Below, piece by piece: positions 1 to 64,000 of a stretch of DNA of 64,000 bases. Source of the stretch: Anaerolineae bacterium (GTDB lineage: Bacteria > Chloroflexota > Anaerolineae > Aggregatilineales > UBA3940). Both the position numbers and the translations under genes were made by a program. Positions within the stretch are counted from its first letter, which is position 1; each line of letters starts with the position of its first letter. Below the pieces are notes generated by a model. The model ran no database searches. It had not been told where the DNA came from and saw only the letters and a program-made list of their open reading frames with translations. The DNA lies in NCBI GenBank assembly GCA_016926985.1, contig JAFGNO010000093.1, forward strand, positions 2,933 through 66,932, in the 5' to 3' direction.

Positions 1-262
1 CCGCTGCTTCATATTGGTCGATCAGATCGTCAAGATCCACAGCCTGCACTTCGGCTTTTGTTCGCCCCGTCAGTCGCGCAATCTCCCGCTGTATCCAGGC
101 TGGATCTCTCACATCGAAATCCAGGATGTCCACGGTATACTTGCCATCTGGTAATCCCCGGAGGTCAGCGATCATACCCTCCTGAATGAGGATTTGAACA
201 ACCGGGCGCCGGGTCAGCAAGCGCCAGAGTACAACCAGGGAACGCCAGTAATACTTGATCAT
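1..262 (-). CDS. hypothetical protein, N-terminal part (ORF continues past left edge)
   Basis: ATG at 262-260 preceded by GGAGAGAGG. Open to position 1. Reads MIKYYWRSLVVLWRLLTRRP... Divergent from integrase. Confidence 0.45.
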   Translation of the reverse strand, partial: MIKYYWRSLVVLWRLLTRRPVVQILIQEGMIADLRGLPDGKYTVDILDFDVRDPAWIQREIARLTGRTKAEVQAVDLDDLIDQYEAA

Positions 263-350
263 CCTCTCTCCTCCTGAAGCCATGAAATCATCCTTTTTCT
301 TTCTCCCGGCACGGACTGTCTTGATCCATCCTGGCGGATTTTGTTCTCCC

Positions 351-379
351 TTGCTCCTGAAAAACATTTGTTCTATACT
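351..379 (+). promoter_or_regulatory. sigma70-type promoter for integrase (TTGCTC-17-TATACT)
   Basis: TTGCTC 351-356, 17-nt spacer, TATACT 374-379. GGAGGG RBS at 387-392, ATG at 399. The -10 region ACATTTGTTCTATACT closely matches the one at 25357-25371. Confidence 0.6.
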
Positions 380-398
380 TGAGCGTGGAGGGTGAATC

Positions 399-1280
399 AT
401 GGATTTGAAGACCGCTATGCAGGCATTCCAGATGGAAAACGCTGCCCGGAAGCTCTCTGCACGAACCCGGCGCAGTTACCAGGACAATCTCGATCAGTTT
501 CTCGACTATGCCGGGAACATGGCGTTGTCCGATCTGACACCGGAGATCGTGAACCAGTTTATTCAATGGTATGGAGACCGTCCGGGCCGGATGGAGGACA
601 AGATCAGTCCGGCAACCCTTCACAAGGCGTATTCCGTCATCAATCGCTTTTGCCGCTGGATTTATCTCCAGCGCTGGACCGACCGCTGCATTACCGATTT
701 CACCAAAGCCCCGCGTCTGAACAAACCGATCAAGGATACCCTCACGGAGGATGAAATCGCCCGCCTGCTCCACAGTGTGCGCGGCAATGTCCGGGACCAC
801 CTGATCTTCTCGTTCTTTCTCGATACCGGCTGCCGACTGAATGAGGTCGTGCAACTGGATGTCGATGATATTGACTTCGAACAGCGGCTGGTGAAAGTGC
901 ATGGGAAAGGCAACAAGGAAGGCGTGGTCCCGATCGGTCAGCGGGTCACGAGGGATCTGTTTGTCTACATCCACAACGTGCGGGATGCCGCTCCCGGTGA
1001 GGATGCGGTGTTTGTCAACCGGGACGGAACCCGCCTTGAGTACAATGGGTTGTCCCAGCTGATCCGGCGCCGTTTTCACAAGCTGGGCATCGATGGACGC
1101 GCCCACAAGATGCGGCATACCTTTGCCACCCAGTTCCTGCGCAACGGAGGAAACCTGGAAGCCCTGCGGCGGATACTCCGCCACAGCGACATCAAGGTCA
1201 CACAGCAGTACCTGCATCTCCTTAACGACGATCTGATTGCGGAGCACGACCGCTTTGCTCCCATGGACCGGATGCACTGA
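399..1280 (+). CDS. tyrosine recombinase / phage integrase (XerC/D-like)
   Basis: 293 aa. N-terminal SAM-like core-binding region (RRSYQDNLDQFLDY). C-terminal catalytic signature HKMRHTFATQFL...LRHSDIKVTQQYLHL (R..HxxR..Y). Confidence 0.92.
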   Translation: MDLKTAMQAFQMENAARKLSARTRRSYQDNLDQFLDYAGNMALSDLTPEIVNQFIQWYGDRPGRMEDKISPATLHKAYSVINRFCRWIYLQRWTDRCITDFTKAPRLNKPIKDTLTEDEIARLLHSVRGNVRDHLIFSFFLDTGCRLNEVVQLDVDDIDFEQRLVKVHGKGNKEGVVPIGQRVTRDLFVYIHNVRDAAPGEDAVFVNRDGTRLEYNGLSQLIRRRFHKLGIDGRAHKMRHTFATQFLRNGGNLEALRRILRHSDIKVTQQYLHLLNDDLIAEHDRFAPMDRMH

Positions 1281-1494
1281 GACCGGTGAACCCGCTCAAG
1301 TCATAGATTTCATCCCAGGTCGCAGCGCATGCTCCGCATGTGACCGGGAGAAGCAGCCGGGTGTCCCCTTCTGCGATGACAACGCGCTCCGGTTTGAGAT
1401 GGTCACTGCTGTAGACCGGACAGTGTGAACCGTCATAGCGCAGCGTCCGTTTTCGATGTCGAAAACAGGATTGGATCATGGATGGAATGTTCAT
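1222..1494 (-). CDS. hypothetical small protein (last gene of leftward early operon)
   Basis: 90 aa. ATGA overlap with the upstream gene at 1491-1494. Its 3' end overlaps the integrase 3' end by 59 nt. Contains palindrome copy 1. Confidence 0.4.
   Translation of the reverse strand: MNIPSMIQSCFRHRKRTLRYDGSHCPVYSSDHLKPERVVIAEGDTRLLLPVTCGACAATWDEIYDLSGFTGLSASGPWEQSGRAPQSDRR
1449..1466. repeat. 18-bp palindrome family copy 1
   Basis: GTTTTCGATGTCGAAAAC. Confidence 0.9.
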
Positions 1495-1727
1495 CCTTCT
1501 TCCTTTCGCCAGATGAAAAAATGACCCGGCGTGGTATTCTGGCAGTGCTCCACAGCCAACCCATCGATTTGAAACCCCTCCATTTCACCGGGGTGAAACG
1601 TCACCCGGCTCGGCTCGCCAGCCTCCCAAAAATCCTGCAGGGCCCGTTCCACCTGCTTCTGGCGTTCCTCCGGTTTGGTGGACCGGAAACTGTATGCCCT
1701 GAAATCCCACAGGATGCCCGGTTTCAT
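1491..1727 (-). CDS. hypothetical protein
   Basis: 78 aa starting MKPGILWDF. ATGA overlap with the primase stop (1724-1727) and with the next gene (1491-1494). Confidence 0.55.
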   Translation of the reverse strand: MKPGILWDFRAYSFRSTKPEERQKQVERALQDFWEAGEPSRVTFHPGEMEGFQIDGLAVEHCQNTTPGHFFIWRKEEG

Positions 1728-2644
1728 GCGCTTGCCTCTCGAACCCAGGTATCCAGCGCCTTTCTCGCGCCGGTCTGATCGGCCAGAATCCACTCGTCCA
1801 GATCCTTGAATGGACCGGGCGGGAATTTCAACAACCCACCGAGATCCATGGCACGCTGCGACGCAGCCCTGACGCCGGCATCATCGTTGTCTCCCACGAC
1901 AACGATCCTTGCAAAGGCCAGGGCCCGGCGCCATTCCTCCTCAAAGGAGGTTTCCCCCATGCCCGGTGCGCAGGCTTGATATCCCAGCTGGGTCATCAAC
2001 ATGGCCGGGATCTCCGCCTTGACGTAGAAAACCACAGTGCGGGCATATTTGACCGCATCATGATTGAACAGGGATTTGCGGGAACCCTTTTCAACCAGGT
2101 ACCGCATCCCGGTCTTGAGGGCCCGTTTCTTGATGCTCATCAATTTGCCGTTGGTGAAAGCCGGGATGGTGAGGTAGTCCCGGTCCTGGCCCAGCCCAAA
2201 CAACTCAATGGAATGATCGCTCAACCCGCGTTGGTGCGCGTAGGCTCTGCCTTCCGATCCGATCGGCAGAAAATCCAGGTATCGCTTTTGCGGCAGGCCC
2301 TGGCGCTTCGGCTGCCCGGCGGGGAGGCTCCATGTCATCTCCCGCCGGGCCTGGAGCGCATCCACAGCCCGGCGGAGCATGACCGGGTCCGCAGGATGGT
2401 ACCCACTCACCCACAGATACCCGGCCAGATCGATCACATCCCCCTGCAGCCCACAATTTCCATGGCATTTGAAACGCTGAACACCATCCGGGGAGATGAA
2501 GACACTGAAGGACGCCGTGAAGTTGTGGTGTGCATGCTGCGGAAGCGGGCACACCCCATAGTCACGCGACATCTCCACGCCCAGGTCCGTCAGGACCTCG
2601 CGGATATCATACAGGGCGCGCAGTGCCTTCAGATCCCCCTCCAT
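1724..2644 (-). CDS. DNA primase (CHC2 zinc finger + TOPRIM, DnaG-like)
   Basis: CPLPQHAHHNFTASFSVF...FKCHGNCGLQGDVIDL (CHC2 finger). VKAEIPAMLMTQLGY and VVVGDNDDAG (TOPRIM E and DxD). ATG at 2644 overlaps the upstream TGA (TGATG). Alternative TTG start at 2647. Confidence 0.88.
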   Translation of the reverse strand: MEGDLKALRALYDIREVLTDLGVEMSRDYGVCPLPQHAHHNFTASFSVFISPDGVQRFKCHGNCGLQGDVIDLAGYLWVSGYHPADPVMLRRAVDALQARREMTWSLPAGQPKRQGLPQKRYLDFLPIGSEGRAYAHQRGLSDHSIELFGLGQDRDYLTIPAFTNGKLMSIKKRALKTGMRYLVEKGSRKSLFNHDAVKYARTVVFYVKAEIPAMLMTQLGYQACAPGMGETSFEEEWRRALAFARIVVVGDNDDAGVRAASQRAMDLGGLLKFPPGPFKDLDEWILADQTGARKALDTWVREASA

Positions 2645-2982
2645 CAAGCGGTCTCCATAATGTAGGGTAAAAGGTCACAGGCATGGTTCAAACGGATATA
2701 GTTCCTGCCCTCGTCCTGGTCCTGGATATAGGAAATCCAGTAGCGGAAGAGGTGTTCGTTCTCATAGCAAATCTCAAATTCCTTCCCTTCAAGGAGAAAG
2801 CGTGCCCGCGGTGTCATCAGGGCCGGCCAGAGATGCGTGATCGTAACGGGTGCCTCGTATTCAAAGAAAGCCTGGATATCCCGCGTGGCCTTCACCATCA
2901 GGCGGTCCTTTTCCTGTGTTTCGCGGGCAAGTTGTTTTTGCTGTTCTTGCTGCACCTTTTTCAGTAAATGGTCTGTCAGCAT
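2644..2982 (-). CDS. hypothetical protein
   Basis: 112 aa, coding-like composition, RBS GGAGGAA upstream, coupled to primase. Confidence 0.6.
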   Translation of the reverse strand: MLTDHLLKKVQQEQQKQLARETQEKDRLMVKATRDIQAFFEYEAPVTITHLWPALMTPRARFLLEGKEFEICYENEHLFRYWISYIQDQDEGRNYIRLNHACDLLPYIMETA

Positions 2983-3042
2983 GGTTCCTCCTTGGGAAGG
3001 GTCATGACCTGTATCCTGCGAGAGAGTTCCGGCGAAGACATT

Positions 3043-3699
3043 TCATCCCTCAGTGCGCAGATCAAAGCGGGCGATATCATGGAACAGAAAGGCGGGCGCC
3101 GGTTCTCCTTTCAACAGATGCATGACCTGGTTGGCGATATGCCCGGCAGCCATGAACGCAGTGAAGATAATCGCCTTGGCTGTACAGGGATCGTTGGGAA
3201 CATCCTCTTCGCGTGTCCCCATCAGCATGGTCTCATACCAGGCCGTGCCCCCGGAGAGGTCGATGGTATAGAGCTGAAATGTCTGGGCCGACATGCGGCT
3301 GTCCAGCCAATAGCGGGTAAACCCGGAGCGCCGGGCCTGCCAGACCTGCTGACGGGCGGTGATGCTGTCGAGCGCAGTGATAACGAGGTCCACGTCCGGC
3401 AGATGGGTATCCGGCGTGACCCTGGACCGGTACGCGACCCCTTTGCCATCGGTGAAAAAGCGGATAGCCTCAATCAGGCCAACCACCTTGGGCTTTCCCA
3501 CCGCGCCGATGGGTAAAAGCTGGTTGGGAATATTCACGTCCTCGATGGTGTCGAAGTCATACAGGTACAAATGCCCGATGCCCATCTTCGCCAGCGCCAG
3601 GGCCGTGGCAGCTCCGATCCCGCCGGTGCCGATCACCGCAACATGGGCGCTCTTCAGAATTTCGGGATGAATGATGTCGATGGATCGTGTATGGTTCAT
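3043..3699 (-). CDS. ThiF/MoeB-family E1-like adenylyltransferase (minimal, 218 aa)
   Basis: Rossmann loop VAVIGTGGIGAATALALAKMGIGHLYLYDFDTIEDVNIPNQL. Also DLVITALDSITARQQV and a Cys in NDPCTAKA. ATG at 3699 with GGAGGA 8 nt upstream. A longer ORF runs to 3780 but has no RBS. Confidence 0.8.
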   Translation of the reverse strand: MNHTRSIDIIHPEILKSAHVAVIGTGGIGAATALALAKMGIGHLYLYDFDTIEDVNIPNQLLPIGAVGKPKVVGLIEAIRFFTDGKGVAYRSRVTPDTHLPDVDLVITALDSITARQQVWQARRSGFTRYWLDSRMSAQTFQLYTIDLSGGTAWYETMLMGTREEDVPNDPCTAKAIIFTAFMAAGHIANQVMHLLKGEPAPAFLFHDIARFDLRTEG

Positions 3700-3819
3700 G
3701 GGTCCTCCACAGGGCGAGCAGCTGTACGGACGGAGCGGGAGACCCGGTTCCCCGGCCCGCGTTCGGAGTGCAGGGGACACACTGAACCATCAGCCGGTGG
3801 CTTGATGGGCAGACGGAGC

Positions 3820-4548
3820 TCAGCGATCCCAGGTATAGCGCGCATACGCTTCCTGAAGTTCATCAAAGGAAATCAATCCCAGTTCATGCAGTTCATAGAT
3901 GGTGAGATCATACAGATCAGCGACCTCCTCCGGCGATCCCGCCCGCAGGAGGGCACGGACCTCCTCGATGACGTCCGCATTCAGGCCGTAGGAACGCAGA
4001 TCCAGCCTCGGCGCCGGTGTCCAGTACGAAGTGAGCGCCTGCTGTCTGGGGGGCGCAGGGACGCGCACAGGCGCCAGGGCTGATGCGTACTCTTGCGGGG
4101 TCAGGACCTGCTCCACCGGCAGGTGATAAACAGTTTTGGAACCATGATCATCCAGGCGACCCACCCACCCCAGGGGTGTGCGCACAACCGCCAGGGACCA
4201 CTTGACCAGTTCCGGCAAAGAACCCAGGGGTTCCTGGGTGGCGGTGTGGACATCCGTCGCGGACCAGTTGTGGTCGCCGGGTATTCCATTTCCAATCGGA
4301 TGACGGTGAAGCCAACACTTCAGTTTTTCGGGCGCAATCCCGGATGCGTGCAGTTCGAGGATTTTATGGGTGGAGATTTCGGTGTAGACCGAGCTGCCGA
4401 CATCGAGCAGGAAGGCGTCGGTGAGAAGAAAGTTGCGGTTTTCGATGTCGAAATCAACGGTGGCTAACCCGGATACTTCCAGGCCGCCTGCAGAAGCGCA
4501 CCAGCCTTCCATCTTCAACAGCGTGGTGGGAGTAGGAACAATCTTCAT
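3820..4548 (-). CDS. JAB/MPN (JAMM) metallopeptidase-domain protein
   Basis: 242 aa. Glu in GGLEVSG. JAMM motif HRHPIGNGIPGDHNWSATD (HxH..S..D). ATGA overlap with the upstream gene at 4545-4548. Contains palindrome copy 2 (VDFDIEN). Confidence 0.8.
   Translation of the reverse strand: MKIVPTPTTLLKMEGWCASAGGLEVSGLATVDFDIENRNFLLTDAFLLDVGSSVYTEISTHKILELHASGIAPEKLKCWLHRHPIGNGIPGDHNWSATDVHTATQEPLGSLPELVKWSLAVVRTPLGWVGRLDDHGSKTVYHLPVEQVLTPQEYASALAPVRVPAPPRQQALTSYWTPAPRLDLRSYGLNADVIEEVRALLRAGSPEEVADLYDLTIYELHELGLISFDELQEAYARYTWDR
4438..4455. repeat. 18-bp palindrome family copy 2
   Basis: GTTTTCGATGTCGAAATC (inside the JAB gene). Confidence 0.9.
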
Positions 4549-5267
4549 AACGCACCTTCCCTGCGGGAGGTATACGGGGGATGGCAGAGGGCATCCGCCG
4601 GATTGATATTGCCGACGTACTTGTGCAGGTAGTCAAACAGACTGGCGACGTCGGCATCCTCGAACAGGGCGGGAATAATGCCGGCGAACCCGCCCCAGCA
4701 GGTACTGGCAAGATAATCGAGGGGATTGGCGTTCTCCTCTGGAATTTGGGCAGTCTGATGCATGTGCCGGTACCTCTCCCTGGGGTCCTGCGCCGGGAGG
4801 ACATGCACCGACGGAGACAGGGTGCCAAAAGAGCTGGTGTTGACACACACATAATACGGACCGTGGTCATAGGTCCCGGCATAATATCCCTGCTCGTGGA
4901 CGGTCACGAAGCTGTCGGTCTGGGCCACCATCCAGTCAATCCCCCGGTGATGTTTGACGGTCAGCATTTTGTAGGGGAGGCGCTTCAGCCGTGTGACCTG
5001 GTAGTCAAAACCGCCGCGGCGCGCCGCGGTTCCGGTTCCGGCGTCCTGCAGCTGCGCCAGCTGGACCTGCAGGTGCTTGATTTCCTCGGCCATGGCTGCC
5101 CTGCGGAATGAGGCCGCGTCGGTGTTCTGATAGTGAAGGCGCTTGGTACGCAGTTTCTCTTCCAGGTTCTCCCGGTGTCGCAGCAGACAGGTTTGCAACA
5201 GGTCCAGGAATTTCGGGTCGATCTGTACTTGGGTGGTTTCATGAATCGGTGCCAGTCGGATTGGCAT
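4545..5267 (-). CDS. hypothetical protein in the E2 position of the Ubl cassette (candidate E2-like)
   Basis: 240 aa from MPIRLAPI (RBS CAGGAGGAGA). N-terminal coiled coil (AEEIKHLQVQLAQLQ). C-terminal half has three Cys (YYVCVN, LASTCWGG, ALCHPPY). The function is inferred from gene order only. Confidence 0.35.
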   Translation of the reverse strand: MPIRLAPIHETTQVQIDPKFLDLLQTCLLRHRENLEEKLRTKRLHYQNTDAASFRRAAMAEEIKHLQVQLAQLQDAGTGTAARRGGFDYQVTRLKRLPYKMLTVKHHRGIDWMVAQTDSFVTVHEQGYYAGTYDHGPYYVCVNTSSFGTLSPSVHVLPAQDPRERYRHMHQTAQIPEENANPLDYLASTCWGGFAGIIPALFEDADVASLFDYLHKYVGNINPADALCHPPYTSRREGAL

Positions 5268-5282
5268 GGGTCTCCTCCTGAA

Positions 5283-5312
5283 AGAAGGAGAGGCCCGCAG
5301 GCCCCTCCTTCT
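5283..5312 (-). promoter_or_regulatory. intercistronic GC-rich stem-loop between the Ubl gene and the enzyme genes
   Basis: AGAAGGAG-A-GGCC-cgca-GGCC-C-CTCCTTCT (8+4 bp). On the leftward transcript it is followed by UUUC and then the RBS. Confidence 0.5.
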
Positions 5313-5325
5313 TCTGCGCGGGCTC

Positions 5326-5634
5326 TTATCCGCCCTTGATGTTGCCGTAGGCGGAGATGCGCATGCCGGAAGCAACGTGGACAGCGCCGGGATCAACCAC
5401 CTGCCCTTCCACCCAAAACTGCGTGGATGCGGGGACGTTGATGTCTGCGGCCAGCACCGCTTCCATGATGGTCTGCGGGACCACCTCACCAGCCTCCGTG
5501 CGCTGGATGGGCAGATACACCCGCTCCCCGCCGTTGGTGATCAGGGTTGCCATTTCCACCTGATCATAGTCCTGCGCCACCAGCGACTGCTCGATTTCAG
5601 CTGCAAACTCTTCGGGTAATGAAAAGTCACTCAC
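5326..5634 (-). CDS. ubiquitin-like / ThiS-MoaD-type beta-grasp protein ending in Gly-Gly
   Basis: 102 aa ending ...VHVASGMRISAYGNIKGG-stop. RBS CAGGAGGC. First gene behind a consensus promoter. Confidence 0.7.
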   Translation of the reverse strand: MSDFSLPEEFAAEIEQSLVAQDYDQVEMATLITNGGERVYLPIQRTEAGEVVPQTIMEAVLAADINVPASTQFWVEGQVVDPGAVHVASGMRISAYGNIKGG

Positions 5635-5681
5635 TATCCTGCCTCCTGAACTGGTTTATTTGTACACCGACTGTATGCCGG

Positions 5682-5710
5682 ATTATACATAGACTTGTAA
5701 CAGTTGTCAA
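5682..5710 (-). promoter_or_regulatory. consensus sigma70 promoter of the leftward early operon (TTGACA-17-TATAAT)
   Basis: Minus strand reads TTGACAACTGTTACAAGTCTATGTATAAT. The spacer contains CTGTTACAA (palindrome-family site). Confidence 0.75.
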
Positions 5711-5716
5711 CCACAT

Positions 5717-5745
5717 TTGCTTTCTCTGTTACAGTTTGCTATAAT
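5717..5745 (+). promoter_or_regulatory. promoter of the HTH gene (TTGCTT-17-TATAAT with TGn), probably a leaderless mRNA
   Basis: TTGCTTTCTCTGTTACAGTTTGCTATAAT. ATG at 5752 lies 6 nt after the -10 and no RBS is present. The spacer contains CTGTTACAG. Confidence 0.7.
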
Positions 5746-5751
5746 GGACGC

Positions 5752-6393
5752 ATGTCTGATGAACCCCTCCTTCCCCTGGATGAACGCCGGCACCCGGACG
5801 GGCGCCGGAAAATCAATCTGACCCGGACCGAGCGCGCTGAAATCCGGCGGCGGCGCATGATCGAAGCCGCTGTTGCCATGTTCCTCAACCCCTACGAACA
5901 CCTGCGGACGCAGGATATCGCCGCTGAACTGGGGATCTCCACCAAAACGCTGAAGAAGATCACCCAGGATGAAACCTTCATCGAGTTGTATAACGATCAC
6001 TTCCTGGAAGTCTCCCATGACCCGCGCATTCAACTGGTGCGCAGCTCCATCGGTGAAATTGCACCCTTGGCCCTGCAGCGTCTGACCGAGATGGTCGAGA
6101 AGGAAACCACACCCCCGACGGTCCTGCTCAATGCCATCAAACTGATCTTCGAAAAAGCGGGTATTGAACCGGTGAACGTGCGCAGCAGTGACAAGAAGGA
6201 GCTGGTGGACTTTCTCAATGACCGCGGCGTGAACATCCAGCAGATGAACGTGAACATCCACGCCCCCAGCGAATATGAAGAGGTGTATGCAGAAGTCCTG
6301 GAAGGCGTAGTGCGCGAGCCGGCCTCGTTGCTGGCCCCTACGGAAAAAGATGCCGCTGTTTCAGTGACACAAAGTGACGATCCCCTACAATGA
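5752..6393 (+). CDS. HTH DNA-binding protein (putative regulator; TerS-like architecture not excluded)
   Basis: 213 aa. HTH in LRTQDIAAELGISTKTLKKITQ. Divergent from the early operon. Confidence 0.55.
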   Translation: MSDEPLLPLDERRHPDGRRKINLTRTERAEIRRRRMIEAAVAMFLNPYEHLRTQDIAAELGISTKTLKKITQDETFIELYNDHFLEVSHDPRIQLVRSSIGEIAPLALQRLTEMVEKETTPPTVLLNAIKLIFEKAGIEPVNVRSSDKKELVDFLNDRGVNIQQMNVNIHAPSEYEEVYAEVLEGVVREPASLLAPTEKDAAVSVTQSDDPLQ

Positions 6394-6904
6394 TGTGATC
6401 GAGTAATTCGATGTCCATCATTTTGGCAGCTTCATAGAGATGTCTGGTGACAGAAATATCTTCCGGAGAAGGTTCCGGGTCGCCGGAAGGATGATTGTGC
6501 GCCAGCATCATCGCCTGCGCATTGATCAGGATGGCCGGACGCAGCAGTTCAGCGATCCGGACCTGGATGGTGTTCAAGGTGCCGGTATACACTTTCACCC
6601 CGGAGCGCAGCGGTTCATTTCGAGTGCTCAGCGGCAGAACCACCATCTGCTCCTGGAGCGGATTATCAAACAGTTCGAAAATCTTCCGGAACAGCTCGCC
6701 CGCCATGGAAGGGCTTTCCAGCCGGATCTCATGCGAGGTGCTGCGGACCAGCCCAAACGCGGCCACGATCTTCCGGGCTGTTTCCTGGTCCACGACGGTT
6801 GCCAGGGTTTCCTCATCCAGGCTGCGAAGGACCTCCAGGCTGCCAAAGGCTGTGCGCAAATTCTGGGCCGCATAGGGTCCGGTTAATTCTGCGAGATAGT
6901 CCAT
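6338..6904 (-). CDS. radC: RadC-like JAB-domain protein
   Basis: 188 aa from MDYLAELTG. C-terminal MMLAHNHPSGDPEPSPEDI (JAMM motif typical of RadC). Convergent with the HTH gene and overlapping it by 56 nt. Confidence 0.8.
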   Translation of the reverse strand: MDYLAELTGPYAAQNLRTAFGSLEVLRSLDEETLATVVDQETARKIVAAFGLVRSTSHEIRLESPSMAGELFRKIFELFDNPLQEQMVVLPLSTRNEPLRSGVKVYTGTLNTIQVRIAELLRPAILINAQAMMLAHNHPSGDPEPSPEDISVTRHLYEAAKMMDIELLDHIIVGDRHFVSLKQRHLFP

Positions 6905-6922
6905 TTCCTCATCCTTTCGCGC

Positions 6923-6960
6923 AGTGAGGCTGCTTCTGAGAGCAGCCTCACTTTTGTATT
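6923..6960 (+). terminator. stem-loop plus T-tract (rightward terminator or radC leader structure)
   Basis: AGTGAGGCTGC-ttctgaga-GCAGCCTCACT followed by TTTTGTATT. Confidence 0.4.
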
Positions 6961-7030
6961 GAAAAGCCGGAAGGCACCCACCAGGCCCGAACAGAACCGT
7001 TTCACGCGCCAGAAGCCTGCTTCCCATCCC

Positions 7031-7059
7031 TTGGAATAATATTTCCCTATTGATATAAT
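7031..7059 (+). promoter_or_regulatory. promoter (TTGGAA-17-TATAAT with TGA extended -10)
   Basis: TTGGAATAATATTTCCCTATTGATATAAT, about 200 nt upstream of the lipoprotein gene. Confidence 0.5.
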
Positions 7060-7266
7060 TTCACCCTCGTTGGTAGTCGGTTTGTTGGGGTAAACCTTTC
7101 ATCGGTAATTGCTCTTCGTAAATATTTCGTCACCAGTCAGATGCATAGTTCGTGATCCATGGCACAAGGGAGGTGCACATGCCTTGAAGCTCCATATCAT
7201 TCGCTTCCGCATGACCGATAGAAAGAGTTTTCCACCCTTATAGATTAACCTAGAGGAAGAATACCA

Positions 7267-8052
7267 ATGATGAAGAAGTCCCCATTAAAGCTCACCTTAC
7301 CAAAGCATATGGCTTTTCTGACTGTTACCATCTTTGCCCTCTCTATTTTGGCTGCTGGCTGTGGGCCAGCTACCCCGGAGCCAGGGGCAATTGAAACTGC
7401 GATTTTTCTCACACAACAAGCTGAGGAAGGGGCTGATGCGGTTGATGTAATTTCTGAGGAACAGGCTACCAACACGCCCTACCCATCTGCTACCCCGCAA
7501 CCCCCAACGGAGACGCCCTCCCCATCCCCAGAACCTGTAGCGAGTGCTGAGGATCATTGGGCAAAAAACTACGTCGGGACCTACGATAATGGTGATATTG
7601 TCCTGGAAATTGCCCGTATCGTTGTTGGATATAAGGATGCGATCGGCGATCAGGATTGGGACGTCCTGAACGATTACATCGAGGGCTGGGCAGATGTAGA
7701 AGTTGTTGGTGAGCTCGTTTTCAAAGTAACGAATAACTCAGAGAAGACTGTGAGCCTCTATCCTGACCAGGGAACCGTTCAAATAGGCTCAGAACAAATT
7801 CCGCTGGACGAATTCATGTTTTACACAACATTTGGCGATGATGTAGGCGGGGAAATATTCCCTGGCGTGACAAAGATTGGCGGAATGTGGTTCGCTATTG
7901 AGAGATCTGCACCAGATGAGATCACACAGATCATCTATCGAGCCAGTGCACCATTCGATGAAGAAACTTTTAACAACATTGGACCAGATATCGAAATCGT
8001 GATCGATATATCTGAGTATGTATTCGAAGAGTTACCTGAGGAATTGCATTAA
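7267..8052 (+). CDS. lipoprotein (moron)
   Basis: Signal peptide with lipobox: FLTVTIFALSILAAGC. Pro/Thr-rich linker. GC visibly lower than the phage backbone. Confidence 0.7.
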   Translation: MMKKSPLKLTLPKHMAFLTVTIFALSILAAGCGPATPEPGAIETAIFLTQQAEEGADAVDVISEEQATNTPYPSATPQPPTETPSPSPEPVASAEDHWAKNYVGTYDNGDIVLEIARIVVGYKDAIGDQDWDVLNDYIEGWADVEVVGELVFKVTNNSEKTVSLYPDQGTVQIGSEQIPLDEFMFYTTFGDDVGGEIFPGVTKIGGMWFAIERSAPDEITQIIYRASAPFDEETFNNIGPDIEIVIDISEYVFEELPEELH

Positions 8053-8367
8053 TTGCCCGTAGATTTGCATCAGATATAAACTTGCTATCCAAAATACTGT
8101 GTTGTGCTATACTGCAAATTGCATCTAGTAGTGTGAGCGCTCAAGAGATGCACGCTCCCCATCGGCCAGCCCCCCTCTGGTCGAGGGGAGCACCTCTTTT
8201 CTGTAGACCATCATCAAACAATCAACAGCTTCAGATTGGTTGCAAATATTGATGGCTTCATGCTAAGCTTGCTTGTTCCCGGAACATTGGATCTGAAGTG
8301 CCCGGCATAAGCAGGCAGCATGGCTGTACCAGCTATCTGGCTACCAATACACACAGGGGAAAACATC

Positions 8368-9297
8368 ATGCCCATGTTTCAAATCAGCAGCAGCAGTATG
8401 GCGCCGGTTTCGCAGAGCAATTTTCAATCGGAAAAGCAGCTCCAGCACCTGGTGGAAACCAACCTCGAAACGATCTTCAACTGCCGCTTTGTGGCAACTG
8501 AATTTTCAACCGGCGCCCAGCACGCCGGGCGCATTGATACACTGGCGCTTTCCGAAGACAACAACCCGGTGATCATTGAATACAAGAAAATCGAGAGTTC
8601 GGACCTGATCACGCAGAGCCTGTTCTACCTTTCCTGGATCGGCGATCACCGCGGCGATTTTGAAATTGCTGCACAGAAGAAGCTCGGGGCTGACGTGGAG
8701 GTGGACTGGTCCGATGTGCGCGTGCTGTGCATCGCACCGGGATACAAGAAGTATGATCTCCATGCAGTACGGGTGATGGGCGCTAATATTGAACTCTGGC
8801 GCTATCGCCTCTACGACAATCAGACCATCTATTTTGAGGAAATCTTCAAACAGGCTTATCCTGAAAATGACCTGGCAGGAGACAAGGACCCAGCCATGGT
8901 TGCAGCCGGCAAGAAGGGCGCGATCACCAGGGCCACAGCAACCTACACCTTTGAAGAACACCTCGATGGGAAACCGGAGAAAATCCGTTCTCTGGCTCAC
9001 GATGTGCGCGACTATATTCTCGGCCTGGATACAGCGATTGAGCAGAACCCCAGAAAGATGTACATCGGTTACAAGATTTCGCAGAACATCGTTTGCATGG
9101 ATGTTCAGAGCCAGCAAATCCGTTTGTGGCTCAAGCTGAAGCAGTCGGAAGTATCCGATCCTCCCTCCAATTATCGCGATGTGTCAAACCTGGGACATCA
9201 TGGAACCGGGGATGCGGAGTTCATCTTGAGATCGGAAGACGATTTTGAGAGAACGAAACCGTATATTGAAATGGCTTACCGGAAAATCGGCGGCTAG
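8368..9297 (+). CDS. NucS/DUF91-like PD-(D/E)xK nuclease-domain protein (R-M-associated type)
   Basis: MPMFQISS start with AGGGGA RBS. GRIDTLALSEDNNPVIIEYKK (D..ExK). Sits directly upstream of the hsdM fragment. Confidence 0.5.
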   Translation: MPMFQISSSSMAPVSQSNFQSEKQLQHLVETNLETIFNCRFVATEFSTGAQHAGRIDTLALSEDNNPVIIEYKKIESSDLITQSLFYLSWIGDHRGDFEIAAQKKLGADVEVDWSDVRVLCIAPGYKKYDLHAVRVMGANIELWRYRLYDNQTIYFEEIFKQAYPENDLAGDKDPAMVAAGKKGAITRATATYTFEEHLDGKPEKIRSLAHDVRDYILGLDTAIEQNPRKMYIGYKISQNIVCMDVQSQQIRLWLKLKQSEVSDPPSNYRDVSNLGHHGTGDAEFILRSEDDFERTKPYIEMAYRKIGG

Positions 9298-9305
9298 GAG
9301 AGGAT

Positions 9306-9497
9306 ATGCTCAAGGAACAGGAACGCGCGGAACTGCACCGCACCATCTGGCAGATTGCCAACGACCTTCGCGGCAGCGTGGACGGCTGGGATTTCAAGCA
9401 GTATGTGCTGGGCATGCTGTTCTACCGCTTCATCAGCGAAAACCTCACCAGCTACATCAACGAGGACGAACGGCGCAGCGGCAGCAGGGATTTCGAC
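9306..9497 (+). pseudogene. hsdM: Type I R-M methyltransferase HsdM, N-terminal fragment only
   Basis: LHRTIWQIANDLRGSVDGWDFKQYVLGMLFYRFISENLTSYINEDE... is the HsdM N-domain signature. Homology-like sequence stops after ...SRDFD, and composition switches to AT-rich at about 9498. Confidence 0.75.
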
Positions 9498-9672
9498 AGG
9501 AAAATTGAGTTATTTCTATCCGTCAGGTAAGGATCCACGATCACGCTGACAAGGTTAGGAAATTTACAAAACGACTAACAATACCATTTTAGGTAATTAA
9601 ATTCCGACTTTACTAGCGGAGTAAAAAACATTTGAATAATATTACAGTTATCTCCAAACAATCGAGTTGCCA

Positions 9673-11361
9673 ATGTTAAGAATTCCCAATCCAGGATCAG
9701 ATATAAAAAGTTTTATCAACATATATGTGGAACTGTACAATGCCCTTCATCACAGAAAAGACTTCGGTTTGGACGATATCTCATATGTCTTAGTAGAACA
9801 TAACCTTGCAGCATCAAGTGGATATGTGGGAGCCAAAGCTCTTGAGGAATCCTCCAGAGCAGATAGAAGTCGAGATCCTCTATACAACCAATCTAAAATG
9901 TATTCTGAACTATATAAATTGTTGGGGTGGTTACACCCGACAGAAGAAGCTGCTCTGCGATTCAAATTTACATTTTTGGGGTTACATGTAGTTAGGGCAT
10001 ATCCCAATCCAGAACAGATTTTTGAACAATCACTCCTAGGCGTAGTTTATCCAAATCCCATTCTGGATGTCAAAGGAAATCAACATATTAGACCATTTGT
10101 TACAATTTTGAAGGCCTGTAGGGATTTGGATGGGTACATCAGTAGGGACGAAATGATTATTGGCCCCTTATCATTATCGGATGATAGAAATAAGGAAAAG
10201 TATCAGGAAATGATTTCAACCATAAGGGGGATTAGAGGAAAAACTGAAAAACTCCAAAGCGCAATTAATTCTTTGGAAAATTCCCGAAGAATTAAATACA
10301 ACACAATGCAAAATTACACTAGGTTTCCGATCGCCGTCTTGAAGTGGACTAAATGGACTGTTTCCCAGAAAATGAGGATATATGAAAGAACATCAGGATT
10401 TTTAAAAATCACTCAAAAAGGTGAAGAAACGCTAAATCAGCTTGTGAACTTTAAAGATATTAGGTCAAAAGACTTAACTGAATTTCCCACTGATGAACTT
10501 AGAGCTGCTGTAGCACGATTAGCATTTTCACAGATGCTGGAGAGAGCGAATTTTGATGTATCAAGTAATTCTGAAATAATTAGCCAAGACACCCTCCTGA
10601 TTAAATCTAAAATTCCTGGTAGTGCTTTACAATTTCAATTTTCACCGTTCCAAGATATGTCCCAACCCCAGCTTACGAACATCTTTCCTTCTGTTATGGG
10701 AACTCATGATCAAGAATCAACCCAAACGGCTGGGAACAATCCCAATTCAGTAAAGTCAATTTCTTCAATTGTCAGATTGGATCGTGTAGATACAACTACA
10801 AACCTTTATGACGGGATCAAGGATTTGTTTATTTCCGATTCAGATGGTCTATCTGTTGATCAAATAGTGGAACGATTCTATTCATCCCACTCAGGATCAG
10901 ATCTCAATTCTTTTTATCCATTTGTAGAAAAGTTGTTTCGAAGTTTGGGATACGACTGTAGTCTCTCAAGAACCGGAGTAAACTATGAAAGATGGGATGC
11001 AATAATTAAGGACCCCTTACATTCGATACCAATAGAAATTAAATCGCCAAGTGAGGAAGAATCCATTTCATTGAAAGCTATAAGGCAAGCTTTAGAAAAT
11101 AAAATCATTCTATTGTCACGAGAGGCATATCCAACTAAACAAGATACAACTTCTTTAGTTGTTGGTTACAACTTTCCAAATAACCGATCAGAAGCTGTGG
11201 CTTTGATTGAAGCCTTCAAATTTTCGTATGGTTTTTCTATTGGGATAATTGACTTTCGGTCACTATTAACTTTGGTTATAGAAAAAATCCTAAATAAGAA
11301 GCAACACAATATTGAACAAATGAGAACATTGATAGGATTTATAGATGTTAAGACCACTTAG
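9673..11361 (+). CDS. putative restriction endonuclease (C-terminal PD-(D/E)xK-like)
   Basis: 562 aa from ATG 9673 (the ORF track starts at TTG 9667). C-terminal ERWDAIIKDPLHSIPIEIKSPSEEE fits D..ExK. Convergent with two MTase genes. Family not identified. Confidence 0.45.
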   Translation: MLRIPNPGSDIKSFINIYVELYNALHHRKDFGLDDISYVLVEHNLAASSGYVGAKALEESSRADRSRDPLYNQSKMYSELYKLLGWLHPTEEAALRFKFTFLGLHVVRAYPNPEQIFEQSLLGVVYPNPILDVKGNQHIRPFVTILKACRDLDGYISRDEMIIGPLSLSDDRNKEKYQEMISTIRGIRGKTEKLQSAINSLENSRRIKYNTMQNYTRFPIAVLKWTKWTVSQKMRIYERTSGFLKITQKGEETLNQLVNFKDIRSKDLTEFPTDELRAAVARLAFSQMLERANFDVSSNSEIISQDTLLIKSKIPGSALQFQFSPFQDMSQPQLTNIFPSVMGTHDQESTQTAGNNPNSVKSISSIVRLDRVDTTTNLYDGIKDLFISDSDGLSVDQIVERFYSSHSGSDLNSFYPFVEKLFRSLGYDCSLSRTGVNYERWDAIIKDPLHSIPIEIKSPSEEESISLKAIRQALENKIILLSREAYPTKQDTTSLVVGYNFPNNRSEAVALIEAFKFSYGFSIGIIDFRSLLTLVIEKILNKKQHNIEQMRTLIGFIDVKTT

Positions 11362-12412
11362 TCCTAAAAGAAATTATCGGCATGCAATATCCTTCAAGGA
11401 AAACTATAAACCAGCACGAATTGTGTGGAGTGGATTGCAACACCCTGCGACAATTCATTATTCCGATGGCAGCAGAAGTCCGAGTACTTGCATAAGATGT
11501 TTAGATGCACCATGTATGTATTATTCTGAAGATGAAATCCAAATAGGAATTTTTACTGATTTCCCCTACGATAAAAACAATGAAGTATGTCCTACTAAGG
11601 CAATTTCTTGGGAAGAAGACTTCTCTTCACCTCAAATCAACAATGAAAATTGCATCTTTTGCGGTCTATGCATCCAAAGATGTCCAGCAAAAGCAATATT
11701 TTTTTCACAGGAATCAGCAATTGTCATAGATAATCTGAATGATCATTTTGTTGAACTTGGAGAATTTGTAAACGAAAAATCCCTTAGAGAAACAACTCAT
11801 CTATTCCATAACGCTAAAGAAGAAGGAGTCTATTTGCTCGAAAATGATGACGTACTCCAATTATCAAAAACCAAACTAGATCAAATTCTTCCAAGATCAA
11901 ATGCCCAGTTTCCTAATCACTTGTCAAGAAATCTTTTACTTGGATTAGGCGTGGGTGCTATGATGAGACGCTTGGGGGATGTCAATATTCGAATGGACTT
12001 ACTGTTTGGCCCACCAGGTGTAAATCAAGGTACAGGTGAGGTTGAATTTGGAAACGGTGTCTTAGATGCGCCAAGGAATATCTTAGATAATTATGCAACC
12101 TTGGTCACAAAATATAATTCCTCAAGAGATTCGCTCTTCCCTATAGTTATTGTTAATACACTACCAAATTCGCGATCCGATTATTGGTTAGTCATACAGG
12201 ATATACGCAAAGTCCTTGGCATTAAAATACAAACAATGTCAATTGGTCTATTATACATACTGCTTTGGAATAAACTTTCATTATCAATAATCGATGGTAA
12301 TGAATTTTATATTGATGCTGATAATCCATCACTGCGAGAGAAATTGACTACTCACCTACAGAGAGAAAGTAGTATCATTTTTGATCTTGGCTATCTTGAG
12401 AGTGAAAAATAG
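11345..12412 (+). CDS. 4Fe-4S dicluster-domain protein with unknown C-terminal domain (REase partner?)
   Basis: CIRCLDAPC...CP and CIFCGLCIQRCP ferredoxin-type motifs. Overlaps the upstream gene by 17 nt and the MTase 3' end by 38 nt. Confidence 0.6.
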   Translation: MLRPLSPKRNYRHAISFKENYKPARIVWSGLQHPATIHYSDGSRSPSTCIRCLDAPCMYYSEDEIQIGIFTDFPYDKNNEVCPTKAISWEEDFSSPQINNENCIFCGLCIQRCPAKAIFFSQESAIVIDNLNDHFVELGEFVNEKSLRETTHLFHNAKEEGVYLLENDDVLQLSKTKLDQILPRSNAQFPNHLSRNLLLGLGVGAMMRRLGDVNIRMDLLFGPPGVNQGTGEVEFGNGVLDAPRNILDNYATLVTKYNSSRDSLFPIVIVNTLPNSRSDYWLVIQDIRKVLGIKIQTMSIGLLYILLWNKLSLSIIDGNEFYIDADNPSLREKLTTHLQRESSIIFDLGYLESEK

Positions 12413-13187
12413 GCATGCTTACTTTCCACTCATGAATTCGGTCATTCGCAATTTCAATGTACTCCGGATTGATTTCGAAACCCAAATACTTGCGTCCCTC
12501 CATGTAAGCTGCTAAACACTCTGTTCCACTTCCAACAAAAGGGACTACAACAATATCGCCCTCTTTTGAAAAATGTTTAATTATTCTCAAGGAAATTGAA
12601 AGTGGTTTTTGAGTTGGATGATCTACTTTTTCAGCCTGGAATCTTTTTCCAGCCAGTACAGGGAACTTCCAGACATCCCCTGCTAGTCTCCCCTCTGGAT
12701 GTGGATGCCATACTTTTCCATTTTTCGTGACTTTATACTTCAACCTATCTTGGCTTTTATAAGGTTCCCTAATAGGGAAATAAGTATAGTTACTCCCTTT
12801 AGAAAACCATAATATTGGTTCATAATGAGCAGCTAATGTCCTTTTCGAATACCCAGCAAATCCATTTTCATAGAACCATATGATCTGTCTACGATAATCA
12901 AGCTTAATTTCAGACATGTAACAATGCAGCCAACACAAATGGTGATGGATACCATATACAAATATATTTCCCCCAGGTTTCAAGATCCGTTTTGCTTCAT
13001 CCAACCAACTTTTACTCCATGATAGCCAAGTATCTTTGTGGTCCTTTTCTTTATAGATACCAAAATCTTTCCCAATATTATAAGGGGGGTCTGCTATAAT
13101 TAAATCAGCAAATTCGTCCGGCAAAGCCTTCATTCCTTCAATACAATCCAGATTATGGATGATGTTTAAATCATTGGTTTTTTTCAT
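12375..13187 (-). CDS. DNA methyltransferase, N4/N6 family (beta-type order: DPPY first)
   Basis: IIADPPYNIG (motif IV), HPTQKP, VPFVGSGTE (motif I). Confidence 0.88.
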   Translation of the reverse strand: MKKTNDLNIIHNLDCIEGMKALPDEFADLIIADPPYNIGKDFGIYKEKDHKDTWLSWSKSWLDEAKRILKPGGNIFVYGIHHHLCWLHCYMSEIKLDYRRQIIWFYENGFAGYSKRTLAAHYEPILWFSKGSNYTYFPIREPYKSQDRLKYKVTKNGKVWHPHPEGRLAGDVWKFPVLAGKRFQAEKVDHPTQKPLSISLRIIKHFSKEGDIVVVPFVGSGTECLAAYMEGRKYLGFEINPEYIEIANDRIHEWKVSMPIFHSQDSQDQK

Positions 13188-14067
13188 TATTATTCTGCAC
13201 TATTAGAATATATTGGTGGTGAATATTAGGAACATATGCATAGGGATAACCATAAGGAAAAACTCGCTTATGGCGTTGATAGAGTATCGTGATCCCTTTT
13301 AGCTCAAACCCTCGACTTTCTAATTGCATCGCTAAATCAGCATGAAACATGTAATACTTCGATTTATGACGGAAATCGCTTACTATGACGGCCATATACT
13401 TTTCTGGTTTTAGAACACGAATAGTGTCACCAAGAATTGCCGATAAATTTCTTAAGAATTCCTGATAATCTTCAATATTTCCTAAATCTCTTTCATCATT
13501 ACTATATCTGGTGTCCAATCCATTTGCTATGCGTTCTTGTCTTACTTTATGATCTTCCTTATGAAGAATGTTCCAGTAAGGCGGACTTGTAACTACAAAA
13601 TCGACAGTATTTTCCTCTACGGTATCCAACAAATCCCTTGCATCGCCAACGTAAATTTCCTGTTGATACTGAGAGGGGAACATTGGGGCAATTTCATTAC
13701 TTAATCTTTCCTTGGCTAACTCTGCATAATGTGGATTTAATTCAAAACCAATCCCACGCCGATTATTTATCGCACATGCCTTTAATGTTGAGCCTACCCC
13801 GACAAAGGGGTCAAGAACTAATTGTCCCTCCTTGGTAAAGAATTTAATTAATCGACCGACATCAGTAAACGAAAAAGGGGCAGGATGTTGTTTTTCAATT
13901 TTGGTATCTGGATGCTTTGCGCCTAACCCCTTTTGGTTCCATACAGAAATTGTTTCAACTATCCATTCTTTTGAAGGCAGGTCATTAAGCTTGTTTCGGG
14001 GATCAACTCCAGGCGATGGATCCTCAAAAGCGCTTTCTTGCTGATCGTGATTCTCAATTACTTCCAT
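13171..14067 (-). CDS. DNA methyltransferase, N4/N6 family (SPPY type, motif I before motif IV)
   Basis: QHPAPF, LDPFVGVGST (motif I), VVTSPPYWN (motif IV). Confidence 0.88.
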   Translation of the reverse strand: MEVIENHDQQESAFEDPSPGVDPRNKLNDLPSKEWIVETISVWNQKGLGAKHPDTKIEKQHPAPFSFTDVGRLIKFFTKEGQLVLDPFVGVGSTLKACAINNRRGIGFELNPHYAELAKERLSNEIAPMFPSQYQQEIYVGDARDLLDTVEENTVDFVVTSPPYWNILHKEDHKVRQERIANGLDTRYSNDERDLGNIEDYQEFLRNLSAILGDTIRVLKPEKYMAVIVSDFRHKSKYYMFHADLAMQLESRGFELKGITILYQRHKRVFPYGYPYAYVPNIHHQYILIVQNNNEKNQ

Positions 14068-14281
14068 AATTTTCCAGAACCTCCAGGAGTTTATCCAACT
14101 CCCGCTTTTGATATAATCGATAGTTATTCAGCGGATGCCTGTATGAATTCAATTTCCCAGACTTATCCCAATTTCGAAGTGTAGACGAAGAGACACCTAA
14201 GTATTTAGCAGCTTCACTCACAGTTAGATATTCATTAAATTTTTTAATTCGCTGAGGCATGACACTGAACCGTAAGATCAT
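14054..14281 (-). CDS. MerR/excisionase-type HTH protein (possible R-M controller)
   Basis: LTVSEAAKYLGVSSSTLRNWDKSGKL. Overlaps the MTase start by 14 nt. Alternative start at 14260. Confidence 0.65.
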   Translation of the reverse strand: MILRFSVMPQRIKKFNEYLTVSEAAKYLGVSSSTLRNWDKSGKLNSYRHPLNNYRLYQKRELDKLLEVLENYGSN

Positions 14282-14743
14282 CTATGTCGTGTTAACATTA
14301 TTAAGCATTGTCAATCAATACTATAGGTTGTTAAACCTTTTTTGTCAATTATTCCATTTTCACAACCTCAACATACAGTTTTATTTACTTGAAAACAAGT
14401 TCCTAATCCTTATTCCACAATATTGGAAATATTAAAGCCACAATAATCTCCTGCCAAAAAACTCCAAACCACTGATTGCCCTTATACTTCTTACCATTAC
14501 CTCCCCACATATTGCATAATCCGGCCAAGATCGACAACCGATTCAATATATGAATTAATCTAATTTTCATACCATCAGTTGCCAAACTCATCTAAGCCAT
14601 ATCCTTTTATCAAAACATAATTCCTTCCATTTCTACAGTTGACATATTACTAACTCACCTACGAATTTCAGAAAAGTGTGATATGATTATTTGTGAACAT
14701 ATGTTCAGAACAATTCCCATACAGAAAGGAACAAAAAACCATC

Positions 14744-15103
14744 ATGTACGAGTTAGTTAAGGAACCACCAGAGCATGATTTTGGAGGAATTATTCTTACG
14801 GGAAGGGAACAATTAGTCCTGTACATTATCTGCTCCTCAAAACCCCAATATCCAACATACCGCGAAATACTTAAGCGCCTAAATCTCATAGTGCCATCCC
14901 GAGATGGAGGGAAAACAAAATATTCATCAACTCAACAGGTGGTTAGAGTTATTGATAAACTTCGTCTTAAGGGGCTTTTGGTTAATCCTGAGATCGAAAG
15001 GGAGCTGTTGAACACAGCCAGGAATATCATACCGACCAATTTAGGTGAAGAGCTTGCACCTCAAATTGAGGCAATATTACGGACCTTGCCAGCCCCGCTT
15101 TAG
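14744..15103 (+). CDS. hypothetical winged-helix-like protein
   Basis: 119 aa from ATG 14744 (ORF track starts at GTG 14693). YREILKRLNL...VVRVIDKLRLKGLL suggests wHTH. Confidence 0.4.
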   Translation: MYELVKEPPEHDFGGIILTGREQLVLYIICSSKPQYPTYREILKRLNLIVPSRDGGKTKYSSTQQVVRVIDKLRLKGLLVNPEIERELLNTARNIIPTNLGEELAPQIEAILRTLPAPL

Positions 15104-15221
15104 AACTGAAATAAGTCTTCACATACACTATCTGTTGCTATCAAGTAATTATCGCGATTACCAGCATCTAGCTTAGCTATGAAAAACCGAATTCAATTGT
15201 CGTAAGCAGCATAATCAAATG

Positions 15222-15254
15222 AAAAATCACCCCAAACCCAAGGGGTGATTTTTT
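15222..15254. terminator. bidirectional rho-independent terminator at the island boundary
   Basis: AAAAATCACCCC-aaacccaa-GGGGTGATTTTT with extra T. A-run and T-run flank a 12-bp stem. Confidence 0.7.
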
Positions 15255-15323
15255 CGTCACACCCCTCTATACTGCATCTCAGAATGTGGTTATGCGTAGA
15301 CCATATCTCCATACCAGAAGGTT

Positions 15324-15341
15324 CTATTCGACATCGAAAAC
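15324..15341. repeat. 18-bp palindrome family copy 3
   Basis: CTATTCGACATCGAAAAC. Its right flank CTCAC is shared with copy 13. Confidence 0.8.
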
Positions 15342-15468
15342 TCACACCCCACGCGCCCCTTCTATCCAATGGTCACCACAATAGTAAAAACCGACCGATT
15401 ATCCACCTGCATACCATGCCTTTTCTTCCATCGCTTGCGATCGCGCCGGTCCGATTTGTCCCCATCCC

Positions 15469-15663
15469 TCACCTCACCCTGTCAATGATAGCCTTCACCA
15501 CGCCACAAAGCACCGGAAGCAGAAACGCAGCCAACCAGATCCATTTCGCCCTGTCCAGGTTTTCTTTCGAAAAGAACACATATATCTCCGGATCGGTCTC
15601 CACAGTCAGGTCATCCATCATCGTCCAGCCTTCTTCCCCCCAGTCATCCCAGTCATCCCCCAT
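15469..15663 (-). CDS. small membrane protein
   Basis: 64 aa. Acidic N-terminus (MGDDWDDWGEEGW). C-terminal TM WIWLAAFLLPVLCGVV. Overlaps the upstream gene by 11 nt. Confidence 0.5.
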   Translation of the reverse strand: MGDDWDDWGEEGWTMMDDLTVETDPEIYVFFSKENLDRAKWIWLAAFLLPVLCGVVKAIIDRVR

Positions 15664-16018
15664 GCGCGTCCTCCGGTTTGGTGTGTTTGATCGAGAAGGT
15701 CATGCAGCCGAGCGGCTTCCCGTCCTCCCCACGCACCATACGCCCAGGACTGATGAGGTCCTCCCTGTCCGACGCATCCATCGTCATCTTCGATACGATA
15801 TACAGGGTCTCCGGCGCAGGGTCCGGCAGATTGATCACATCCCCATAGATCGACCGCACCAGCGGTACCAGCGTTTGTCCTACCGTCAGCTTGCCCACAG
15901 ATACATCCATCTGATCCACCCTGGCGACCACGCCGGTTGGTGCAAATGTCCGCACGATTTCGCCGTCTGACGATACAACCGTAATTTCATGGGGTGTCAG
16001 ATTGATCATTTTTATCAT
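15653..16018 (-). CDS. hypothetical protein
   Basis: 121 aa from MIKMINLTPHEITVV. GGGAGA RBS 6 nt upstream. GC-rich, backbone-like composition. Confidence 0.55.
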   Translation of the reverse strand: MIKMINLTPHEITVVSSDGEIVRTFAPTGVVARVDQMDVSVGKLTVGQTLVPLVRSIYGDVINLPDPAPETLYIVSKMTMDASDREDLISPGRMVRGEDGKPLGCMTFSIKHTKPEDAHGG

Positions 16019-16388
16019 TGGGTTTCTCCCTGATATCAGTTTATGGCTGAACAGCCAACTGCAAAAATTGGGTACTATTCTTTTCATGTAGCACCTTTAC
16101 AGTGAAAAGGTTCAAAATGGTAGACCTCATTTCAATAGGGCGTCTATCGTAGAAAAAATAATCCGCACAGATTTTGGATAGTTAAGAGGAGAAAGTCACG
16201 GCAGCGCTTGCCAAAGCAGCACCTGCCCGTATACAACAAGAAACATGGATGAGCTGGATAAGCAGGGTGATATTGTGAATCCACACCGCAATTCGGGTTC
16301 TAAATCCCCTGATGAAACACTGTTGGATGGGAATAGGCAGCCGATACTATAGGCGTAATCTTATCGAAAATGAAGTTGTCAGTCTCAT

Positions 16389-17669
16389 TTATTCCTGAGT
16401 TACATTACCATCTTCAGAAACCCATAGAAAGCTAAAATTGGCAGCTATTTTGAACCATTGAATCTCCTGCTTCAATCTGTGATAAGTAGGGAAGTCGGGG
16501 AGAGCTACAAAGAGGACCGCTCTACTGTTTTCCTGACGATATCGTATCATGTCATACACTGCAGCCTTAAACCAGTGTCGTGCTTGGGGAGCTAACCTGG
16601 TTCTGACAGTTCCTTTTGGGTAACCCTTCACGGTCACCCAGGCGTTTTGCTCATCAAACACTGCTTCTATATCTTTTCCTCTTTGTCGTGATCTGGTATC
16701 GGCTACTGACCGGATGGTGTATTCATTCAAGACCAGATACTCGACGATGCGAGACTGGATATTACCTTCCCAGAACCACGGTTCTTTTTCAGAATCGCAT
16801 GAATAATTGGCCGTCTCAATTTTCGTTGTATCTCCGATCCAAAAATTAAGAATTTTTCCCTCTCTCTTTTCGCGCTTAACTAATCCTTCTTTAGCTAGAT
16901 CACGACAGATTGAATTTGCTTGCTGTCGAAAGTTAAACCCCAGGTTTAAGGCAAGTTGATCATCATCAAGTCCACCTGAATGGGATTGGAGATGCTCAAT
17001 TACTCGCTCTCGTTGTTTCATCATCAGCTCCTTATCTACAGATTCGGTTGTGATTTTTCCGTTCTCATCTATCCACTTGAAGCAAACGAAGGGTATGTTA
17101 AGAAAGGCTCTTCTCAATAATGAATACCTGCGCCACGCTTCGCAATCAGGTAATGCAATAAAACCAACAGGAGATGAGTGAGAGAGAAAAGAATTGTTAT
17201 ATAAGTCGGAGATGCAATCGAATATTTCAACTACTTCAAACATACTATCAATCTGACATCCATGCTTTTCATTCGATGAATCTAGGTTATCCACCCTAAA
17301 CCCACGGTTTAGTTTACAGCCAACCACAAAGACTTCAAAATAAGGTATTCTTGAAGAACCAACAATCATACGGTATATTGGAAAACTGGCAGGTTGCCAA
17401 AAATCAGTTACCTGGTATCCGTTTTCCAAGAAAGAGAGCCTTAGTCTATTACGCAAACCTCCGACAGAATACCATAGGGGATTATGCAGATCCCCACTCC
17501 AATAGTACCTGATTCCAGAACTGTGAACCTCATGATGAATGTACTCTGGGTCTAATTTTTCAATATACATCCTCGCAGCCACTGAGGATATATTGAATTC
17601 CTCAGCAATTTGATCTGCATCAAATCCGCCATATATATTCTGTATGCGATTTTTAATTTTTTCTAACAT
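16389..17669 (-). CDS. two-wHTH protein with C-terminal PD-(D/E)xK-like nuclease domain
   Basis: 426 aa, AT-rich. DADQIAEEFNISSVAARMYIEKL and DDDQLALNLGF..ICRDLAKEGLVKRE (wHTH). C-terminal RQRGKDIEAVFDEQNAWVTVKGYP (D.E...K). Confidence 0.5.
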   Translation of the reverse strand: MLEKIKNRIQNIYGGFDADQIAEEFNISSVAARMYIEKLDPEYIHHEVHSSGIRYYWSGDLHNPLWYSVGGLRNRLRLSFLENGYQVTDFWQPASFPIYRMIVGSSRIPYFEVFVVGCKLNRGFRVDNLDSSNEKHGCQIDSMFEVVEIFDCISDLYNNSFLSHSSPVGFIALPDCEAWRRYSLLRRAFLNIPFVCFKWIDENGKITTESVDKELMMKQRERVIEHLQSHSGGLDDDQLALNLGFNFRQQANSICRDLAKEGLVKREKREGKILNFWIGDTTKIETANYSCDSEKEPWFWEGNIQSRIVEYLVLNEYTIRSVADTRSRQRGKDIEAVFDEQNAWVTVKGYPKGTVRTRLAPQARHWFKAAVYDMIRYRQENSRAVLFVALPDFPTYHRLKQEIQWFKIAANFSFLWVSEDGNVTQE

Positions 17670-18035
17670 GAGAGAATACCTTCAATACTAAATATTCTTT
17701 CAAATCAAAATCCCACGTCGACTAGAATTTAGCATGCCTCAATTTTTCCTAATAAAACTAACGGTTGTAGCTGAACCCAAAAAACGTAACTTGGTATTGT
17801 TCCCTCCAAATGTATCACTTTTTATTAATCCGTCCTATAAAAACGGAGGTTTGAAGGGATTTTTTCAGCGTAACCCAAATCTCAAATAACGGGCTTAAAC
17901 ACGAAAAGGGTCGTAAGGCAGACTTCCTTTATCCATTTCTTGATGAGGGTTCCATTCAGAAAGCTCTACCACACTTCTCGCTGTTTCTGCAGAAAAGCTC
18001 ATGGTTACGGATACCTGGAAACATGGTTCACTTCC

Positions 18036-18329
18036 TCAGAACGGAATGGGCAGGCAATAGGCTTCCGCGATGGCCTTCTCGGAGCTGATCCCTTTCCGGT
18101 CTCCCAGCCGGCACACTTCCAGGATCAGACAATACAAATCGTCGGTATCCTGGACATGCTCCATCAGCTCGTGCAGGGTGAATTTGCCCATGCTGCAGGG
18201 TTCCGGCGAATGGCTGTGACACTCCGGGCAAAGACCCTGCGAAGCGATGGGATAGACGGTTCCGCATGTGCACTGGGTCATGAACGGTTCCCCGGCGCAG
18301 TAGTGCTCGTAGTCTGTTGTGTATTTCAT
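18036..18329 (-). CDS. Cys-rich (zinc-ribbon-like) hypothetical protein
   Basis: 97 aa from MKYTTDYEHYC with AGGAGA RBS. CTCG...CPEC pairs. Confidence 0.55.
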   Translation of the reverse strand: MKYTTDYEHYCAGEPFMTQCTCGTVYPIASQGLCPECHSHSPEPCSMGKFTLHELMEHVQDTDDLYCLILEVCRLGDRKGISSEKAIAEAYCLPIPF

Positions 18330-18399
18330 GGTGTCTCCTGTTGTCATCCGGATCTGTCTCCTGAATTTGCAATACGGCGCCCCTGCAGCTGAGGGGTGC

Positions 18400-18417
18400 C
18401 TTTTCGACGTTGAAAAC
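18400..18417. repeat. 18-bp palindrome family copy 4
   Basis: CTTTTCGACGTTGAAAAC. Intergenic. Preceded by the hairpin CCCCTgcagctgAGGGG. Confidence 0.85.
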
Positions 18418-18427
18418 GGACGCCGGG

Positions 18428-18895
18428 CTAGTTATCAAAATCCATCACAATACGCACATGCGCCGGATCAGGAGAGAGCTTCTTCAAAGCCTCCAGCTCC
18501 GTGAAGTACAAGGACCCAAGGGTCTCTGCCAGGCTGGTCCCGTCCGGCAGGGTCCTGGTGTAGTCCACAGCCAGCAGGTCCGCCAGGGTCATCCAGTTCA
18601 GCGAATGGCTGATGACGCTGGGCCACCAGTTGGCGTACATCGACCGGAAGGAGCTGTCGTCGGGGACAAACAGTTTGCTGGGGAAAAGCCGGGGTGCAGC
18701 GCCGCGGCTTTCGACACCGAACAGGGCAAACATGTCATAGTTGCGCCACCAGAAAACCGCGCAGTCAATGGCTTCGAACGGCTCCAGGCCCTCCACCCTG
18801 CGCTGGTGATAATGGGTACCGGGAATGGGCTCCACCACACACTGCCAGTCTCCGCCGGTTTTCACTTCAACAAATGCATGAATATCACAGCCCAT
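18428..18895 (-). CDS. hypothetical protein
   Basis: 155 aa from MGCDIHAFVEV. GGAGGG RBS. Confidence 0.6.
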   Translation of the reverse strand: MGCDIHAFVEVKTGGDWQCVVEPIPGTHYHQRRVEGLEPFEAIDCAVFWWRNYDMFALFGVESRGAAPRLFPSKLFVPDDSSFRSMYANWWPSVISHSLNWMTLADLLAVDYTRTLPDGTSLAETLGSLYFTELEALKKLSPDPAHVRIVMDFDN

Positions 18896-18926
18896 TGTTC
18901 CCTCCTGGTTGATTGATGAGAACCTT

Positions 18927-19415
18927 TCACCTTGGGGTGTATCCGCGATCCTCTGGCAGGTTGTCACCCCTTGCTGCTGTTCGGGACAGGCTGTCGCACA
19001 GCTCATTGAAGGCGTTCCCGTCATGACCTCGAACCCATTGGAAACGGACGGTCCGATCCTCCACCCGTTTCAGAAGCTGCTCCCACAGATCCCGGTTTTT
19101 CACGGGACGGTAGCCACTCTTCTTCCAGCCTTTGCTCTGCCAGCGCCGGACCCAATCCTTTTCAAAGGCATGTACCAGCAGCTGGCTATCTGTATGCAGC
19201 GCAACTTCCTCCCCAACGGGAACCAGATCCAGCGCCCTGATTGCAGCCATGATTTCCATGCGGTTGTTGGTTGTCATGCGATAGCCCTGGAACAGACGTG
19301 CAACTTCCCTGCTGACGGTGTTCCCATCCTGGTTGTATTCTTCGAACAGGATGGCAGCATATCCGCCGGGGCCCGGATTGCCCAGGCTGCTTCCATCGGT
19401 ATAGATCGTATACAT
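18927..19415 (-). CDS. rnhA: ribonuclease HI
   Basis: MYTIYTDGSSLGNPGPGGYAAIL, TNNRMEIMAAIRAL, HTDSQLLV, VRGHDGNAFNELCD. GGAGGA RBS. Confidence 0.92.
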   Translation of the reverse strand: MYTIYTDGSSLGNPGPGGYAAILFEEYNQDGNTVSREVARLFQGYRMTTNNRMEIMAAIRALDLVPVGEEVALHTDSQLLVHAFEKDWVRRWQSKGWKKSGYRPVKNRDLWEQLLKRVEDRTVRFQWVRGHDGNAFNELCDSLSRTAARGDNLPEDRGYTPR

Positions 19416-19568
19416 GTCAATCCTCCAATCCTTGAAGATGGCGTCCATCCTGTGAACGCAAGACAGGCATGCCGGAAGGCACCCTGGAAGCTGCCTATCC
19501 GTTCTGCGGGCAGGTTGAGGTACTGGTGGAATACGCAGGCAGAGGATGCCTGCAAAGCCAGGGCGCTC

Positions 19569-19586
19569 CTTTTCGACGTCGAAATC
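19569..19586. repeat. 18-bp palindrome family copy 5
   Basis: CTTTTCGACGTCGAAATC (non-coding region). Confidence 0.9.
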
Positions 19587-20085
19587 TGCGCCGGTTCACA
19601 GCCTGGGCCCGTAGAGAGAGAGGACAGACTGCAACCCGGTTGCCCCCCTGCTCCCTCCGGGTGCCTGTTCCAGCTCCTTTGGATGCCTTCCGGCCTGATC
19701 CCAAGAAGAAGCAAGGCGCCCGTCCTGTCCCTCCCAAACCCATAGAAAGGAACGTGCCCGGCTCCCGGCTGAGCCGGAAGACCGCAGGGAGGGGAGCGAT
19801 CTCGATCGCAGTGCCAGCCCACCGGGAGACCGCTTCCACGTCGTGATCCATTCCGTCCCGGCTCCACATGGATGTCAAACGTACCACGCCTCCCCTTCCC
19901 CGCAACGCCGTCTGCGGGTCCCAAAGGGTTCCCGTAGAGGGCTGGCAGGGCCGGTGAAGACAGCACCAGGGTGTATGACATGGCGTCCGCCCCACCCGGC
20001 AGTCCCGATCGTCCTAACCACCTTACTCCCCTGCCTACGCCCGGTTTTGCGGGACTAGACTGCACGGTTCCCATATTGGGATGTC

Positions 20086-20103
20086 CTTTTCGGCGTCGAA
20101 AAC
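20086..20103. repeat. 18-bp palindrome family copy 6
   Basis: CTTTTCGGCGTCGAAAAC (non-coding region). Confidence 0.85.
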
Positions 20104-20210
20104 GGGGAGGGGTGTGGGGAGACTGTCCACCCAGGGACCTTATCCGGCGTATTCGAGCGGGTGCCCTGCAAAAGCGGCTCACTCCACCATGGGGACGAGC
20201 GAGACGCCAC

Positions 20211-20246
20211 AAAAAGGGGGGAGACCGCACCTGTGTGCGGTCTCCC
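20211..20246 (-). terminator. rho-independent terminator after the 483-aa gene
   Basis: GGGAGACCGCAC-acag-GTGCGGTCTCCC (12 bp) followed on the minus strand by CCCTTTTTG. Confidence 0.8.
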
Positions 20247-20252
20247 TGCGGA

Positions 20253-21704
20253 TCACAGGACGGTGAGCAGCTCGGAGCCCCAGCCTCTGGACTGGAGCAG
20301 TTCGACCAGCTTTCCGCGTTTGTCCTGGCTGAGCCTGAAGCCTTCATTCTGTGCGATCAGTCCGGCCACCCGGTAGGTCACGACCCGGTCGGCGTCTCCG
20401 TGTTTGATGCGCAGTCCATGCGGAAGGACGCCGGTGATCTCTTTGGACTGGGAAGAGGCGATCTCCCCGGCGGCACGGGCGGCCACGTAGAAAGCCCGGC
20501 CTGCCGTCTTGCGGTCAGCGCCGTGCATCTTTGCCTGGAGGTAGGCTTCGTAGCCAGCTTTGGAGGTGCGCGATCGCCAGAACTCCCAGGCAAGGTCGGT
20601 CGCGGACTTCTTTCCGTCATCCGTACTGTACAGCGGTGCGCCGGCCAGGACAGCCTGGATGTAACCTTCGACCCAGTAGCGGGAACGGACGACAGAGGTG
20701 TCGTCAACGTCCATCGTGTCAAGATACTCCCGGAGCATGGCATCGGCGGTATCCGCGATCTCCTGCTGCCGGGGTTCGCCCAGATGGACACCGGGGCGCC
20801 CATCCCGATCGAGGTCGAGATCCTCCAGGATTTCATCCACCGTCAGACCATTGGAACAGAGGATCTGGGCCCCGTTTTCGACATCGAAACAGAACCCGTG
20901 CTGAAACCGGGAGAACATTTCAGCGATATCTTCCGGCTCATACTTCCAGACCATGGACTGCAGAGACGCAAGGAACTGTTCAGCTTCCGCTGAGTTTTGT
21001 ACCCTGCGCCGGATACGCGGGATCTCATAGGGAAACCCCATCTTGCCGACACGGGACCGTGCGTGTTCAATCTCCTGATCGATCCTGCGCCGGAGCGCCT
21101 GCACATCCGCACGCATCTCGATCCCGAGATCCGCAATCTGGGAGGTGTATTCAGGAAGCAGGCTCTCCGGCAGGTAGCCGCGATCATCATCGGGTAAGAA
21201 GTCATCGTCCTCGCTGCCGATATAGTCCCGGTTGGCAGCGATGAATTGTGCGTTGAGTTCATCGGTTGGATATGGCCGGCGTTCATACAGGTAGCGGGTC
21301 CAGTCCGAGACCGGGAGAGACTGCCGGTTCTTCCTGCGAATATCCGGGTCATCCAGTTCGTCCTCAATCTCCTGTTCATCGTCAATCAGCTCCCCGGTGT
21401 AGCTGTCCAGCCAGCGCCGCTCCTCCACCTCAGACAAGGGTCCCGTTTGCTGATAGGTAAGGGTCCGCACAGCCTGCTGCAAAGCCATCGTATGCAGCGG
21501 CTGGACCACGCGGGTCTGTCGCAGCAGGGGCAGATGCTTGCGGGCCAGGTCCGCCCAGGTCGCCTCAATCAGGCCGGCTTTTTTGTCAGCGATATCCTGC
21601 CGGGCATGGATCAGCGCCGCGGGTTCCAGCATGATCCCGGTCCTGTCTTCAGAGTGGTACGGAAGGCTGATCGCAGTCCGGGTTCCATCCATTTTCTCAG
21701 TCAT
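20253..21704 (-). CDS. large hypothetical early protein
   Basis: 483 aa from MTEKMDG (GGGAGAG RBS). Acidic and coiled regions. No motif recognised. Contains palindrome copy 7 (CFDVEN). Confidence 0.65.
   Translation of the reverse strand: MTEKMDGTRTAISLPYHSEDRTGIMLEPAALIHARQDIADKKAGLIEATWADLARKHLPLLRQTRVVQPLHTMALQQAVRTLTYQQTGPLSEVEERRWLDSYTGELIDDEQEIEDELDDPDIRRKNRQSLPVSDWTRYLYERRPYPTDELNAQFIAANRDYIGSEDDDFLPDDDRGYLPESLLPEYTSQIADLGIEMRADVQALRRRIDQEIEHARSRVGKMGFPYEIPRIRRRVQNSAEAEQFLASLQSMVWKYEPEDIAEMFSRFQHGFCFDVENGAQILCSNGLTVDEILEDLDLDRDGRPGVHLGEPRQQEIADTADAMLREYLDTMDVDDTSVVRSRYWVEGYIQAVLAGAPLYSTDDGKKSATDLAWEFWRSRTSKAGYEAYLQAKMHGADRKTAGRAFYVAARAAGEIASSQSKEITGVLPHGLRIKHGDADRVVTYRVAGLIAQNEGFRLSQDKRGKLVELLQSRGWGSELLTVL
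20874..20891. repeat. 18-bp palindrome family copy 7
   Basis: GTTTTCGACATCGAAACA (inside the 483-aa gene). Confidence 0.85.
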
Positions 21705-21966
21705 TTTGGCTTCTCTCCCTTTCAGAAAGTGCTCACTCAGCCATGGACGCGAGGGGGTCTGTCTGCACGCGGAGGAAGGCGCGATCCGGTTTCTTGGAAC
21801 CGAAAGCCTGCATGCATACAGTGGCCCGCAAGATCCCATTTCTTGGGACCTGGGTTGCATCTCCCCTCACCGTGTGGTTCATCGCCTGGCCCTTTCGGAG
21901 GCTGAAAAAGGCAAGAGCGGGACACGCTTTTCGTCCCGCATCTTGCCGTTCCGTGGACGCACACAG

Positions 21967-21997
21967 AAAAAAAGGGCCAGGAACCCGAAGGCTCCTG
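21967..21997 (-). terminator. rho-independent terminator after ssb
   Basis: Minus strand reads CAGGAGCC-ttcg-GGTTCCTG, then GCCC and a T7 run. Confidence 0.7.
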
Positions 21998-22021
21998 ACC
22001 CTGTCAGGGAGGACGTTCTGC

Positions 22022-22402
22022 CTAGAAGGGAATTTCCTCCGTCTCGGTCTCTGCCTGACCGTTGCCAGTGCCCAGGAAGCGCACCGTATCGGCATTGACC
22101 TCGAACGAGGCAGCCCAGGTCCCATCGTTGCGCTGCCATACGCGTGGATTGCCATTTTCATCTGTGACGAGGCGGCCTTCCACCAGGATCTGGCGGCCCT
22201 TGCTGAGATACTGCTGGCACGCTTCGGCCTGCTTGCCCCAGACCGAGATCCGGAACCAGGTCGTTTCCTTGACCTGCTGCCCGTCCTTGGTATAGGTGCG
22301 ATTGGTCGCCAGGGACATGTTCGTCACCGGGGTGCCGGCCTCGGTATAGCGCATTTCCGGGTCCTTGCCGAGGTTGCCAACCAGCGTAAGTTTCTGATGC
22401 AT
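22022..22402 (-). CDS. ssb: single-stranded DNA-binding protein
   Basis: OB-fold pattern KLTLVGNLGKDPEMRYT...WFRISVWGKQAE. Acidic tail ending EEIPF. Confidence 0.93.
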   Translation of the reverse strand: MHQKLTLVGNLGKDPEMRYTEAGTPVTNMSLATNRTYTKDGQQVKETTWFRISVWGKQAEACQQYLSKGRQILVEGRLVTDENGNPRVWQRNDGTWAASFEVNADTVRFLGTGNGQAETETEEIPF

Positions 22403-22492
22403 GTTTACACGCTCCTAGAATGAGGTTTCTGATGGGAACCCACCAGTTCAGGGAGAAAAGCGCCGTAAGGCACCTTTCTCCAGGTTATCTTT

Positions 22493-22524
22493 ATTATACT
22501 ACATTTGGTGTACAACTGTTACAG
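22493..22524 (-). promoter_or_regulatory. putative ssb promoter: TATAAT preceded by a CTGTAACAG palindrome at the -35 position
   Basis: Minus strand reads CTGTAACAGTTGTACACCAAATGTAGTATAAT. It shares TGTAACAGTTGT and TTGTACACC with the 5660-5707 control region. Confidence 0.45.
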
Positions 22525-22737
22525 ATACTTCTCAAGCGGATGCGGTTCCCCAAACTCCATACGGTCGTAGGTGTCGGGACGCTCCGCCATCCGGCGCACC
22601 AGGAAGCGGCGCCCCTGCCACTCAACCAGCGCTTCTTCTGCCTGCGCAAGCGAGCGCTGAATAGCCGGCACGATCGCCGGCGCTTCCTGCAGGATGGTGC
22701 GATGAATGCGGTCGGGAAAGCGGGCGACGATCTTCAT
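22519..22737 (-). CDS. hypothetical protein
   Basis: 72 aa. ATGA overlap with the upstream gene. Confidence 0.55.
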   Translation of the reverse strand: MKIVARFPDRIHRTILQEAPAIVPAIQRSLAQAEEALVEWQGRRFLVRRMAERPDTYDRMEFGEPHPLEKYL

Positions 22738-22949
22738 GCCGATCTCTCAAAGACGTGCAGGAAGGTGCGTCCATTGTTGGTGAAGACATGAATGCGGTGA
22801 TCAGCCCCGAAGCGGCGCGCGAGCTGGAGGATGTTCTGCTCCTCGACGGACGCAGGCGCAAACTTCGCGTCCTCCGTACGCTGCATGAGCGGAGACATCG
22901 CTTTTCCGACGATCCTCTGAGCAAAGATAAGTTTCGGTTCCGAATTCAT
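22734..22949 (-). CDS. hypothetical protein
   Basis: 71 aa from MNSEPKLIF. AAGGAG RBS 8 nt upstream. Confidence 0.55.
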   Translation of the reverse strand: MNSEPKLIFAQRIVGKAMSPLMQRTEDAKFAPASVEEQNILQLARRFGADHRIHVFTNNGRTFLHVFERSA

Positions 22950-23019
22950 TTTCAAACTCCTTTTCAAGAAAGATTTGGAAACGCAGGCAAAAGGGCGCCG
23001 GCAGGCACCCTCTCAGCAG

Positions 23020-23247
23020 CTACGACCGGGACCCCTCCACCGCAGAAAGCTCCCTCGAATACAGCGGCGGAGGAACCCGGTAGCAGCTGCATTCCCAGCC
23101 ATCCCCGCGGGCAGAAGAGAACATCCTCCTGCCGCAGCGCCGGCAGCAGGGTCTCCGGTCCGGTTTGGCCGGTGCCACAGTTGGCTTCTGTGGAATGCGG
23201 TTTTCGATGTCGGAAACGAACCGCGCCATCAATGCCTCTCGATTCAT
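23020..23247 (-). CDS. possible small Cys-rich protein
   Basis: 75 aa from MNREALMARF with GGGAGG RBS. Contains CCRRCG...CSC. Composition is borderline. Contains palindrome copy 8. Confidence 0.3.
   Translation of the reverse strand: MNREALMARFVSDIENRIPQKPTVAPAKPDRRPCCRRCGRRMFSSARGDGWECSCYRVPPPLYSRELSAVEGSRS
23200..23217. repeat. 18-bp palindrome family copy 8
   Basis: GTTTTCGATGTCGGAAAC. Confidence 0.85.
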
Positions 23248-23587
23248 GCGAACCTCCCATTTCAAGCGATTTGGGAAAGTACGCGCCGCAAGGCATCCCG
23301 GCCAGCCCCTCCTCAAAATCACCGGGGCCACCATGATCCTGGGAACCAGGCTCCCTCACCCCCCTCCGCCATGGACGCAGGCAGAAGCAGGAGGCCCAGC
23401 CGGGCGGTGTTTGTGTCTTCCCTGCTGGGACGTGCGCTGCCCTGTGACGCTGCATCGTCTGGCTGTCTGCGATCGGGAACGCCGCAGCACGACCGGGCAG
23501 GACAGGCTTCCCGTCCTGCTCCGGGAGGGCAAGGCGTGTCCTGCCTGCCGGAAAAAAAGAAAACAGAACAACCAGGGCGCCCACCAC

Positions 23588-23619
23588 AAAAAAAGCCAGA
23601 CACCCGGAGGCGCCTGGCT
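23588..23619 (-). terminator. rho-independent terminator
   Basis: Minus-strand RNA: AGCCAGGCGCC-UCCG-GGUGUCUGGCU (with G-U pairs) followed by U7. Confidence 0.7.
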
Positions 23620-23626
23620 CTTGGTG

Positions 23627-23779
23627 CTATGCGGTCTCAAGGGCTGCAAGATCGCATTCCACTTCGAAGATCTCATCCTCAAGGGCTGCGATCTCCACAC
23701 GGTCTCCCTGCTCCAACTGGCACGCCAGCTGAAGCAGGAGATCCTCCATCCGCTGAGCGAGGTAGGCATGCTCAGTCAT
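23627..23779 (-). CDS. small acidic hypothetical protein (below the ORF-track cutoff)
   Basis: 50 aa, MTEHAYLAQRMEDLLLQLACQLEQGDRVEIAALEDEIFEVECDLAALETA. Overlaps the upstream gene by 8 nt. A terminator follows. Confidence 0.45.
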   Translation of the reverse strand: MTEHAYLAQRMEDLLLQLACQLEQGDRVEIAALEDEIFEVECDLAALETA

Positions 23780-24098
23780 CGAAGCACCCTCCCTCCGCCT
23801 CGTACTCGACTATCTCCTCAAGCCGAAGATCCCTGACTGCTTCGAGCTCCTGCTCGTAGAGATCCTGCAGGCTGAGATGGTCGTGGTTGTCCGGAACCGA
23901 AAGGTCCTGCAGCACAGCCTTTGCCTCGGCAACCTGCATCGCTGCAAAGGCCAGATCTCCGATTGGAAGGACCTTGTAGGATGCTTGCAGGTAGGCGATG
24001 TGATCCTTGACATCTGCGATGGTCTGCAGATCGAGGAAGTACGCCTTCGCTTCGTCTTCCAGCGCAGCGATCTCCTCCACAGCATGGTCTGACTTCAT
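23772..24098 (-). CDS. hypothetical acidic protein
   Basis: 108 aa from MKSDHAVEE. GGGAGG RBS 8 nt upstream. Confidence 0.55.
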   Translation of the reverse strand: MKSDHAVEEIAALEDEAKAYFLDLQTIADVKDHIAYLQASYKVLPIGDLAFAAMQVAEAKAVLQDLSVPDNHDHLSLQDLYEQELEAVRDLRLEEIVEYEAEGGCFDD

Positions 24099-24603
24099 GG
24101 GTAGCACCTCCCAGTGCACAGGATTTGCTGACCCAGGGGTCGTCAGGCACCCACACCCTCACGCGGAGTGAGCAAACAAGCTCGATAGACGCTGTGCATG
24201 CGCAGGAGGACCAGCGCAGTTTCAAAAGGGCGGTGCAGGAGCCGCCGCGAACCCGACCCTCCCCCCGCCCTCCCCCCGTCATGAAAGCTGCCCTGTGTGA
24301 CGCGGGAGATCAAGAGAGACGGGTGTACCGTTCACTTCATTCAAATCATAGAAGCGCGGTCTAACCCCCTCCCCTCGACAGATTGAAAACCATCTGTACG
24401 TTTGTCAACGCCGGACCGGGAAGTGCCGACAGCCTGAGACGGAACAAAATGCAGGGAGGAAGAAGAAACAGGGCTGGCGCCCCACCCCTCCGGGCAGGGT
24501 TCCTGGGAGGGACATCCGGCACAAATACCTGGCATATCATCTGAATACCAGGCTGACTGGCCTGTTTTACGTGAGAGCTAGGAGAAGAAATGGGGGAACA
24601 ACA

Positions 24604-24626
24604 AAGCTGCCCGTGATGGGCAGCTT
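24604..24626 (-). terminator. stem-loop downstream of the LysM gene
   Basis: AAGCTGCCC-gtgat-GGGCAGCTT (9 bp). The T-tract is weak. Confidence 0.4.
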
Positions 24627-24650
24627 CTGTTTCATTGAACCTTGAAAAGC

Positions 24651-24869
24651 TCAGTCCAGTTTGGGAATTCTCAATTTCTGGCCGGGTTGAAGGGCATTGG
24701 GATTATCGCCGATAACCGCTTTGTTGGCGTTGTAAATCTTCATCCACTTTTCGCGGTCGCCTGACTTGTAATACTCTAGAGCGATAGCACTCAAAGTGTC
24801 TCCCTTCTTGACTGTGTAAGTACCCAGGAAGGCGGCGCCTTTCTTATCCTCGTGCTCAATTATAGGCAT
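24651..24869 (-). CDS. LysM-domain protein
   Basis: YTVKKGDTLSAIALEYY...NPNALQPGQKLRIP is a canonical LysM. Confidence 0.85.
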   Translation of the reverse strand: MPIIEHEDKKGAAFLGTYTVKKGDTLSAIALEYYKSGDREKWMKIYNANKAVIGDNPNALQPGQKLRIPKLD

Positions 24870-25342
24870 GATCCTTCTCCTTTCATGCGGCCAATCTATT
24901 CCACGAACCGTATCTACGATTACCCCGATTATACATCACCGATATGGTCAGGGAAAAACCCTGGAAGAAAGGCTTCTTTTTGAACTTTCTGCGTCCGGTT
25001 TTAATGAGTTGGAAGTCAAGCTGCAAACTCATTGTCCATGGATCAAAAGTGGCATTCAGTAGTACCTTGGTACTGTTGAGGGCCTTTTAATTTGCAGGCA
25101 TTTTTTGAAAACGGTACCCTTAAAAAGGCGTCCTATTCACCCACACAGGACTGTTCTCCGCAGCCAGGACGCCTCTCTCCAAATCTCTCCTGATCATAGA
25201 CAAGATTCTTAAGGCACCTTGGTCAAACCTGATCAGGTGTGCGATCCACAGCACGCTCCCCCTCATCAGCGTGTCCGTTCTGCTTCTCCCGGAAGGAATA
25301 CCCGAAGAATGGTTTAGTTGTGCTCCATATTTTCCTTTATTG

Positions 25343-25371
25343 TTGCACATACAGAACATTTGTGCTATACT
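25343..25371 (+). promoter_or_regulatory. promoter of the rightward holin-like/HNH/TerL block (TTGCAC-17-TATACT with TGn)
   Basis: TTGCACATACAGAACATTTGTGCTATACT. Confidence 0.6.
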
Positions 25372-25432
25372 CCCCGTGTTGGTGCCCCCTGCACCGGATG
25401 ATCCCCACGCTAATCAATCGAGAGGAGTTGCC

Positions 25433-25789
25433 ATGTTGGATCTGTTAACACAGGAAGTTGTGCATGCCTTGGGGTTATTGCTCGCCGGATTAATGGCCTC
25501 TGCATTTGTGATGCTGGTGAAATCCATCAACACCTATCTGCACACGCACGTCTCGGGAGAAAACCTGACCTTTCTCAAAGGAATGGCGTCCACCATTGTG
25601 CGCTACGTGGAGCAGTCGGATGCATTCCACCAGGTGAAGCTGCAGGGCAGCGAGAAGAAGCAGAAAGCCCTGATGCTGTTCTCCGAATACTGTACAGAAA
25701 ATGCTATCCCCCTGGACTATGACTTCATGGACCGGTTGATTGAAGAGGCGGTCAACCTCATGAATGGCATGGTGCAGAGCGAACGATGA
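25433..25789 (+). CDS. membrane protein, holin-like (LL-H-family-like by recollection)
   Basis: 118 aa. N-terminal TM ALGLLLAGLMASAFVMLV. C-terminal GSEKKQKALMLF...LIEEAVNLM. AGAGGAG RBS. Confidence 0.45.
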   Translation: MLDLLTQEVVHALGLLLAGLMASAFVMLVKSINTYLHTHVSGENLTFLKGMASTIVRYVEQSDAFHQVKLQGSEKKQKALMLFSEYCTENAIPLDYDFMDRLIEEAVNLMNGMVQSER

Positions 25790-26283
25790 ACCTCGCCGGA
25801 AATTGGCCGTACCTCGAAAAAGTAGCCGAGGTACGGCTATCCCGTAACAAGACCCCGGACCACGTGTTCCGGTACGGGCCGGACATCGAAGTCATGGGAG
25901 CAGCAGGGGAAGTCATCGCCCGGAGGGTGTTGGGGCTGCCGGAACAACTCCACACCGGATGGGACGGGGGCAGTGATTTGACCTGGCGGAACTGGCGGGT
26001 GGATATCAAAACCACCAAATTGACACCTCGCCTGGAGTACCGCTATTTACAGTGGCGCGAAAGCAAGCCGCTGAAGGCAGATCTTGTCCTGATGATTGCG
26101 GTTGATTTGCAGGAGAAAAAGGGTGTGCCGGTTGGATGGGCCTGGAAGCAGGAAATGCTGGCGGCGCCCGTCAATCAGGAACGCTATCAGCCCTGCCACG
26201 AAATTCCCGTCCCGGATCTGCATCCGATCTGGATGCTGGAGACCATCCCGTGGAAGAAATGCAGCACGCTGCGAAATAGTTGA
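25786..26283 (+). CDS. hypothetical protein (possible PD-(D/E)xK fold)
   Basis: 165 aa. ATGA coupling to the upstream gene. GAAGEVIARRVLG...GGSDL...VDIKTTK. Confidence 0.5.
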   Translation: MNLAGNWPYLEKVAEVRLSRNKTPDHVFRYGPDIEVMGAAGEVIARRVLGLPEQLHTGWDGGSDLTWRNWRVDIKTTKLTPRLEYRYLQWRESKPLKADLVLMIAVDLQEKKGVPVGWAWKQEMLAAPVNQERYQPCHEIPVPDLHPIWMLETIPWKKCSTLRNS

Positions 26284-26459
26284 ATAGTACGATCCCCGTC
26301 CGGCGCTGCGGCCCGGCGTCCGGGAGAAGTCCTGTACCCACTGGACGGGCCCATTGGGGATGATGATCAAAAAGGCGCAGGCGCGCCACGGGGGCTCACC
26401 CTTTCCCCCCAGAACGGCCTCATCGGGGCAGCCTGCGCTGGTTTTTTCCGGAGGTTGTC

Positions 26460-26555
26460 ATGCAGAAGCGGAATGAACAGGACGATATCTTCACCGGTGC
26501 CATGATCATGCTGTTCATCCTGTACCTGATGGCCCGTATCGCTGCAGGGAACTGA
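26460..26555 (+). CDS. 31-aa single-TM micro-protein (candidate)
   Basis: GGAGG RBS. MQKRNEQDDIFTGAMIMLFILYLMARIAAGN. Its stop abuts the RBS of the HNH gene. Confidence 0.35.
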   Translation: MQKRNEQDDIFTGAMIMLFILYLMARIAAGN

Positions 26556-26566
26556 GGAGGACCATC

Positions 26567-27085
26567 ATGAAGCCTGTCCCCAAACCGGAACCTTCCTCCC
26601 GCGGACACGGTTCGCAGAGAAACCGCTCGATCGTGGATGCAGCGCGGGAACGCGATGGTGTGTGCCTGGTTGGATTGTGGAGCCAGGATGGATGTGTCCC
26701 TGGCGTGGATGTAGCCCATATCCGGGGCTGGGGCGCCCACCGCTCCTCAGCAGACGTGTTGGAAAATGTGATCTGCCTGTGCCGCAAGCATCATCAGCTG
26801 CATGAAAACGGCGCCATCCCGGATATCACCCTGCAGGGCATCCTGTATCACTACTACGGCTATGGACCGGAACCGGATGTCGTACAAGCCCTGGACTGGA
26901 TCAGGGAATTCGCCCAGTCCTACGGCCTGCAGGCAACCTTCCGCCTGACCGATGCCTTGATCACCGTGCGGTACGCCGGGTTGTTTTCCAATCTCACACA
27001 GGACATCTCCTGGCCGGTCCTGGAACGGCGCACCATGCTGACAACCACTGTGGATGATTTTCTGTATTCCAAGACCAGGAAGTAG
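26567..27085 (+). CDS. HNH endonuclease (terminase-associated type)
   Basis: VAHIRGWGAH...NVICLCRKHHQLHENG. Immediately upstream of TerL. Confidence 0.85.
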   Translation: MKPVPKPEPSSRGHGSQRNRSIVDAARERDGVCLVGLWSQDGCVPGVDVAHIRGWGAHRSSADVLENVICLCRKHHQLHENGAIPDITLQGILYHYYGYGPEPDVVQALDWIREFAQSYGLQATFRLTDALITVRYAGLFSNLTQDISWPVLERRTMLTTTVDDFLYSKTRK

Positions 27086-27102
27086 TTTTCGACGTCGAAA
27101 TC
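27085..27102. repeat. 18-bp palindrome family copy 9
   Basis: GTTTTCGACGTCGAAATC. Starts at the last base of the HNH stop codon and ends 10 nt before the TerL ATG. Confidence 0.9.
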
Positions 27103-27112
27103 CGGAGATCCC

Positions 27113-28615
27113 ATGCCCATTCTGACCGAAGCTGACCAGACCCTGCTGCCGCTGGCACTCAGAGAAAACAAAGGCTGTGTCACTGCGTCGGAATGGTATT
27201 TCGGGCAGACGCCGATGCCGCTGCAGTATGCCTTTCACCAGATCCTGGTCCCGAACGTCACCTACCTGGCCGGCATCGCCGCCGGAAAAACCACCGCCGT
27301 GGCTCAATCCTACACCCTGGACTGCATCAGCATCCCGCATTTCAAGGCCCTCAACACCTCCGTTACCTCCACGCAGGCGGAGCTGGTGTTTGAAATGATC
27401 AACGGCTGGATTGAGACCAACGACCACCTTGCCCACCTGGTAGAAGACATCAGCCTGCGCCCCTACCCGGTCATCCTCTTCAAGAACTATTCCGAATACC
27501 ACTTCCGTACCGCTGGAAAGGATGCACGCTTTATACGCGGCCAGGAATATGACCGCATCAATTACGACGAAGCCGGACTGGATTACGCCGGGGTGTCTCT
27601 GCAGACCCTGCGCGGCCGGTTGCGCGGCAAGCGCCCGGACGGGAACACCCGCATGGCACGCATGGACGTGACCACCTCCCCGACCGACGCCCCCTGGCTG
27701 GAGCAGCGCTTCAACCGCGGCGTCAAAGACCATCCCACGGCTGCCCTGGAGATGTACCGGTCCATCCGGGCGACCATCTATGACAACACGCACCTCACAC
27801 CGCAGCAGGTTGCCCTGATGGAGGCGGACTATACCGATGAGATGATCGACGTGGAGCTGCGCGGATTATTCCCCAAATACGGCCTGACCATGTTCCCGCG
27901 GGAGCATATCGATGCCTGTACCGACATGGAACTGAACGACCTCATGACCGAAGCCATCCGGCCAGAGACCGGCAAACCCCAATCCGGCTACCGGTACATC
28001 GAACACCCGCGCTACGGGATCACGCATTTCGAACTCCCGGCGGAAAAACAGGGACGTTATATCCTGGCCGGTGATCCCGGCATGGGGGACCCGCCCAAAC
28101 GTAACGCACCGGTTGTATTGGTGGCCCGGATCGACCGGGAACCGTGGGACATTGTGTATTTTGACTGGGTGTATGGGCGCGGGTCGTATAAGCCCTTCCT
28201 GAATTCCTTCAAGTATGCTATCGAAAAGTACCAGCCTGTGCTCCGGGGACTGGATGCCACCGGCACGCAGCGGGCCATTGAGGAACTGGCCTTTGAAAGT
28301 GAAGGCATCGTCGTGGAGGGGTTGAATTTTCAACGGGACAAGGACGCCATGATCAATGCGCTGTCTCTATGCATCACCGGGCACCGCTTCCGCTGGCCGG
28401 TGATCCGTGGCCTGATCAATCAGATGCGCACCTACAAACGGGAAGAAGACAAGAAGCTGGCCCAGGATATTGTGATGACCCTGGCCGAGATTGCGTTCCT
28501 GGCCCGCTGGCTCCCGGAGGAGATGGGGGCAGACGTTGCCTACACCCGCGCCGGTGCCTTTCGTAACCGCAAGCAGCGCACCACCATGGGCCGGCGGGGA
28601 AGGACGAGGAGGTAG
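27113..28615 (+). CDS. terminase large subunit
   Basis: 500 aa. Walker A LAGIAAGKTTAV. Acidic motifs YDRINYDEAG. Lies between HNH and (across the island) portal. Confidence 0.8.
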   Translation: MPILTEADQTLLPLALRENKGCVTASEWYFGQTPMPLQYAFHQILVPNVTYLAGIAAGKTTAVAQSYTLDCISIPHFKALNTSVTSTQAELVFEMINGWIETNDHLAHLVEDISLRPYPVILFKNYSEYHFRTAGKDARFIRGQEYDRINYDEAGLDYAGVSLQTLRGRLRGKRPDGNTRMARMDVTTSPTDAPWLEQRFNRGVKDHPTAALEMYRSIRATIYDNTHLTPQQVALMEADYTDEMIDVELRGLFPKYGLTMFPREHIDACTDMELNDLMTEAIRPETGKPQSGYRYIEHPRYGITHFELPAEKQGRYILAGDPGMGDPPKRNAPVVLVARIDREPWDIVYFDWVYGRGSYKPFLNSFKYAIEKYQPVLRGLDATGTQRAIEELAFESEGIVVEGLNFQRDKDAMINALSLCITGHRFRWPVIRGLINQMRTYKREEDKKLAQDIVMTLAEIAFLARWLPEEMGADVAYTRAGAFRNRKQRTTMGRRGRTRR

Positions 28616-28617
28616 GG

Positions 28618-28881
28618 ATGCCGGTGTACACCTATGTCTGCCCGCAGTGCAGCCGGGTTTTCGATGTCGAAAAGTCGATGACGGCGCCCCACCCTGTTCA
28701 CTGTGAGGACTGCGGGTATCAAGGTCCGTTGATGCGACGCTTCAATCAACCTTCAATCAAGTACAGATGTTCAGGCTTCTACACCACAGACAAGAAACTG
28801 GACACGTTCGTTCCTGGCTATGACGGGCCGGATGAAGTGACGTTGATGGAGATGGGGGAGGATGTGCCTGGGGAGGGGTGA
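28618..28881 (+). CDS. FmdB-family zinc-ribbon protein
   Basis: MPVYTYVCPQCSRVFDVEK...HCEDCG. Contains palindrome copy 10. Confidence 0.8.
   Translation: MPVYTYVCPQCSRVFDVEKSMTAPHPVHCEDCGYQGPLMRRFNQPSIKYRCSGFYTTDKKLDTFVPGYDGPDEVTLMEMGEDVPGEG
28657..28674. repeat. 18-bp palindrome family copy 10
   Basis: GTTTTCGATGTCGAAAAG (inside the FmdB gene). Confidence 0.9.
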
Positions 28882-28884
28882 GGA
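28813..28884 (+). repeat. 72-bp direct repeat, copy 1 (3' end of the FmdB gene)
   Basis: CCTGGCTATGACGGGCCGGATGAAGTGACGTTGATGGAGATGGGGGAGGATGTGCCTGGGGAGGGGTGAGGA. 69/72 identical to 30068-30139. Confidence 0.95.
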
Positions 28885-29050
28885 GACGCTGAAACGCGAT
28901 AATAATCCCTAAATGAAAAAATTCTTCAGCTGATTTATGAACTGGATCACTAAATCGTTGTTCAATGGAGCGAACCATGCTAGGATCGAGTGTGTCTTCA
29001 CGGCAGTTCTACCGCGATGGCTAATAATTACGGTGTCTAGTTTACTAATT

Positions 29051-29818
29051 ATGGATCACATACCTAATAACCAAAGAGTAACCCAAAGAAACTTTCTACA
29101 ACTCTTTTTTGGATCTATTTGGGGTATTATCCTATCGTCATGTAATTTTCGTATAAGCACTCTAACACCTACTATTCAAAACACCAAGACACCCGCTCCT
29201 GAACCATCCAGCCCCCCCTCCCCCAGGAATACCTCAACGCCTACCAAGACCCCATCTCAAACCCCTACACACACTACAATACCTACTCAGGATTACTGCA
29301 AAACCGAGGTTGTTAATGATCTGAATCGGCTTGTCTCCACATTATCAGATCAAAACATCTTGTATCAAAACGAAAAAGGAGATCATCCATATTCTGATGG
29401 AACACTATACATAAATGTTGGGGATTGGGAAGTAGAGATCAATAATCAAATATTGGAATATATCGAGCAGTGCGATTTAGAGTTAGCCCTTCTTGAAGAA
29501 ATCGTAAATGAGTTCAGGCTCTTTGAAATTACCAATCGTGATGGTGACTTGATTCTCAACACCCGATCCGCTCCCATATCGGGTCCAAACCAGGGAGAAG
29601 GTGAATATTCGATCGCTTTCACGGGAGGAATTGGCAGGGTATTTTATCTGGCTGTCTTAGTTCAAAGAGAATGGATACCTGTTGAGAATTCTGAGATCGC
29701 TTTTGGATTTCTGATCGCAAAACCAACCAACAACCCTGACGAAGGCGATGCTGGGGGAAGTGGCAGCACAAGCGACACTAACAATACTAGTAGTTGGAGT
29801 TCCACGAGCGATCAGTAG
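29051..29818 (+). CDS. lipoprotein with Pro/Thr/Ser-rich linker
   Basis: From MDHIPNNQRVTQRNFLQLFFGSIWGIILSSC (lipobox LSSC). The ORF is open from 28937. Confidence 0.55.
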   Translation: MDHIPNNQRVTQRNFLQLFFGSIWGIILSSCNFRISTLTPTIQNTKTPAPEPSSPPSPRNTSTPTKTPSQTPTHTTIPTQDYCKTEVVNDLNRLVSTLSDQNILYQNEKGDHPYSDGTLYINVGDWEVEINNQILEYIEQCDLELALLEEIVNEFRLFEITNRDGDLILNTRSAPISGPNQGEGEYSIAFTGGIGRVFYLAVLVQREWIPVENSEIAFGFLIAKPTNNPDEGDAGGSGSTSDTNNTSSWSSTSDQ

Positions 29819-29911
29819 TGGACCCATATAGTTGGACACTTATTGAGGCATCCTTATGGGGATGCATTATACTGAGTAATAAGCGAAAATTCAGAATACC
29901 GTGGATTTTAA

Positions 29912-29992
29912 GCATACCTCCTGTTGCCTAATCATGAGCGTCCCCATCAGGCATTGGATTATAAAACACTGGCAGAAATTTATTTCTGTGTT
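29912..29992 (+). pseudogene. remnant of a DDE transposase/integrase C-terminus
   Basis: LPNHERPHQALDYKTLAEIYF matches the conserved YN..RPH.aLgy.TP.e tail of rve-domain transposases. Only about 27 codons are present. Confidence 0.6.
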
Positions 29993-30067
29993 GACGGGGG
30001 ATCTAATGTTGGGTTCCCCCTAAACCTTTATGGAGCACATAAAGTCCAGCTAGTTCGGGTTGCCTCA

Positions 30068-30139
30068 CCTGGCTATAACGGGCCGGATGAAGTGACGCTT
30101 ATGGAGATGGGGGAGGATGTGCCTGGGGAGGGGTGAGGA
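30068..30139 (+). repeat. 72-bp direct repeat, copy 2 (orphan FmdB 3' end)
   Basis: Encodes ...PGYNGPDEVTLMEMGEDVPGEG-stop with no zinc-ribbon part upstream. Confidence 0.95.
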
Positions 30140-30223
30140 AACTGGGAGGCCAAGGTTTCCAGCGGCAATAGATTATGCCTATCGTAACCATCCGAATTGC
30201 CTTGCTGCATTAGTCTTTACCGT

Positions 30224-31798
30224 CTAATATCTTGCATTTGTAATTCTGGATAATGCTTTGTAGAAATCTTCCTCATCAATCATCAAGTTGGTAGTATCAA
30301 TTTCTTCAATTTGTAGCAACGCAGAATTAAGATCAAAGCTTCTGCGAATGCAATTATATGCGCCTTCACGAGCAACGAAGGCGATATCGGCACCAGTAAG
30401 GCCAAGTAATTGATTGCTTAATTCCTCAATATGGATATTCGGTGAAAGAGGCATTCCTGATATGCACTTAGAAAAGATATCAAAGCAGCCCTTCTTGGTA
30501 GGTTTCTTTACCTCGATATGGTAATCAAACCTCCCTGGTCTCACCAATGCTTGGTCTAGTAACTCTGGACGATTGGTTGAGCCCAATACTCGAATATTCC
30601 CATAATTCTCAAGACCGTCCATTAATGATAGCAATTGATTAACAAAACGCGAATCTAATCTAAGGTTTTCTTCACCTGATCGTTGTTGAGCAATGGAATC
30701 AATTTCATCAAAGAATATTATTGCTGGTTCCAATTCTTGAGCCTCTTCAAAAATCATACGAAGATTTTTCTCAGATTGCCCATGATACTTATTGAGTAGT
30801 TCAGGGCCTTTCACACCGATAAAGTGTGCATTAATTTCATTTGCAATTGCTTTGGCAATCATAGTTTTGCCACACCCTGGAGGACCATAAAGCAATATCC
30901 CTTTATGAGGGATAATTTTCATGTATTCAAACAGGTTTGGCTGCTTCAACGGTAATTCAATTACTTCTCTAATTGTCCCGATGATCTCATCTAAACCACC
31001 GATATCCTCAAATGATACCTCTGGAATATCCCGTTTCCTCTTTTCGCGCAGCTCTGTTTCAAATGAAATTCTTCCAAATGAAATTTGTTGTGATCCATTG
31101 TCCACTTCTTCCTTTTTCGGTTGAATTCCTGTAATTTTCTCTTCAATTGTGTAGCCATCGTCAATTTCTTGTCGCTTCAGCTCAAATTGCTCATCGGTAT
31201 TCGGATCGATTTCATTCGGCAACTTAGACAAGATTATGTCTATATTATCTACATCAAAATACGGGCAAAATGAGAGTAACTTTGATCCTGCTTCATCAAC
31301 TAGGATTTCCTTAATCTTCTCTTTATCGATTTGCCATTTCTCGTTGCTGAAACTGCCAAAGTCGTACCAAATCCTTCCATTGTACTGACGATAACCCCAA
31401 GAATTCGTGGGATGATGATATCTATTTATGGACACTAGATGTCTACATTGCCAGCCTTCCTTAATATCTTGATCAATGTAACAATACTTTGCTCCTAAGT
31501 AGTTCATCCCAGATGCACAGGACATAGTATTTTTTAAGTTCCGTATTTGATCTGACGAGGCAGTATTTCCATTTATGAGAATTTCCGTTCCTTTCCAATT
31601 TTGGATCATTTCATAGATAATTTGGAATATTTGATAATGCTCGACGAATTGGGTGCTATCAAATTCAATTGAATTTGTCTTTGAGCTTTCAGTAAAAGTG
31701 TATGTATCAAATTTCTTACACATCCTAATAACTTTTGGATAATTTTGTGAACTTGATTTTGAAAACCTAAGTGTAACTAGAAAATCTGATTTATCCAT
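30224..31798 (-). CDS. classical-clade AAA+ ATPase (CDC48/FtsH-like module) with an unknown ~260-aa N-terminal domain
   Basis: [20 protein letters not shown] (Walker A), [12 protein letters not shown] (Walker B), [20 protein letters not shown] (SRH / Arg fingers). Confidence 0.88.
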
Positions 31799-32096
31799 TT
31801 TCAGAACCTCGGAACCTAAGTAAGTTAAATAACTTTAGCTGAGACGCACGAGCTCATCAACTCAAGTTTTTCAGATTGACACTTTAGCTCAATCAACTGT
31901 CAACCGCTGCAGATCCTCAACTACAATCTGAAAACATCATAGAGACGAGACTAATTGTATAGGTGCCGGAATTATTGCCAAACTCAGTTTCAGCAACAGG
32001 AATTCGACCCAATTTTTTAACCATCTCCTAAGTAACTCGTGCGGTCTGATCCTGATAGCCTTCTACCTAACTATAGGCAACGTTAGAGGAGCCTTT

Positions 32097-33065
32097 TCAA
32101 ATATTTAATAAAGGTTTTTCAAAAAACCATAACGGACTCGATGGGACTTCATAATCTGAAATGTCCTCATGAAGAAACCAGGTAAGCAGCTCTCTTAATG
32201 CCTCCATCGCGTTCTTAGTAGATGGATAGTCATTCTCCGCATTATGAGCCAGATCATTTCTACTCTTTCTTGCCTTGTGAAGTCTATCTGCCAAATCCTC
32301 AGAGAAAATACCCGCCGTAAGTAATATTTCTGTCTGAATAGCAGCTGTGTAAGTTCTAGTATCCTTTAATCGATTTAACCGGTTCTTATTTTCAATTTCA
32401 TCACGATACTTCCTCCATTCATGAGCAATAAGTTGTTCACATGCAATCCAAGAATTAAGGAGGGAAGTGTCAAGATGATATCTTGAGAACGATGAATAAG
32501 CAGTAACGATGAACGCAGGCAAGCTTAAAGAAACGGATTCGAGTTTGGTTGCAAGATCTAAATTAGCGACTTTATAAATGATCTCAATACTGGAATTTAA
32601 GGAGGTCCACATAAGTTCGTCTTCTTCATTTTTGCGACTTGAATCAAATGGCGCTAGATTATAGCTAGGCTTGAAAGACACTGAGGGGTAGAGGATAGAA
32701 ACATGACCATTATGTATTTCGCCAACACAAAGGCGAGATGGAGTAGCAGCCTCAGAAATCAATCCGTTTAGTGTCAACTCACAGATTAGACGATTCAGTA
32801 GTCTGCAGGAGTTATGTTCAAAATCGAGTTGCAAGTTCAGATAATCTAAATTTAGATGTCCCAAATCATTCTCCCTTCGACCTAATAGATCATCGGGGAT
32901 AGGAAGGAATAATCCTCCCATTGCTGTGATGTGGATTCGATAATCGGAGTTAACTGCAACTGTTCTAATAATTTTGTGAGCGCTTTTTGGGTTTTCAAGA
33001 TTGACTTCAGTTAAAAATGTGAGTGGATCGAGATAAGTTCCGATGAAATATTTCGCTTGGTTCAC
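32097..33065 (-). CDS. HEPN-domain protein (Abi-like), unknown N-terminal domain
   Basis: C-terminal helical region with LHKARKSRNDLAHN (Rx4H HEPN motif). Confidence 0.55.
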   Translation of the reverse strand: MNQAKYFIGTYLDPLTFLTEVNLENPKSAHKIIRTVAVNSDYRIHITAMGGLFLPIPDDLLGRRENDLGHLNLDYLNLQLDFEHNSCRLLNRLICELTLNGLISEAATPSRLCVGEIHNGHVSILYPSVSFKPSYNLAPFDSSRKNEEDELMWTSLNSSIEIIYKVANLDLATKLESVSLSLPAFIVTAYSSFSRYHLDTSLLNSWIACEQLIAHEWRKYRDEIENKNRLNRLKDTRTYTAAIQTEILLTAGIFSEDLADRLHKARKSRNDLAHNAENDYPSTKNAMEALRELLTWFLHEDISDYEVPSSPLWFFEKPLLNI

Positions 33066-33258
33066 GCTGTCACTCCGATTTACAAACTCATAAATATAAC
33101 CTAACAGTTATAGTTACTGGCATGCCTGGTACTTGCTGAAAAGATACAAGATAACGATCTCATAATTGATATTGAAACCTGAAACCCCAATAGTCAAAGC
33201 ATCGTCGAGACAATTCCTTGGTATGTTGTTATGCGAAAGTTGATTGTTCACCCAGCCA

Positions 33259-33417
33259 TTATTTTGGCTTGCTTGGCCTAGGTTTCGGTTTTTCGGGCGG
33301 TGGGGCTGGGACCCGTTGACCTTTTATTGCGTCATTGCCACTACCGATTTTTTTATCAGGAGTACCGGTTTTCTTTTCCTCCAGAAATATTGCATTTGGT
33401 TTCCTTCTGAGTAACAT
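33259..33417 (-). CDS. 52-aa Lys/Pro-rich peptide (candidate)
   Basis: TAGGAG RBS overlapping the upstream stop. MLLRRKPNAIFLEEKKTGTPDKK...PPPEKPKPRPSKPK. Confidence 0.35.
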   Translation of the reverse strand: MLLRRKPNAIFLEEKKTGTPDKKIGSGNDAIKGQRVPAPPPEKPKPRPSKPK

Positions 33418-33425
33418 TTTTACTC

Positions 33426-33827
33426 CTAAAGGTTTGAGTGTGTAAAAATTGCAGCGAAAATTACGCCCACTACAAATAAAATACCGCCTAATGCATTCAA
33501 AATGCCTGTGAGAATATCCTGCCATCCACCAGGATGATTATCATAAATTTTTTCTATATCAACTTGCTTAATCGCCTTCCTCAATGCCCAATTGCTGGAG
33601 TAGAAGGATAATAAAACAATAGAAATGCTTATAGCCCATAAAATCCAAGCCACTAAGATGTAATTGGGATTGACTACTGAATTGCTGCCAATAATGTCTT
33701 TTATAAATGCAAAGGTAATTCCTAACGCGCCACCCGATAACGCGATAAGGTTTTTATCGTAATCATCCTGAGCTTTTTGCTCTGCAGTCATCAAGTTTGT
33801 CCTATATTTTTCGAGTAAATCAGACAT
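33426..33827 (-). CDS. three-TM membrane protein
   Basis: 133 aa from MSDLLEKYRT (AGAGGA RBS). TM segments LIALSGGALGITFAFI, ILVAWILWAISISIVLLSFY, ILNALGGILFVVGVIFAAIF. Confidence 0.6.
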   Translation of the reverse strand: MSDLLEKYRTNLMTAEQKAQDDYDKNLIALSGGALGITFAFIKDIIGSNSVVNPNYILVAWILWAISISIVLLSFYSSNWALRKAIKQVDIEKIYDNHPGGWQDILTGILNALGGILFVVGVIFAAIFTHSNL

Positions 33828-34199
33828 TTTTTTCCTCTTGCTCGATTGGATTATCAAAAAAATCCTCCCCTTTTTAGGGAGTCTATAGCACACGAACACT
33901 TCGTCAAGATTTTAATAACCTTCGCCAAGGCAACAGAAACTGCGAGTAGAACGAGGTCCCTCAAGCTTACCTTCACTAATATGGAATCAAATTTGTCTTC
34001 CTGAATTATTCCGGAATTCAACTCATAAAGTAGCCGTTAAGCGATCAGCCCCTTCGAACTAAAGCGCTGTTATTCGTCCCAAATCCTGCTTTCTAAATAA
34101 AGAGATAGTCTCCCACCAGACAAATCGTTGCATTTCCTCGACCGATTCCAGAGTGAAGTTAGCCGGAGATGAGACGACCCAAACAAAGATCTGTGGTGA

Positions 34200-34850
34200 T
34201 TAAACAAATGCTTTAAGAAAGCTTTCAAAGCTCTGAATATGTCCGGTCTGGTCCAAACGAATTTGAAGCTGTTCTAAATATTTGGAATGTAATAAAGCTT
34301 TGGGTTGGCTTTTTGAATAAGTCAAATTCCTATATTTGTCATTCAATGCAGCAATTAGATATTTCTTCGCAAACTGAGCTCTTGACAGATCTTCTATTGC
34401 CGGTAATTGTTCAGGGTCTTGACTTCCTACATTGAAAAATCTTTGATAGGTTCTTAATCGAGAAGATTGGGAGTTTCGACGAATTATCTTTCTATTGCCA
34501 AGAGCCCAAGTCTCAAAGCAAAAATGCTGAACCACAATCTTAACTGGTACTCGACAAGGAAATTGGACTAAGTGGGACTGGATTTCCTCGTATTTTTCAT
34601 CTCTCGACATTTCTTCAGAGTCTATTGATATCACAAGCCGGTCAAAATTTGTGTGAGAATTTACATCAGAAATAGCATTCTCAATAACAGTAAAATAACG
34701 TGGGTATCCACCACCCGTTATGAGGTAGCAATCATCATTCTTAATCTCATCGATATAGTTCTTCAGAGTTAGGCGCGGATTAATTAAAGGGATCCAATGT
34801 TTATAAACCTTCTGCTCAGTTACCCCCTCAACCACAACATAGATATTCAT
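34200..34850 (-). CDS. TOPRIM-like protein (DUF4276/RloB-like)
   Basis: MNIYVVVEGVTEQKVY (conserved EG.TE start). RLVISIDSEE (acidic DxD-like). ATGA coupling to the ATPase gene. Confidence 0.55.
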   Translation of the reverse strand: MNIYVVVEGVTEQKVYKHWIPLINPRLTLKNYIDEIKNDDCYLITGGGYPRYFTVIENAISDVNSHTNFDRLVISIDSEEMSRDEKYEEIQSHLVQFPCRVPVKIVVQHFCFETWALGNRKIIRRNSQSSRLRTYQRFFNVGSQDPEQLPAIEDLSRAQFAKKYLIAALNDKYRNLTYSKSQPKALLHSKYLEQLQIRLDQTGHIQSFESFLKAFV

Positions 34851-35977
34851 TCAACACCGTCAGTATAGAAAGGATCATTAATAAGCTGAATAAACGCTTC
34901 TTGCTTAGATTTTCCAAACCTACCCTCAAGCTCTTCACCATACAATATTTGAATATCGGTACCTTTCCTATGGAATAAGTACCAGTTCCGAGAAGGAATG
35001 TCATTAATAATGTAAGGATGATGACTCGTGACAAAGAATTGAATTTGTTTCTCAAGACGAAGAATGAAATCAGGAAAAAAATCAATAGCACTAATTCCAA
35101 GTGAATTCTCATACTCATCGATGATATAGATGGAATCATCCGGAGCAGAATAAATATCAGTAAGAATTAGGAGGATTTTTTGCATACCAGAGGACATATC
35201 AGGGAGTGGAATCCAGTCCTGTTGATTTCGTTCACGAATACAAAAAACCGGTACATTTAAAGGGAAAGCTACATTAGGCGAAACTTGAGCTAAATCTCGA
35301 AAGCTGAAATCACTAACAAATGAGAATGCGATTTTAAATTGCTCTTCAATTTCGGTGAAGAGATCTGGGAAATACTTATCCATCAAATACAATGTAGTAT
35401 TCAATCCAAACCCGGTCTTGTATAAAGCGCGTAGAGTTGGTTCGTTGTCAAACTTTTGATGAAGCTCTAAACTGACAGCCTCTAAATGAGATAATCTCGC
35501 CAAATCATCATGGAAGAATCGACGTCTCCTAATATTTTCGAATCCATTGAATATTGGCTGAACAACTTCCTCCTCCCTTAATAACGAAATTGCAGTCTTT
35601 CTAGCGGGAAGTTTTGGAAGATCAGTTGAACTGAACCTAAATTTTCCTGGCCTTCGATCTACTAAAACTTGACTTTCCTCATTCCCCAATATCTCAAGTT
35701 TCTCAAAAATTATCCTAGAATCCTCATCGGGGTTTACATCATCTGTTTCAATAACCCACTTGTAGGTTATGCCTGATTGCAGAAAAGTAATATCCCACTT
35801 TCCTTGCACAAACTTGTCTGCAGCGACAAAGGAACCAAGATTAAATAAAGTATTCAATAACCGAGTCTTCCCTGTTGCAGAATCTCCAACTAACAAATTC
35901 ATCTTTTGGAATTCAACGGGAGTAAAAGACCAATGTGTATGACCCTTACCATGACATTCATATCGTAGAATTTTCAT
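34847..35977 (-). CDS. ABC-type (AAA_21/OLD-like) ATPase
   Basis: LLVGDSATGKTRLL (Walker A), MSSGMQKILL (signature), IYIIDEYENSLG (Walker B), FVTSHHP (H-loop). Confidence 0.8.
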   Translation of the reverse strand: MKILRYECHGKGHTHWSFTPVEFQKMNLLVGDSATGKTRLLNTLFNLGSFVAADKFVQGKWDITFLQSGITYKWVIETDDVNPDEDSRIIFEKLEILGNEESQVLVDRRPGKFRFSSTDLPKLPARKTAISLLREEEVVQPIFNGFENIRRRRFFHDDLARLSHLEAVSLELHQKFDNEPTLRALYKTGFGLNTTLYLMDKYFPDLFTEIEEQFKIAFSFVSDFSFRDLAQVSPNVAFPLNVPVFCIRERNQQDWIPLPDMSSGMQKILLILTDIYSAPDDSIYIIDEYENSLGISAIDFFPDFILRLEKQIQFFVTSHHPYIINDIPSRNWYLFHRKGTDIQILYGEELEGRFGKSKQEAFIQLINDPFYTDGVE

Positions 35978-36124
35978 TGCATCCTACCTTTCTAATCCCT
36001 AGGAAAAATCTGTCCAAAATAATAAGTAATTAATAAAGTCAACTTTTTTATGAGGGTCCGTAAAAATTATCTACTCTACCGAATATTGTTCTATTTCGAC
36101 TAACAAGATTGATTATTGGTTTCT

Positions 36125-36724
36125 TCAAGCAAAGATATCTGTCAACACTGACCTATTAGAATCAGTATCACCGAATACCTGTAAACCTCTATTAAGTAGT
36201 TGAGTAGTTGCATCAGAGTTCGAATACTGTTTCCTCAAAACGTTAAACATTCGCTTAAACCGTTGATTCAATTTTGGCGTGACGATTGAAAGCATAGAAA
36301 CAAGGCGGAGATCCTTCGTATATCCGTATTTAAGGTCAACAATGTTTTCTATAAAGTAGCAAAGTTCCCATTCTTCAAGTACATCAGGAGAAGGGATATG
36401 GGAAATATCGTAACTATCGATGCCTCTGTCCAAAAGCCAAAGGTTTCTATACTTTTCGAACGCTTCATCTGAAGGTATCAATGGACCCAACTCTATTAAT
36501 GTAATAGCCAAGTGAATAAGCATGTCCATTATACGATGATTAAGCCTCAAGGTTTTCCCCTCTAAATTAAGTAAAGCTGCTTTTGTTGCCAATTCGATAA
36601 CGTGAGCATGAAGGAAGGGTAAAGATCCGTTATTAAAATCCCTTTTCTTCAACAAGATGATGTCTAGCATAAAATCATCAGCTAGGCGGCCAAAATTACC
36701 AGCAACCACATCCATACTTTCCAT
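36125..36724 (-). CDS. hypothetical helical protein (HEPN-like N-terminal helices?)
   Basis: 199 aa. LHAHVIELATKAALLNLEGKTLRLNHRIMDML resembles the HEPN helix pair. No Rx4H motif seen. Confidence 0.5.
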   Translation of the reverse strand: MESMDVVAGNFGRLADDFMLDIILLKKRDFNNGSLPFLHAHVIELATKAALLNLEGKTLRLNHRIMDMLIHLAITLIELGPLIPSDEAFEKYRNLWLLDRGIDSYDISHIPSPDVLEEWELCYFIENIVDLKYGYTKDLRLVSMLSIVTPKLNQRFKRMFNVLRKQYSNSDATTQLLNRGLQVFGDTDSNRSVLTDIFA

Positions 36725-37038
36725 TGCACATCCCTAATAATGCCGAGAAAAATCAAATTCAATTTCGATACTCTGCTGATTTTATTCAGTTTGACGCATC
36801 TGGTAGTAATTTCAGAAATTATGCAGCGATTAATTCCACCTCATATTTCTCTCTGAAAGTGATTATCTTTCAGAACACATCAAATTTAGCACATCTTCCT
36901 CCATTTGCCACTTCTTCTTGAGAGCCATATCTTCTTATCAGCGATCAGAAATGGTGTTTTCATAAACTACTCTTCACATTGCAAATACCGTTCATATCCC
37001 ATATATCCATACTGTTGTATTATTTATAATCCATACGG

Positions 37039-37067
37039 TTGACCACTATTACATTCTGTGATACAAT
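37039..37067 (+). promoter_or_regulatory. promoter of the portal/structural operon (TTGACC-17-TACAAT with TGn)
   Basis: TTGACCACTATTACATTCTGTGATACAAT. Confidence 0.55.
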
Positions 37068-37176
37068 CCCAATTAAGTAGAACCACTTCTGCACAAACAG
37101 AAGCAGTTCCAAACTGCCTTTCCCCCATTTAGGCTCTACCCCCTTTTGAGTTGCAAATTCATAGTAAGGATGACCG

Positions 37177-38700
37177 ATGCTGACCTATCCCGATTATTCG
37201 GATCTCAGCATGTCGCCGTTCAGCGATGGCCTGCAGCTCCTGTGGGACCAGGCGTTCACCGAGCGGCAGAAATACCACCATTACTTCTCCGGGGAAGTGT
37301 TCCATGAACGCGTCCAGGTGGAGGACGAGGACACCCAGGGTGATCCCCCCCTGCTCTACCCCGTGGGGATGAACCTGGTTCGGACCCTGTGTGTCTCCCA
37401 ATCGGAAGCCCTGTTTGGTGAATGGGAAGATATGGTCATGCGCTTCCGGGCCCGCCAGGACGTTGCCGAAGACACCTCCACCGAAAAAGCAATCGAATGG
37501 GCGCATCAAATCCTGACCGATAACCACTTCGAGACCCTCGGCTATGAATTGGCCCTCGATCGTGAAGTGTACAAGGGCTGTGCGGTCAAGATCAGCTTTG
37601 ATCTCACCCTGCCATCAAAAATCCGGCTGTCCCGCCTGCCACTGGATTACTTCTACCCGATCTGGGACCCCGACAATCCGGACCGGCTGCTGGAAGCGTA
37701 TCTGGCCGTCCCGATGTCCCTGGAGCAGGCACGAGCCCGCTACGGGGTCAAGATGGAAAACGCCCACGATATCGTTTTCCGCGTGGAGCACTGGACCGAA
37801 ACAACCTACGAAAGCCGCCTCAATGATATCCGGATTGACGAATATTCCGGTCACAACCCCTGGGGTGTTGTCCCAATCGAATACATCCCCCGCATGCGAA
37901 CGGATGACTGGTACGGCGACAGCCTGGCAAAGGAAATCATCACGGTGCAGGATGAGCTCAACATGCGCCTGGCCGACATGGGAGAAGCCGTCAACTACAA
38001 TTCGCACCCGATCCGCTGGGGCCGGGACCTTCCCAAGCAGTTCAACGCCCGCAACTTCCCGGTCGGTGCCTTTGCCTTCTGGAACCTGGGGCGTTCCCTG
38101 CAGGACAAAACCCCTGAAGTCGGTGTGCTTGAAGTCAAGAACCCGGTCCCGAAGGAAGGGCTGGATTACATCAACTTCCTGTATGACTGGACCCGGACCT
38201 CTTCCTTCTCCCCTCCAATCGCCTTTGGGGAGGATGACGGCGGCGGTCAACGCTCCGGGCGGACGTTGCAGATCCGCATGTGGCCCCTGATCCGGGCCAC
38301 CCGCCGCAGCCGGGCCTATTTCGGCGCCGGCATGATCCGCATTCTCCATAAAGCGGCTGCCATCATGCGGCAAAAGAACCTGGGTAATTCCTATGCGACA
38401 CAGCGGGTACTGGAAGGCCGACTGGTGGCACAGTTTGCGGAAATCATGCCGCAGGACGAAGCCGCAATTGTCGACAAGGTTGTACGCCTGCTGACCCTGC
38501 CGGTGCCACCCATGTCGCTGGAAACTGCGACCAAAGAGCTTGGCTATGGCGCCCGTGAAGTGGATCGCATTCGAGCCTATCTCTCAGATGAGCTGTTTCA
38601 GGACTATCTCAACAAGAAGCCGGAAGTGTCCACCCCTGGCGAGGAAACACTGGAACCACAGGATACGAAGGATCGCAAGGCCGACCGGAACCCAGAATGA
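37177..38700 (+). CDS. portal protein
   Basis: 507 aa. First structural gene after TerL (across the island). Size and position fit. No motif verified. Confidence 0.7.
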   Translation: MLTYPDYSDLSMSPFSDGLQLLWDQAFTERQKYHHYFSGEVFHERVQVEDEDTQGDPPLLYPVGMNLVRTLCVSQSEALFGEWEDMVMRFRARQDVAEDTSTEKAIEWAHQILTDNHFETLGYELALDREVYKGCAVKISFDLTLPSKIRLSRLPLDYFYPIWDPDNPDRLLEAYLAVPMSLEQARARYGVKMENAHDIVFRVEHWTETTYESRLNDIRIDEYSGHNPWGVVPIEYIPRMRTDDWYGDSLAKEIITVQDELNMRLADMGEAVNYNSHPIRWGRDLPKQFNARNFPVGAFAFWNLGRSLQDKTPEVGVLEVKNPVPKEGLDYINFLYDWTRTSSFSPPIAFGEDDGGGQRSGRTLQIRMWPLIRATRRSRAYFGAGMIRILHKAAAIMRQKNLGNSYATQRVLEGRLVAQFAEIMPQDEAAIVDKVVRLLTLPVPPMSLETATKELGYGAREVDRIRAYLSDELFQDYLNKKPEVSTPGEETLEPQDTKDRKADRNPE

Positions 38701-38810
38701 TCCATCCGTAGCACAACAAGCAGTCATTCCAGGCCCGTCCTCCTTGGGAATGGGTGCAGCTGACAAAGGGTTCAAAGCGGGCGGACGTATGTAGTTCAGG
38801 AGAAGAGAAC

Positions 38811-39932
38811 ATGGCATTAGACGCGCCAACCATTTCCAGCATCGCGGGCACCTATCAATCAACCGCTCCCAACGGTCCGTACGGCATCCGCTACCTTCTG
38901 GAGCAGATCGCAGCCAATCTGGAAGCAGCAGAACTTCCGGACGGCATCGCTCAAAATCCAGGCCAGGTCGCCAGTGCCCGTATCCGGATTGCCAGTGCGG
39001 TGCAGGACGCCGAAACCGTCACCATCGGTACAGATGTGTACGAGTTCGATACGCACGACCCGGCGCGCCTGGCAGCAGCCACCGCCATCCGGGTCAACGT
39101 GTCCGGCGGAAGTACGGTCCAGGCACAGGGCACCCTGACCCTGGATACCCAGCCCACTGCCGGGGATACCATGACCCTTGGCACCAAGGTCTACACCTTT
39201 GTCCCGGATGGCACAGCCAATGGTGATGGGGAAATCGACCGGGGAGCAGACCTGGCAGCAGCGAAAGTAAATATTGTGGCAGCCATCAATGGCACGGATG
39301 AAATTAATACGCCACACCCGCTGGTATCAGCAGCCGATTTCTCCAGTGATGACTGTGTGATCACCGCACTGGCCGGCGGCACCGCTGGCAACAGCATCCC
39401 CAGTACGGAGACCTTCACAGCAGGGACCAATGTTTTCGACGCCGAAACCCTGGGCACCACAACTGCCGGCGTTGACCCGACCGCAGGGGAAGCATCCGAT
39501 GCCCTGATCGCCGCCATCAACACAAGCGGCACCGAAGACATCACCGCGATCGACATCAGCGCCAATGAGGTGCTGCTGGTCGGAAGCGAAGTGGGAGCCA
39601 ATACGACGGCACTGTCAGAAACCTTGGCCGGGGCAAACAACACCATCGACGCTGCCATGGCAAACGGAGAAGCCGCAGCCGATGTCATCATCTTCCAGAC
39701 CAGCCGCGTGCCTGCCGCTTCGGATGTGGCCCTGGGCAACCTGTTCTTCGCCCTGGACTTCGTTCCCGACAGTGCCCTGGCACAGGTCCGGGTAACGGCA
39801 ACCGGCGCTCTGAAAGCATGGGACGGAAAACTGACCATCACAGGGGGAGATCATCCGTACGTTCAGCTGGATAACAGCGGCTCGACTGACTGGGCTACCA
39901 CCGATACCGTTTCATTGATCGCCTTTGCATAA
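38811..39932 (+). CDS. Ala/Thr/Gly-rich structural protein with internal repeats
   Basis: 373 aa from MALDAPT (AGGAGA RBS). Repeats ETVTIGTDVYEF and DTMTLGTKVYTF. Contains palindrome copy 11. Confidence 0.6.
   Translation: MALDAPTISSIAGTYQSTAPNGPYGIRYLLEQIAANLEAAELPDGIAQNPGQVASARIRIASAVQDAETVTIGTDVYEFDTHDPARLAAATAIRVNVSGGSTVQAQGTLTLDTQPTAGDTMTLGTKVYTFVPDGTANGDGEIDRGADLAAAKVNIVAAINGTDEINTPHPLVSAADFSSDDCVITALAGGTAGNSIPSTETFTAGTNVFDAETLGTTTAGVDPTAGEASDALIAAINTSGTEDITAIDISANEVLLVGSEVGANTTALSETLAGANNTIDAAMANGEAAADVIIFQTSRVPAASDVALGNLFFALDFVPDSALAQVRVTATGALKAWDGKLTITGGDHPYVQLDNSGSTDWATTDTVSLIAFA
39432..39449. repeat. 18-bp palindrome family copy 11
   Basis: GTTTTCGACGCCGAAACC. Confidence 0.8.
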
Positions 39933-39957
39933 GCACAGGCGATGGAGGCTTTAGCAC

Positions 39958-40602
39958 ATGACCGAAGACGTCCATGACCCTGTTCAGCAGGAAACCCCTG
40001 AACAGCAGCCAGCGACAACGACACAGGCACCCGTGTCACCCGACCTGGACTGGGAAGCCCGCTACAAGGGCTCCGTGAAAAAGATCCAGGACCTTACGAT
40101 CGAGAACCGTGATCTCAAGGCACAGCTTGAGCAGCAGACCTCAGACATCGAGCGGCTGAATGCCCACCTGTCAACCAGCGGCGTAGAAAAGGACGCTGCT
40201 GTTGGAGAACGGGACAAGATCATCGAGCAGCGTGTCCTTGAGCTGCAGGCCAAAGACAGAGAACTGGAGGAGCTGCGGAGCTTTAAAGCAAAAGTTACCA
40301 CCGCCCGTGAGCTGGATGCGCCGGAACTGATCGACATCATCGACAATATTCCGAGCGTTTCAGACCCGGAAGCCCTGAAGACTGTCATGGCCGATTTCAA
40401 ATCGTTCGCAGATCGTAAAGTCAAACAAAGAGAAGAGCAGTTGATGGCCGGCTTCACACCGCCGGTCGGACCGGTCAACAATACACCGACGAAACCATCC
40501 ACCAGGGATGGCTGGCAGCGGCTGGTGAACAACCTGCCGCTGGGGTCGGCAGAGCGCCAGAAGGCCCTCGATGACTGGTTTGAAAGCGGCATGCTGGAAT
40601 AA
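39958..40602 (+). CDS. scaffolding protein (putative)
   Basis: Coiled coil (DLTIENRDLKAQLEQQTSDIERL, ELQAKDRELEELRSF). Immediately upstream of the capsid gene. Confidence 0.6.
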   Translation: MTEDVHDPVQQETPEQQPATTTQAPVSPDLDWEARYKGSVKKIQDLTIENRDLKAQLEQQTSDIERLNAHLSTSGVEKDAAVGERDKIIEQRVLELQAKDRELEELRSFKAKVTTARELDAPELIDIIDNIPSVSDPEALKTVMADFKSFADRKVKQREEQLMAGFTPPVGPVNNTPTKPSTRDGWQRLVNNLPLGSAERQKALDDWFESGMLE

Positions 40603-40625
40603 CTGCTCACGAAGGAGCATGAACC

Positions 40626-41912
40626 ATGTCTGACTACGCAAGCGGCGCACTGTATTCAAGCTCTCTCCCGGCAGGGCAGCGAGCTTATTATGAGCAGGTC
40701 CTGCTCGATACGCTGCGCACACAGTCCATTCTCGTTCCGTTCGCCATCATGAAGGAAGACTTCCGCGCCCGGGACACCGGCCAGATCGTTTACACTGAAG
40801 TCTTCGATCCGGAACCAAACTGGAACTCCGTTGCCGAAAGCACCATCTGGCTGACCGGGCAGCATCTGGACAGCCGGACCGTGAATATCGGTCTTGAAAT
40901 TCACGGCGGCACCATCAAGGTTTCCGACTATAACGAGCTGGTCAACTTCTGGGCCAGCGGCGACTTGCGCGGCCTGTGCCGCGGCAAGCTCGGTGCCTCC
41001 ATGGTGACAGAGCTTGATATCCTGATGCGCAACGCCATCCTGGATGCGCCGGCAGCCTACAAGCATTTCTCCGGCGATGCCACCAGCCGCTATGAGCTGG
41101 CGCAGAGCGACGTGTTTGACGTCAACCTCGGCGGCCTGGTGCGGGTGCACCTGGAGGAGCGCGACATCCCTGGCGTGATGAGCCCCGAAGACGGCGGCGG
41201 TGAAGTGATCGTCGGGATCACCAGCCCGCGAGTGATCTATGACATCCGCAAGGCCGAGGGATCTGCCTGGCTGGATGTGCAGAACTATCACCAGACCGGG
41301 CGCCCCTTCACCAATGAAGCGGGCATGTGGGATGCCGTACGCTATGTTAAAACCAACCGCATGCGCATGTTCAACCACGGCAAGGTCATCGCCCAGACCA
41401 CGCTGAACGGCGCAACCGTCGTCGGCCAGGGTGCCAAACAGGTGGTCGATCAGGTCTACAACGTGGGCCAGAGCACCTCCACCCGCTACGTCACCGTAAC
41501 AGACAGCTCCGTATTCAGCGTGGGCGATATGGTGACGATCCACTATGAAGGGGCTGCTGTGGACGATGGTGATGGCGGGTTCGCCGTACCGGAAAGTGAC
41601 GGCACCCAGGAAACCCGCCGGGTTGTCGAGCTCAACGCAGGCGGCGCCAACCGCATCTCCTTTGACCGGCCCCTGATGAAGGAACATGCGGATGGTGACT
41701 ATGTAACCAGGGCTGTGACCATTCACGCCACCGGCTTCATGGGCGGTCCATCCATCGTCTACGGTGTGGGTGAACGCCCCCACCCCATGATCCTGCCCAA
41801 GTTTGACGACCTGGGCATGATCAATCGCTTCAGCTGGAGAGGTTTCCTGAAATTCCAGCAGTACCGGCCGGAATGGATTGAAGTCGTGGAAAGCGGCGGC
41901 AGTAACACCTGA
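40626..41912 (+). CDS. major capsid protein (N4-gp56-like by recollection)
   Basis: 428 aa. N-terminus AYYEQVLLDTLRTQSILVPFA. Position after the scaffold gene. Confidence 0.7.
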   Translation: MSDYASGALYSSSLPAGQRAYYEQVLLDTLRTQSILVPFAIMKEDFRARDTGQIVYTEVFDPEPNWNSVAESTIWLTGQHLDSRTVNIGLEIHGGTIKVSDYNELVNFWASGDLRGLCRGKLGASMVTELDILMRNAILDAPAAYKHFSGDATSRYELAQSDVFDVNLGGLVRVHLEERDIPGVMSPEDGGGEVIVGITSPRVIYDIRKAEGSAWLDVQNYHQTGRPFTNEAGMWDAVRYVKTNRMRMFNHGKVIAQTTLNGATVVGQGAKQVVDQVYNVGQSTSTRYVTVTDSSVFSVGDMVTIHYEGAAVDDGDGGFAVPESDGTQETRRVVELNAGGANRISFDRPLMKEHADGDYVTRAVTIHATGFMGGPSIVYGVGERPHPMILPKFDDLGMINRFSWRGFLKFQQYRPEWIEVVESGGSNT

Positions 41913-41927
41913 GTGTAAGGAACAGCG

Positions 41928-42593
41928 ATGACCACCTGGGCGCAGTTTCTGGCTGAGATCAGAACAGACATTCGTGATGACAGCGCGACCCCGCGCTGGA
42001 GCGATGCCCTGCTGCTGCTCTATGTCCGGGACGCGCTCAGGGACTATTCCAGCTATGTACCGCGCATTGTGCTGCGCGAAGAACTATCCGTGGTGGAGGG
42101 GGTCACTCCCCTCCCCGCGGAGCTGCTGGACATTATCTATGTGGAAAGCCCGCAGGACACGTACTTACTGGAGCGCAGTCCACAGCCCGGCACCCGTGTT
42201 CCAGCGGGATTATCCAAGCGATATTACTACCGACAGGGTGCTCAGCTGATCCTGTGGGGCGCCAGTTCTGAAGATCCGGTCTGGCTTACCTATGCAGCCA
42301 ATCACCTGGTCCCCGCCTCCACCGCAGAGACTACCTTTGAAATGACGTTCCCGGACATGGACGCGGAGATCATTCGGTTGTACGTCAAGGCGAAGGTGTA
42401 TGAGCAAATGCGCAGTCGGCAGAGTGCCCTGGACCGGTTCAAAAACCGCAATCAGGGCGGCACCTCCACCCGGCAGGATAACCCCCTGGAACCGGAAGTT
42501 GCCAATCTTATGGAGGACTACTACGCCAAAATTTCTGAACGCGTAGGCGGAACGGGTTTCTATCTCCAGGTGCGCAACCGGAGAAACCGATGA
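41928..42593 (+). CDS. head-tail adaptor/connector (putative)
   Basis: 221 aa. Position between the capsid and tail genes. Confidence 0.4.
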   Translation: MTTWAQFLAEIRTDIRDDSATPRWSDALLLLYVRDALRDYSSYVPRIVLREELSVVEGVTPLPAELLDIIYVESPQDTYLLERSPQPGTRVPAGLSKRYYYRQGAQLILWGASSEDPVWLTYAANHLVPASTAETTFEMTFPDMDAEIIRLYVKAKVYEQMRSRQSALDRFKNRNQGGTSTRQDNPLEPEVANLMEDYYAKISERVGGTGFYLQVRNRRNR

Positions 42594-43126
42594 ACGGGAT
42601 TAATCTGGAGATCACCCGTCACCTGCAATCACGGCTGACGGATCGACTGATAACACAGATTGAACTGGATGACCCGGCCAGGGTGAGCATTGTCAAGATC
42701 GGAACCCTGGATGGAGAACCGGACCCGGCCGACGGACGCATCACGATCAAAGTGCACGAAAACGATCCCGATGCCCTCGGTGGTACTGAATGGGTTGACG
42801 AGATCGTCTTTTCCGAGTGCGGCGGATCGGTAACGTGGTCGAGAAAGTTTTCTGTGAAAGCGAGAGCGTTGCTGGTCGATACAATGGAAAGTCTGGAGGA
42901 AGCGCGTTCGATTGCATCAACCTTGAAATCCCGGATCGAACTTGCGCTGTTGAGCGATCTTTTTACCGGGGTTCAGTCCGGAAATGAATATGTCAGCCGG
43001 GGCATCACCTCGGAAGATCTGGAAGTGGAGATGCTGCAGGGCGGTGGACCGCCGGATAGCTACGACTTTCAGATGAAATTCCGGTTTGACATCTGGACAA
43101 CCTTGACAGGAGTATATGATGGCTAG
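42590..43126 (+). CDS. head-tail joining protein (putative)
   Basis: 178 aa. ATGA coupling. Confidence 0.4.
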   Translation: MNGINLEITRHLQSRLTDRLITQIELDDPARVSIVKIGTLDGEPDPADGRITIKVHENDPDALGGTEWVDEIVFSECGGSVTWSRKFSVKARALLVDTMESLEEARSIASTLKSRIELALLSDLFTGVQSGNEYVSRGITSEDLEVEMLQGGGPPDSYDFQMKFRFDIWTTLTGVYDG

Positions 43127-44444
43127 TGCAGAAGGAACCTTTCTCGGGATCGCCAGGCAAAGCGCGAAGGGGACCCCGAATACTACCGATGCGGATTTCA
43201 AGTATTTTCTCTTCCGGCAGAGCAGCGTCAGTCCCAACAACATGCTGCTGCCGCTGGACATGGAAGTCGGCGGCGGGGCCATGTCCCGCGGGATGGTCAA
43301 GGCAGGCGTGACATCGGGTGGAGGTCTGGACCTTATCCCGCGTCCCTCCACGCTGGGCTCGCTGCTGTATGGAGCACTGGGTCAGGTCAGCACAAGCATG
43401 GCCCACGCAGATGCCGAAGCTGTCCTGGAGGAGACAGTTCTCACCACCAGCACCCAGACCATCACGACAGGACTTACGTCGCCCGTGACCCCTTCCATTG
43501 TCGTCGTTGTTCCCGGCCCTGCGGGGCTGAGCTTCTCCGGCACGGTCGTGGTGACCGGCACCGATGCAGCCGATGCACCTGCTACGGAGAATTTCATCTT
43601 TGATGAAGACACCGAAGCCATTGCCGGCACTCAGGTATTCAAGACCATCACGGAGGTTGGGCTGCCGGTTCGTGTGACCGAAGACGACACGATCTCGCTG
43701 GGCCTCGTGGATGCCTGGCAGCATACCTTCACCATACCGACCGATCCATTTGATGCGCCCTATTGGACCATCCGGCATGCACCCGGAGGGAAATGGGGTG
43801 AACAGTATCAGGATGCCCGCGTTGCAGCGTTAGGTCTGAACTTTGCCGGAGCCCGCTTTCTGGAAGGCGCTGCTGCATTCATGGGCGGCCTGCCTACCCC
43901 CGGTGTCTCCATGACAACCTGGGGTGCTGCGGCCCTGGTGGATGATGGCCCACAGTTCCTGGCACCAGTTTCGAGCATCCAGCTTCCCAGCGGCTCCAGC
44001 CTGAAGGTTCTCTCCGGCAGCGTCAACTTCGGATTGAACATCCCCCTGGATGAACAGTGGATTGTTGGTTCCTACGTACCGGATGCGTTTGATATCAATC
44101 AGCGTTCGGTGGCGTTTTCCCTCAATGTGAAAGTGGACGATGCGACCCTGTATAACAAGATGATGTATGACGGGGCCGGCGCGGTGACCGCCTGGGCTGC
44201 CGAGCTGTATGAAGAAGGCGATATCCTGCTGCGCTTCGACAGCCCGCAGGAAGCAGCGGAGGGAACACCCTACCGGCTCAGCATCACGGCCAACTCCAGC
44301 GAGAACAATGTCCAGTGGGCGGCATCTCCGATTGGCATCCGCGCCGGACGGCAGCTGGTCCTCAACCTGACCGGCCTGGTCAAGAATGTCAGCGCCGGGG
44401 ACCCCCTTACCTGCACCCTGATCAATCAGGATGAGAGCTATTAG
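43116..44444 (+). CDS. major tail protein (putative, extended)
   Basis: 442 aa. Immediately upstream of the G/G-T chaperone pair and the tape measure gene. Confidence 0.55.
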   Translation: MMASAEGTFLGIARQSAKGTPNTTDADFKYFLFRQSSVSPNNMLLPLDMEVGGGAMSRGMVKAGVTSGGGLDLIPRPSTLGSLLYGALGQVSTSMAHADAEAVLEETVLTTSTQTITTGLTSPVTPSIVVVVPGPAGLSFSGTVVVTGTDAADAPATENFIFDEDTEAIAGTQVFKTITEVGLPVRVTEDDTISLGLVDAWQHTFTIPTDPFDAPYWTIRHAPGGKWGEQYQDARVAALGLNFAGARFLEGAAAFMGGLPTPGVSMTTWGAAALVDDGPQFLAPVSSIQLPSGSSLKVLSGSVNFGLNIPLDEQWIVGSYVPDAFDINQRSVAFSLNVKVDDATLYNKMMYDGAGAVTAWAAELYEEGDILLRFDSPQEAAEGTPYRLSITANSSENNVQWAASPIGIRAGRQLVLNLTGLVKNVSAGDPLTCTLINQDESY

Positions 44445-44462
44445 CTTTTTGACGTCGAAAAC
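44445..44462. repeat. 18-bp palindrome family copy 12
   Basis: CTTTTTGACGTCGAAAAC. Directly after the major tail stop. Followed by the hairpin AGAGAGGggcgcccctgctCCTCTCT. Confidence 0.85.
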
Positions 44463-44511
44463 AGAGAGGGGCGCCCCTGCTCCTCTCTTCCATTCTCCCT
44501 GGAGGCCCTCC

Positions 44512-44952
44512 ATGAATTTCGGACAGTATGCTGTACTCGAACCGTTTACCTATCACTTCAGGAAAATGCCGGAATGGACCTGGCGTTTTCGAGCCCCCAC
44601 TTCCGGAGATGAACTGAAAATGCTTCAGTTTATGAACCGGGCCCAGCTTCAGCCCGACCGCGGCCTTACGCCTCCTTCCTGGCTGGAAATGGCGCATCGT
44701 GAAATTTCGCTGACCTTCGCCGGAACTACGATCCCAGTAAAAGAGGATGCACCGGTTGAAGAGGGCGGAAAACCCCTGATCGCAGAAGGACTGTCCCTTG
44801 AGAAAATCGAACTGATCCTGCAGGCCATGCCGCATGAGATGATCATGGAGATCTGGCAGGCCATGGGCGAGCATGTCCCCGGTTGGGGTTACCAGATTGC
44901 TCCCCGTGCGGAAATCGGAGACGGCGACCCAAAAGCAGTTCGGGACGATTAG
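44512..44952 (+). CDS. tail assembly chaperone (G-like)
   Basis: 146 aa from MNFGQYAVLEP (GGAGG RBS). Lies upstream of the tape measure gene. A slip site sits 5 codons before the stop. Confidence 0.7.
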   Translation: MNFGQYAVLEPFTYHFRKMPEWTWRFRAPTSGDELKMLQFMNRAQLQPDRGLTPPSWLEMAHREISLTFAGTTIPVKEDAPVEEGGKPLIAEGLSLEKIELILQAMPHEMIMEIWQAMGEHVPGWGYQIAPRAEIGDGDPKAVRDD

Positions 44953-45197
44953 GGGACCTGGAAGAGTACGTCAAGGACTACATCGTCACCTATCGTGAAG
45001 ATGATCCGGTACTGAATTTCTACATTTCCCTGGTACTGGAGGCGAACAATACTGGGCACGACATCTTCTCGGTAGGGCTGCTGGACCGGCCTGTCTTTTT
45101 TGAACGGTATTTGCGCCGGTGGGTCCGGGAAGGCATGGCAGAGCTGGCCCTGCAGCAGGACTTTCAGGACAAGGTATTCAAAGGGGATGTGAGGTGA
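44512..45197 (+). CDS. tail assembly chaperone G-T-like frameshift fusion product
   Basis: Zero frame 44512-44934 joined in the -1 frame to ...KSSSGRLGDLEEYVKDYIVTYRED... ending at 45197, just before the tape measure start. Confidence 0.6.
44928..44934 (+). promoter_or_regulatory. -1 programmed ribosomal frameshift heptamer C_CCA_AAA
   Basis: In the zero frame it reads gaC CCA AAA gca. The -1 frame (CCC AAA AGC...) stays open to 45197. Confidence 0.75.
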
Positions 45198-45242
45198 TCG
45201 CCTCCCACCTCTCATCCCCCTATTCCCCACAGAGCACACACC

Positions 45243-48200
45243 ATGGCAAGACGGAGCAAATCCAAACGGGCTTTCCTTGAAAACCGCGGTTACGAGGACA
45301 GCTCCCCGACCCGGTATGATCCCTATTCCAAGCTGGATCATGCCCGCGCGCTGTCTGCTGCCCTGCAGTATGACGGACCCTCTTCGTCTTCCTACTACAA
45401 AGCCCTGATCCGGGGGATCCAAAACACCCGCCAAGCGTTTCCGAATACCGACTTCCCGGCCCTGATGAAGACCCGCGTGGACCTCGATACCTATTGGGAT
45501 AAGGGCTGGGGGGAGCCCCCCACCAGCGTCCAGGCCGCCATGAACCGGATCATCGAAAGCCTGGGTCCATATGCTGCTCAGGTGGCCGGCAAGCAGGGCA
45601 GTAACTGGGAAAACGCCCTCTCCACGTTTTTCTACGGCAGCCGGCACGCACAGGGCACACAGCACATGGGCGTCTTCGGTGCGGTTTTCGACTACGATTT
45701 CAAACGCGGCGGAGGCATGCCCTTCACCTTCCTGGCCGATCGCGGCCTGGCTGCGCTGAAAGCTGAGGAACGCGGCGATCGCAAGGATTTCAACCCGATG
45801 GTGTTCTCCTCCTTTGAGTATACGAACGAAGAGGGGGAAACCGCCTTCGCAGAGGAGCTCCTGCACGGCACGATGGCTACGGTTGGTGCTGGAGATCCTG
45901 TCGGGAATCTCCCTCCGGAGCTCAGTTCCTACATCCAGATGCGTCAGACCGGGGAGCTGCAGTACGGCACCCGGTATCCCTTGACGTTTCCAGATACCGG
46001 GAAAGTGGTCCATGTGCCTTCGGAAGAGTTGTATACCCAGATTGACCGGGTTACAGAAAACTTCACCCACTATGACCGGTCCAGGGGACTGGACTGGTGG
46101 CCTGAACAGGGACATGGGCTCACAGCACCGATCATGAACCCCAGCATGCCTCATCTGTGGGCGCAGCAAACCCATTTGCACCGCAACGATTTCAACGCGC
46201 TGAAAGGATATTTCAGGGCCTACTCAGACCGACAGCTCGATCCGGAAGGGCTGTACCCCATCTCCATGGCGCACTACGGCTTCAGAGGCGTGCGCTACGC
46301 CTCCGGGAAACGGCTGTCGGATGCAATCGGTGTCATTCTTCACACGGCTCACGAGTTCTCCCTGGGCATCCAGCCGGATTTCAAGCTCGGTTCCGAACCG
46401 GACAACATGGACAGATTGGAAGAGACACTGGCAAGGCAACCAGACGATCTTGCCAATCTGTCGCATCATGTCTACCACGGACCAATCACATCCCTGAACG
46501 AGACCACCGGCCAGCTGGACGTCGCTCCTGGATCGTTGGACCTCGGTGTGAGCACCACCAACCTGCCGCGCCCGCGCTTTTCAGACACCCAGCGTCAGTC
46601 CATTCTGTCCAGGGCCGCTGCCGCCGGAGACCCGCGTGCTTCTGCCATGCTCCAGATGGCCAGGAATGGGGAAACCGGCCTGGAAGACATGTTCGTCAAC
46701 TGGTATCAGGAAACGATCCGCGGCGAGCATGCCGGCGCAAGACGAGTGCGATCGGACCAGTGGTACGACAACGCCTTGAGCGATCTGCAGCATCTGGGTG
46801 GAGATATCCAGCGACGAAGCGAACAAGGGTATGCGCGCGGCCAGTCGCCTGCTGCCAGGACCCTCATGCAGCGCATCATGAATTTGTACCCTCAACTGGA
46901 AATGGAAGCAGAGGAACCGGGGTATTTCCGGAACGATGCCAGCTACCGGGTTGGAAACCGGATGCAAAAGGGGTGGGACATCCATAAACAGATTGGCGTC
47001 CTGCGCAACGATTTTTATGCATGGCAGCGGGACATGCGCGAGGCCCAGGAGACGGGCCAGTTACCCACGGATGAAGTCTCAGCGGCAGGCCCCCGGCGTT
47101 CCTTTTTTCCGGATGGCCGCGCGGTCGTTGATGATTATCAGGAATACGGCTTGCCGGGGCCTGTCTCCGTGCAGGATGGCGGCGCCGGTGATCCGTATGT
47201 GGTCTCCCACCCGGTTGCCACACTTGAAAAGGATGATCCGCGCGACGACCCCATGCTGAGCAGGGATGAGGAGGGAAAACGCCGGATGGGTTCAGGCGAG
47301 ATGCTCGCGGACGCCCTGTCTGCCAACCCCGCCCAGGGAACCATCCCGCGCACCTACCACCGGGCTCTGCAGCGCCGGATGGCATCCGGGCGCTGGCCCA
47401 GGCTGAATGACGATGCTCCCTTCCGCACTGCCCAGGCTCGGGCAGCCGAACGGGTCCGGCATCGCAATGCCCAGCACAATATTGTGATTGGAAAACTGCG
47501 GTACCCCACCTCCCCATCCATGCAGGCTGCACAGGCCCGGCTCGAAGAAATGCGGGTGGAAAACGAAACGCGTACCGCCCGCCGGACCGCCCTGGCCGTT
47601 CGAAGGACCGGCACCCAGCTGGTGACAGCGAAACAGGCGCGTGCCATGCGGTTGCTCGATGGTACCGATGCACAGGAGAGGACCCCTGACACCTTCATTG
47701 CCAATGAAAAGGGCATTGTCATAAGGCAGAAGGATATGGATGATGCTGCGCGTTGGTACTGGCAGGACGCCCTCGAAGAAGAAGTGTCGATAGCTGCTGA
47801 GGAAGGTACAGGGTATCAAACCGGGCATCTCAGTGAAGACGAATGGCATCGACAGCAAGCGGGGTTGCCTCTGTCCTATCCAGGTCATCGATCCCCGGTT
47901 CGCTCTCAAAGAATCATTCGTTCTGCTCCGGAACGAACCCAAACACCGGTCCCTGCTTCTGCCGGCGGTGGGTCCGCTGGGACGTCTCCCGTACCGGTTT
48001 CCGGGGGTGCATCCGGGGGTTCCGGCGGCGGCAAGCCCCCCGGACCTCCCCTGGCTCCGGAAAGTGGTTTCTGGCACGACGAGGAGGAAGGGTCTCCACA
48101 CGAAAGCGGAGCCTCTGCCCCCGGACATCCTGATCCGTCCCCGGTCCCCATGACCGAAGAGGAACAGCAGCGCATCGCGGCACATGGACAGCGAGCCCGC

Positions 48201-51200
48201 CAGCAGATGCAGGAGTGGCTGGAAAGCAGCAGCCGGTTCCGCGGCACGGGCGGCCATCGGCCGGACCCGCGCCAGTTTGTCGGAAACATCCGAGACAGGC
48301 TTTCGGATGAGTTCACCCCGCGTGGTTGGGAGCGGCATGCTGCGAAGCATCCGAACAAAGCCAGCCACGCAAACCTTGGCCTGTACCGCGCCGAAACAGG
48401 CCAATGGCACATCCCTGGAACAGGAGAGATTTCCCTGTCTCGGGATGAAATGTCTGAAGCCAGTGATGTCGCCCGCGGCGCGCTGACCTACGCCACCAAC
48501 ATGCCCGTTGGTGGCAGTAAAATGGCAGTCTTTGCCAACCTCAACAAGCGCATGACGGATTTCATCCGTGAGTGGTCTGATCAGCAGATTGCCCATCTGG
48601 AAGAAGCGATCAAAGATCCTGCTGAACAATCCCTTGCCAAACGCCAGCTGAATAAAACCGTGGTCCAGGCCAGGGAAATGGTCACGGGCATGCTCAAGGA
48701 CATTGCCGACGAAGAAAGCGTCAAAGACTTCGGGGATCAGGCATATACCCCACAAAGAATGGCAGCGTCTGCACTGCGCAAGCTGACCGAAACTCCCGGC
48801 GCGCTGCCAGAAACCCTGCGGGAAGATATTTTGCATGGCGTCCACGCCGTGGGCGGCTGGAAGCAGGTCAACAAACTGGGTGGGTTCTACGGCGGCGGCG
48901 ACACCGGGGACCAGATGTATGAAGTACGCGCCGGCGCAGATGATGTACGCGGACCCTTGTCCCTGTTTGGACATCCGCTTGGTCGTGCCATGCAGACCCT
49001 GTATTACATGAAACGCACCTGGCAGATGCTGGCCCAGCCAGCCATGCAGGATATGGCTGCCTACGGGGAAGGGCAGCTGCCCCTGGAACGTGTTGCAGGC
49101 GGGGTTGACTTCGGTGCCTCAGCGGGTGGTCAGGGGTATCGCGCCGGGGTCCTGTCGGACTGGCTCGGACAGGGTGCATTTGATGTTGTCGGCGGTTTTG
49201 GCCGGATCTCCCAGCCCATGACCCAAAGTCCTGCGCTGGGACGCATGGCCGCAGCCGGCGGGATTGGGGGCGGCCTGGCGATTGCCGGTCAGCTGGCCGC
49301 GGCCGGCATCCCCGGTGTGGTTCCAGGCCTGGCTGCTGCCGGTCCGATCGGACTGATTGCCGGAGGCGCCCTGGCTGCCGGGACGGTTGGCATGGAAATC
49401 TACAATGCTGCCACCGGGTCCGACGTGTCCTGGACCGGAATGATTAACGGGCTGGCGGACTATCATGCGGCCGCCACCTGGTATACCGGTGACAAGGGCC
49501 TCTTTGTGGGATACAACCGGGATCTCATGCAGTACCTGGCCCAACCCGGAACCAATATGGCAGGGCTCGTTGAGGAGTATCGTTCCCAGATTGCCAGTGG
49601 TGGACGCCTGGATATCGACCAGATGAATGATGTGGCCGATCGGGTTTCCCAACTGTCTGGGATGAAGCAGAAAGAAGCGGAAGATCTGGTCGCGGGGTTC
49701 CTTGGAGCGACGGGGGTTGAAGGGGATCTGTCCCGAACCGTATTGGGCAACCAGACTGCACCGGATATTCTGGAAGCCCTGACGGAGGCCGCCAACCGAA
49801 GCGGGACCGGCCTCGATCAGATGCTCAGCCAGGCCCTCGGCTACGGAACCAGTCTTGGATATGCTCCGGGGACAGACGGCTCCTGGGAAGCCATGTCCCG
49901 GTTTGCAGGCATGGACGTTCCTTCCCGTACGAGGGCTCTCTCCACTGCCGGGGACACAGCCAGCCGGACCTCCATGCTGCGCCAGAATGTAAGCCGGGAT
50001 GTGGTTGGCACAGAAGAACTCTCCCGGTATGCCGAACGTTTTGAAACCGGCGCGCAGGCTCAACGGGCCAACACCTATATCGGGGCCATGGTTGCTGGCG
50101 GCCTGGAGCAACGCGGTGCCATGTCGTTAGGGGCTGCCCTGGCTCAGCAGCCGGCTGGCACAGCCAGCCTGCGTTATTCCACCATGGGTACTCTGGGGGA
50201 CCTGTTTGGTGCCGGTGGCTATGCTGCCGGCTTCAGCCTGACAACCGGGATGAATTACAGTCAGACAGCCCTGACTGCACAGATTGCCGCAGGGGATCTG
50301 GGAGCGATGTCCTATGCCTCACACCAGGGCATGCTCGGCTCGCAGTATAGGTTCCAGGACATCTATGGTGCGCCCCTGTTCCAGACGGACTGGTCCGGGT
50401 TCCTCGACATGGGCATGGCAAACGCTCAGGCAGGAACGCCCGGAGCAGGAATGAGGTTCGGCCAGCTCGTGCAGGCCAGCGCCTCCGGCATGACCGATCC
50501 CCGTCAACTGACAGAGATGTTTTTCCGCGGCGGCGGTGTAACTCTCCCCGGCGGAGCGATGGAAGCCCTGGTGGGTGGTTATCGGGGATACACCGGCTGG
50601 GAGGCTGTGGATCAGTGGGGCTCGGACCGACGCTACCAGGCTCAGGCTGCTCAGGCCGGGCTACAGGCCCAGGGTGTCCGGGCAGACATGGCGTATTACT
50701 GGGGATCGGGCAGCTGGGACAACCCCGGTCGCGGGTCGCTGTGGTGGCTGGAAGATGAACAGCGCACCATGGGATACCGTCATCAGCAGGCGGACTTTGC
50801 CTACAACGCCCGCAGAGCGCAAACCTCCAATCAATTTGCCCTGCGCGGGGAAGAGATCTCCGAGCGGCAGATGGCTGCCAGCCATGACTGGCAGCGGTAC
50901 TCACTCAGCCATCAACGCACACAGCAGCTTCAGAGCCGGCAGTGGACACGGGAAGACTGGCAGTATCAGGACCAGATGACCAGCCTTAATAACAGCTGGG
51001 CTCTGGATGATATCAACGAGGCGATCCGGCTCAGTTCCGGGCGGGAGCGCCGGCAGCTTGTCAGGCAGCGGGAACGCACAACCCTGACCCAGAACCTTGA
51101 AGGAGAGCATCTGGACGAAACCCGCTCACGGCAAGAGCAGCTGTGGGCGATGGAAGATGAGCACTATCAGAAGTCGGTAACGTACCAGACGGAGCTCATG

Positions 51201-51605
51201 TCTCTTGAACAGGAGCGGTTCAGCCTGCAGGTTCAGCAGCGTGAAACATTCTACGAGATGGAGAAGGAGAACCTCAAGCGCCAGAAGAGCGAATACGAGG
51301 AGCAGTTCAAACTGCAGGACCAGATCATCGCCCTGCAGCGGCAGCACCAGGCGGAAAGCCTCGAACGTTCCCTGCAGATGGCCGGTATCTCTGCCGGGCT
51401 CGCAAGCGAGATGAAGGAGCTGGATGACGGCGCCAAGATGGTCAACGACAGCTTCGGCAAGATGACCGGGTATATGGAGCAGATTTCGAGATACGACAAG
51501 GCCATTCAGGTCGCAGCCGCGATGGAAGACCTGGCTGCCAAACTGAATAAGACGAACGTTGCTCGGGTGTGGGCTATCACCCGCATGATTGGGATGCTCG
51601 ACTGA
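45243..51605 (+). CDS. tape measure protein (2120 aa)
   Basis: Position after G/G-T. Gly/Ala-rich TM-like block AAGGIGGGLAIAGQLAAAGIPGVVPGLAAAGPIGLIAGGALAAG. Long Q/R/E-rich coiled coil at the C-terminus. Confidence 0.88.
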   Translation: MARRSKSKRAFLENRGYEDSSPTRYDPYSKLDHARALSAALQYDGPSSSSYYKALIRGIQNTRQAFPNTDFPALMKTRVDLDTYWDKGWGEPPTSVQAAMNRIIESLGPYAAQVAGKQGSNWENALSTFFYGSRHAQGTQHMGVFGAVFDYDFKRGGGMPFTFLADRGLAALKAEERGDRKDFNPMVFSSFEYTNEEGETAFAEELLHGTMATVGAGDPVGNLPPELSSYIQMRQTGELQYGTRYPLTFPDTGKVVHVPSEELYTQIDRVTENFTHYDRSRGLDWWPEQGHGLTAPIMNPSMPHLWAQQTHLHRNDFNALKGYFRAYSDRQLDPEGLYPISMAHYGFRGVRYASGKRLSDAIGVILHTAHEFSLGIQPDFKLGSEPDNMDRLEETLARQPDDLANLSHHVYHGPITSLNETTGQLDVAPGSLDLGVSTTNLPRPRFSDTQRQSILSRAAAAGDPRASAMLQMARNGETGLEDMFVNWYQETIRGEHAGARRVRSDQWYDNALSDLQHLGGDIQRRSEQGYARGQSPAARTLMQRIMNLYPQLEMEAEEPGYFRNDASYRVGNRMQKGWDIHKQIGVLRNDFYAWQRDMREAQETGQLPTDEVSAAGPRRSFFPDGRAVVDDYQEYGLPGPVSVQDGGAGDPYVVSHPVATLEKDDPRDDPMLSRDEEGKRRMGSGEMLADALSANPAQGTIPRTYHRALQRRMASGRWPRLNDDAPFRTAQARAAERVRHRNAQHNIVIGKLRYPTSPSMQAAQARLEEMRVENETRTARRTALAVRRTGTQLVTAKQARAMRLLDGTDAQERTPDTFIANEKGIVIRQKDMDDAARWYWQDALEEEVSIAAEEGTGYQTGHLSEDEWHRQQAGLPLSYPGHRSPVRSQRIIRSAPERTQTPVPASAGGGSAGTSPVPVSGGASGGSGGGKPPGPPLAPESGFWHDEEEGSPHESGASAPGHPDPSPVPMTEEEQQRIAAHGQRARQQMQEWLESSSRFRGTGGHRPDPRQFVGNIRDRLSDEFTPRGWERHAAKHPNKASHANLGLYRAETGQWHIPGTGEISLSRDEMSEASDVARGALTYATNMPVGGSKMAVFANLNKRMTDFIREWSDQQIAHLEEAIKDPAEQSLAKRQLNKTVVQAREMVTGMLKDIADEESVKDFGDQAYTPQRMAASALRKLTETPGALPETLREDILHGVHAVGGWKQVNKLGGFYGGGDTGDQMYEVRAGADDVRGPLSLFGHPLGRAMQTLYYMKRTWQMLAQPAMQDMAAYGEGQLPLERVAGGVDFGASAGGQGYRAGVLSDWLGQGAFDVVGGFGRISQPMTQSPALGRMAAAGGIGGGLAIAGQLAAAGIPGVVPGLAAAGPIGLIAGGALAAGTVGMEIYNAATGSDVSWTGMINGLADYHAAATWYTGDKGLFVGYNRDLMQYLAQPGTNMAGLVEEYRSQIASGGRLDIDQMNDVADRVSQLSGMKQKEAEDLVAGFLGATGVEGDLSRTVLGNQTAPDILEALTEAANRSGTGLDQMLSQALGYGTSLGYAPGTDGSWEAMSRFAGMDVPSRTRALSTAGDTASRTSMLRQNVSRDVVGTEELSRYAERFETGAQAQRANTYIGAMVAGGLEQRGAMSLGAALAQQPAGTASLRYSTMGTLGDLFGAGGYAAGFSLTTGMNYSQTALTAQIAAGDLGAMSYASHQGMLGSQYRFQDIYGAPLFQTDWSGFLDMGMANAQAGTPGAGMRFGQLVQASASGMTDPRQLTEMFFRGGGVTLPGGAMEALVGGYRGYTGWEAVDQWGSDRRYQAQAAQAGLQAQGVRADMAYYWGSGSWDNPGRGSLWWLEDEQRTMGYRHQQADFAYNARRAQTSNQFALRGEEISERQMAASHDWQRYSLSHQRTQQLQSRQWTREDWQYQDQMTSLNNSWALDDINEAIRLSSGRERRQLVRQRERTTLTQNLEGEHLDETRSRQEQLWAMEDEHYQKSVTYQTELMSLEQERFSLQVQQRETFYEMEKENLKRQKSEYEEQFKLQDQIIALQRQHQAESLERSLQMAGISAGLASEMKELDDGAKMVNDSFGKMTGYMEQISRYDKAIQVAAAMEDLAAKLNKTNVARVWAITRMIGMLD

Positions 51606-51979
51606 TGAACAATTACATTACCCTGGACAGCAAGAAGTACATGACTTCATCCAAGGACTGGGCCCCGGTATGGCTCAAGCCAGCGACCGACCGCATCACC
51701 CTCAGCGGGGAGATGGATGTCACCTATGGCCCTGGACTGATTGTCGGCTACACCGGGTCGATCATTGCGCCGGTTACATCACCGGGGACAGGATGGGGCA
51801 CCGTCAGCGACCTGAAGACCACCCTCGCCAAGCGGACTGCTGTAACCTTCACTGCCCACGACAGCTCTACGGCTGTCAACGTTCATGTGCTTGGGCCCTT
51901 CAACCCGGCGTCCATGTCTCCCATGTGGGACGCCAGCTCCAATGAATGGCACGTCCCTGTGCGGGTACTGGAGGCGTAG
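51605..51979 (+). CDS. small tail protein (distal-tail position)
   Basis: 124 aa from MNNYITLDSKKY. ATG overlaps the tape measure TGA. Confidence 0.5.
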   Translation: MNNYITLDSKKYMTSSKDWAPVWLKPATDRITLSGEMDVTYGPGLIVGYTGSIIAPVTSPGTGWGTVSDLKTTLAKRTAVTFTAHDSSTAVNVHVLGPFNPASMSPMWDASSNEWHVPVRVLEA

Positions 51980-51980
51980 T

Positions 51981-54900
51981 ATGCGAACACTGCCGGTTGG
52001 TTTTCTTTCCGACGTCGAAAACTCACGCTCCATTTCTGCCCGGCTCACGTTTCGGGATAACCGCCTGGTCTTCACCGAGCGTGTGCTCGCGGACAGCCTC
52101 GGCCTGGCCGACCCGTCAACTGCCGACGCCGCCCCATCCGGCACCGGCATCCTCCGGGTTGTGAACTATTCCAACGCATTGTATACGCAGGACATCACCG
52201 ATCCCTCCTCCATTCTGTACCCGGATTGGGCAGATGCTTCCATTTCCCTGGCAGTCTCCAGCAGGCCGGGTGTTGAGGGTGACAGGATTTGGTATCAGGA
52301 CAGCATTGGCGACATCTATTACTGGGATTACCCGTCCGGTTCTCCCGTCCTCGTCACGAGCTCCTACGCTGCTTACACCGTGACCCTGGCGCCGGTCAGC
52401 ACCAGTGTGTGCTACATCCATTTCCTCGATCAGGGATGGGGCAGGATTGTTCGCCTCACCAGCGCCGGCGCCGAGACGGAGTGGCAGGGCCGTATCTATG
52501 GCAATGTTGTCACCGCCCAGTATTTCGATGCTGTAACCCTGAATGGCGAGGATCACCTCTACGCAGCAGACCAGAATGATGGCAGGCTGCTGACCCTCAA
52601 GTATTACGAGGGTATCTGGAGCGACACCTCGTATGTCATCCCGCTCGATGTGGTTGATGAAACCTCCTACTTCCGCATGGCGTATGCCAGTGTGATTGAC
52701 GGCAAGGTTGTTATCACCGGAAGGTTGTCCCGGCAGACGGAATACGACGTCCCGGTCGCCTTTGATATCTACACCTTCGGGCCGGACCACTACACCATGG
52801 GACGTGATTTGTTTGTCAGCCAGGAGGATATCGGCGGGAAGATGTTCCTGATTGACAGCATGCTGTTCTACGTGGGCATCAATACGGTCAGCGAAGCAGA
52901 TGCGACCATGCTGGTTGGATACGATCACCCGGACCACAAGGTCGTGGTGAACGATCTGCACAGCTGGTCCCTGGGGTGTGCCGGGAATACATCCGGGCAG
53001 TTCTCTGCGTCCCTGGCGCGCTCGGAAGAAGATGCCATGATCCGCAGGAATGCGGAAGCCCTTCTTGAGATCAACATCAACGGAGCATGGGCAACAATGG
53101 CAACGGTCTCCCTCGATACGGTGACTGCCACGGATGATATGGATCGCCAGGAGCTGCTTCTATCCGGTCGCTCCTCTGCGATCAAGAAACTCTCGATGTG
53201 GGAGAGCGATCAGAACTACGACTACTGGTCGCAGGCCAAGCTGTCTGCTCATCCCGGAGAGCTGGAGAATGTCATCCGTGTGACCGGGCTTTGGGACGAG
53301 GCGGACGCGGGACCGCTGGAGCTGGAAGACCTGAACGTGGATGGCGTGCTGTATATGAGCGCCAAGGCGTCCCGCGGCGGCCTGATGAGAGCGAAATTCC
53401 AGAAGCCCACTGCCGATGATTTCTCTCCGCTGTACGGCGTTGCGCTCAACTATTACTACAACACTGAGGCGGAGATTGGGCACAATGGTCTCCTCGCAAT
53501 CTGGGGTGACGATCAGCACAGCGGCGGCGCCGGTATCGGTTTGTATTACTGGGATGACGGAGTGATGACCCTGCTGACCAGCGCTTCCCTTTCAATCCCG
53601 GATGATACCTGGCACTGGCTGATGATGACATTCCAGGATGGATTGATCCGTGTCTTCTACCGGCTGGACAGCACAACGACATGGACTTCGGTGATTTCCA
53701 TGGTGTTCGATGAAGAGGACTATCTCCCCTGGAAACGGGAAGCCTTCGGTCGTGGTGGGCTGTACATTCGCAATCGAACGCCCTACTCCATGACCCCTGG
53801 GTTCAGCAGCAACAGCATGATCCTGCCCGTTGAGAGTACGGCTTCATTTCCGACGTCGGAAACAGTGGTCGTCAATCAGGAGAAGATCACCTATGATGGC
53901 ATCCTGTCGGGCACCCCTATCCCCGGTGATCTCATTTATGACCCGGATGGATATACAGCTACCAGGGCCACTCACAATAACTCCTACTTTGATGGATCGG
54001 AAATTGTCGCCAGGGATGGCGCGTACATCCCGGCCGACCGCAACCTGAATTCATCAGCCTCCTATCTTTTCGGTCCATCCTGGAAACAAACGGGCCTCAC
54101 GATGGTTACGGAAATCAAGTTTCTGCTAAAACGCAACGGGTCTCCCCCGCCCCTGTATTGTTACCTGGTACATGACCACTATGATAATCAAGCCCCCCAG
54201 CAACAGTACGTTCGATCATGGGGAAGCGTCAGCTACAGCTCGGTCGGCACATCGTATTCGTGGGTCACGTTCACAATCACCAATCCGGTCTGGACTTCGC
54301 CAACGGGCTATTTCGCGATGTTGACCATGAGAAATCCATCCACCGGGGCGCATCCCGGATACGATGCCTCCAATTATTGGACCGTTCAAATTGACAACAA
54401 CAATCTTGAGAGACCTGGGGTAATTCGTGCCTATAACAACGGGTGGTACACCGTGGAAGGTATTGCGGTCCCATTCCAGGTGCTTGGGCGCAACAGAACC
54501 GGCACCGGGTATGAGATTTATCTCGATGGTCGCGGCTCTCCGTGTGAACGGGATACCTATAATAATTTCTCCCTGGTCGTCACGGACGGCCCCGGCAAGG
54601 GCTCCGTATTCACAGTTACGGACTATGACTGGCAGGCCCCGAACCAGTGGGTTCCGAACCAGGAGTATGAAGCGCCGGAGAAGTGGCAGGATTATGCTGG
54701 CCTGAGCGGTCATGGCAGCTGGGCAACATCGAACCTGAGCCGCATCTTCGTTCAGGAAAATCCCAGCGGGATCATCGGCGCCGGTACAGTTTTCAGGATG
54801 TGGCCCTCCCTCCTTGTTTCAGAGCGCGGCGTCGATGGTACTTTGAGCACTTCCCACGGCGAGACAGAGGTATCTGTTTACCGCGATGCATCGGTCCAGA

Positions 54901-55988
54901 CCGACCTCGTTCAGTTCTACTCCACGGAACCCGACATGATGATGGAGGACATCATCAGGGAACTCGGAACCAAGGCTGGCGTGCAGGATTTCGAATTCGA
55001 TCAGGCTTTAGAAACGGCAGTCTCCTCCACTGCAGGTACGTGGGGAGCACCGTCCTACCTCCCCGGTCGCAAGAATTTCATCGCCAGATTTAACGCACCC
55101 ACCCTCTCATCTTCGCAGGAAGTCGGTGTGATCTGCCGGGCAACGGCTCAGGAACCAGCGATTGCAGACCTGGACCAGGGCTACATGATTACGCTGACTT
55201 GGGAGAACAAGCTCAGGTTCTACATCAACACGCTCGGAACCTGGATCATGCTGGAGGAGTTTGCACCGGGCTTCTCATTTGCCGGTGAGGTGCGCATATC
55301 AGGCCAGGACGATGCCTTCTCAGTCTGGGTCAGCGGGCGCTATGCCTACACCTTCCACGACGCTACCTGGGCTGATGGCGAGTACGCCGGGATGATTGTA
55401 TACGGGGCGGCTACTGTTACGCCGAACTGGTCCGACCTGGACCGCCGCAAGGATAACTACATCTTTGATATGGGTCAGCGAGGCGCCCAGCTTCTCGCAG
55501 ACATGATTGGGCAGCGGCGTATCTATTACCACGACAGCCAAACCGGTGCCCTGAAAGTCTTCCGGTCCAGGCCCGCTGCCTATGATGTGGGGGATGTACT
55601 GATCGCGTCGAATGATATCCAGTCTGATGGGGCTGCCGCATCCCGCGTGAGGGCAGAGGGCTACAACGTAGCCGAATACGTTGACTACGATCTCCTCCGG
55701 GAAGAGGGCAACCTGTTCAAGCTCATCAATGCCATGGAAGCCAATGACGCCTGGGAGAGCTACGAAGAAGCACGCAAGGTGCTGCTTGAGGCAGCCAGCC
55801 GCACCAGCAACTATGCGCCGGTCGGATTTGCCGATCCCCGCATTGAACCCAACGATCAGATTGTTCTGTCACTGCCAGATGGAGATGTTTCCGTGATCGT
55901 GGATGAGGTCCAGTTCGGGATGGATATTGCGTCAGACCGTGTGACCTTCGACATGGAGATAGGAGCGCGAGATGCCGAGGGGTCTTAA
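51981..55988 (+). CDS. large tail/baseplate protein with LamG/ConA-like lectin-type segments
   Basis: 1335 aa from MRTLPVGF. DDTWHWLMMTFQDGLIRVFYRLD and ENKLRFYINTLGTW...VWVSGRYAYTF resemble LamG strands. Contains palindrome copies 13 and 14. Confidence 0.65.
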   Translation: MRTLPVGFLSDVENSRSISARLTFRDNRLVFTERVLADSLGLADPSTADAAPSGTGILRVVNYSNALYTQDITDPSSILYPDWADASISLAVSSRPGVEGDRIWYQDSIGDIYYWDYPSGSPVLVTSSYAAYTVTLAPVSTSVCYIHFLDQGWGRIVRLTSAGAETEWQGRIYGNVVTAQYFDAVTLNGEDHLYAADQNDGRLLTLKYYEGIWSDTSYVIPLDVVDETSYFRMAYASVIDGKVVITGRLSRQTEYDVPVAFDIYTFGPDHYTMGRDLFVSQEDIGGKMFLIDSMLFYVGINTVSEADATMLVGYDHPDHKVVVNDLHSWSLGCAGNTSGQFSASLARSEEDAMIRRNAEALLEININGAWATMATVSLDTVTATDDMDRQELLLSGRSSAIKKLSMWESDQNYDYWSQAKLSAHPGELENVIRVTGLWDEADAGPLELEDLNVDGVLYMSAKASRGGLMRAKFQKPTADDFSPLYGVALNYYYNTEAEIGHNGLLAIWGDDQHSGGAGIGLYYWDDGVMTLLTSASLSIPDDTWHWLMMTFQDGLIRVFYRLDSTTTWTSVISMVFDEEDYLPWKREAFGRGGLYIRNRTPYSMTPGFSSNSMILPVESTASFPTSETVVVNQEKITYDGILSGTPIPGDLIYDPDGYTATRATHNNSYFDGSEIVARDGAYIPADRNLNSSASYLFGPSWKQTGLTMVTEIKFLLKRNGSPPPLYCYLVHDHYDNQAPQQQYVRSWGSVSYSSVGTSYSWVTFTITNPVWTSPTGYFAMLTMRNPSTGAHPGYDASNYWTVQIDNNNLERPGVIRAYNNGWYTVEGIAVPFQVLGRNRTGTGYEIYLDGRGSPCERDTYNNFSLVVTDGPGKGSVFTVTDYDWQAPNQWVPNQEYEAPEKWQDYAGLSGHGSWATSNLSRIFVQENPSGIIGAGTVFRMWPSLLVSERGVDGTLSTSHGETEVSVYRDASVQTDLVQFYSTEPDMMMEDIIRELGTKAGVQDFEFDQALETAVSSTAGTWGAPSYLPGRKNFIARFNAPTLSSSQEVGVICRATAQEPAIADLDQGYMITLTWENKLRFYINTLGTWIMLEEFAPGFSFAGEVRISGQDDAFSVWVSGRYAYTFHDATWADGEYAGMIVYGAATVTPNWSDLDRRKDNYIFDMGQRGAQLLADMIGQRRIYYHDSQTGALKVFRSRPAAYDVGDVLIASNDIQSDGAAASRVRAEGYNVAEYVDYDLLREEGNLFKLINAMEANDAWESYEEARKVLLEAASRTSNYAPVGFADPRIEPNDQIVLSLPDGDVSVIVDEVQFGMDIASDRVTFDMEIGARDAEGS
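52005..52022. repeat. 18-bp palindrome family copy 13
   Basis: CTTTCCGACGTCGAAAAC, 24 nt after the ATG of the 1335-aa tail gene. Confidence 0.85.
53846..53863. repeat. 18-bp palindrome family copy 14
   Basis: ATTTCCGACGTCGGAAAC. The two deviations are symmetric, so TTTCCGACGTCGGAAA is still a perfect palindrome. Confidence 0.85.
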
Positions 55989-57726
55989 CGCCAACATCAC
56001 TGCCATCGTTCAACAGGTTCTTGCCCGGAGGGAAGCGTATGAAGCGTCTTCCGGGATTGTCTTCGCCATTGACGGAGACCGGGTGGATTTACGGATCAGC
56101 GGCTCAGCCAATGTTATCCGCAATGTCGCGGTGATTGGCTCCGCCTCCAGTCTGGCAGTCGGTCAGGAAGTATCACTCCGCTGGGAGAACGGGCGCCCCA
56201 TCGCGCTGGCAACTTCAACCAGTCAAGCGCAGACGATCGTATCCACCGCTGGTGCATCATCCGATGTCGAGGTGGACGATGACACCATTGAACATTCTGC
56301 CTTCGGCCTTCGGATTAAGGCGGGCTCGCTGCAGCAGTGGCACCTCGCATTCACGCCCTCCGTAGAGGGGCACACGCACAAGGACAGTCTGGAACGCGCC
56401 GGTTGGCAGGTTGATACGGATGGGGCCATTTTCAAGAACGACACCTTCATTCATGCTGATGGGCAGTTGTCTCTTGGTGAGGGTGCGGATGTCATCAAGC
56501 TCGACAGCACCCACCCGGTTTACCGTATCTGGGCTGGCGCCCTGACCCCGGAAGCATCTACGTTTTCGGTGTCGAAAACTGGCGAGCTGTATGCCACCGC
56601 CGGCCAGATCGCCGGTTGGGACATTGAAGCAGATAAGCTCACCAAGAACAACATAGACCTTGATCCATCGGGCCAGATCACAGTAGGTACAGGCGACGAT
56701 ATCGCTGTACTGAGTTCAATTGACCTGGATGACTACGCCTTTTGGGTTGGCAGTGCCACGCCAGCTACGGCTCCATTCCGTGTGAAAAGCACTGGCGAGG
56801 TCTGGCTGGAAAATGCGCATGTTGCAACAGAGTTGGAGAGCACCAACTATGCGTCGGGGATTGCCGGATGGAAGATTGACCAGAGTGGCTGGGCTGAATT
56901 CAACGATGTCACGATCCGGGGCGAGATCGTTGCCTCCGTGTTCAAGACAGAAGAGGTTTCAGTCATTGCCGGGCGCCAGCGAATTACTGACGGAACAACA
57001 TTTGCGATTGATGCGGACAGCGTCGACACCATGATTACCCTGACAGATCCGGTTTTTGAGATGCACGATCTTCTGTATGTTGTTCCGTCTGCGGGGACAA
57101 AAGAGTGGATGCAGGTAACCGGCGAATACACTCACACCGCAGATGGGTATGAATATCCAGTGATGCGCGCGGCGGACGGCATGACAGCTCATGACATCAT
57201 GGCGGGTACATCCATTCATTCAACCGGTGCAGCCACCTGGCCTGACCCAGTGCCTTTGTTTGGCGAGATCCAGTTTGGCGAGGAACTTTTCGGAGGTGGC
57301 CCGTATGCTGCATTGGGTGGCTTCCTGACACTGGAGGGGTCCAGGGACTATGGCCCCTACTTTGGTGTAGCCCGTCGCTTCGGCCCGCATCCATATCAGA
57401 TTGCAGACGTAGCCAGGTTTGGTCTGGTGCGCGGCTTTCTGGGAATAGGCGAAACTGAATATGGTGTTGCGATTGGCGATGCCAACCGACATTTTATCTA
57501 CACCTATAATTCGGGTCTCGAAATCCAGACCGACGAAGGAAATCTGATCATTAATGATAATGGTCTTCGCGTAGACCGTGTGACTTTTACACCGCGCACG
57601 GTTGCCCCGAACTATGTGGACCAGACTTTAATCATCTGGTTGGACGACAGCGGAAATCTCATGGGCCGTTATAAGGACGGAGCCACGGAGACAGAAGCGA
57701 CGATCCAAGCCTTTGGAGGAGCGTAA
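55972..57726 (+). CDS. tail fibre/tail protein
   Basis: 584 aa in the structural block. Contains palindrome copy 15. Confidence 0.55.
   Translation: MPRGLNANITAIVQQVLARREAYEASSGIVFAIDGDRVDLRISGSANVIRNVAVIGSASSLAVGQEVSLRWENGRPIALATSTSQAQTIVSTAGASSDVEVDDDTIEHSAFGLRIKAGSLQQWHLAFTPSVEGHTHKDSLERAGWQVDTDGAIFKNDTFIHADGQLSLGEGADVIKLDSTHPVYRIWAGALTPEASTFSVSKTGELYATAGQIAGWDIEADKLTKNNIDLDPSGQITVGTGDDIAVLSSIDLDDYAFWVGSATPATAPFRVKSTGEVWLENAHVATELESTNYASGIAGWKIDQSGWAEFNDVTIRGEIVASVFKTEEVSVIAGRQRITDGTTFAIDADSVDTMITLTDPVFEMHDLLYVVPSAGTKEWMQVTGEYTHTADGYEYPVMRAADGMTAHDIMAGTSIHSTGAATWPDPVPLFGEIQFGEELFGGGPYAALGGFLTLEGSRDYGPYFGVARRFGPHPYQIADVARFGLVRGFLGIGETEYGVAIGDANRHFIYTYNSGLEIQTDEGNLIINDNGLRVDRVTFTPRTVAPNYVDQTLIIWLDDSGNLMGRYKDGATETEATIQAFGGA
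56562..56579. repeat. 18-bp palindrome family copy 15
   Basis: GTTTTCGGTGTCGAAAAC. Confidence 0.85.
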
Positions 57727-59000
57727 TGACCATACCGACAACTATCAATTTCCCCGTTTCGATTGACGACGAAAATACCTTTTTGGGATTTCCCGTCGAT
57801 AGTCAGAGTTTCACTCTGTCGATTGGCGTGGACGGGGTCTCCACATCAATTACGGTAAGCGAGGACTGTTCTGGGATCAATGTTCCCTACCTGGCCCGTT
57901 TCCAGTCCGGCGAATTTGTTTACATCACTGCAAAGGATAATGGGACAAAGGTTCTCACTGTTGAGCGGGGCGTAAACGGCACCTCGGCAACTTCGCATGA
58001 CGGCGGTGAGGTATTACGACTGGGCCTAACCGCTCCGCAGTACAACCAGCTCATCCGCGGCATTGAAAATTTGCAGTCCACGCTGGGTGTTGCCGTCAGC
58101 ACCTCCGGCTCTGCTGCCGGGACGGTCGCCGGGCGTATTGCAGCTATCGAAGATGACGTCAGTGCGCTCGGCACTTCGCCGGAGGGTAGTTATGCTGACG
58201 TGGCTGCAAGACTGACGGCTATAGAGGGTGACATTGACACTGCCGAAAGCGATATCAGCACTATTGAGGGCACTCTTGGCACAAGTCCGGAGGGCAGCTT
58301 CGATGATGTGGCAGCTCGACTGGATGATCTTACAATCAACTCCGAGCGCCTCATTGCCTCGCAAGGTTCCACACTCACGATCTCCTCCGGTGCAATTACC
58401 GTTGGGGGTGCCGGATGGTATAGAGTTGAGGGTGAAGGGGCGGCGGCTGATACTCTATCCGTAATAAACGGTGGATCAAAGGGAGATATAGTTGTATTTT
58501 CTGCCTATAGTGGCACTGTAACGATCACCCTTGAGCATAGTTATCCGACAGCTAATGGTATTTTTATCTCCTACTCAGAGGCAGATATTTTACTTAGTGC
58601 GAACGCTTCGGTCTTCGTGTCGTTGATCTACAACGGAACATTTTGGGAAGTCCTCAACGCCAACACCCGCCCCGTCTACCTCGGCTTCACAATCGGTAAC
58701 GGCACAGATGCAATCGCCAGTGGAAGCTATTGTGACTGGCCGATGGCTCCTTCAATGGTCGTGACGGGAATTTACGGCGTGGCAGATGCGAGCGGGTCCG
58801 GGCAGATTGATGTTTTTGCAAGCGACGGCCTCTGTGCCCCGGCCGTGAAGCGGTACGACTTCGACTTTTCCAGTCAGCAGACGGTCTCGTCAACGGGCAA
58901 ATCAGACGAGTATGCGGCCAGCAGTTGGCGGGTCAAGGCCATGAACGCCTTCACAACGATCAAACAGGTGTCCGTGGTAATTGCCGGATGGACAAGGTAA
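57726..59000 (+). CDS. tail fibre protein with a tandem coiled repeat
   Basis: 424 aa. LGTSPEGSYADVAARLTAIEGDI and LGTSPEGSFDDVAARLDDL repeats. Confidence 0.55.
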   Translation: MTIPTTINFPVSIDDENTFLGFPVDSQSFTLSIGVDGVSTSITVSEDCSGINVPYLARFQSGEFVYITAKDNGTKVLTVERGVNGTSATSHDGGEVLRLGLTAPQYNQLIRGIENLQSTLGVAVSTSGSAAGTVAGRIAAIEDDVSALGTSPEGSYADVAARLTAIEGDIDTAESDISTIEGTLGTSPEGSFDDVAARLDDLTINSERLIASQGSTLTISSGAITVGGAGWYRVEGEGAAADTLSVINGGSKGDIVVFSAYSGTVTITLEHSYPTANGIFISYSEADILLSANASVFVSLIYNGTFWEVLNANTRPVYLGFTIGNGTDAIASGSYCDWPMAPSMVVTGIYGVADASGSGQIDVFASDGLCAPAVKRYDFDFSSQQTVSSTGKSDEYAASSWRVKAMNAFTTIKQVSVVIAGWTR

Positions 59001-59004
59001 GGCG

Positions 59005-59661
59005 ATGGCTATTTCAAGAGTATCGTATTCCAATCCGGCATTAAGCACTTCGGCTGGGGCTACAACTACGGTCCCCCTGAATGTCGGCACGGGGCCTGGG
59101 CGATTTGTGATTGCCTTTATGTGCGGAGAAAACGCCTGCGGAAGTTTCATCCGGGAAAACAGCACCACAACGAATGATTTCACGAAGGTCCTAATCGATA
59201 CGTGTCAGGGCTACTATTATCGCGCTGTTACCGGAACTGGAACCGTTAACTTTTATGTTAAAACTGGCAGCACGTATGAGCAAGTGCATTTCGCCTGCTA
59301 CCAGGGAGTGGACACAGGCGCGGTCGCCTACCTTGGCGGAAAGGGGTTTGTTCAATCCAATCGAAGCTGGTCTGAAAACTATTCCAAGAATGGCTTTCTC
59401 TGGGCTGGACACGGTATGGAGCGTGGGCAGGAAAACAGCTTTAGCGTCACCGTAGCCTCTGGCGTCAACCATCTCAGCAGCCGCTGTGTCGGAACCTGTT
59501 ATGGAAGTCGCGGGGCTGCGTGCGATAGATACGTGTCCGGCAGCGGCAGTGTTACGATGGGCTGGTCTGGGTTCGATGGAACCAGTTACGGCACTGGACC
59601 AAGTGTGTTTCTTCCTGAAAAGACCGCAGGCGGCAACAAAATCTTTGGGGGTGTATTTTGA
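59005..59661 (+). CDS. hypothetical structural-module protein
   Basis: 218 aa from MAISRVSYSNPAL. Confidence 0.45.
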   Translation: MAISRVSYSNPALSTSAGATTTVPLNVGTGPGRFVIAFMCGENACGSFIRENSTTTNDFTKVLIDTCQGYYYRAVTGTGTVNFYVKTGSTYEQVHFACYQGVDTGAVAYLGGKGFVQSNRSWSENYSKNGFLWAGHGMERGQENSFSVTVASGVNHLSSRCVGTCYGSRGAACDRYVSGSGSVTMGWSGFDGTSYGTGPSVFLPEKTAGGNKIFGGVF

Positions 59662-60314
59662 GAGCCTTCATCATTGGAACCGGACCGTCCATCCAGTCCG
59701 TTGACTTCAATCAGTTGCAGGCTGAATACTGTTTCACGACAGGCCGTATTCATCTTCTGCTGCGCGACTTTGACTTCACTCCGGCGGTTCACGTCATCAC
59801 GGAAAGCTCAGTCAATCCTTACTTTCCAGAGGATAGGCAATATCATCTGGCGCAATCGTATGAATTGATTGTCATGGCAGAGTTACTGCCAAAATCAATT
59901 TACGATGACTGGACACGAAAGCCCAATATTACTCCTTACGGCATGTGCCCGCATACGGTACATCATCCTCCTGACGCATGGCATTTCCCCTATCTGTGCA
60001 AACAGGGTGGCGCCGTTCCGGTTGCGATCCAGGCGGCAGTCATGCGTGGCTTTGAGGAGATCTATCTTCTGGGCTGCGATGGGAACTTTCGAGCAACAGA
60101 TGCTCATTCTGGCAACTATTTCCACACAGATTACAACATTTCATTCGGGTCTCAATTCGCAGAGGAGCGCAATCAAAGCCTGATGCTTGCTCACACCCTT
60201 GCCGCTAAAGAGTGTGCCGAGCGGGGTGTGAGTATCTACAATCTGTCGCCGGACAGTATGTTTGATATGTATGAAAAGAAAACACTCACGGAAGTATTGG
60301 AGGAGAAATCATGA
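59658..60314 (+). CDS. glycosyltransferase-like protein (DUF115/MptE-like or GT42-like N-terminus)
   Basis: (TTG start) RAFIIGTGPSIQSVDFNQL... and EIYLLGCDGNF resemble the (I/V)IGNGPSL ... LG.D pattern of Maf/CstII-type transferases. Confidence 0.4.
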   Translation: MRAFIIGTGPSIQSVDFNQLQAEYCFTTGRIHLLLRDFDFTPAVHVITESSVNPYFPEDRQYHLAQSYELIVMAELLPKSIYDDWTRKPNITPYGMCPHTVHHPPDAWHFPYLCKQGGAVPVAIQAAVMRGFEEIYLLGCDGNFRATDAHSGNYFHTDYNISFGSQFAEERNQSLMLAHTLAAKECAERGVSIYNLSPDSMFDMYEKKTLTEVLEEKS

Positions 60315-60655
60315 CCGCAGTAACCCTGAACGTAACACAGCAGTACGATCTTCCCCTGATCACATTCGATGCAGAACAGAACTCCGTCAAGGTGATCCAG
60401 GTGGTGCGCTGGATGCTTCCGGATGGAAACACATGGAAAACACGGGAGTATACCTTCTGGGAAACAGTCCCGGCGCCGGTGACGCGACCTGTCTACGATG
60501 AGCAAGGCGTGCAAACCGGGACCGAGGAGGTTCCGAACCCGGATACCTGGAAGCTGCTTCCCTCTGCGTATGCCCTTGGCGCCAGGGGGCTGTACGACTA
60601 CCTGATCGGACAGGTATCGCCCCTTGAAGAGGCTGAGATCTTGAGCATGGCGTAG
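60311..60655 (+). CDS. hypothetical protein
   Basis: 114 aa. ATGA coupling. Confidence 0.5.
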   Translation: MTAVTLNVTQQYDLPLITFDAEQNSVKVIQVVRWMLPDGNTWKTREYTFWETVPAPVTRPVYDEQGVQTGTEEVPNPDTWKLLPSAYALGARGLYDYLIGQVSPLEEAEILSMA

Positions 60656-60672
60656 TTTTCGACGTCGGAAAC
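60655..60672. repeat. 18-bp palindrome family copy 16
   Basis: GTTTTCGACGTCGGAAAC. Starts at the last base of a stop codon. Followed by the AAAGGAG RBS and the endolysin ATG at 60685. Confidence 0.9.
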
Positions 60673-60684
60673 AAAGGAGCTGGT

Positions 60685-62706
60685 ATGGCATGGATTGATG
60701 AAAGTGTCAAAGCAATTGATGTGTCGGTATTCAACGTAACCAAAGCGAACGCAGCTGCTGGAAGGCTGATTGACTTCTTCGAACTGAAGCGCCTGAACCC
60801 GAATATCCAGGTGGTGATCTCGCGCCTGGCCGGGGCCAATGGTCTCGACCCGCACTTCGAGCACAACTACGATCAAAGCGGCGAGGCTGAATTCGACCAG
60901 GGTCTTTATCTCAATGCCAATCCCTATTACTCGGTGGATTACATGCTCAACGAATGGTGGGGCCCCGGTATTGGCAATCGCAAACCCCCGCTGATTGTCA
61001 TGGACGCAGAGGTCAACGGCTGGAAAGACAAGAAGGGCAAGTGGCATGACCGCAAGTCACCAGAAGAGGCAACCGCTCACGTGCAGGAAGTCCTGGCAGC
61101 GATCCGGCGGGAGTGGCCGTTTGCATTCAACTGGATCTATTCCAAGAACTGGTGGAACGAGAACATCATCAAGGGCTGGGAGCGCAAGGAGAAATTCTGG
61201 ACGTCCCATTATCCGTACTGGGAGAAATACGAGGGCGAAGAAGAGGAGTGGCGGGAAGCGTGGACGTTTGAGGAAGTGGATAAATTCCTGCCCATCACAG
61301 CCAGGCACATTCCCAAGCGTGCTTACTATGTGACCGATGAGCAGCTGGACGCCTTCCAGTTTACAAGCCAGGGGCGGATTGCCCCGATCTGGATCAACGA
61401 GGAAGAAGGTATGCCTGTTGATCTGAACTACATCAAGAAGGAAGCATATGAGAGGATATGGGGCCGGCAGTCTTCCAATGAAGAAAAGCCGCCGGTTATC
61501 ATTCCGGGGACAAAAACAATGAACTTCACAGGCAAGTGGGTGTACATCTGGAACATCAAGAACATCTTTCGCGGCGACATCAATCAGATCATTACCGAAC
61601 TGAAACGCGCCGGTACCCGTGGGGTGGCTGTCAAGGTGCAGGATGGGCCCAGCCGCTATCCCTGGACAGAAGCAGACCAGGCATCCACCCGGCGCTTCAT
61701 GAATGCCTGTAAAGCCAACGGCATCCGTGTCGGTCTCTGGGCCTATGTCTACCTGACCAACGCTGTTGCAGAAGCCAACCTGTCCAGGCAGCTCATTGAC
61801 GAGCTCAGGCCGGACTTCTTCCTCATTGACGCAGAGGATCATGCCAAGGGCAAGGTTGCTTCGGCGTGGGTGTATGCAAAGATGATAAAGGGTGCCGCCA
61901 CTGAAATCGGCCTTTCCTCCTACCGCTTCCCCTCCCTGCACAGCGATTACAGGGACCGGAGCGGCAAGTTCTGGCCGGGGCTTCCCTGGGAAGCACTGCG
62001 CTCCTGCTGTACCTTTGACAGTCCGCAGGTGTACTGGCGCAACCGCGATCCGGTTGAGGATCTGAGGAAATCGAAGGCTGAATTCGGAGCGATGAGCCCG
62101 AAACTGCCCTTCTTCCCCGCCGGGGATCTGTATTACGAACATGGCATCAAGCCTACCGCGGCCGCAGTGCGCCGGTACCTGGATGCCTGTGTTGCTGACC
62201 CGGACATTACCGGAACCCTGATGTGGAGTATGGACCAGGGCGAGACCACGCCGGATCTGTGGGCAGCGTTTGCGGAATACACCTGGCCTGGTGACGATCC
62301 CCTTTTCTATCCTGAAGTGGATGCTTCGCAGGCAGTGGGTGACTTCCTGGACAAGATCGAACAGGCCGTCGTTGAGAAAATCGAGACATACCAGGAAGCC
62401 CTGGAGCAGGGCCTGCTTGCCGGAACGCTGCCGATGCCGCAAGGGTGTGTGGATACGGTTATCTCGATGGCATTTGTGGAATATCTCGAACCGATCCTGG
62501 GGCGCCGGATTGGATGGAAGGAGCTGGCCCGGTTTGCAGGGGCTGTAAAGGCATCCATCCTGAACATCCGCACCGGGCCGGGAACCCAGCACGCCAGAGC
62601 GGGGCAATACCGCCGCGGTGATCGGGTGGACATCTTCGAAGAAAAAAACGGTTGGGGACGCACAGACCGGGGATGGATCTCGCTTGACTATATCCAGAGC
62701 ATGTAG
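60685..62706 (+). CDS. endolysin-like protein: glycoside-hydrolase-like (GH25-like) N-terminal region plus C-terminal SH3b
   Basis: KAIDVSVFNV...RLIDFFELKRLNPNIQVVISR resembles the GH25 start. C-terminal ILNIRTGPGTQHARAGQYRRGDRVDIFEEKNGWGRT is SH3b-like. Confidence 0.55.
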   Translation: MAWIDESVKAIDVSVFNVTKANAAAGRLIDFFELKRLNPNIQVVISRLAGANGLDPHFEHNYDQSGEAEFDQGLYLNANPYYSVDYMLNEWWGPGIGNRKPPLIVMDAEVNGWKDKKGKWHDRKSPEEATAHVQEVLAAIRREWPFAFNWIYSKNWWNENIIKGWERKEKFWTSHYPYWEKYEGEEEEWREAWTFEEVDKFLPITARHIPKRAYYVTDEQLDAFQFTSQGRIAPIWINEEEGMPVDLNYIKKEAYERIWGRQSSNEEKPPVIIPGTKTMNFTGKWVYIWNIKNIFRGDINQIITELKRAGTRGVAVKVQDGPSRYPWTEADQASTRRFMNACKANGIRVGLWAYVYLTNAVAEANLSRQLIDELRPDFFLIDAEDHAKGKVASAWVYAKMIKGAATEIGLSSYRFPSLHSDYRDRSGKFWPGLPWEALRSCCTFDSPQVYWRNRDPVEDLRKSKAEFGAMSPKLPFFPAGDLYYEHGIKPTAAAVRRYLDACVADPDITGTLMWSMDQGETTPDLWAAFAEYTWPGDDPLFYPEVDASQAVGDFLDKIEQAVVEKIETYQEALEQGLLAGTLPMPQGCVDTVISMAFVEYLEPILGRRIGWKELARFAGAVKASILNIRTGPGTQHARAGQYRRGDRVDIFEEKNGWGRTDRGWISLDYIQSM

Positions 62707-62715
62707 GGTGGGCCA

Positions 62716-63108
62716 ATGGCAGAGCATAACGAAGATGTTGGGCAACTCAAGGGAGAGCTGACAGGGGTTCTGAGAGACCTCAAAGACGTTCATCGCATTC
62801 TCCTGGGCAACGGCAGACAGGGCTTGCTGGAGCGCATGATGGGTCTTGAGACCTCTATGGAGGCAACCCAAAGCAGCCTGGACACCGTTTCAGGCCAGCT
62901 TCAGCGTGTCTCGGAGAAGATCGATCTGATCGGGACAAAACTGGACGATCATCTCAAGGACGAAAACCTGCATACAGCCAGGGGCATGTTTCTGCAGAAG
63001 AAAGTGCTGGCAAGCGCCCTGGGCATCATCATCGTCATCAATATTGCCATCGCCGCGGTTGGCTGGCAGAAGCTGGCAGAGATCTTTGTACTGATCGGGC
63101 TCCTGTAG
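62716..63108 (+). CDS. coiled-coil protein with C-terminal TM segments (holin/spanin-like position)
   Basis: 130 aa. VLASALGIIIVINIAIAAVGW and IFVLIGLL at the C-terminus. Confidence 0.4.
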   Translation: MAEHNEDVGQLKGELTGVLRDLKDVHRILLGNGRQGLLERMMGLETSMEATQSSLDTVSGQLQRVSEKIDLIGTKLDDHLKDENLHTARGMFLQKKVLASALGIIIVINIAIAAVGWQKLAEIFVLIGLL

Positions 63109-63146
63109 AAAAAAGGCTCACTGTGCATCGATCGGTGTGGTGAGGT

Positions 63147-63185
63147 AAAAAAAAAGCCCCCCTTAATCGGGGGGACATTTTTTTT
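63147..63185. terminator. bidirectional rho-independent terminator
   Basis: A9-GCCCCCC-ttaatc-GGGGGG-aca-T8. Separates the rightward late genes from the leftward genes. Confidence 0.85.
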
Positions 63186-63396
63186 CGATAACCAGCTTGC
63201 GGGCCATATCCAGCAGCATCAGGATCAATTCGTCGGTGGGTCTTCCAGCGAAAACGACCTCCACGCCGCCGGTCGGGGTGGCTGCGATCGTAATCGCAAC
63301 AGCCGGCTGCTTGATCAGGGCCAGCAGCTGTTCTTCCGTCAGATCCTTGTTTTCAAACAGATCCTGCAGCTGTTGTGTTAAGCCTGGTTTGCCCAT
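63163..63396 (-). CDS. hypothetical protein
   Basis: 77 aa. Its last codons lie inside the terminator stem. Confidence 0.5.
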   Translation of the reverse strand: MGKPGLTQQLQDLFENKDLTEEQLLALIKQPAVAITIAATPTGGVEVVFAGRPTDELILMLLDMARKLVIEKKCPPD

Positions 63397-63456
63397 GTAC
63401 CTCCTCCAAAAGAAAGGGAACCAGGGAAGAGGACGGGCGCCCTCTTCCCTTCTGAT

Positions 63457-64000
63457 TTACTTGCTGCCGTTGCCGTTGTCGTAGGCCATGATTGCCTCGA
63501 CCATTTCGGTCCAGCGCTGAGGTTCAAACCCGGTGATCCCGTTGGCCTTCAGCGCATCAGCGACCATCTGGGCACTCATGCCCCGCTGGGAACCCAATGC
63601 CAGCAGCCCACCCTGGCTGCGATCCTCGGATGCTTCCCGGAGGAGCTGCCGTTCTGCGACTTCCACATCATCCGAGGTGGCTGTTCCGCCGCCGGTGGCA
63701 TACGCCAGCAGTTCTTCCGCCGGGTAATGATCCAGCACCGTACCCACCGGGAACATCTTTCCCAGGGAACCCTGGGCTTTGGTGACCTGGCAGCGGAACG
63801 GGTTCACCGACTGCATGTGCAGGGCAAAGTTGACTTCATAATCCAGACCACGCATGGCATCGATGGTGACGCCTTCCTTGACCAGCTCGGTTCGCCCATT
63901 GTTCTGGCGCTCGACGTACTGATCCTTTTCACGGGTCGTCAGGACCAGGTACTTCACCCCCGGCGCATTCAGCCTGGCATTCAGGCGTTTGAGCGGACGC
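63457..64000 (-). CDS. recombination/replication ATPase C-terminal part (AAA_24/Sak4-like?), 5' end outside the window
   Basis: The frame is open upstream of the GTG at 63957 to the window edge (...RPLKRLNARLNAPGVKYLVLTTREKDQYVE...). Confidence 0.4.
   Translation of the reverse strand, partial: RPLKRLNARLNAPGVKYLVLTTREKDQYVERQNNGRTELVKEGVTIDAMRGLDYEVNFALHMQSVNPFRCQVTKAQGSLGKMFPVGTVLDHYPAEELLAYATGGGTATSDDVEVAERQLLREASEDRSQGGLLALGSQRGMSAQMVADALKANGITGFEPQRWTEMVEAIMAYDNGNGSK

Follow-up and report, generated by a model that had tools for sequence, protein, structure and literature searches.

A duplicated gene end in the cargo slot of a temperate-looking Anaerolineae phage as a possible scar of an IS3-family rearrangement joint

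Insertion sequences (IS) of the IS3 family are recognized by an rve-type DDE transposase (OrfB), imperfect inverted repeats of the form 5'-TG...CA-3', overlapping orfA and orfB genes with a programmed -1 frameshift, and target-site duplications of 3-5 bp. Absence of the target-site duplication is an accepted signature of inter-IS recombination, adjacent deletion, or insertion at a joint (PMC11708052). A class of insertions with long target duplications has also been defined; it rests on comparison with empty sites and requires that no other mobile element be involved (PMC2853133). Here we describe a duplicated gene end within a hypervariable cargo slot, in an Anaerolineae phage of temperate appearance. 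We propose, at a probability of about one half, that it is the scar of an IS3-family rearrangement joint.

The window, i.e., the whole 64,000-nucleotide stretch of DNA that was analyzed, contains this slot between the terminase (TerL) and zinc-ribbon genes on one side and the portal gene on the other (Table 1). The zinc-ribbon protein scores 34.4 bits against Pfam Zn_ribbon_8, a value equal to the cut-off, and 34.8 bits against NCBIfam TIGR02605 (cut-off 31.3); it is identical to the nr entry MBN1228875.1 from an Anaerolineae bacterium, and its tail begins at the PGYD motif (alignment A1). Relatives encode syntenic TerL proteins of 51-70% identity, and the gene order HNH, TerL, zinc ribbon, slot, portal is kept in every locus long enough to show it. 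The zinc ribbon was not detected in relative L005. At 8.3 kb, the present slot exceeds those of L001 and L005 (0.4 kb) and of L003, L004 and L011 (1.5-1.8 kb); slot GC in the relatives equals backbone GC. The conserved flanking order and the range in slot size support the cargo slot that the preliminary description had proposed. Homologues of the relatives' slot genes were not found elsewhere in the window, apart from unrelated methyltransferases in island 1.

Table 1. Positions of the slot anchors, repeat copies, cargo blocks and IS relic in the window.
Feature	Position	Strand	Remarks
Terminase large subunit (TerL), left anchor	27113-28615	+	Pfam Terminase_6N, E=1.2e-10
FmdB-type zinc-ribbon gene, 87 aa, intact	28618-28881	+	Zn_ribbon_8, TIGR02605; variable acidic tail is the duplicated part
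Repeat copy 1	28813-28887	+	Last 22 codons, stop and 6 nt of zinc-ribbon gene
Cargo block A, 42% GC	28888-29813	+	Holds lipoprotein-like ORF
Lipoprotein-like ORF	28937-29818	+	Probable start 29051; lipobox LSSC; from ORF list
IS3-family relic, 254 bp	29814-30067	+	Left inverted repeat, leader, internal deletion, OrfB C-terminal remnant, right inverted repeat
Candidate left inverted repeat, AGTAGTGGACCCATATAGTTGGAC	29814-29837	+	19/24 to E. coli IS150 left repeat
OrfB (rve_3) C-terminal remnant, GF*AYLLLPNHERPHQALDYKTLAEIY	29903-29983	+	27 codons, internal stop
Right inverted repeat, + strand ...GTCCAGCTAGTTCGGGTTGCCTCA	30044-30067	-	Outer CA abuts copy 2
Repeat copy 2, orphan gene end	30068-30142	+	GC-rich islet within AT-rich island
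GC-rich sequence after copy 2, ~30 nt	30143-30172	+	From sequence and GC profile; absent after copy 1
Cargo block B, 38% GC	30173-37150	-	Six minus-strand genes of at least 150 aa
Classic AAA ATPase, IetA-like	30224-31798	-	Pfam, PADLOC, PHROGs, NCBIfam
Cargo B gene	32097-33065	-	
Cargo B gene	33426-33899	-	
Cargo B gene, DUF4276	34200-34850	-	Below Pfam cut-off
Cargo B gene, AAA_21	34847-35977	-	
Cargo B gene	36125-36724	-	
Portal protein, right anchor	37177-38700	+	Pfam SPP1_portal; syntenic in relatives

The slot holds an AT-rich island of 8.3 kb (28888 to about 37150) that is compositionally foreign, with a GC content of 38-42% compared to about 58% in the backbone. The lipoprotein-like ORF of cargo block A has no Pfam, PHROG, NCBIfam or PADLOC match, and its sole match among 5.8 billion proteins is itself. 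The genes of cargo block B are probably defence-type cargo. The AAA protein matches IetA at 1e-39 and scores 125 bits against the NCBIfam anti-phage ATPase equivalog (listed as IteA; cut-off 510), and an IetS partner is absent; the AAA_21 protein matches AbiLi and AriA at 1e-19 to 1e-18. All matches in cargo B to named anti-phage systems (Iet, PARIS/AbiL-like, HEC-01) are under the curated cut-offs. A tblastx search revealed no other backbone remnant in the island. Neither terminator-like sites, tRNA genes nor Rfam families were present, and promoter-like sites were no more frequent than expected by chance. Elsewhere in the window, an hsdM gene is cut off after about 63 codons by AT-rich DNA, which makes abrupt replacement joints a recurrent feature of this genome.

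The end of the zinc-ribbon gene is present twice, as a direct repeat. The preliminary description had reported copies identical at 69 of 72 positions (28813-28884 and 30068-30139), the first finishing the intact gene and the second orphaned; both observations were confirmed, and the full repeat extends over 75 nt, 71 of them identical, with an identical core of 39 nt. A 55-nt pattern from the repeat occurred exactly twice in the window and in none of 100 shuffles, and the window holds no third copy. The 72 bp were absent from IMG/VR, as was the exact core of the repeat. The copies differ by GAC in copy 1 and AAC in copy 2 (D to N), by ACGTTG and ACGCTT (two changes, both silent, in the same Leu codon), and past the stop by GGAGAC and GGAAAC. 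Two of the three coding differences are thus silent, an excess that is not significant at this number (about p=0.16, our own estimate).

Beyond the two copies, the flanks share nothing above chance. The right edge of homology, 6 nt past the stop codon, is the start of the first cargo block; this left junction of cargo A (28887/28888) is not accounted for by the model given below. The GC-rich sequence that follows copy 2 is probably native backbone from downstream of the zinc-ribbon gene. The repeats had been described as bracketing a 1.2-kb insert, which is true of that segment, but the segment is merely the first part of the island: the repeats bound 1.18 kb of the 8.3 kb and leave the 7-kb cargo B outside. 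Three simple accounts were rejected. A tandem duplication conflicts with the unrelated sequences following the two copies; a classical transposon target duplication conflicts with the length of 75 bp, which is too long, and with the left end of the insert, which is not an IS end; and a longer real gene holding the orphan reduces to an ORF (29924-30136) that is an accidental in-frame fusion of OrfB remnant, right inverted repeat and gene tail.

The right edge of the 1.18-kb segment is formed by the relic of an IS3-family element. The 27-codon transposase remnant noted in the preliminary description is real and belongs to this 254-bp relic, which retains both inverted repeats. The candidate left inverted repeat is the top-scoring of all 127,952 24-mers in the window (binomial P about 4e-8 per comparison). 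It begins AG, not TG, i.e., the terminal T reads A. The right inverted repeat matches the right repeats of IS150 and IS3 at 15 and 14 of 24 positions, respectively, in a register that the boundary of the direct repeat dictates (P about 1e-4), with the IS3 and IS150 repeats matching each other at 14 of 24; the annotated IS3A and IS150 of NC_000913.3 provided the reference ends. Moreover, the pattern TG-N5-ACCC-N8-TGGAC, an IS3-type layout, occurs exactly once in the window, at the right inverted repeat. The two repeats lie in correct inverted orientation around the rve_3 C-terminal remnant and agree with each other at 13 of 24 positions (local alignment, p=0.06); they could derive from two different IS3-family elements. 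Both strings are absent from IMG/VR.

The putative OrfB remnant matches Pfam rve_3 at E=0.017 over profile positions 54-66 of 67, and its catalytic DDE region is deleted. A library-wide phmmer search matched it to the rve/rve_3 protein P0007 (E=1.2e-4). The search of a representative library with the stub gave mostly junk repetitive matches, P0007 being the sole informative one. With tblastn against plasmids, three among the matches listed fell in annotated IS3-family transposase genes, each non-significant (E about 0.1). Most other matches listed fall in unannotated sequence. The left repeat and the remnant are separated by 65 nt; orfA is missing, as is most of orfB.

The left flank of the relic, ...GAGCGATC (ending ...GATC), is the 3' end of the AT-rich lipoprotein-like ORF, the stop codon of which (TAG, 29816-29818) lies inside the left inverted repeat. 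The right flank, CCTGGCTAT (starting CCTG...), is unrelated to it, and no target-site duplication was found at the two flanks; the relic therefore sits at a rearrangement joint. We read the absent duplication in this sense, and not as evidence against IS identity. The outer CA of the right repeat adjoins the first base of the orphan copy, and an IS was therefore once in a zinc-ribbon gene, 69 coding nt before its stop. At the level of sequence, this abutment shows directly that the insertion point of the putative IS set the left edge of the orphan copy.

These features can be accommodated by the following model. We infer two related genomes that carried copies of the same IS. In the first, an intact zinc-ribbon gene (the copy-1 allele) would have been followed by the lipoprotein cargo and then by the IS; in the second, the IS would have interrupted the tail of the zinc-ribbon gene, with native downstream sequence and then the defence-type cargo B beyond it. 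A gene of the second type would end in ...PGYNGPDEVTLMEMGEDVPGEG-TGAGGAAACTGGGAGG and precede the AAA ATPase gene. The two IS copies may have recombined, or an IS cointegrate between the genomes may have been resolved by packaging of one genome length; in either case, the left part of genome 1 would be joined to the right part of genome 2. The product would retain an intact zinc-ribbon gene, with cargo A stacked on cargo B and the displaced 72-bp gene end left as an orphan. The IS would later have lost about 1 kb by internal deletion, unless the crossover between IS copies was itself unequal, and the approximately 5% divergence of the repeat copies would be the divergence between the two parents.

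The two-genome step was considered against the available collections. Scans for TerL and the zinc ribbon in IMG/VR, GTDB genomes and JGI metagenomes recovered only relatives with TerL identity of at most 70%, and the collections searched hold no genome of either parental type. A megablast search of phages gave no match, nor did blastn of the segment against plasmids; AAA and lipoprotein relatives were absent from IMG/VR. In the 5.8-billion-protein database, the zinc-ribbon protein, the stub plus orphan and the lipoprotein ORF each matched nothing but proteins of the window itself; no further copy of the zinc-ribbon protein, of the lipoprotein ORF or of the relic turned up in the collections searched. 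The empty-site or alternative-cargo relatives at the repeat that the preliminary description had anticipated did not emerge, as there is no close relative in these collections.

We regard it as unlikely, though deserving of serious weight, that the repeat arose in situ. Here, one ancestor with the zinc-ribbon gene, native sequence and cargo B would have gained a single 1.18-kb fragment carrying the lipoprotein ORF and the IS. The transposase-cut end of the right repeat would have joined 75 nt upstream of the junction of the other end, with fill-in of the stagger duplicating 75 nt and copy 2 drifting afterwards. The structure is exactly target, insert, target, and target duplications of 46-423 bp, often overlapping a gene 3' end, are documented for defence genes (PMC2853133); likewise, IS copies have been directly observed in the middle of duplications with no target-site duplication (PMC11708052). 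The relic is also old and decayed, and the sole non-silent change, D to N in the conserved PGYD motif, is in the orphan copy, as drift would predict. However, this route needs a non-standard one-ended joining, and the left inverted repeat is internal to the insert, so that the insert's left end is not an IS end. Furthermore, the copies are 5% diverged, yet the 293-codon ORF between them is open, and an empty-site relative for comparison is lacking.

A still less probable origin is a trimmed older duplication, in which illegitimate phage recombination would first have yielded a longer duplicate of the zinc-ribbon gene, an IS3-family element would have landed in that duplicate, and an IS-adjacent deletion would have cleared all DNA that separated the lipoprotein ORF from the IS. 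Adjacent deletions often yield IS without target-site duplications, e.g., IS150 in the long-term evolution experiment, and such a deletion would account for the unrelated flanks. This scheme nevertheless requires one event more than the IS-joint model and leaves the duplication itself unexplained, and the tblastx search that detected no other backbone remnant in the island speaks against it.

An assembly artefact, the possibility raised in the preliminary description, was not borne out. In an independent assembly of run SRR13394437, Logan contig L019 matches window positions 28855-30130 at 100% identity, and L020 corresponds to 30110-38238 by gene coordinates and crosses the junction of island and portal; the two contigs thereby confirm both inner repeat junctions. 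Each breaks exactly 30 nt into the identical core, where a break is expected for a true repeat in a k=31 graph. Contig L019 extends without a branch from copy 1 across the relic to copy 2, including the junction of right inverted repeat and copy 2; therefore, the relic is single-copy in this run and the joint did not arise by IS-mediated misassembly. Exact-protein look-ups returned two contigs only, both from SRR13394437. The k=31 graph alone is compatible with another path pairing through the 39-nt core.

It is very improbable that the locus is a chimera of two coexisting strain variants joined through that core, with no one molecule holding both copies. The graph does have two paths into and two out of the core; in addition, the public-assembly collection, Logan included, lacks the exact TerL protein, and L020 ends within the portal gene, which together suggest backbone heterogeneity or low coverage. 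Against this, the junction of right inverted repeat and copy 2, with the copy-2 variants, lies inside one unbranched contig, and a molecule joining cargo A to the orphan gene end must therefore exist. The core, at 39 nt, is also shorter than the read length and, presumably, than the larger k of metagenome assemblers.

Site-specific or Campbell-type integration, by which a small circle with a copy of the gene end would have entered the zinc-ribbon 3' end like e14 at icd, is scarcely credible: direct repeats flank an insert, the upstream copy keeps the gene intact as in icd/icdC (PMC13626634), the window encodes an Xer-like tyrosine recombinase (399-1280) and the k=31 graph is compatible with a 1,255-bp circle, but no integrase is encoded within the segment or next to it, the window's only recombinase is 27 kb away, ten tested genes from 27113 to 36724 contain no recombinase domain, the repeat has neither dyad symmetry nor an unusual DNA fold (z = -0.3 and -0.2), cargo B is not bracketed by the repeats, the 72 bp lack an IMG/VR match, and the exact coincidence of the orphan's left edge with an IS terminus is not predicted. 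Nor did local alignment with shuffle controls detect terminal inverted repeats or extended homology in the 1.2-kb segment, cargo B or the whole island. Nothing supports an attachment-site role. The view in the preliminary description that the gene end itself acted as a recombination or attachment site is thus not supported; its second option, recombination of related phages with different cargo, is the most economical reading.

If the IS-joint model is correct, the scar is a clean fossil of two unrelated cargo blocks becoming neighbours in a phage hotspot: the decayed IS shows where they meet, and the displaced gene end shows which gene it had interrupted. Scars of this sort are seldom legible, and this one would be direct evidence that phage accessory islands can arise by ordinary IS-driven or illegitimate recombination, without any dedicated system of cassette exchange. 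The event would be of an ordinary kind, neatly preserved, and opens no new mechanism. The zinc-ribbon stop region, TGAGGA(A/G)AC, agrees with the IS terminus TGAGGCAAC at 8 of 9 positions in copy 2. We nevertheless consider it very doubtful that this likeness attracts the IS and that IS3-family elements are a recurrent engine of phage cargo islands, with cointegration of co-resident phage genomes and packaging routinely stacking modules at this slot and the 1.25-kb unit perhaps still mobilisable in trans. The locus also advises caution, in that a long "target duplication" beside a gene end should not by itself be taken for an attachment site.

The closest parallel is with IS150/IS3-type elements at rearrangement joints, which share the rve_3-type OrfB C-terminus (putative here), the TG...ACCC...TGGAC layout with a CA-3' outer end, and unrelated flanks without a target-site duplication (PMC11708052). 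Unlike these, the present element is reduced to 254 bp, has a left repeat beginning AG and has no known full-length copy; it also lies in a phage cargo slot, where it marks the edge of a duplicated gene end. Long-target-duplication insertions (Nobusato/Furuta/Kobayashi; PMC2853133) resemble the locus in their insert of deviating GC, direct repeats of >30 bp over a gene 3' end (here 75 bp at 95% identity), lack of an integrase and defence-gene context. The differences are that an empty-site relative is missing here and that the insert ends on its right side in an IS relic.

In e14/phage 21 at icd, a gene 3' end is likewise duplicated, with the upstream copy intact, the downstream copy (icdC) orphaned and the differences mostly conservative (PMC13626634). 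However, e14 has its own integrase and excises site-specifically, whereas no recombinase is associated with the present repeats, the orphan edge is an IS end, and the repeats do not bound the whole foreign island. Finally, P2/P4 hotspots and morons also place defence-like genes of foreign composition in a variable slot among packaging and head genes (PMC9122126). The present case differs in phage family and slot (zinc ribbon/portal), the defence role being putative here, and in that its internal scar would record the joining of two cargo blocks.

The gene-end repeat announced in the preliminary description was borne out. Window positions 28813-28887 and 30068-30142 (75 nt each) are identical at 71 of 75 positions; copy 1 completes an intact FmdB-type zinc-ribbon gene, whose product corresponds to nr entry MBN1228875.1 of Anaerolineae bacterium, and copy 2 is an orphan gene end. 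A 55-nt pattern taken from the repeat occurred exactly twice in the window, compared with no occurrence in 100 shuffles. The copies differ by GAC/AAC (D/N), by ACGTTG/ACGCTT (two silent changes, both in a single Leu codon) and, after the stop codon, by GGAGAC/GGAAAC, and they share a 39-nt core without differences. Comparison of their flanks revealed no similarity above chance. The duplication covers the tail of the zinc-ribbon protein, an acidic and variable stretch that begins at a PGYD motif also present in some relatives. Separately, the C-terminus of the terminase large subunit, TerL (…EEMGADV…, 28519-28536), matches the zinc-ribbon tail (…MEMGEDV…, 28848-28865 and 30103-30120) at 15 of 18 nt, probably by chance.

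The repeat lies where a backbone of ~58% GC gives way to an AT-rich island of 38-42% GC. Since copy 2 and ~30 nt beyond it form a GC-rich islet within the island, the repeats bracket an insert as first described, yet these 1.18 kb are just the first part of 8.3 kb. Six genes of 150 aa or more, all on the minus strand, lie downstream of copy 2 (cargo B, 30173-37150). One encodes a classic AAA ATPase similar to IetA, whose N-terminal ~250 aa matched no Pfam family and gave one weak match to a PHROG of unknown function; two others form an AAA_21/DUF4276 pair. All matches of cargo B genes to named defence systems fell under curated thresholds; the ATPase and the pair are candidate defence modules outside any curated system.

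Relatives were recovered from sediment metagenomes, IMG/VR and one Anaerolineae metagenome-assembled genome, all with TerL identities of 51-70%. They share the gene order HNH, TerL, zinc ribbon, slot, portal (zinc ribbon undetected in one locus, L005), with slots of 0.4 kb or 1.5-1.8 kb at backbone GC and with other content than in the window. This kept order, together with differing slot size and content, marks the interval from the TerL and zinc-ribbon genes to the portal gene as a variable cargo slot. Aligning relatives, proposed earlier as a check, yielded alternative slot contents and no empty-site version. Three relatives (L003, L004, L011) encode in the slot two small proteins, one conserved and lysine-rich and the other with a HEVIHA motif, as well as a DNA methyltransferase; no homologues of these were found in the window's slot. 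Three others (L007-L009) carry an additional small zinc-finger gene between the TerL and zinc-ribbon genes.

Coordinates of features in the window
Feature	Position	Strand	Remarks
Xer-like tyrosine recombinase, 293 aa	399-1280		Pfam Phage_integrase E=1e-35; NCBIfam XerA/XerC-like, below cut-offs
Palindrome TTTCGACGTCGAAA	1451, 4440, 18402, 19571, 20088, 20876, 27087, 28659, 39434, 44447, 52007, 60657		at most 1 mismatch
RadC-like gene	6338-7027		near Xer-like recombinase gene
hsdM N-terminal fragment (type I R-M), ~63 codons	9306-9497		GC-rich; ends exactly at start of second AT-rich island
Second AT-rich island	about 9500-18000		~37% GC
4Fe-4S protein	11345-12412		second island, which also holds unknown ORFs
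Two N6_N4 DNA methylase genes	12375-13187, 13171-14067	minus	second island
Zinc-ribbon gene, intact, 87 aa	28618-28881		3' end is copy 1; Pfam Zn_ribbon_8, NCBIfam TIGR02605
AT-rich island with cargo	28888 to about 37150		8.3 kb; repeat at its start; left border TerL and zinc-ribbon genes
Candidate IS left repeat	29814-29837	plus	230 bp upstream of right repeat, correct inverted orientation; P ~4e-8 per comparison
Transposase remnant, 27 codons	29903-29983		GF*AYLLLPNHERPHQALDYKTLAEIY; far C-terminus of Pfam rve_3, E=0.017
Classic AAA ATPase	30224-31798	minus	ATPase part matches IetA at 1e-39, also CDC48/PAN
AAA_21 (AbiLi/AriA-like) and DUF4276, overlapping pair	34200-35977	minus	
Portal gene	37177-38700		right border of island with cargo

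The window contains a second abrupt joint. The hsdM fragment matches NCBIfam hsdM (E=2e-29, profile positions 1-54 of 515) and the EcoR124II M protein in PDB (E=7e-24); the remainder of the gene is missing, indicating that backbone was replaced by AT-rich DNA. The second AT-rich island is broken by a GC-rich islet (~15240-16030) that appears to hold backbone-type small genes and a palindrome variant. The 14-nt palindrome occurs 12 times against 0.02 expected, always within GC-rich backbone, including one site between HNH and TerL and one within the zinc-ribbon gene; looser variants are also present (e.g., 15322). The motif may serve regulation, or be linked to methylation or restriction. The Xer-like recombinase and RadC-like genes suggest a temperate element or prophage edge.

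Between the repeats, the transposase stub noted earlier proved to be part of a larger relic. Searched with phmmer against 1.84 billion representative proteins, the remnant matched an rve/rve_3 protein by Pfam (P0007, E=1.2e-4). Among the plasmid tblastn matches listed, three fell in annotated IS3-family transposase genes, each individually non-significant, and most others in unannotated sequence. We compared the 24 nt directly left of copy 2 (…GTCCAGCTAGTTCGGGTTGCCTCA) with the annotated IS3A and IS150 termini of E. coli K-12, taking the register from the edge of the repeat. This stretch matched the right repeats of IS150 at 15/24 and of IS3 at 14/24 (binomial P ~1e-4); these two match each other at 14/24. 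The pattern TG-N5-ACCC-N8-TGGAC occurs once in 128 kb (both strands), exactly at the right repeat. When all window 24-mers were scanned against three reference ends, the single best match (19/24, IS150 left repeat) was the left repeat, which begins with AG. The two inverted repeats agree with each other at 13/24, less than with the E. coli references. Together, the remnant and both end matches identify 29814-30067 as a putative 254-bp IS3-family element, internally deleted with both ends kept. The lipoprotein-like ORF upstream, carried by cargo A (block 28888-29813), is probably also truncated, as its stop codon (29816-29818) lies inside the left repeat.

The relic's outer right terminus (CA at 30067) adjoins the first base of copy 2. 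This implies that a zinc-ribbon gene once held an IS 69 coding nt upstream of its stop codon, and that this insertion point set the orphan's left edge. By eye, the stop region TGAGGA(G/A)AC (28879-28887, 30134-30142) resembles the outer end of the right repeat read inward, TGAGGCAAC (8/9 in copy 2, 7/9 in copy 1); this may reflect chance or an IR-like sequence attracting the IS (target preference). Simple insertion of the relic was rejected, because its flanks are unrelated (…GAGCGATC left, CCTGGCTAT… right) and no 3-5-bp target-site duplication was detected at them. IS copies without such duplications have been ascribed to IS-IS recombination, adjacent deletion and insertion at rearrangement joints, including copies central to duplications (PMC11708052).

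We favour, at a probability of about one half, a joining of two genomes at IS copies, in which all steps are ordinary. Two related phage or prophage genomes would each have carried the IS: in one, an intact zinc-ribbon gene would be followed by the lipoprotein cargo with the IS next to it, and in the other the IS would sit within the zinc-ribbon tail, with cargo B further downstream. IS-IS recombination, or a cointegrate that the IS formed and that packaging resolved, would have joined the left of the first to the right of the second, leaving an intact gene, two stacked cargo blocks and a displaced gene end carried along. Internal deletion or unequal crossover would then have cut the IS to 254 bp. 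Two parents fit the 5% divergence of the copies; the model does not account for the point, 6 nt past the stop codon, at which cargo A begins.

A less probable alternative is that one fragment ending in an IS inserted in situ and gave rise to a 75-bp "long target duplication". Defence genes provide documented cases, with repeats 46-423 bp long that often extend across a gene's 3' end (PMC2853133). Rather unlikely is an earlier, longer duplication that was shortened when an IS landed in it and adjacent DNA was deleted. None of the collections searched yielded a genome of parental type, an empty site or a full-length copy of the IS, so choosing among the two-genome joining and these two alternatives is a matter of parsimony.

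We regard a chimeric assembly path through the 39-nt core as quite improbable. In an independent assembly (Logan, run SRR13394437), contig L019 (1,276 bp) reproduces window 28855-30130 at 100% identity and contig L020 (8,129 bp) matches 30110-38238 by gene coordinates. Each ends exactly 30 nt inside the core, as contigs at a genuine repeat do in a k=31 graph. L019 runs without branches from copy 1 through the entire insert into variants specific to copy 2; a molecule joining insert to orphan gene end therefore exists, and the repeat is not an assembly artefact. The k=31 graph leaves the pairing of incoming and outgoing paths at the core undefined; longer k-mers or reads presumably resolved it in the submitted contig. 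The exact TerL protein is absent from the public-assembly collection that includes this run, and L020 stops inside the portal gene at 38238. The AT-rich cargo, unlike the backbone, assembles as long unbranched contigs; the sample may contain more than one version of the backbone, and hence co-existing related phages.

Site-specific integration of the e14/icd type (PMC13626634) is very improbable, given that no recombinase lies within or near the segment, the repeat has no special fold, cargo B is not bounded by the repeats and an IS terminus at the boundary is not predicted. Hence, of the original interpretation, recombination between cargo-bearing genomes is retained, whereas an attachment site is disfavoured by the IS terminus at the orphan's edge and by the missing recombinase and fold. 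The scar is a new case of a known type of event, in which a rearrangement associated with an IS leaves its trace in a phage cargo hotspot.

Follow-up and report, generated by a model that had tools for sequence, protein, structure and literature searches.

An antisense, AT-rich island of defence-type genes between the terminase and portal genes of an integrase-encoding phage from Anaerolineae

Temperate phages and their satellites carry defence hotspots, such as the P4 hotspot and, in P2-like phages, one beside cos that is flanked by gpA and the portal gene gpQ (PMC9122126). [quoted passage not shown] HEC-01, which is the catalogued ABC+Toprim candidate closest to the pair described below, gave no protection in the published assay, and embedding of a gene within restriction-modification (R-M) operons is a pattern used for predicting defence genes (bioRxiv 10.1101/2024.01.29.577857).

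A slot of this kind is present in the window, the 64,000-nucleotide stretch of DNA analysed here. The carrier is a tailed phage in an Anaerolineae (Chloroflexota) genome bin, and its integrase marks it as probably temperate. Like the P2-like and P4 hotspots, the slot is fixed near packaging and portal genes, varies in content among relatives and holds abortive-infection or defence-type cargo, which in those hotspots includes ABC ATPase and Toprim systems (Old, PARIS, AbiL) (PMC9122126). Unlike them, it belongs to a different phage lineage with Chloroflexota as the host phylum and lies within the late operon, from TerL and the Zn-ribbon gene to the portal gene. We consider it fairly probable that the slot contains a mosaic accessory ('moron') island of defence-type genes that is active against superinfecting phages in the lysogen.

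The slot and its counterparts in related loci

The following genes identify the carrier and delimit the slot.

399-1280: tyrosine integrase (Phage_integrase 1.3e-35)
27113-28615, plus strand: large terminase TerL, left anchor of the slot (Terminase_6N 1.2e-10)
28618-28881, plus strand: FmdB-type Zn-ribbon protein, 87 aa, GC 0.55 (Zn_ribbon_8 2.2e-8, TIGR02605 1.2e-8)
37177-38700, plus strand: portal protein, right anchor of the slot (SPP1_portal 5e-7)

The Zn-ribbon gene is the last backbone gene ahead of the slot, an 8,295-nt AT-rich segment (28882-37176) with a GC content of 0.388 compared with 0.58 for the backbone. The GC content per kb is 0.36-0.43 over 29001-37000 and steps sharply at both edges to 0.54-0.60 in the flanks, and GC3 is 0.31-0.41 in the island genes but 0.72-0.77 in TerL and portal. 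The terminase and portal genes are parted by AT-rich DNA, as the earlier note had observed. In support of its reading as phage-borne cargo, the DNA is compositionally foreign and sits in a variable slot of a phage with a tyrosine integrase. The island is probably a recent acquisition from a gene pool of low GC.

The comparison set consisted of 16 related viral and metagenome loci with a TerL 52-70% identical to that of the window. The Zn-ribbon gene follows TerL in 13 of the 16; among the loci in which it was not seen, one lacks the gene and in three the contig stops inside TerL. The portals are 44-51% identical to the window portal from residue 1-4 onwards. The equivalent slot is 0.4-1.7 kb long in the relatives and carries differing plus-strand genes at backbone GC, which encode a basic 79-95 aa protein, an HExxH protein, methyltransferases and a metallophosphoesterase-like protein; none of these genes was found in the window. 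Because the relatives carry different cargo, the slot is variable, consistent with the earlier claim of a cargo hotspot. Terminase and portal had also been described as normally adjacent, which is not strictly so in the relatives, where the Zn-ribbon gene and the plus-strand cargo intervene. The window cargo is antisense and compositionally foreign, whereas the slot genes of its relatives are sense-strand and ameliorated.

The left edge of the slot contains four further features.

28813-28887: copy 1 of a 75-nt direct repeat, at the 3' end of the Zn-ribbon gene, 95% identical to copy 2
28937-29818, plus strand: orf293, 293 aa (ORF call; GC 0.43, GC3 0.40)
29924-29990, plus strand: possible remnant of an rve-type transposase C-terminus, with the translation …NHERPHQALDYKTLAEIYF… in frame into repeat copy 2
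30068-30142: copy 2 of the direct repeat, at the left edge of the antisense block

The remnant is a weak match (rve_3 E = 0.019, profile positions 54-66 of 67). Beside it, orf293 is bracketed by the two repeat copies; its product carries one hydrophobic segment and a signal of lipoprotein type from M39 (…GIILSSC), together with a Pro/Thr/Ser linker and, at the C-terminus, a domain without known family, and gave no Pfam or NCBIfam match. PGAP annotates only a 152-aa product in this segment, which is a separate 1,276-nt contig in the Logan assembly.

The sharp GC steps at both edges would also be expected if assembly or binning had joined low-GC DNA of another organism to a high-GC phage contig, and the left junction passes through the 75-nt repeat where the Logan assembly breaks. 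However, an independent Logan contig, which ends inside repeat copy 2, matches 30110-38238 with 100% identity; this single contig runs through the antisense block and into the portal gene for 1,062 nt, and 33 nt from the 3' end of the Zn-ribbon gene are found at its left end. Since Zn-ribbon sequence lies at one end of this contig and portal sequence at the other, both island edges touch phage DNA. A further AT-rich island, at about 9-18 kb of the window, is patterned likewise. Such an artefact is highly improbable.

Genes of the antisense block

Six large intact ORFs on the minus strand, antisense to the late genes, fill the rest of the slot.

30224-31798, minus strand: AAA+ ATPase, 524 aa (PF00004 2.8e-43)
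32097-33065, minus strand: HEPN-domain protein, 322 aa, whose N-terminal region is alpha/beta and whose HEPN domain (RNDLAH) is C-terminal
33426-33899, minus strand: small membrane protein with three TM segments by hydropathy, 157 aa from GTG
34200-34850, minus strand: Toprim-like protein, 216 aa, intermediate between DUF4276 and RloB
34847-35977, minus strand: ABC-type ATPase, 376 aa (AAA_21 7.2e-17, AAA_15 2.2e-9)
36125-36724, minus strand: orf199, all-helical protein of a small family, 199 aa (AF2 all-alpha, pLDDT 80, pTM 0.82)

Their order is that given in the earlier note, which overlooked orf293 as the seventh ORF. It had assigned a spacer of 150-450 bp to each gene; this applies to most of them (147-452 nt) but not to the Toprim-like and ABC ATPase genes, which share 4 nt and make up a single operon. 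Gene context in other genomes shows that the island consists of at least six independent modules rather than one system, and two of them are of recognised defence types, the ABC ATPase and Toprim cassette and the HEPN family. The claim that the island carries modules that are hallmarks of defence stands for these two, but no island protein reaches the curated cut-off of a named defence family in NCBIfam or Pfam.

The ABC ATPase had been assigned correctly: the AAA_21 match (7e-17) is accompanied by intact Walker A, signature, Walker B and H-loop motifs. Its best PADLOC match is AbiLi (2.6e-19), AriA also matches (1.8e-18), and the cassette as a whole matches AbiLi, AriA and HEC-01A/B. As in AbiL (AbiLi and the RloB-type AbiLii), HEC-01, MAD3-MAD4 and AriA-AriB, the gene for an AAA_21/AAA_15 ABC ATPase is directly upstream of a gene for a Toprim-like protein of about 215 aa, and conservation extends to the E and DxD/E residues of the metal site: E8 and D77-x-E79 are kept in four homologues, leaving the E...DxE motif intact. 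ABC homologues with 30-39% identity are directly upstream of a Toprim-like gene on Methylovorus, Planktothrix and Acinetobacter plasmids, so that order and spacing are kept in three phyla. The Toprim-like assignment is partly upheld, since DUF4276 matches at 2.8e-4 (21.6 bits), although under the Pfam cut-off of 30.2, and homologues match RloB (2.4e-5) as well as DUF4276; the protein is under every other curated threshold too (AbiLii E = 0.018, HEC-01B E = 0.003). The label 'OLD' in the earlier note does not apply: no gene here encodes a fused OLD-type protein, and the Toprim beside the ATPase is DUF4276/RloB-like rather than Toprim_Old or DUF4435. Identity with PARIS was rejected because DUF4435 is absent. 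Unlike in MADS, the remaining MADS genes are not adjacent to the pair, and the NCBIfam MADS3 model gave 16 bits against a cut-off of 420.

The HEPN protein itself matched no Pfam model. However, its identification is borne out by its family of 368 representatives: R269, N270 and H274 of the RNxxxH motif are invariant across 52 members, and members match models of the HEPN clan, namely DUF4145 (17 of 52), HEPN_Swt1, RiboL-PSP and HepT. The N-terminal alpha/beta region (~130-170 aa) is conserved in the family (AF2 model pLDDT 44). The C-terminal helical domain with invariant R-N-x3-H resembles that of HEPN proteins in R-M loci (DUF4145-type; 'guilt by embedding' candidates such as HEC-08), and the family gene likewise lies between hsdM and hsdS in type I R-M loci from two genomes, adjoins a type IIG enzyme in another and has a Fic gene no more than about 1 kb away in two more. 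In contrast, the window copy is phage-borne and outside any R-M operon. The family gene is AT-rich elsewhere too (GC 0.34 vs 0.52-0.61 in the flanks).

The AAA+ ATPase has an orphan N-terminal region (aa 1-245) followed by a classical-clade module of CDC48/VCP type, which is single here whereas CDC48 has two. This module matches VAT (PDB 5vc7) at 2.8e-138 across aa 257-519, and, as in CDC48, VAT, PAN and the IetA ATPase of Ietis, its arginine fingers, its Walker motifs (A, GPPGCGKT; B, IIFFDE) and its pore loop (KYHG) are intact; RPGRFD is present too. The best PADLOC match is IetA (1.1e-39). However, the score of 125 bits against NCBIfam IteA is far under the cut-off of 510, CDC48 and PAN score higher, and no protease partner corresponding to the IetS subtilase of Ietis is present here. 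The search with the N-terminal region found no homologue, with phrog_16260 as the sole match at aa 6-95. The putative link of this protein to defence comes only from the generic likeness of its AAA module.

Three hydrophobic segments confirm the membrane protein, which begins at ATG 33827 according to PGAP and Logan (133 aa); it gave no family match and no homologue in any fetched locus. Orf199 had been called helical and HEPN-like, and the first part is supported by the AF2 model. Its family (eight homologues besides itself) has invariant H39, H41, E44, K48 and H63 but no conserved Rx4-6H motif, and Foldseek found no significant match, the best-probability matches being HEPN domains only at E about 2. 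Homologues of orf199 adjoin type IIG R-M, HigBA, Fic or DDE transposase genes. Three of the seven island genes (membrane protein, orf199, orf293) are without functional assignment, which weighs against the defence reading.

In other systems, HEPN proteins act as toxic effectors, as do ABC+Toprim pairs, and homologues of the island genes occur on small plasmids and beside HigBA, RelE/ParE and AbiEi genes. IetAS, to which the AAA+ protein is most similar in PADLOC, was initially described as a plasmid-stability system. The genes might be selfish addiction or toxin-antitoxin-like cassettes, which persist because their loss kills the cell, thereby stabilising the prophage rather than protecting the host from other phages. 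However, no cognate antitoxin-like small gene adjoins the HEPN or AAA+ gene in the window, and embedding in R-M operons is the pattern from which defence genes are predicted (bioRxiv 10.1101/2024.01.29.577857). We regard addiction as improbable, and it is compatible with an abortive-infection role, the two not being mutually exclusive.

The genes could instead work for the phage itself, in its lytic cycle or in counter-defence, such as host takeover or anti-restriction. Both ATPases have homologues in PHROG (AAA+, phrog_30773, 2.3e-48; ABC, phrog_5836, 9.8e-31), and the slot of the relatives carries DNA methyltransferases, enzymes that protect phage DNA. The island genes nevertheless run opposite to the late operon, mostly with their own spacers, their homologues are in chromosomal R-M loci and plasmids rather than in phage structural or replication modules, and close relatives are absent from IMG/VR and GenBank phages. 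This makes a lytic or counter-defence role very unlikely.

Expression signals and integrity of the operon

The palindrome family reported earlier is real, as 14 TTTCGACGTCGAAA-like sites were observed against 0.22 expected, and it is absent from the island. Because only about 1.8 sites are expected in 28673-39433, where none was found, this absence alone is weak evidence. The earlier note had also placed a promoter ahead of the structural genes.

37039-37067, plus strand: promoter-like site upstream of the portal gene (TTGACC-17-TACAAT with TG; 10 of 12 matches)

The site is present, and a Shine-Dalgarno sequence precedes the portal gene, but such sites are statistically indistinguishable from chance in the region (23 vs 23.4 +/- 5.1 in shuffles); terminator-like sites are not enriched there either.

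An 8-kb antisense block inside a late operon may signal a defective prophage, in which IS-mediated or illegitimate recombination split the operon and left inert or decaying cargo. The 8.3 kb of antisense DNA within the packaging and head operon, the 75-nt duplication and possible transposase remnant at the left edge, the unameliorated base composition and the chance-level promoter-like sites would all fit such an origin. However, none of the seven ORFs is interrupted or shorter than its homologues, and catalytic motifs are preserved. The structural genes downstream are intact as well, as are TerL and portal, and the portal gene is preceded by a strong promoter-like site and the Shine-Dalgarno sequence. 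Loss of function is unlikely.

Proposed action of the island

If the island is defence cargo as favoured here, its antisense genes would have promoters of their own that are used in the lysogen, when the late operon is not expressed, and their products would act there against superinfecting phages. The ABC ATPase and Toprim pair offers the clearest mechanism of the island. If it works as PARIS, AbiL and OLD-family systems do, detection of a phage trigger by the ATPase would set free or switch on the Toprim nuclease and so lead to abortive infection. The HEPN protein may be a latent RNase acting through its R-N-x3-H site, and the CDC48-type AAA+ protein may be an ATP-driven unfoldase whose orphan N-domain picks the substrate or partner. 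The earlier suggestion that the island may include undescribed systems is fair, because none of the 52 HEPN family members matches a PADLOC v2 model and the N-terminal domain of the AAA+ protein is without detectable homologue. The slot is a familiar sort of phage cargo hotspot, and some parts of the island that it carries are undescribed.

An AT-rich antisense block between the terminase and portal genes

On its + strand, the window contains the late operon of a tailed phage, in which the genes for the terminase TerL and the portal protein are found. The slot between them, measured from the stop codon of the Zn-ribbon gene that follows TerL to the portal start (28882-37176; 8,295 nt), has a GC content of 0.388, compared with 0.58 in the backbone. 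GC per kilobase is 0.36-0.43 over 29001-37000 versus 0.54-0.60 in both flanks, and GC3 is 0.31-0.41 in the island genes versus 0.72-0.77 in the TerL and portal genes. These contrasts indicate a genuine and abrupt change in composition. Elsewhere in the window, only a second block at about 9-18 kb is comparably AT-rich. ORF calls on the - strand recover the six antisense genes in the order given by an earlier, sequence-only note, which had read the region as a defence-like island conferring prophage superinfection immunity. Its observation is largely correct as a whole, with corrections. The gene list had omitted a + strand ORF, orf293, and the separate spacer ascribed to every gene holds for most of them (147-452 nt) but not for the Toprim-like and ABC ATPase genes, which constitute one operon with a 4-nt overlap.

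Genes of the slot and its flanks in the window
27113-28615, + strand: TerL (Terminase_6N, 1.2e-10)
28937-29818, + strand: orf293, 293 aa, GC 0.43
30224-31798, - strand: AAA+ ATPase, 524 aa
32097-33065, - strand: HEPN protein, 322 aa
33426-33899, - strand: membrane protein, 157 aa (133 aa from the ATG chosen by PGAP, the GenBank annotation, and by Logan, an independent assembly of sequencing run SRR13394437)
34200-34850, - strand: Toprim-like protein, 216 aa
34847-35977, - strand: ABC ATPase, 376 aa
36125-36724, - strand: helical protein (orf199), 199 aa
37177-38700, + strand: portal protein (SPP1_portal, 5e-7)

The left edge of the island bears a 75-nt direct repeat, the copies of which (28813-28887, at the 3' end of the Zn-ribbon gene, and 30068-30142) are 95% identical and enclose the orf293 segment. 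The reading frame just upstream of the second copy (29924-29990), …NHERPHQALDYKTLAEIYF…, has a weak similarity to the very C-terminal end of rve-type transposases (rve_3, E = 0.019). From Met39, orf293 resembles a lipoprotein precursor (…FFGSIWGIILSSC); a Pro/Thr/Ser-rich linker comes next, and then a C-terminal domain with no family match in a Pfam search. The PGAP product here is 152 aa only. A Logan contig identical to window 30110-38238 begins within the second repeat copy and extends 1,062 nt into the portal gene. The antisense block therefore meets phage sequence at both edges, which argues against a chimera. The orf293 gene lies on a separate Logan contig of 1,276 nt. The 75-nt repeat is a genuine branch point, and because the Logan assembly breaks there, the orf293 cassette may be polymorphic in the population. 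A repeat search found no convincing inverted repeats bounding the island, and there is no tRNA gene in the window, nor was an att site or a junction with the host identified.

At the right edge, a Shine-Dalgarno sequence precedes the portal ATG, and the promoter placed at 37039 by the earlier note exists as a promoter-like site (37039-37067; TTGACC-17-TACAAT with an upstream TG), which ranks in the top three of the region. However, such sites are no commoner there than in shuffled sequences (23 versus 23.4 +/- 5.1), and terminator-like sites are not enriched either (9 versus 6.1 +/- 2.4). A 14-nt palindrome family, TTTCGACGTCGAAA (AatII core), occurs at 14 sites from position 1451 to 60657 (for example 19571 and 52007), against 0.22 expected. 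The sites lie only in the high-GC backbone and avoid both AT-rich islands, so the reported absence of the family from the present island is confirmed. At 1451, 18402, 27087, 44447 and 60657 a gene boundary is at most 30 nt away, as with terS, which ends 2 nt before a site, and TerL, which starts 13 nt after one. The family is possibly a regulatory or methylation-related site. Taken by itself, the avoidance is weakly consistent with a foreign origin of the AT-rich islands.

The left high-GC part of the window encodes a tyrosine integrase (399-1280), which makes a temperate lifestyle of the carrier phage plausible. It also encodes a ThiF/E1-like protein (3043-3780) and a RadC/JAB-domain protein (6338-7027), a combination that recalls the ubiquitin-like conjugation modules of some defence and phage contexts. 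The second AT-rich island (about 9000-18000; GC 0.35-0.45, except 0.51 at 15001-16000) is preceded by a gene for a DUF5655 protein (8320-9297). It contains two adjacent N6_N4 DNA methyltransferase genes on the - strand (12375-14067), a gene for a 4Fe-4S-domain protein (11345-12412) and genes for 564-aa and 426-aa proteins without a Pfam match, and probably represents a further slot for cargo or R-M-like genes. Two very long ORFs on the + strand, 45243-51605 (2,120 aa) and 51885-55988 (1,367 aa), occupy the tail region of the late operon; presumably they encode a tape-measure protein and a protein of the tail or for host recognition.

The slot in related phages

TerL homologues with 52-70% identity are present at four IMG/VR and 12 metagenome loci. 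GenBank phages gave no match at the nucleotide or TerL-protein level, and IMG/VR holds no close relative of the portal protein, the AAA+ protein, the ABC ATPase or orf293. The Zn-ribbon gene follows TerL in every relative whose contig continues past TerL, except in L004, the most distant one.

Extent of the slot in related loci
L001: Zn-ribbon gene to portal, 1,483 nt
L003: Zn-ribbon gene to portal, 1,727 nt
L023: Zn-ribbon gene to portal, 1,642 nt
L004: TerL to portal, 418 nt
L019: Zn-ribbon gene to contig end, at least 2,287 nt, no portal reached

Where the portal is reached, the slot thus spans 418-1,727 nt in the relatives, against 8,295 nt in the window. The slot genes of these relatives all lie on the + strand. 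They encode a very basic 79-95 aa protein common to the relatives (motif SAIKLRHHGKG), an HExxH protein of about 100 aa (L001, L003 and L023) and two kinds of DNA methyltransferase; L019 also carries a metallophosphoesterase-like protein. The conserved small genes lie at L001 3479-4036, L003 2987-3600, L023 3743-4357 and L019 5894-6157. None of the relatives' slot genes, including those for the basic and HExxH proteins, was found in the window. Slot GC equals that of the backbone in L001 and L003, is 0.03-0.08 lower in L023, L019 and L004, and is 0.19 lower in the window.

Because the content differs between the same flanking genes, with TerL, the Zn-ribbon gene and the portal gene kept, the region is a variable cargo slot, in agreement with the hotspot envisaged in the earlier note. 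The content of the window has replaced the usual slot content and is not ameliorated. Since the relatives also carry cargo between TerL and portal, the view that these genes are normally adjacent is wrong for this lineage in the strict sense, although they are normally close.

Island genes and their homologues

The 376-aa protein is an AAA_21/AAA_15 ABC ATPase (AAA_21 7.2e-17, 62.8 bits against a cut-off of 27; AAA_15 2.2e-9) with Walker A (GDSATGKT), signature (MSSGM), Walker B (IYIIDE) and H-loop (SHH) motifs. In PADLOC it matches AbiLi (2.6e-19) and AriA (1.8e-18) best; the matches to HEC-01A and mad3 (3.6e-6) are weak. The 216-aa Toprim-like protein scores 21.6 bits against DUF4276, below the cut-off of 30.2, and gives PADLOC E values of 0.003 for HEC-01B and 0.018 for AbiLii. 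Its homologues are found on seven plasmids by tblastn, and in all three inspected (Methylovorus, Planktothrix and Acinetobacter) an ATPase homologue with 30-39% identity lies directly upstream in the same orientation. In an alignment of four Toprim-like proteins, E8 and D77-x-[E/D]79 are conserved; three of the four match RloB (2.4e-5 for homologues), and three match DUF4276. DUF4276 and RloB belong to the Toprim superfamily, in which exactly these catalytic positions are conserved (PMC12065111). AbiL, MADS3-4 and PARIS have been grouped as ABC-ATPase + Toprim systems (PMC11464382), and HEC-01, an ABC + Toprim candidate, was not protective in the one test made of it (bioRxiv 10.1101/2024.01.29.577857).

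We conclude that the 376-aa and 216-aa genes constitute a putative mobile two-gene ABC+Toprim cassette, closest to AbiL. The island ATPase is of the AbiL type, with intact nucleotide-binding motifs, whereas its partner stays below threshold as the RloB/DUF4276-type Toprim protein of AbiL. Membership of PARIS, class-1 OLD and MADS is rejected. The partner lacks the DUF4435 match that would be expected in PARIS, and the AriA-like matches cover the generic AAA_21/15 part, AriA in the PDB reaching only E = 1e-3 over 72 residues. The two genes are separate rather than fused as in class-1 OLD, with no Toprim_Old match. The NCBIfam MADS3 score is 15.7 bits against 420, and the island contains no methyltransferase or other mad gene.

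The 322-aa HEPN protein itself has no Pfam match. An exhaustive HMMER search yielded 368 cluster representatives of its family, mostly 310-330 aa long, aligned end to end and mostly from Chloroflexota MAGs. In 52 members R269, N270 and H274 are invariant within the motif ARKxRNxLAH, a conserved Rx4-6H motif that would place the protein in the HEPN superfamily. DUF4145 is matched by 17 of the 52, and others match HEPN_Swt1, RiboL-PSP-HEPN or HepT; none matches a PADLOC v2 model, and a profile search with the 52 found nothing among PDB sequences. The AF2 model, built from a 2-sequence alignment, has a pLDDT of 44.

Searching genomes with a degenerate DNA pattern, composed by hand from three motifs, brought up seven HEPN loci: five from Anaerolineae-class MAGs, one from Dehalococcoidales and one from an alphaproteobacterium. 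In L013 and L014 the HEPN gene is flanked by hsdM and hsdS of a type I R-M system, and in L016 it adjoins an Eco57I/TaqI_C type IIG enzyme. In L017 and L018, a Fic gene is within about 1 kb, with a smaller unannotated ORF between. The GC content of the HEPN gene is 0.34 in L013, L014 and L016, against 0.52-0.61 in their flanks. These neighbourhoods show the "embedded in R-M" pattern used for nominating defence genes. At the two hsdM-hsdS loci (L013 683-4263 and L014 16-4002, both from Anaerolineaceae MAGs) the inserted genes have a GC content of 0.30-0.38, against 0.52-0.61 in hsdM. In L013, the HEPN homologue is followed by a gene for a 226-aa protein with its own RNxxxH motif (KYRNTVTHE) and by an AbiEi-type antitoxin gene.

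The AAA+ protein has one classical AAA module (residues 246-519), which is closest to VAT/p97/CDC48 (5vc7, 2.8e-138) and has intact Walker A, Walker B, KYHG pore loop, sensor-1 and RPGRFD motifs. NCBIfam scores are 290.6 bits for CDC48, 257.5 for PAN and 124.9 for IteA. Because the IteA score is below its cut-off of 510 bits and there is no subtilase nearby, the protein does not belong to Ietis (IetAS); the island contains no protease gene. Residues 1-245 matched nothing in phages or among 5.8 billion proteins, a search of doubtful sensitivity in that the parent protein was not returned either, and plasmid matches cover the AAA module only. The sole match in the N-terminal region is phrog_16260, over residues 6-95. 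For the AAA+ protein, it is solely the location that points to a role in defence.

The 199-aa protein, orf199, belongs to a family of nine proteins including itself and has a confident, all-helical AF2 model (pLDDT 80, pTM 0.82). Foldseek gave no significant PDB or BFVD match (no hit with E < 0.8); several HEPN domains are among the fold matches of highest probability (4nqf: probability 0.75, TM 0.45-0.56), with E about 2. The invariant residues of the family are H39, H41, E44, K48 and H63, and the sole Rx6H of orf199 (R64) is not conserved. Since the family thus has no conserved Rx4-6H motif, the label "HEPN-like" applied to this protein earlier is unproven. Its homologues are solitary genes: they adjoin a type IIG R-M enzyme in L007-L009 and a DDE transposase in L034, and pairing with the upstream 200-aa gene of L035 and L036 is rejected in that there is no similarity and no consistent partner. 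In two unrelated contigs (L010 4947-6243 and L037 478-1966) a HigB/Gp49-like toxin and HTH antitoxin pair immediately precedes the homologue, which may point to a recurrent arrangement of three genes; in L010 the homologue is also beside Fic. The membrane protein, with three hydrophobic segments, has no relatives in family libraries or at any fetched locus.

Probable defence-type cargo within the packaging module

Composition, the comparison of slot content, intact motifs and the gene neighbourhoods suggest, as the best available reading, that a probably temperate phage carries the island as defence-type cargo in a hotspot. The island is a mosaic of independent modules. A single multi-gene system is rejected: the seven HEPN loci have no AAA+ neighbour, orf199 homologues never lie beside ABC+Toprim genes, and the plasmid ABC+Toprim cassettes occur without other island genes.

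It is conceivable, if somewhat doubtful, that the island carries at least one undescribed defence system. The strongest candidate would be the 322-aa HEPN family, with its conserved N-terminal alpha/beta region, RNxxxH HEPN domain, embedding between hsdM and hsdS elsewhere and absence from PADLOC v2; such a gene would cause abortive infection by itself, through RNase activity. Second would come the CDC48-type AAA+ ATPase, which has a single AAA module and an orphan N-terminal domain and is possibly a new unfoldase-based single-gene system.

Phage-borne defence hotspots beside packaging genes are well established (PMC9122126). The island would extend this idea to an Anaerolineae phage, in which the hotspot is flanked, within the packaging module, by TerL/Zn-ribbon and portal. 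Such hotspots have been worked out mainly in enterobacterial P2/P4-like elements, and we know of almost no cultured phage-host systems for the phylum of Anaerolineae. Candidates for testing are the divergent ABC+Toprim cassette, found also on plasmids of Proteobacteria and Cyanobacteria, the uncatalogued R-M-embedded HEPN family and the AAA+ protein with its orphan N-domain. Current understanding is not overturned; the value of the island lies in these candidate systems, the HEPN family and the AAA+ protein adding modestly to it together with the insertion scar, and in a recent gain of non-ameliorated cargo of which the recombination scar is still visible.
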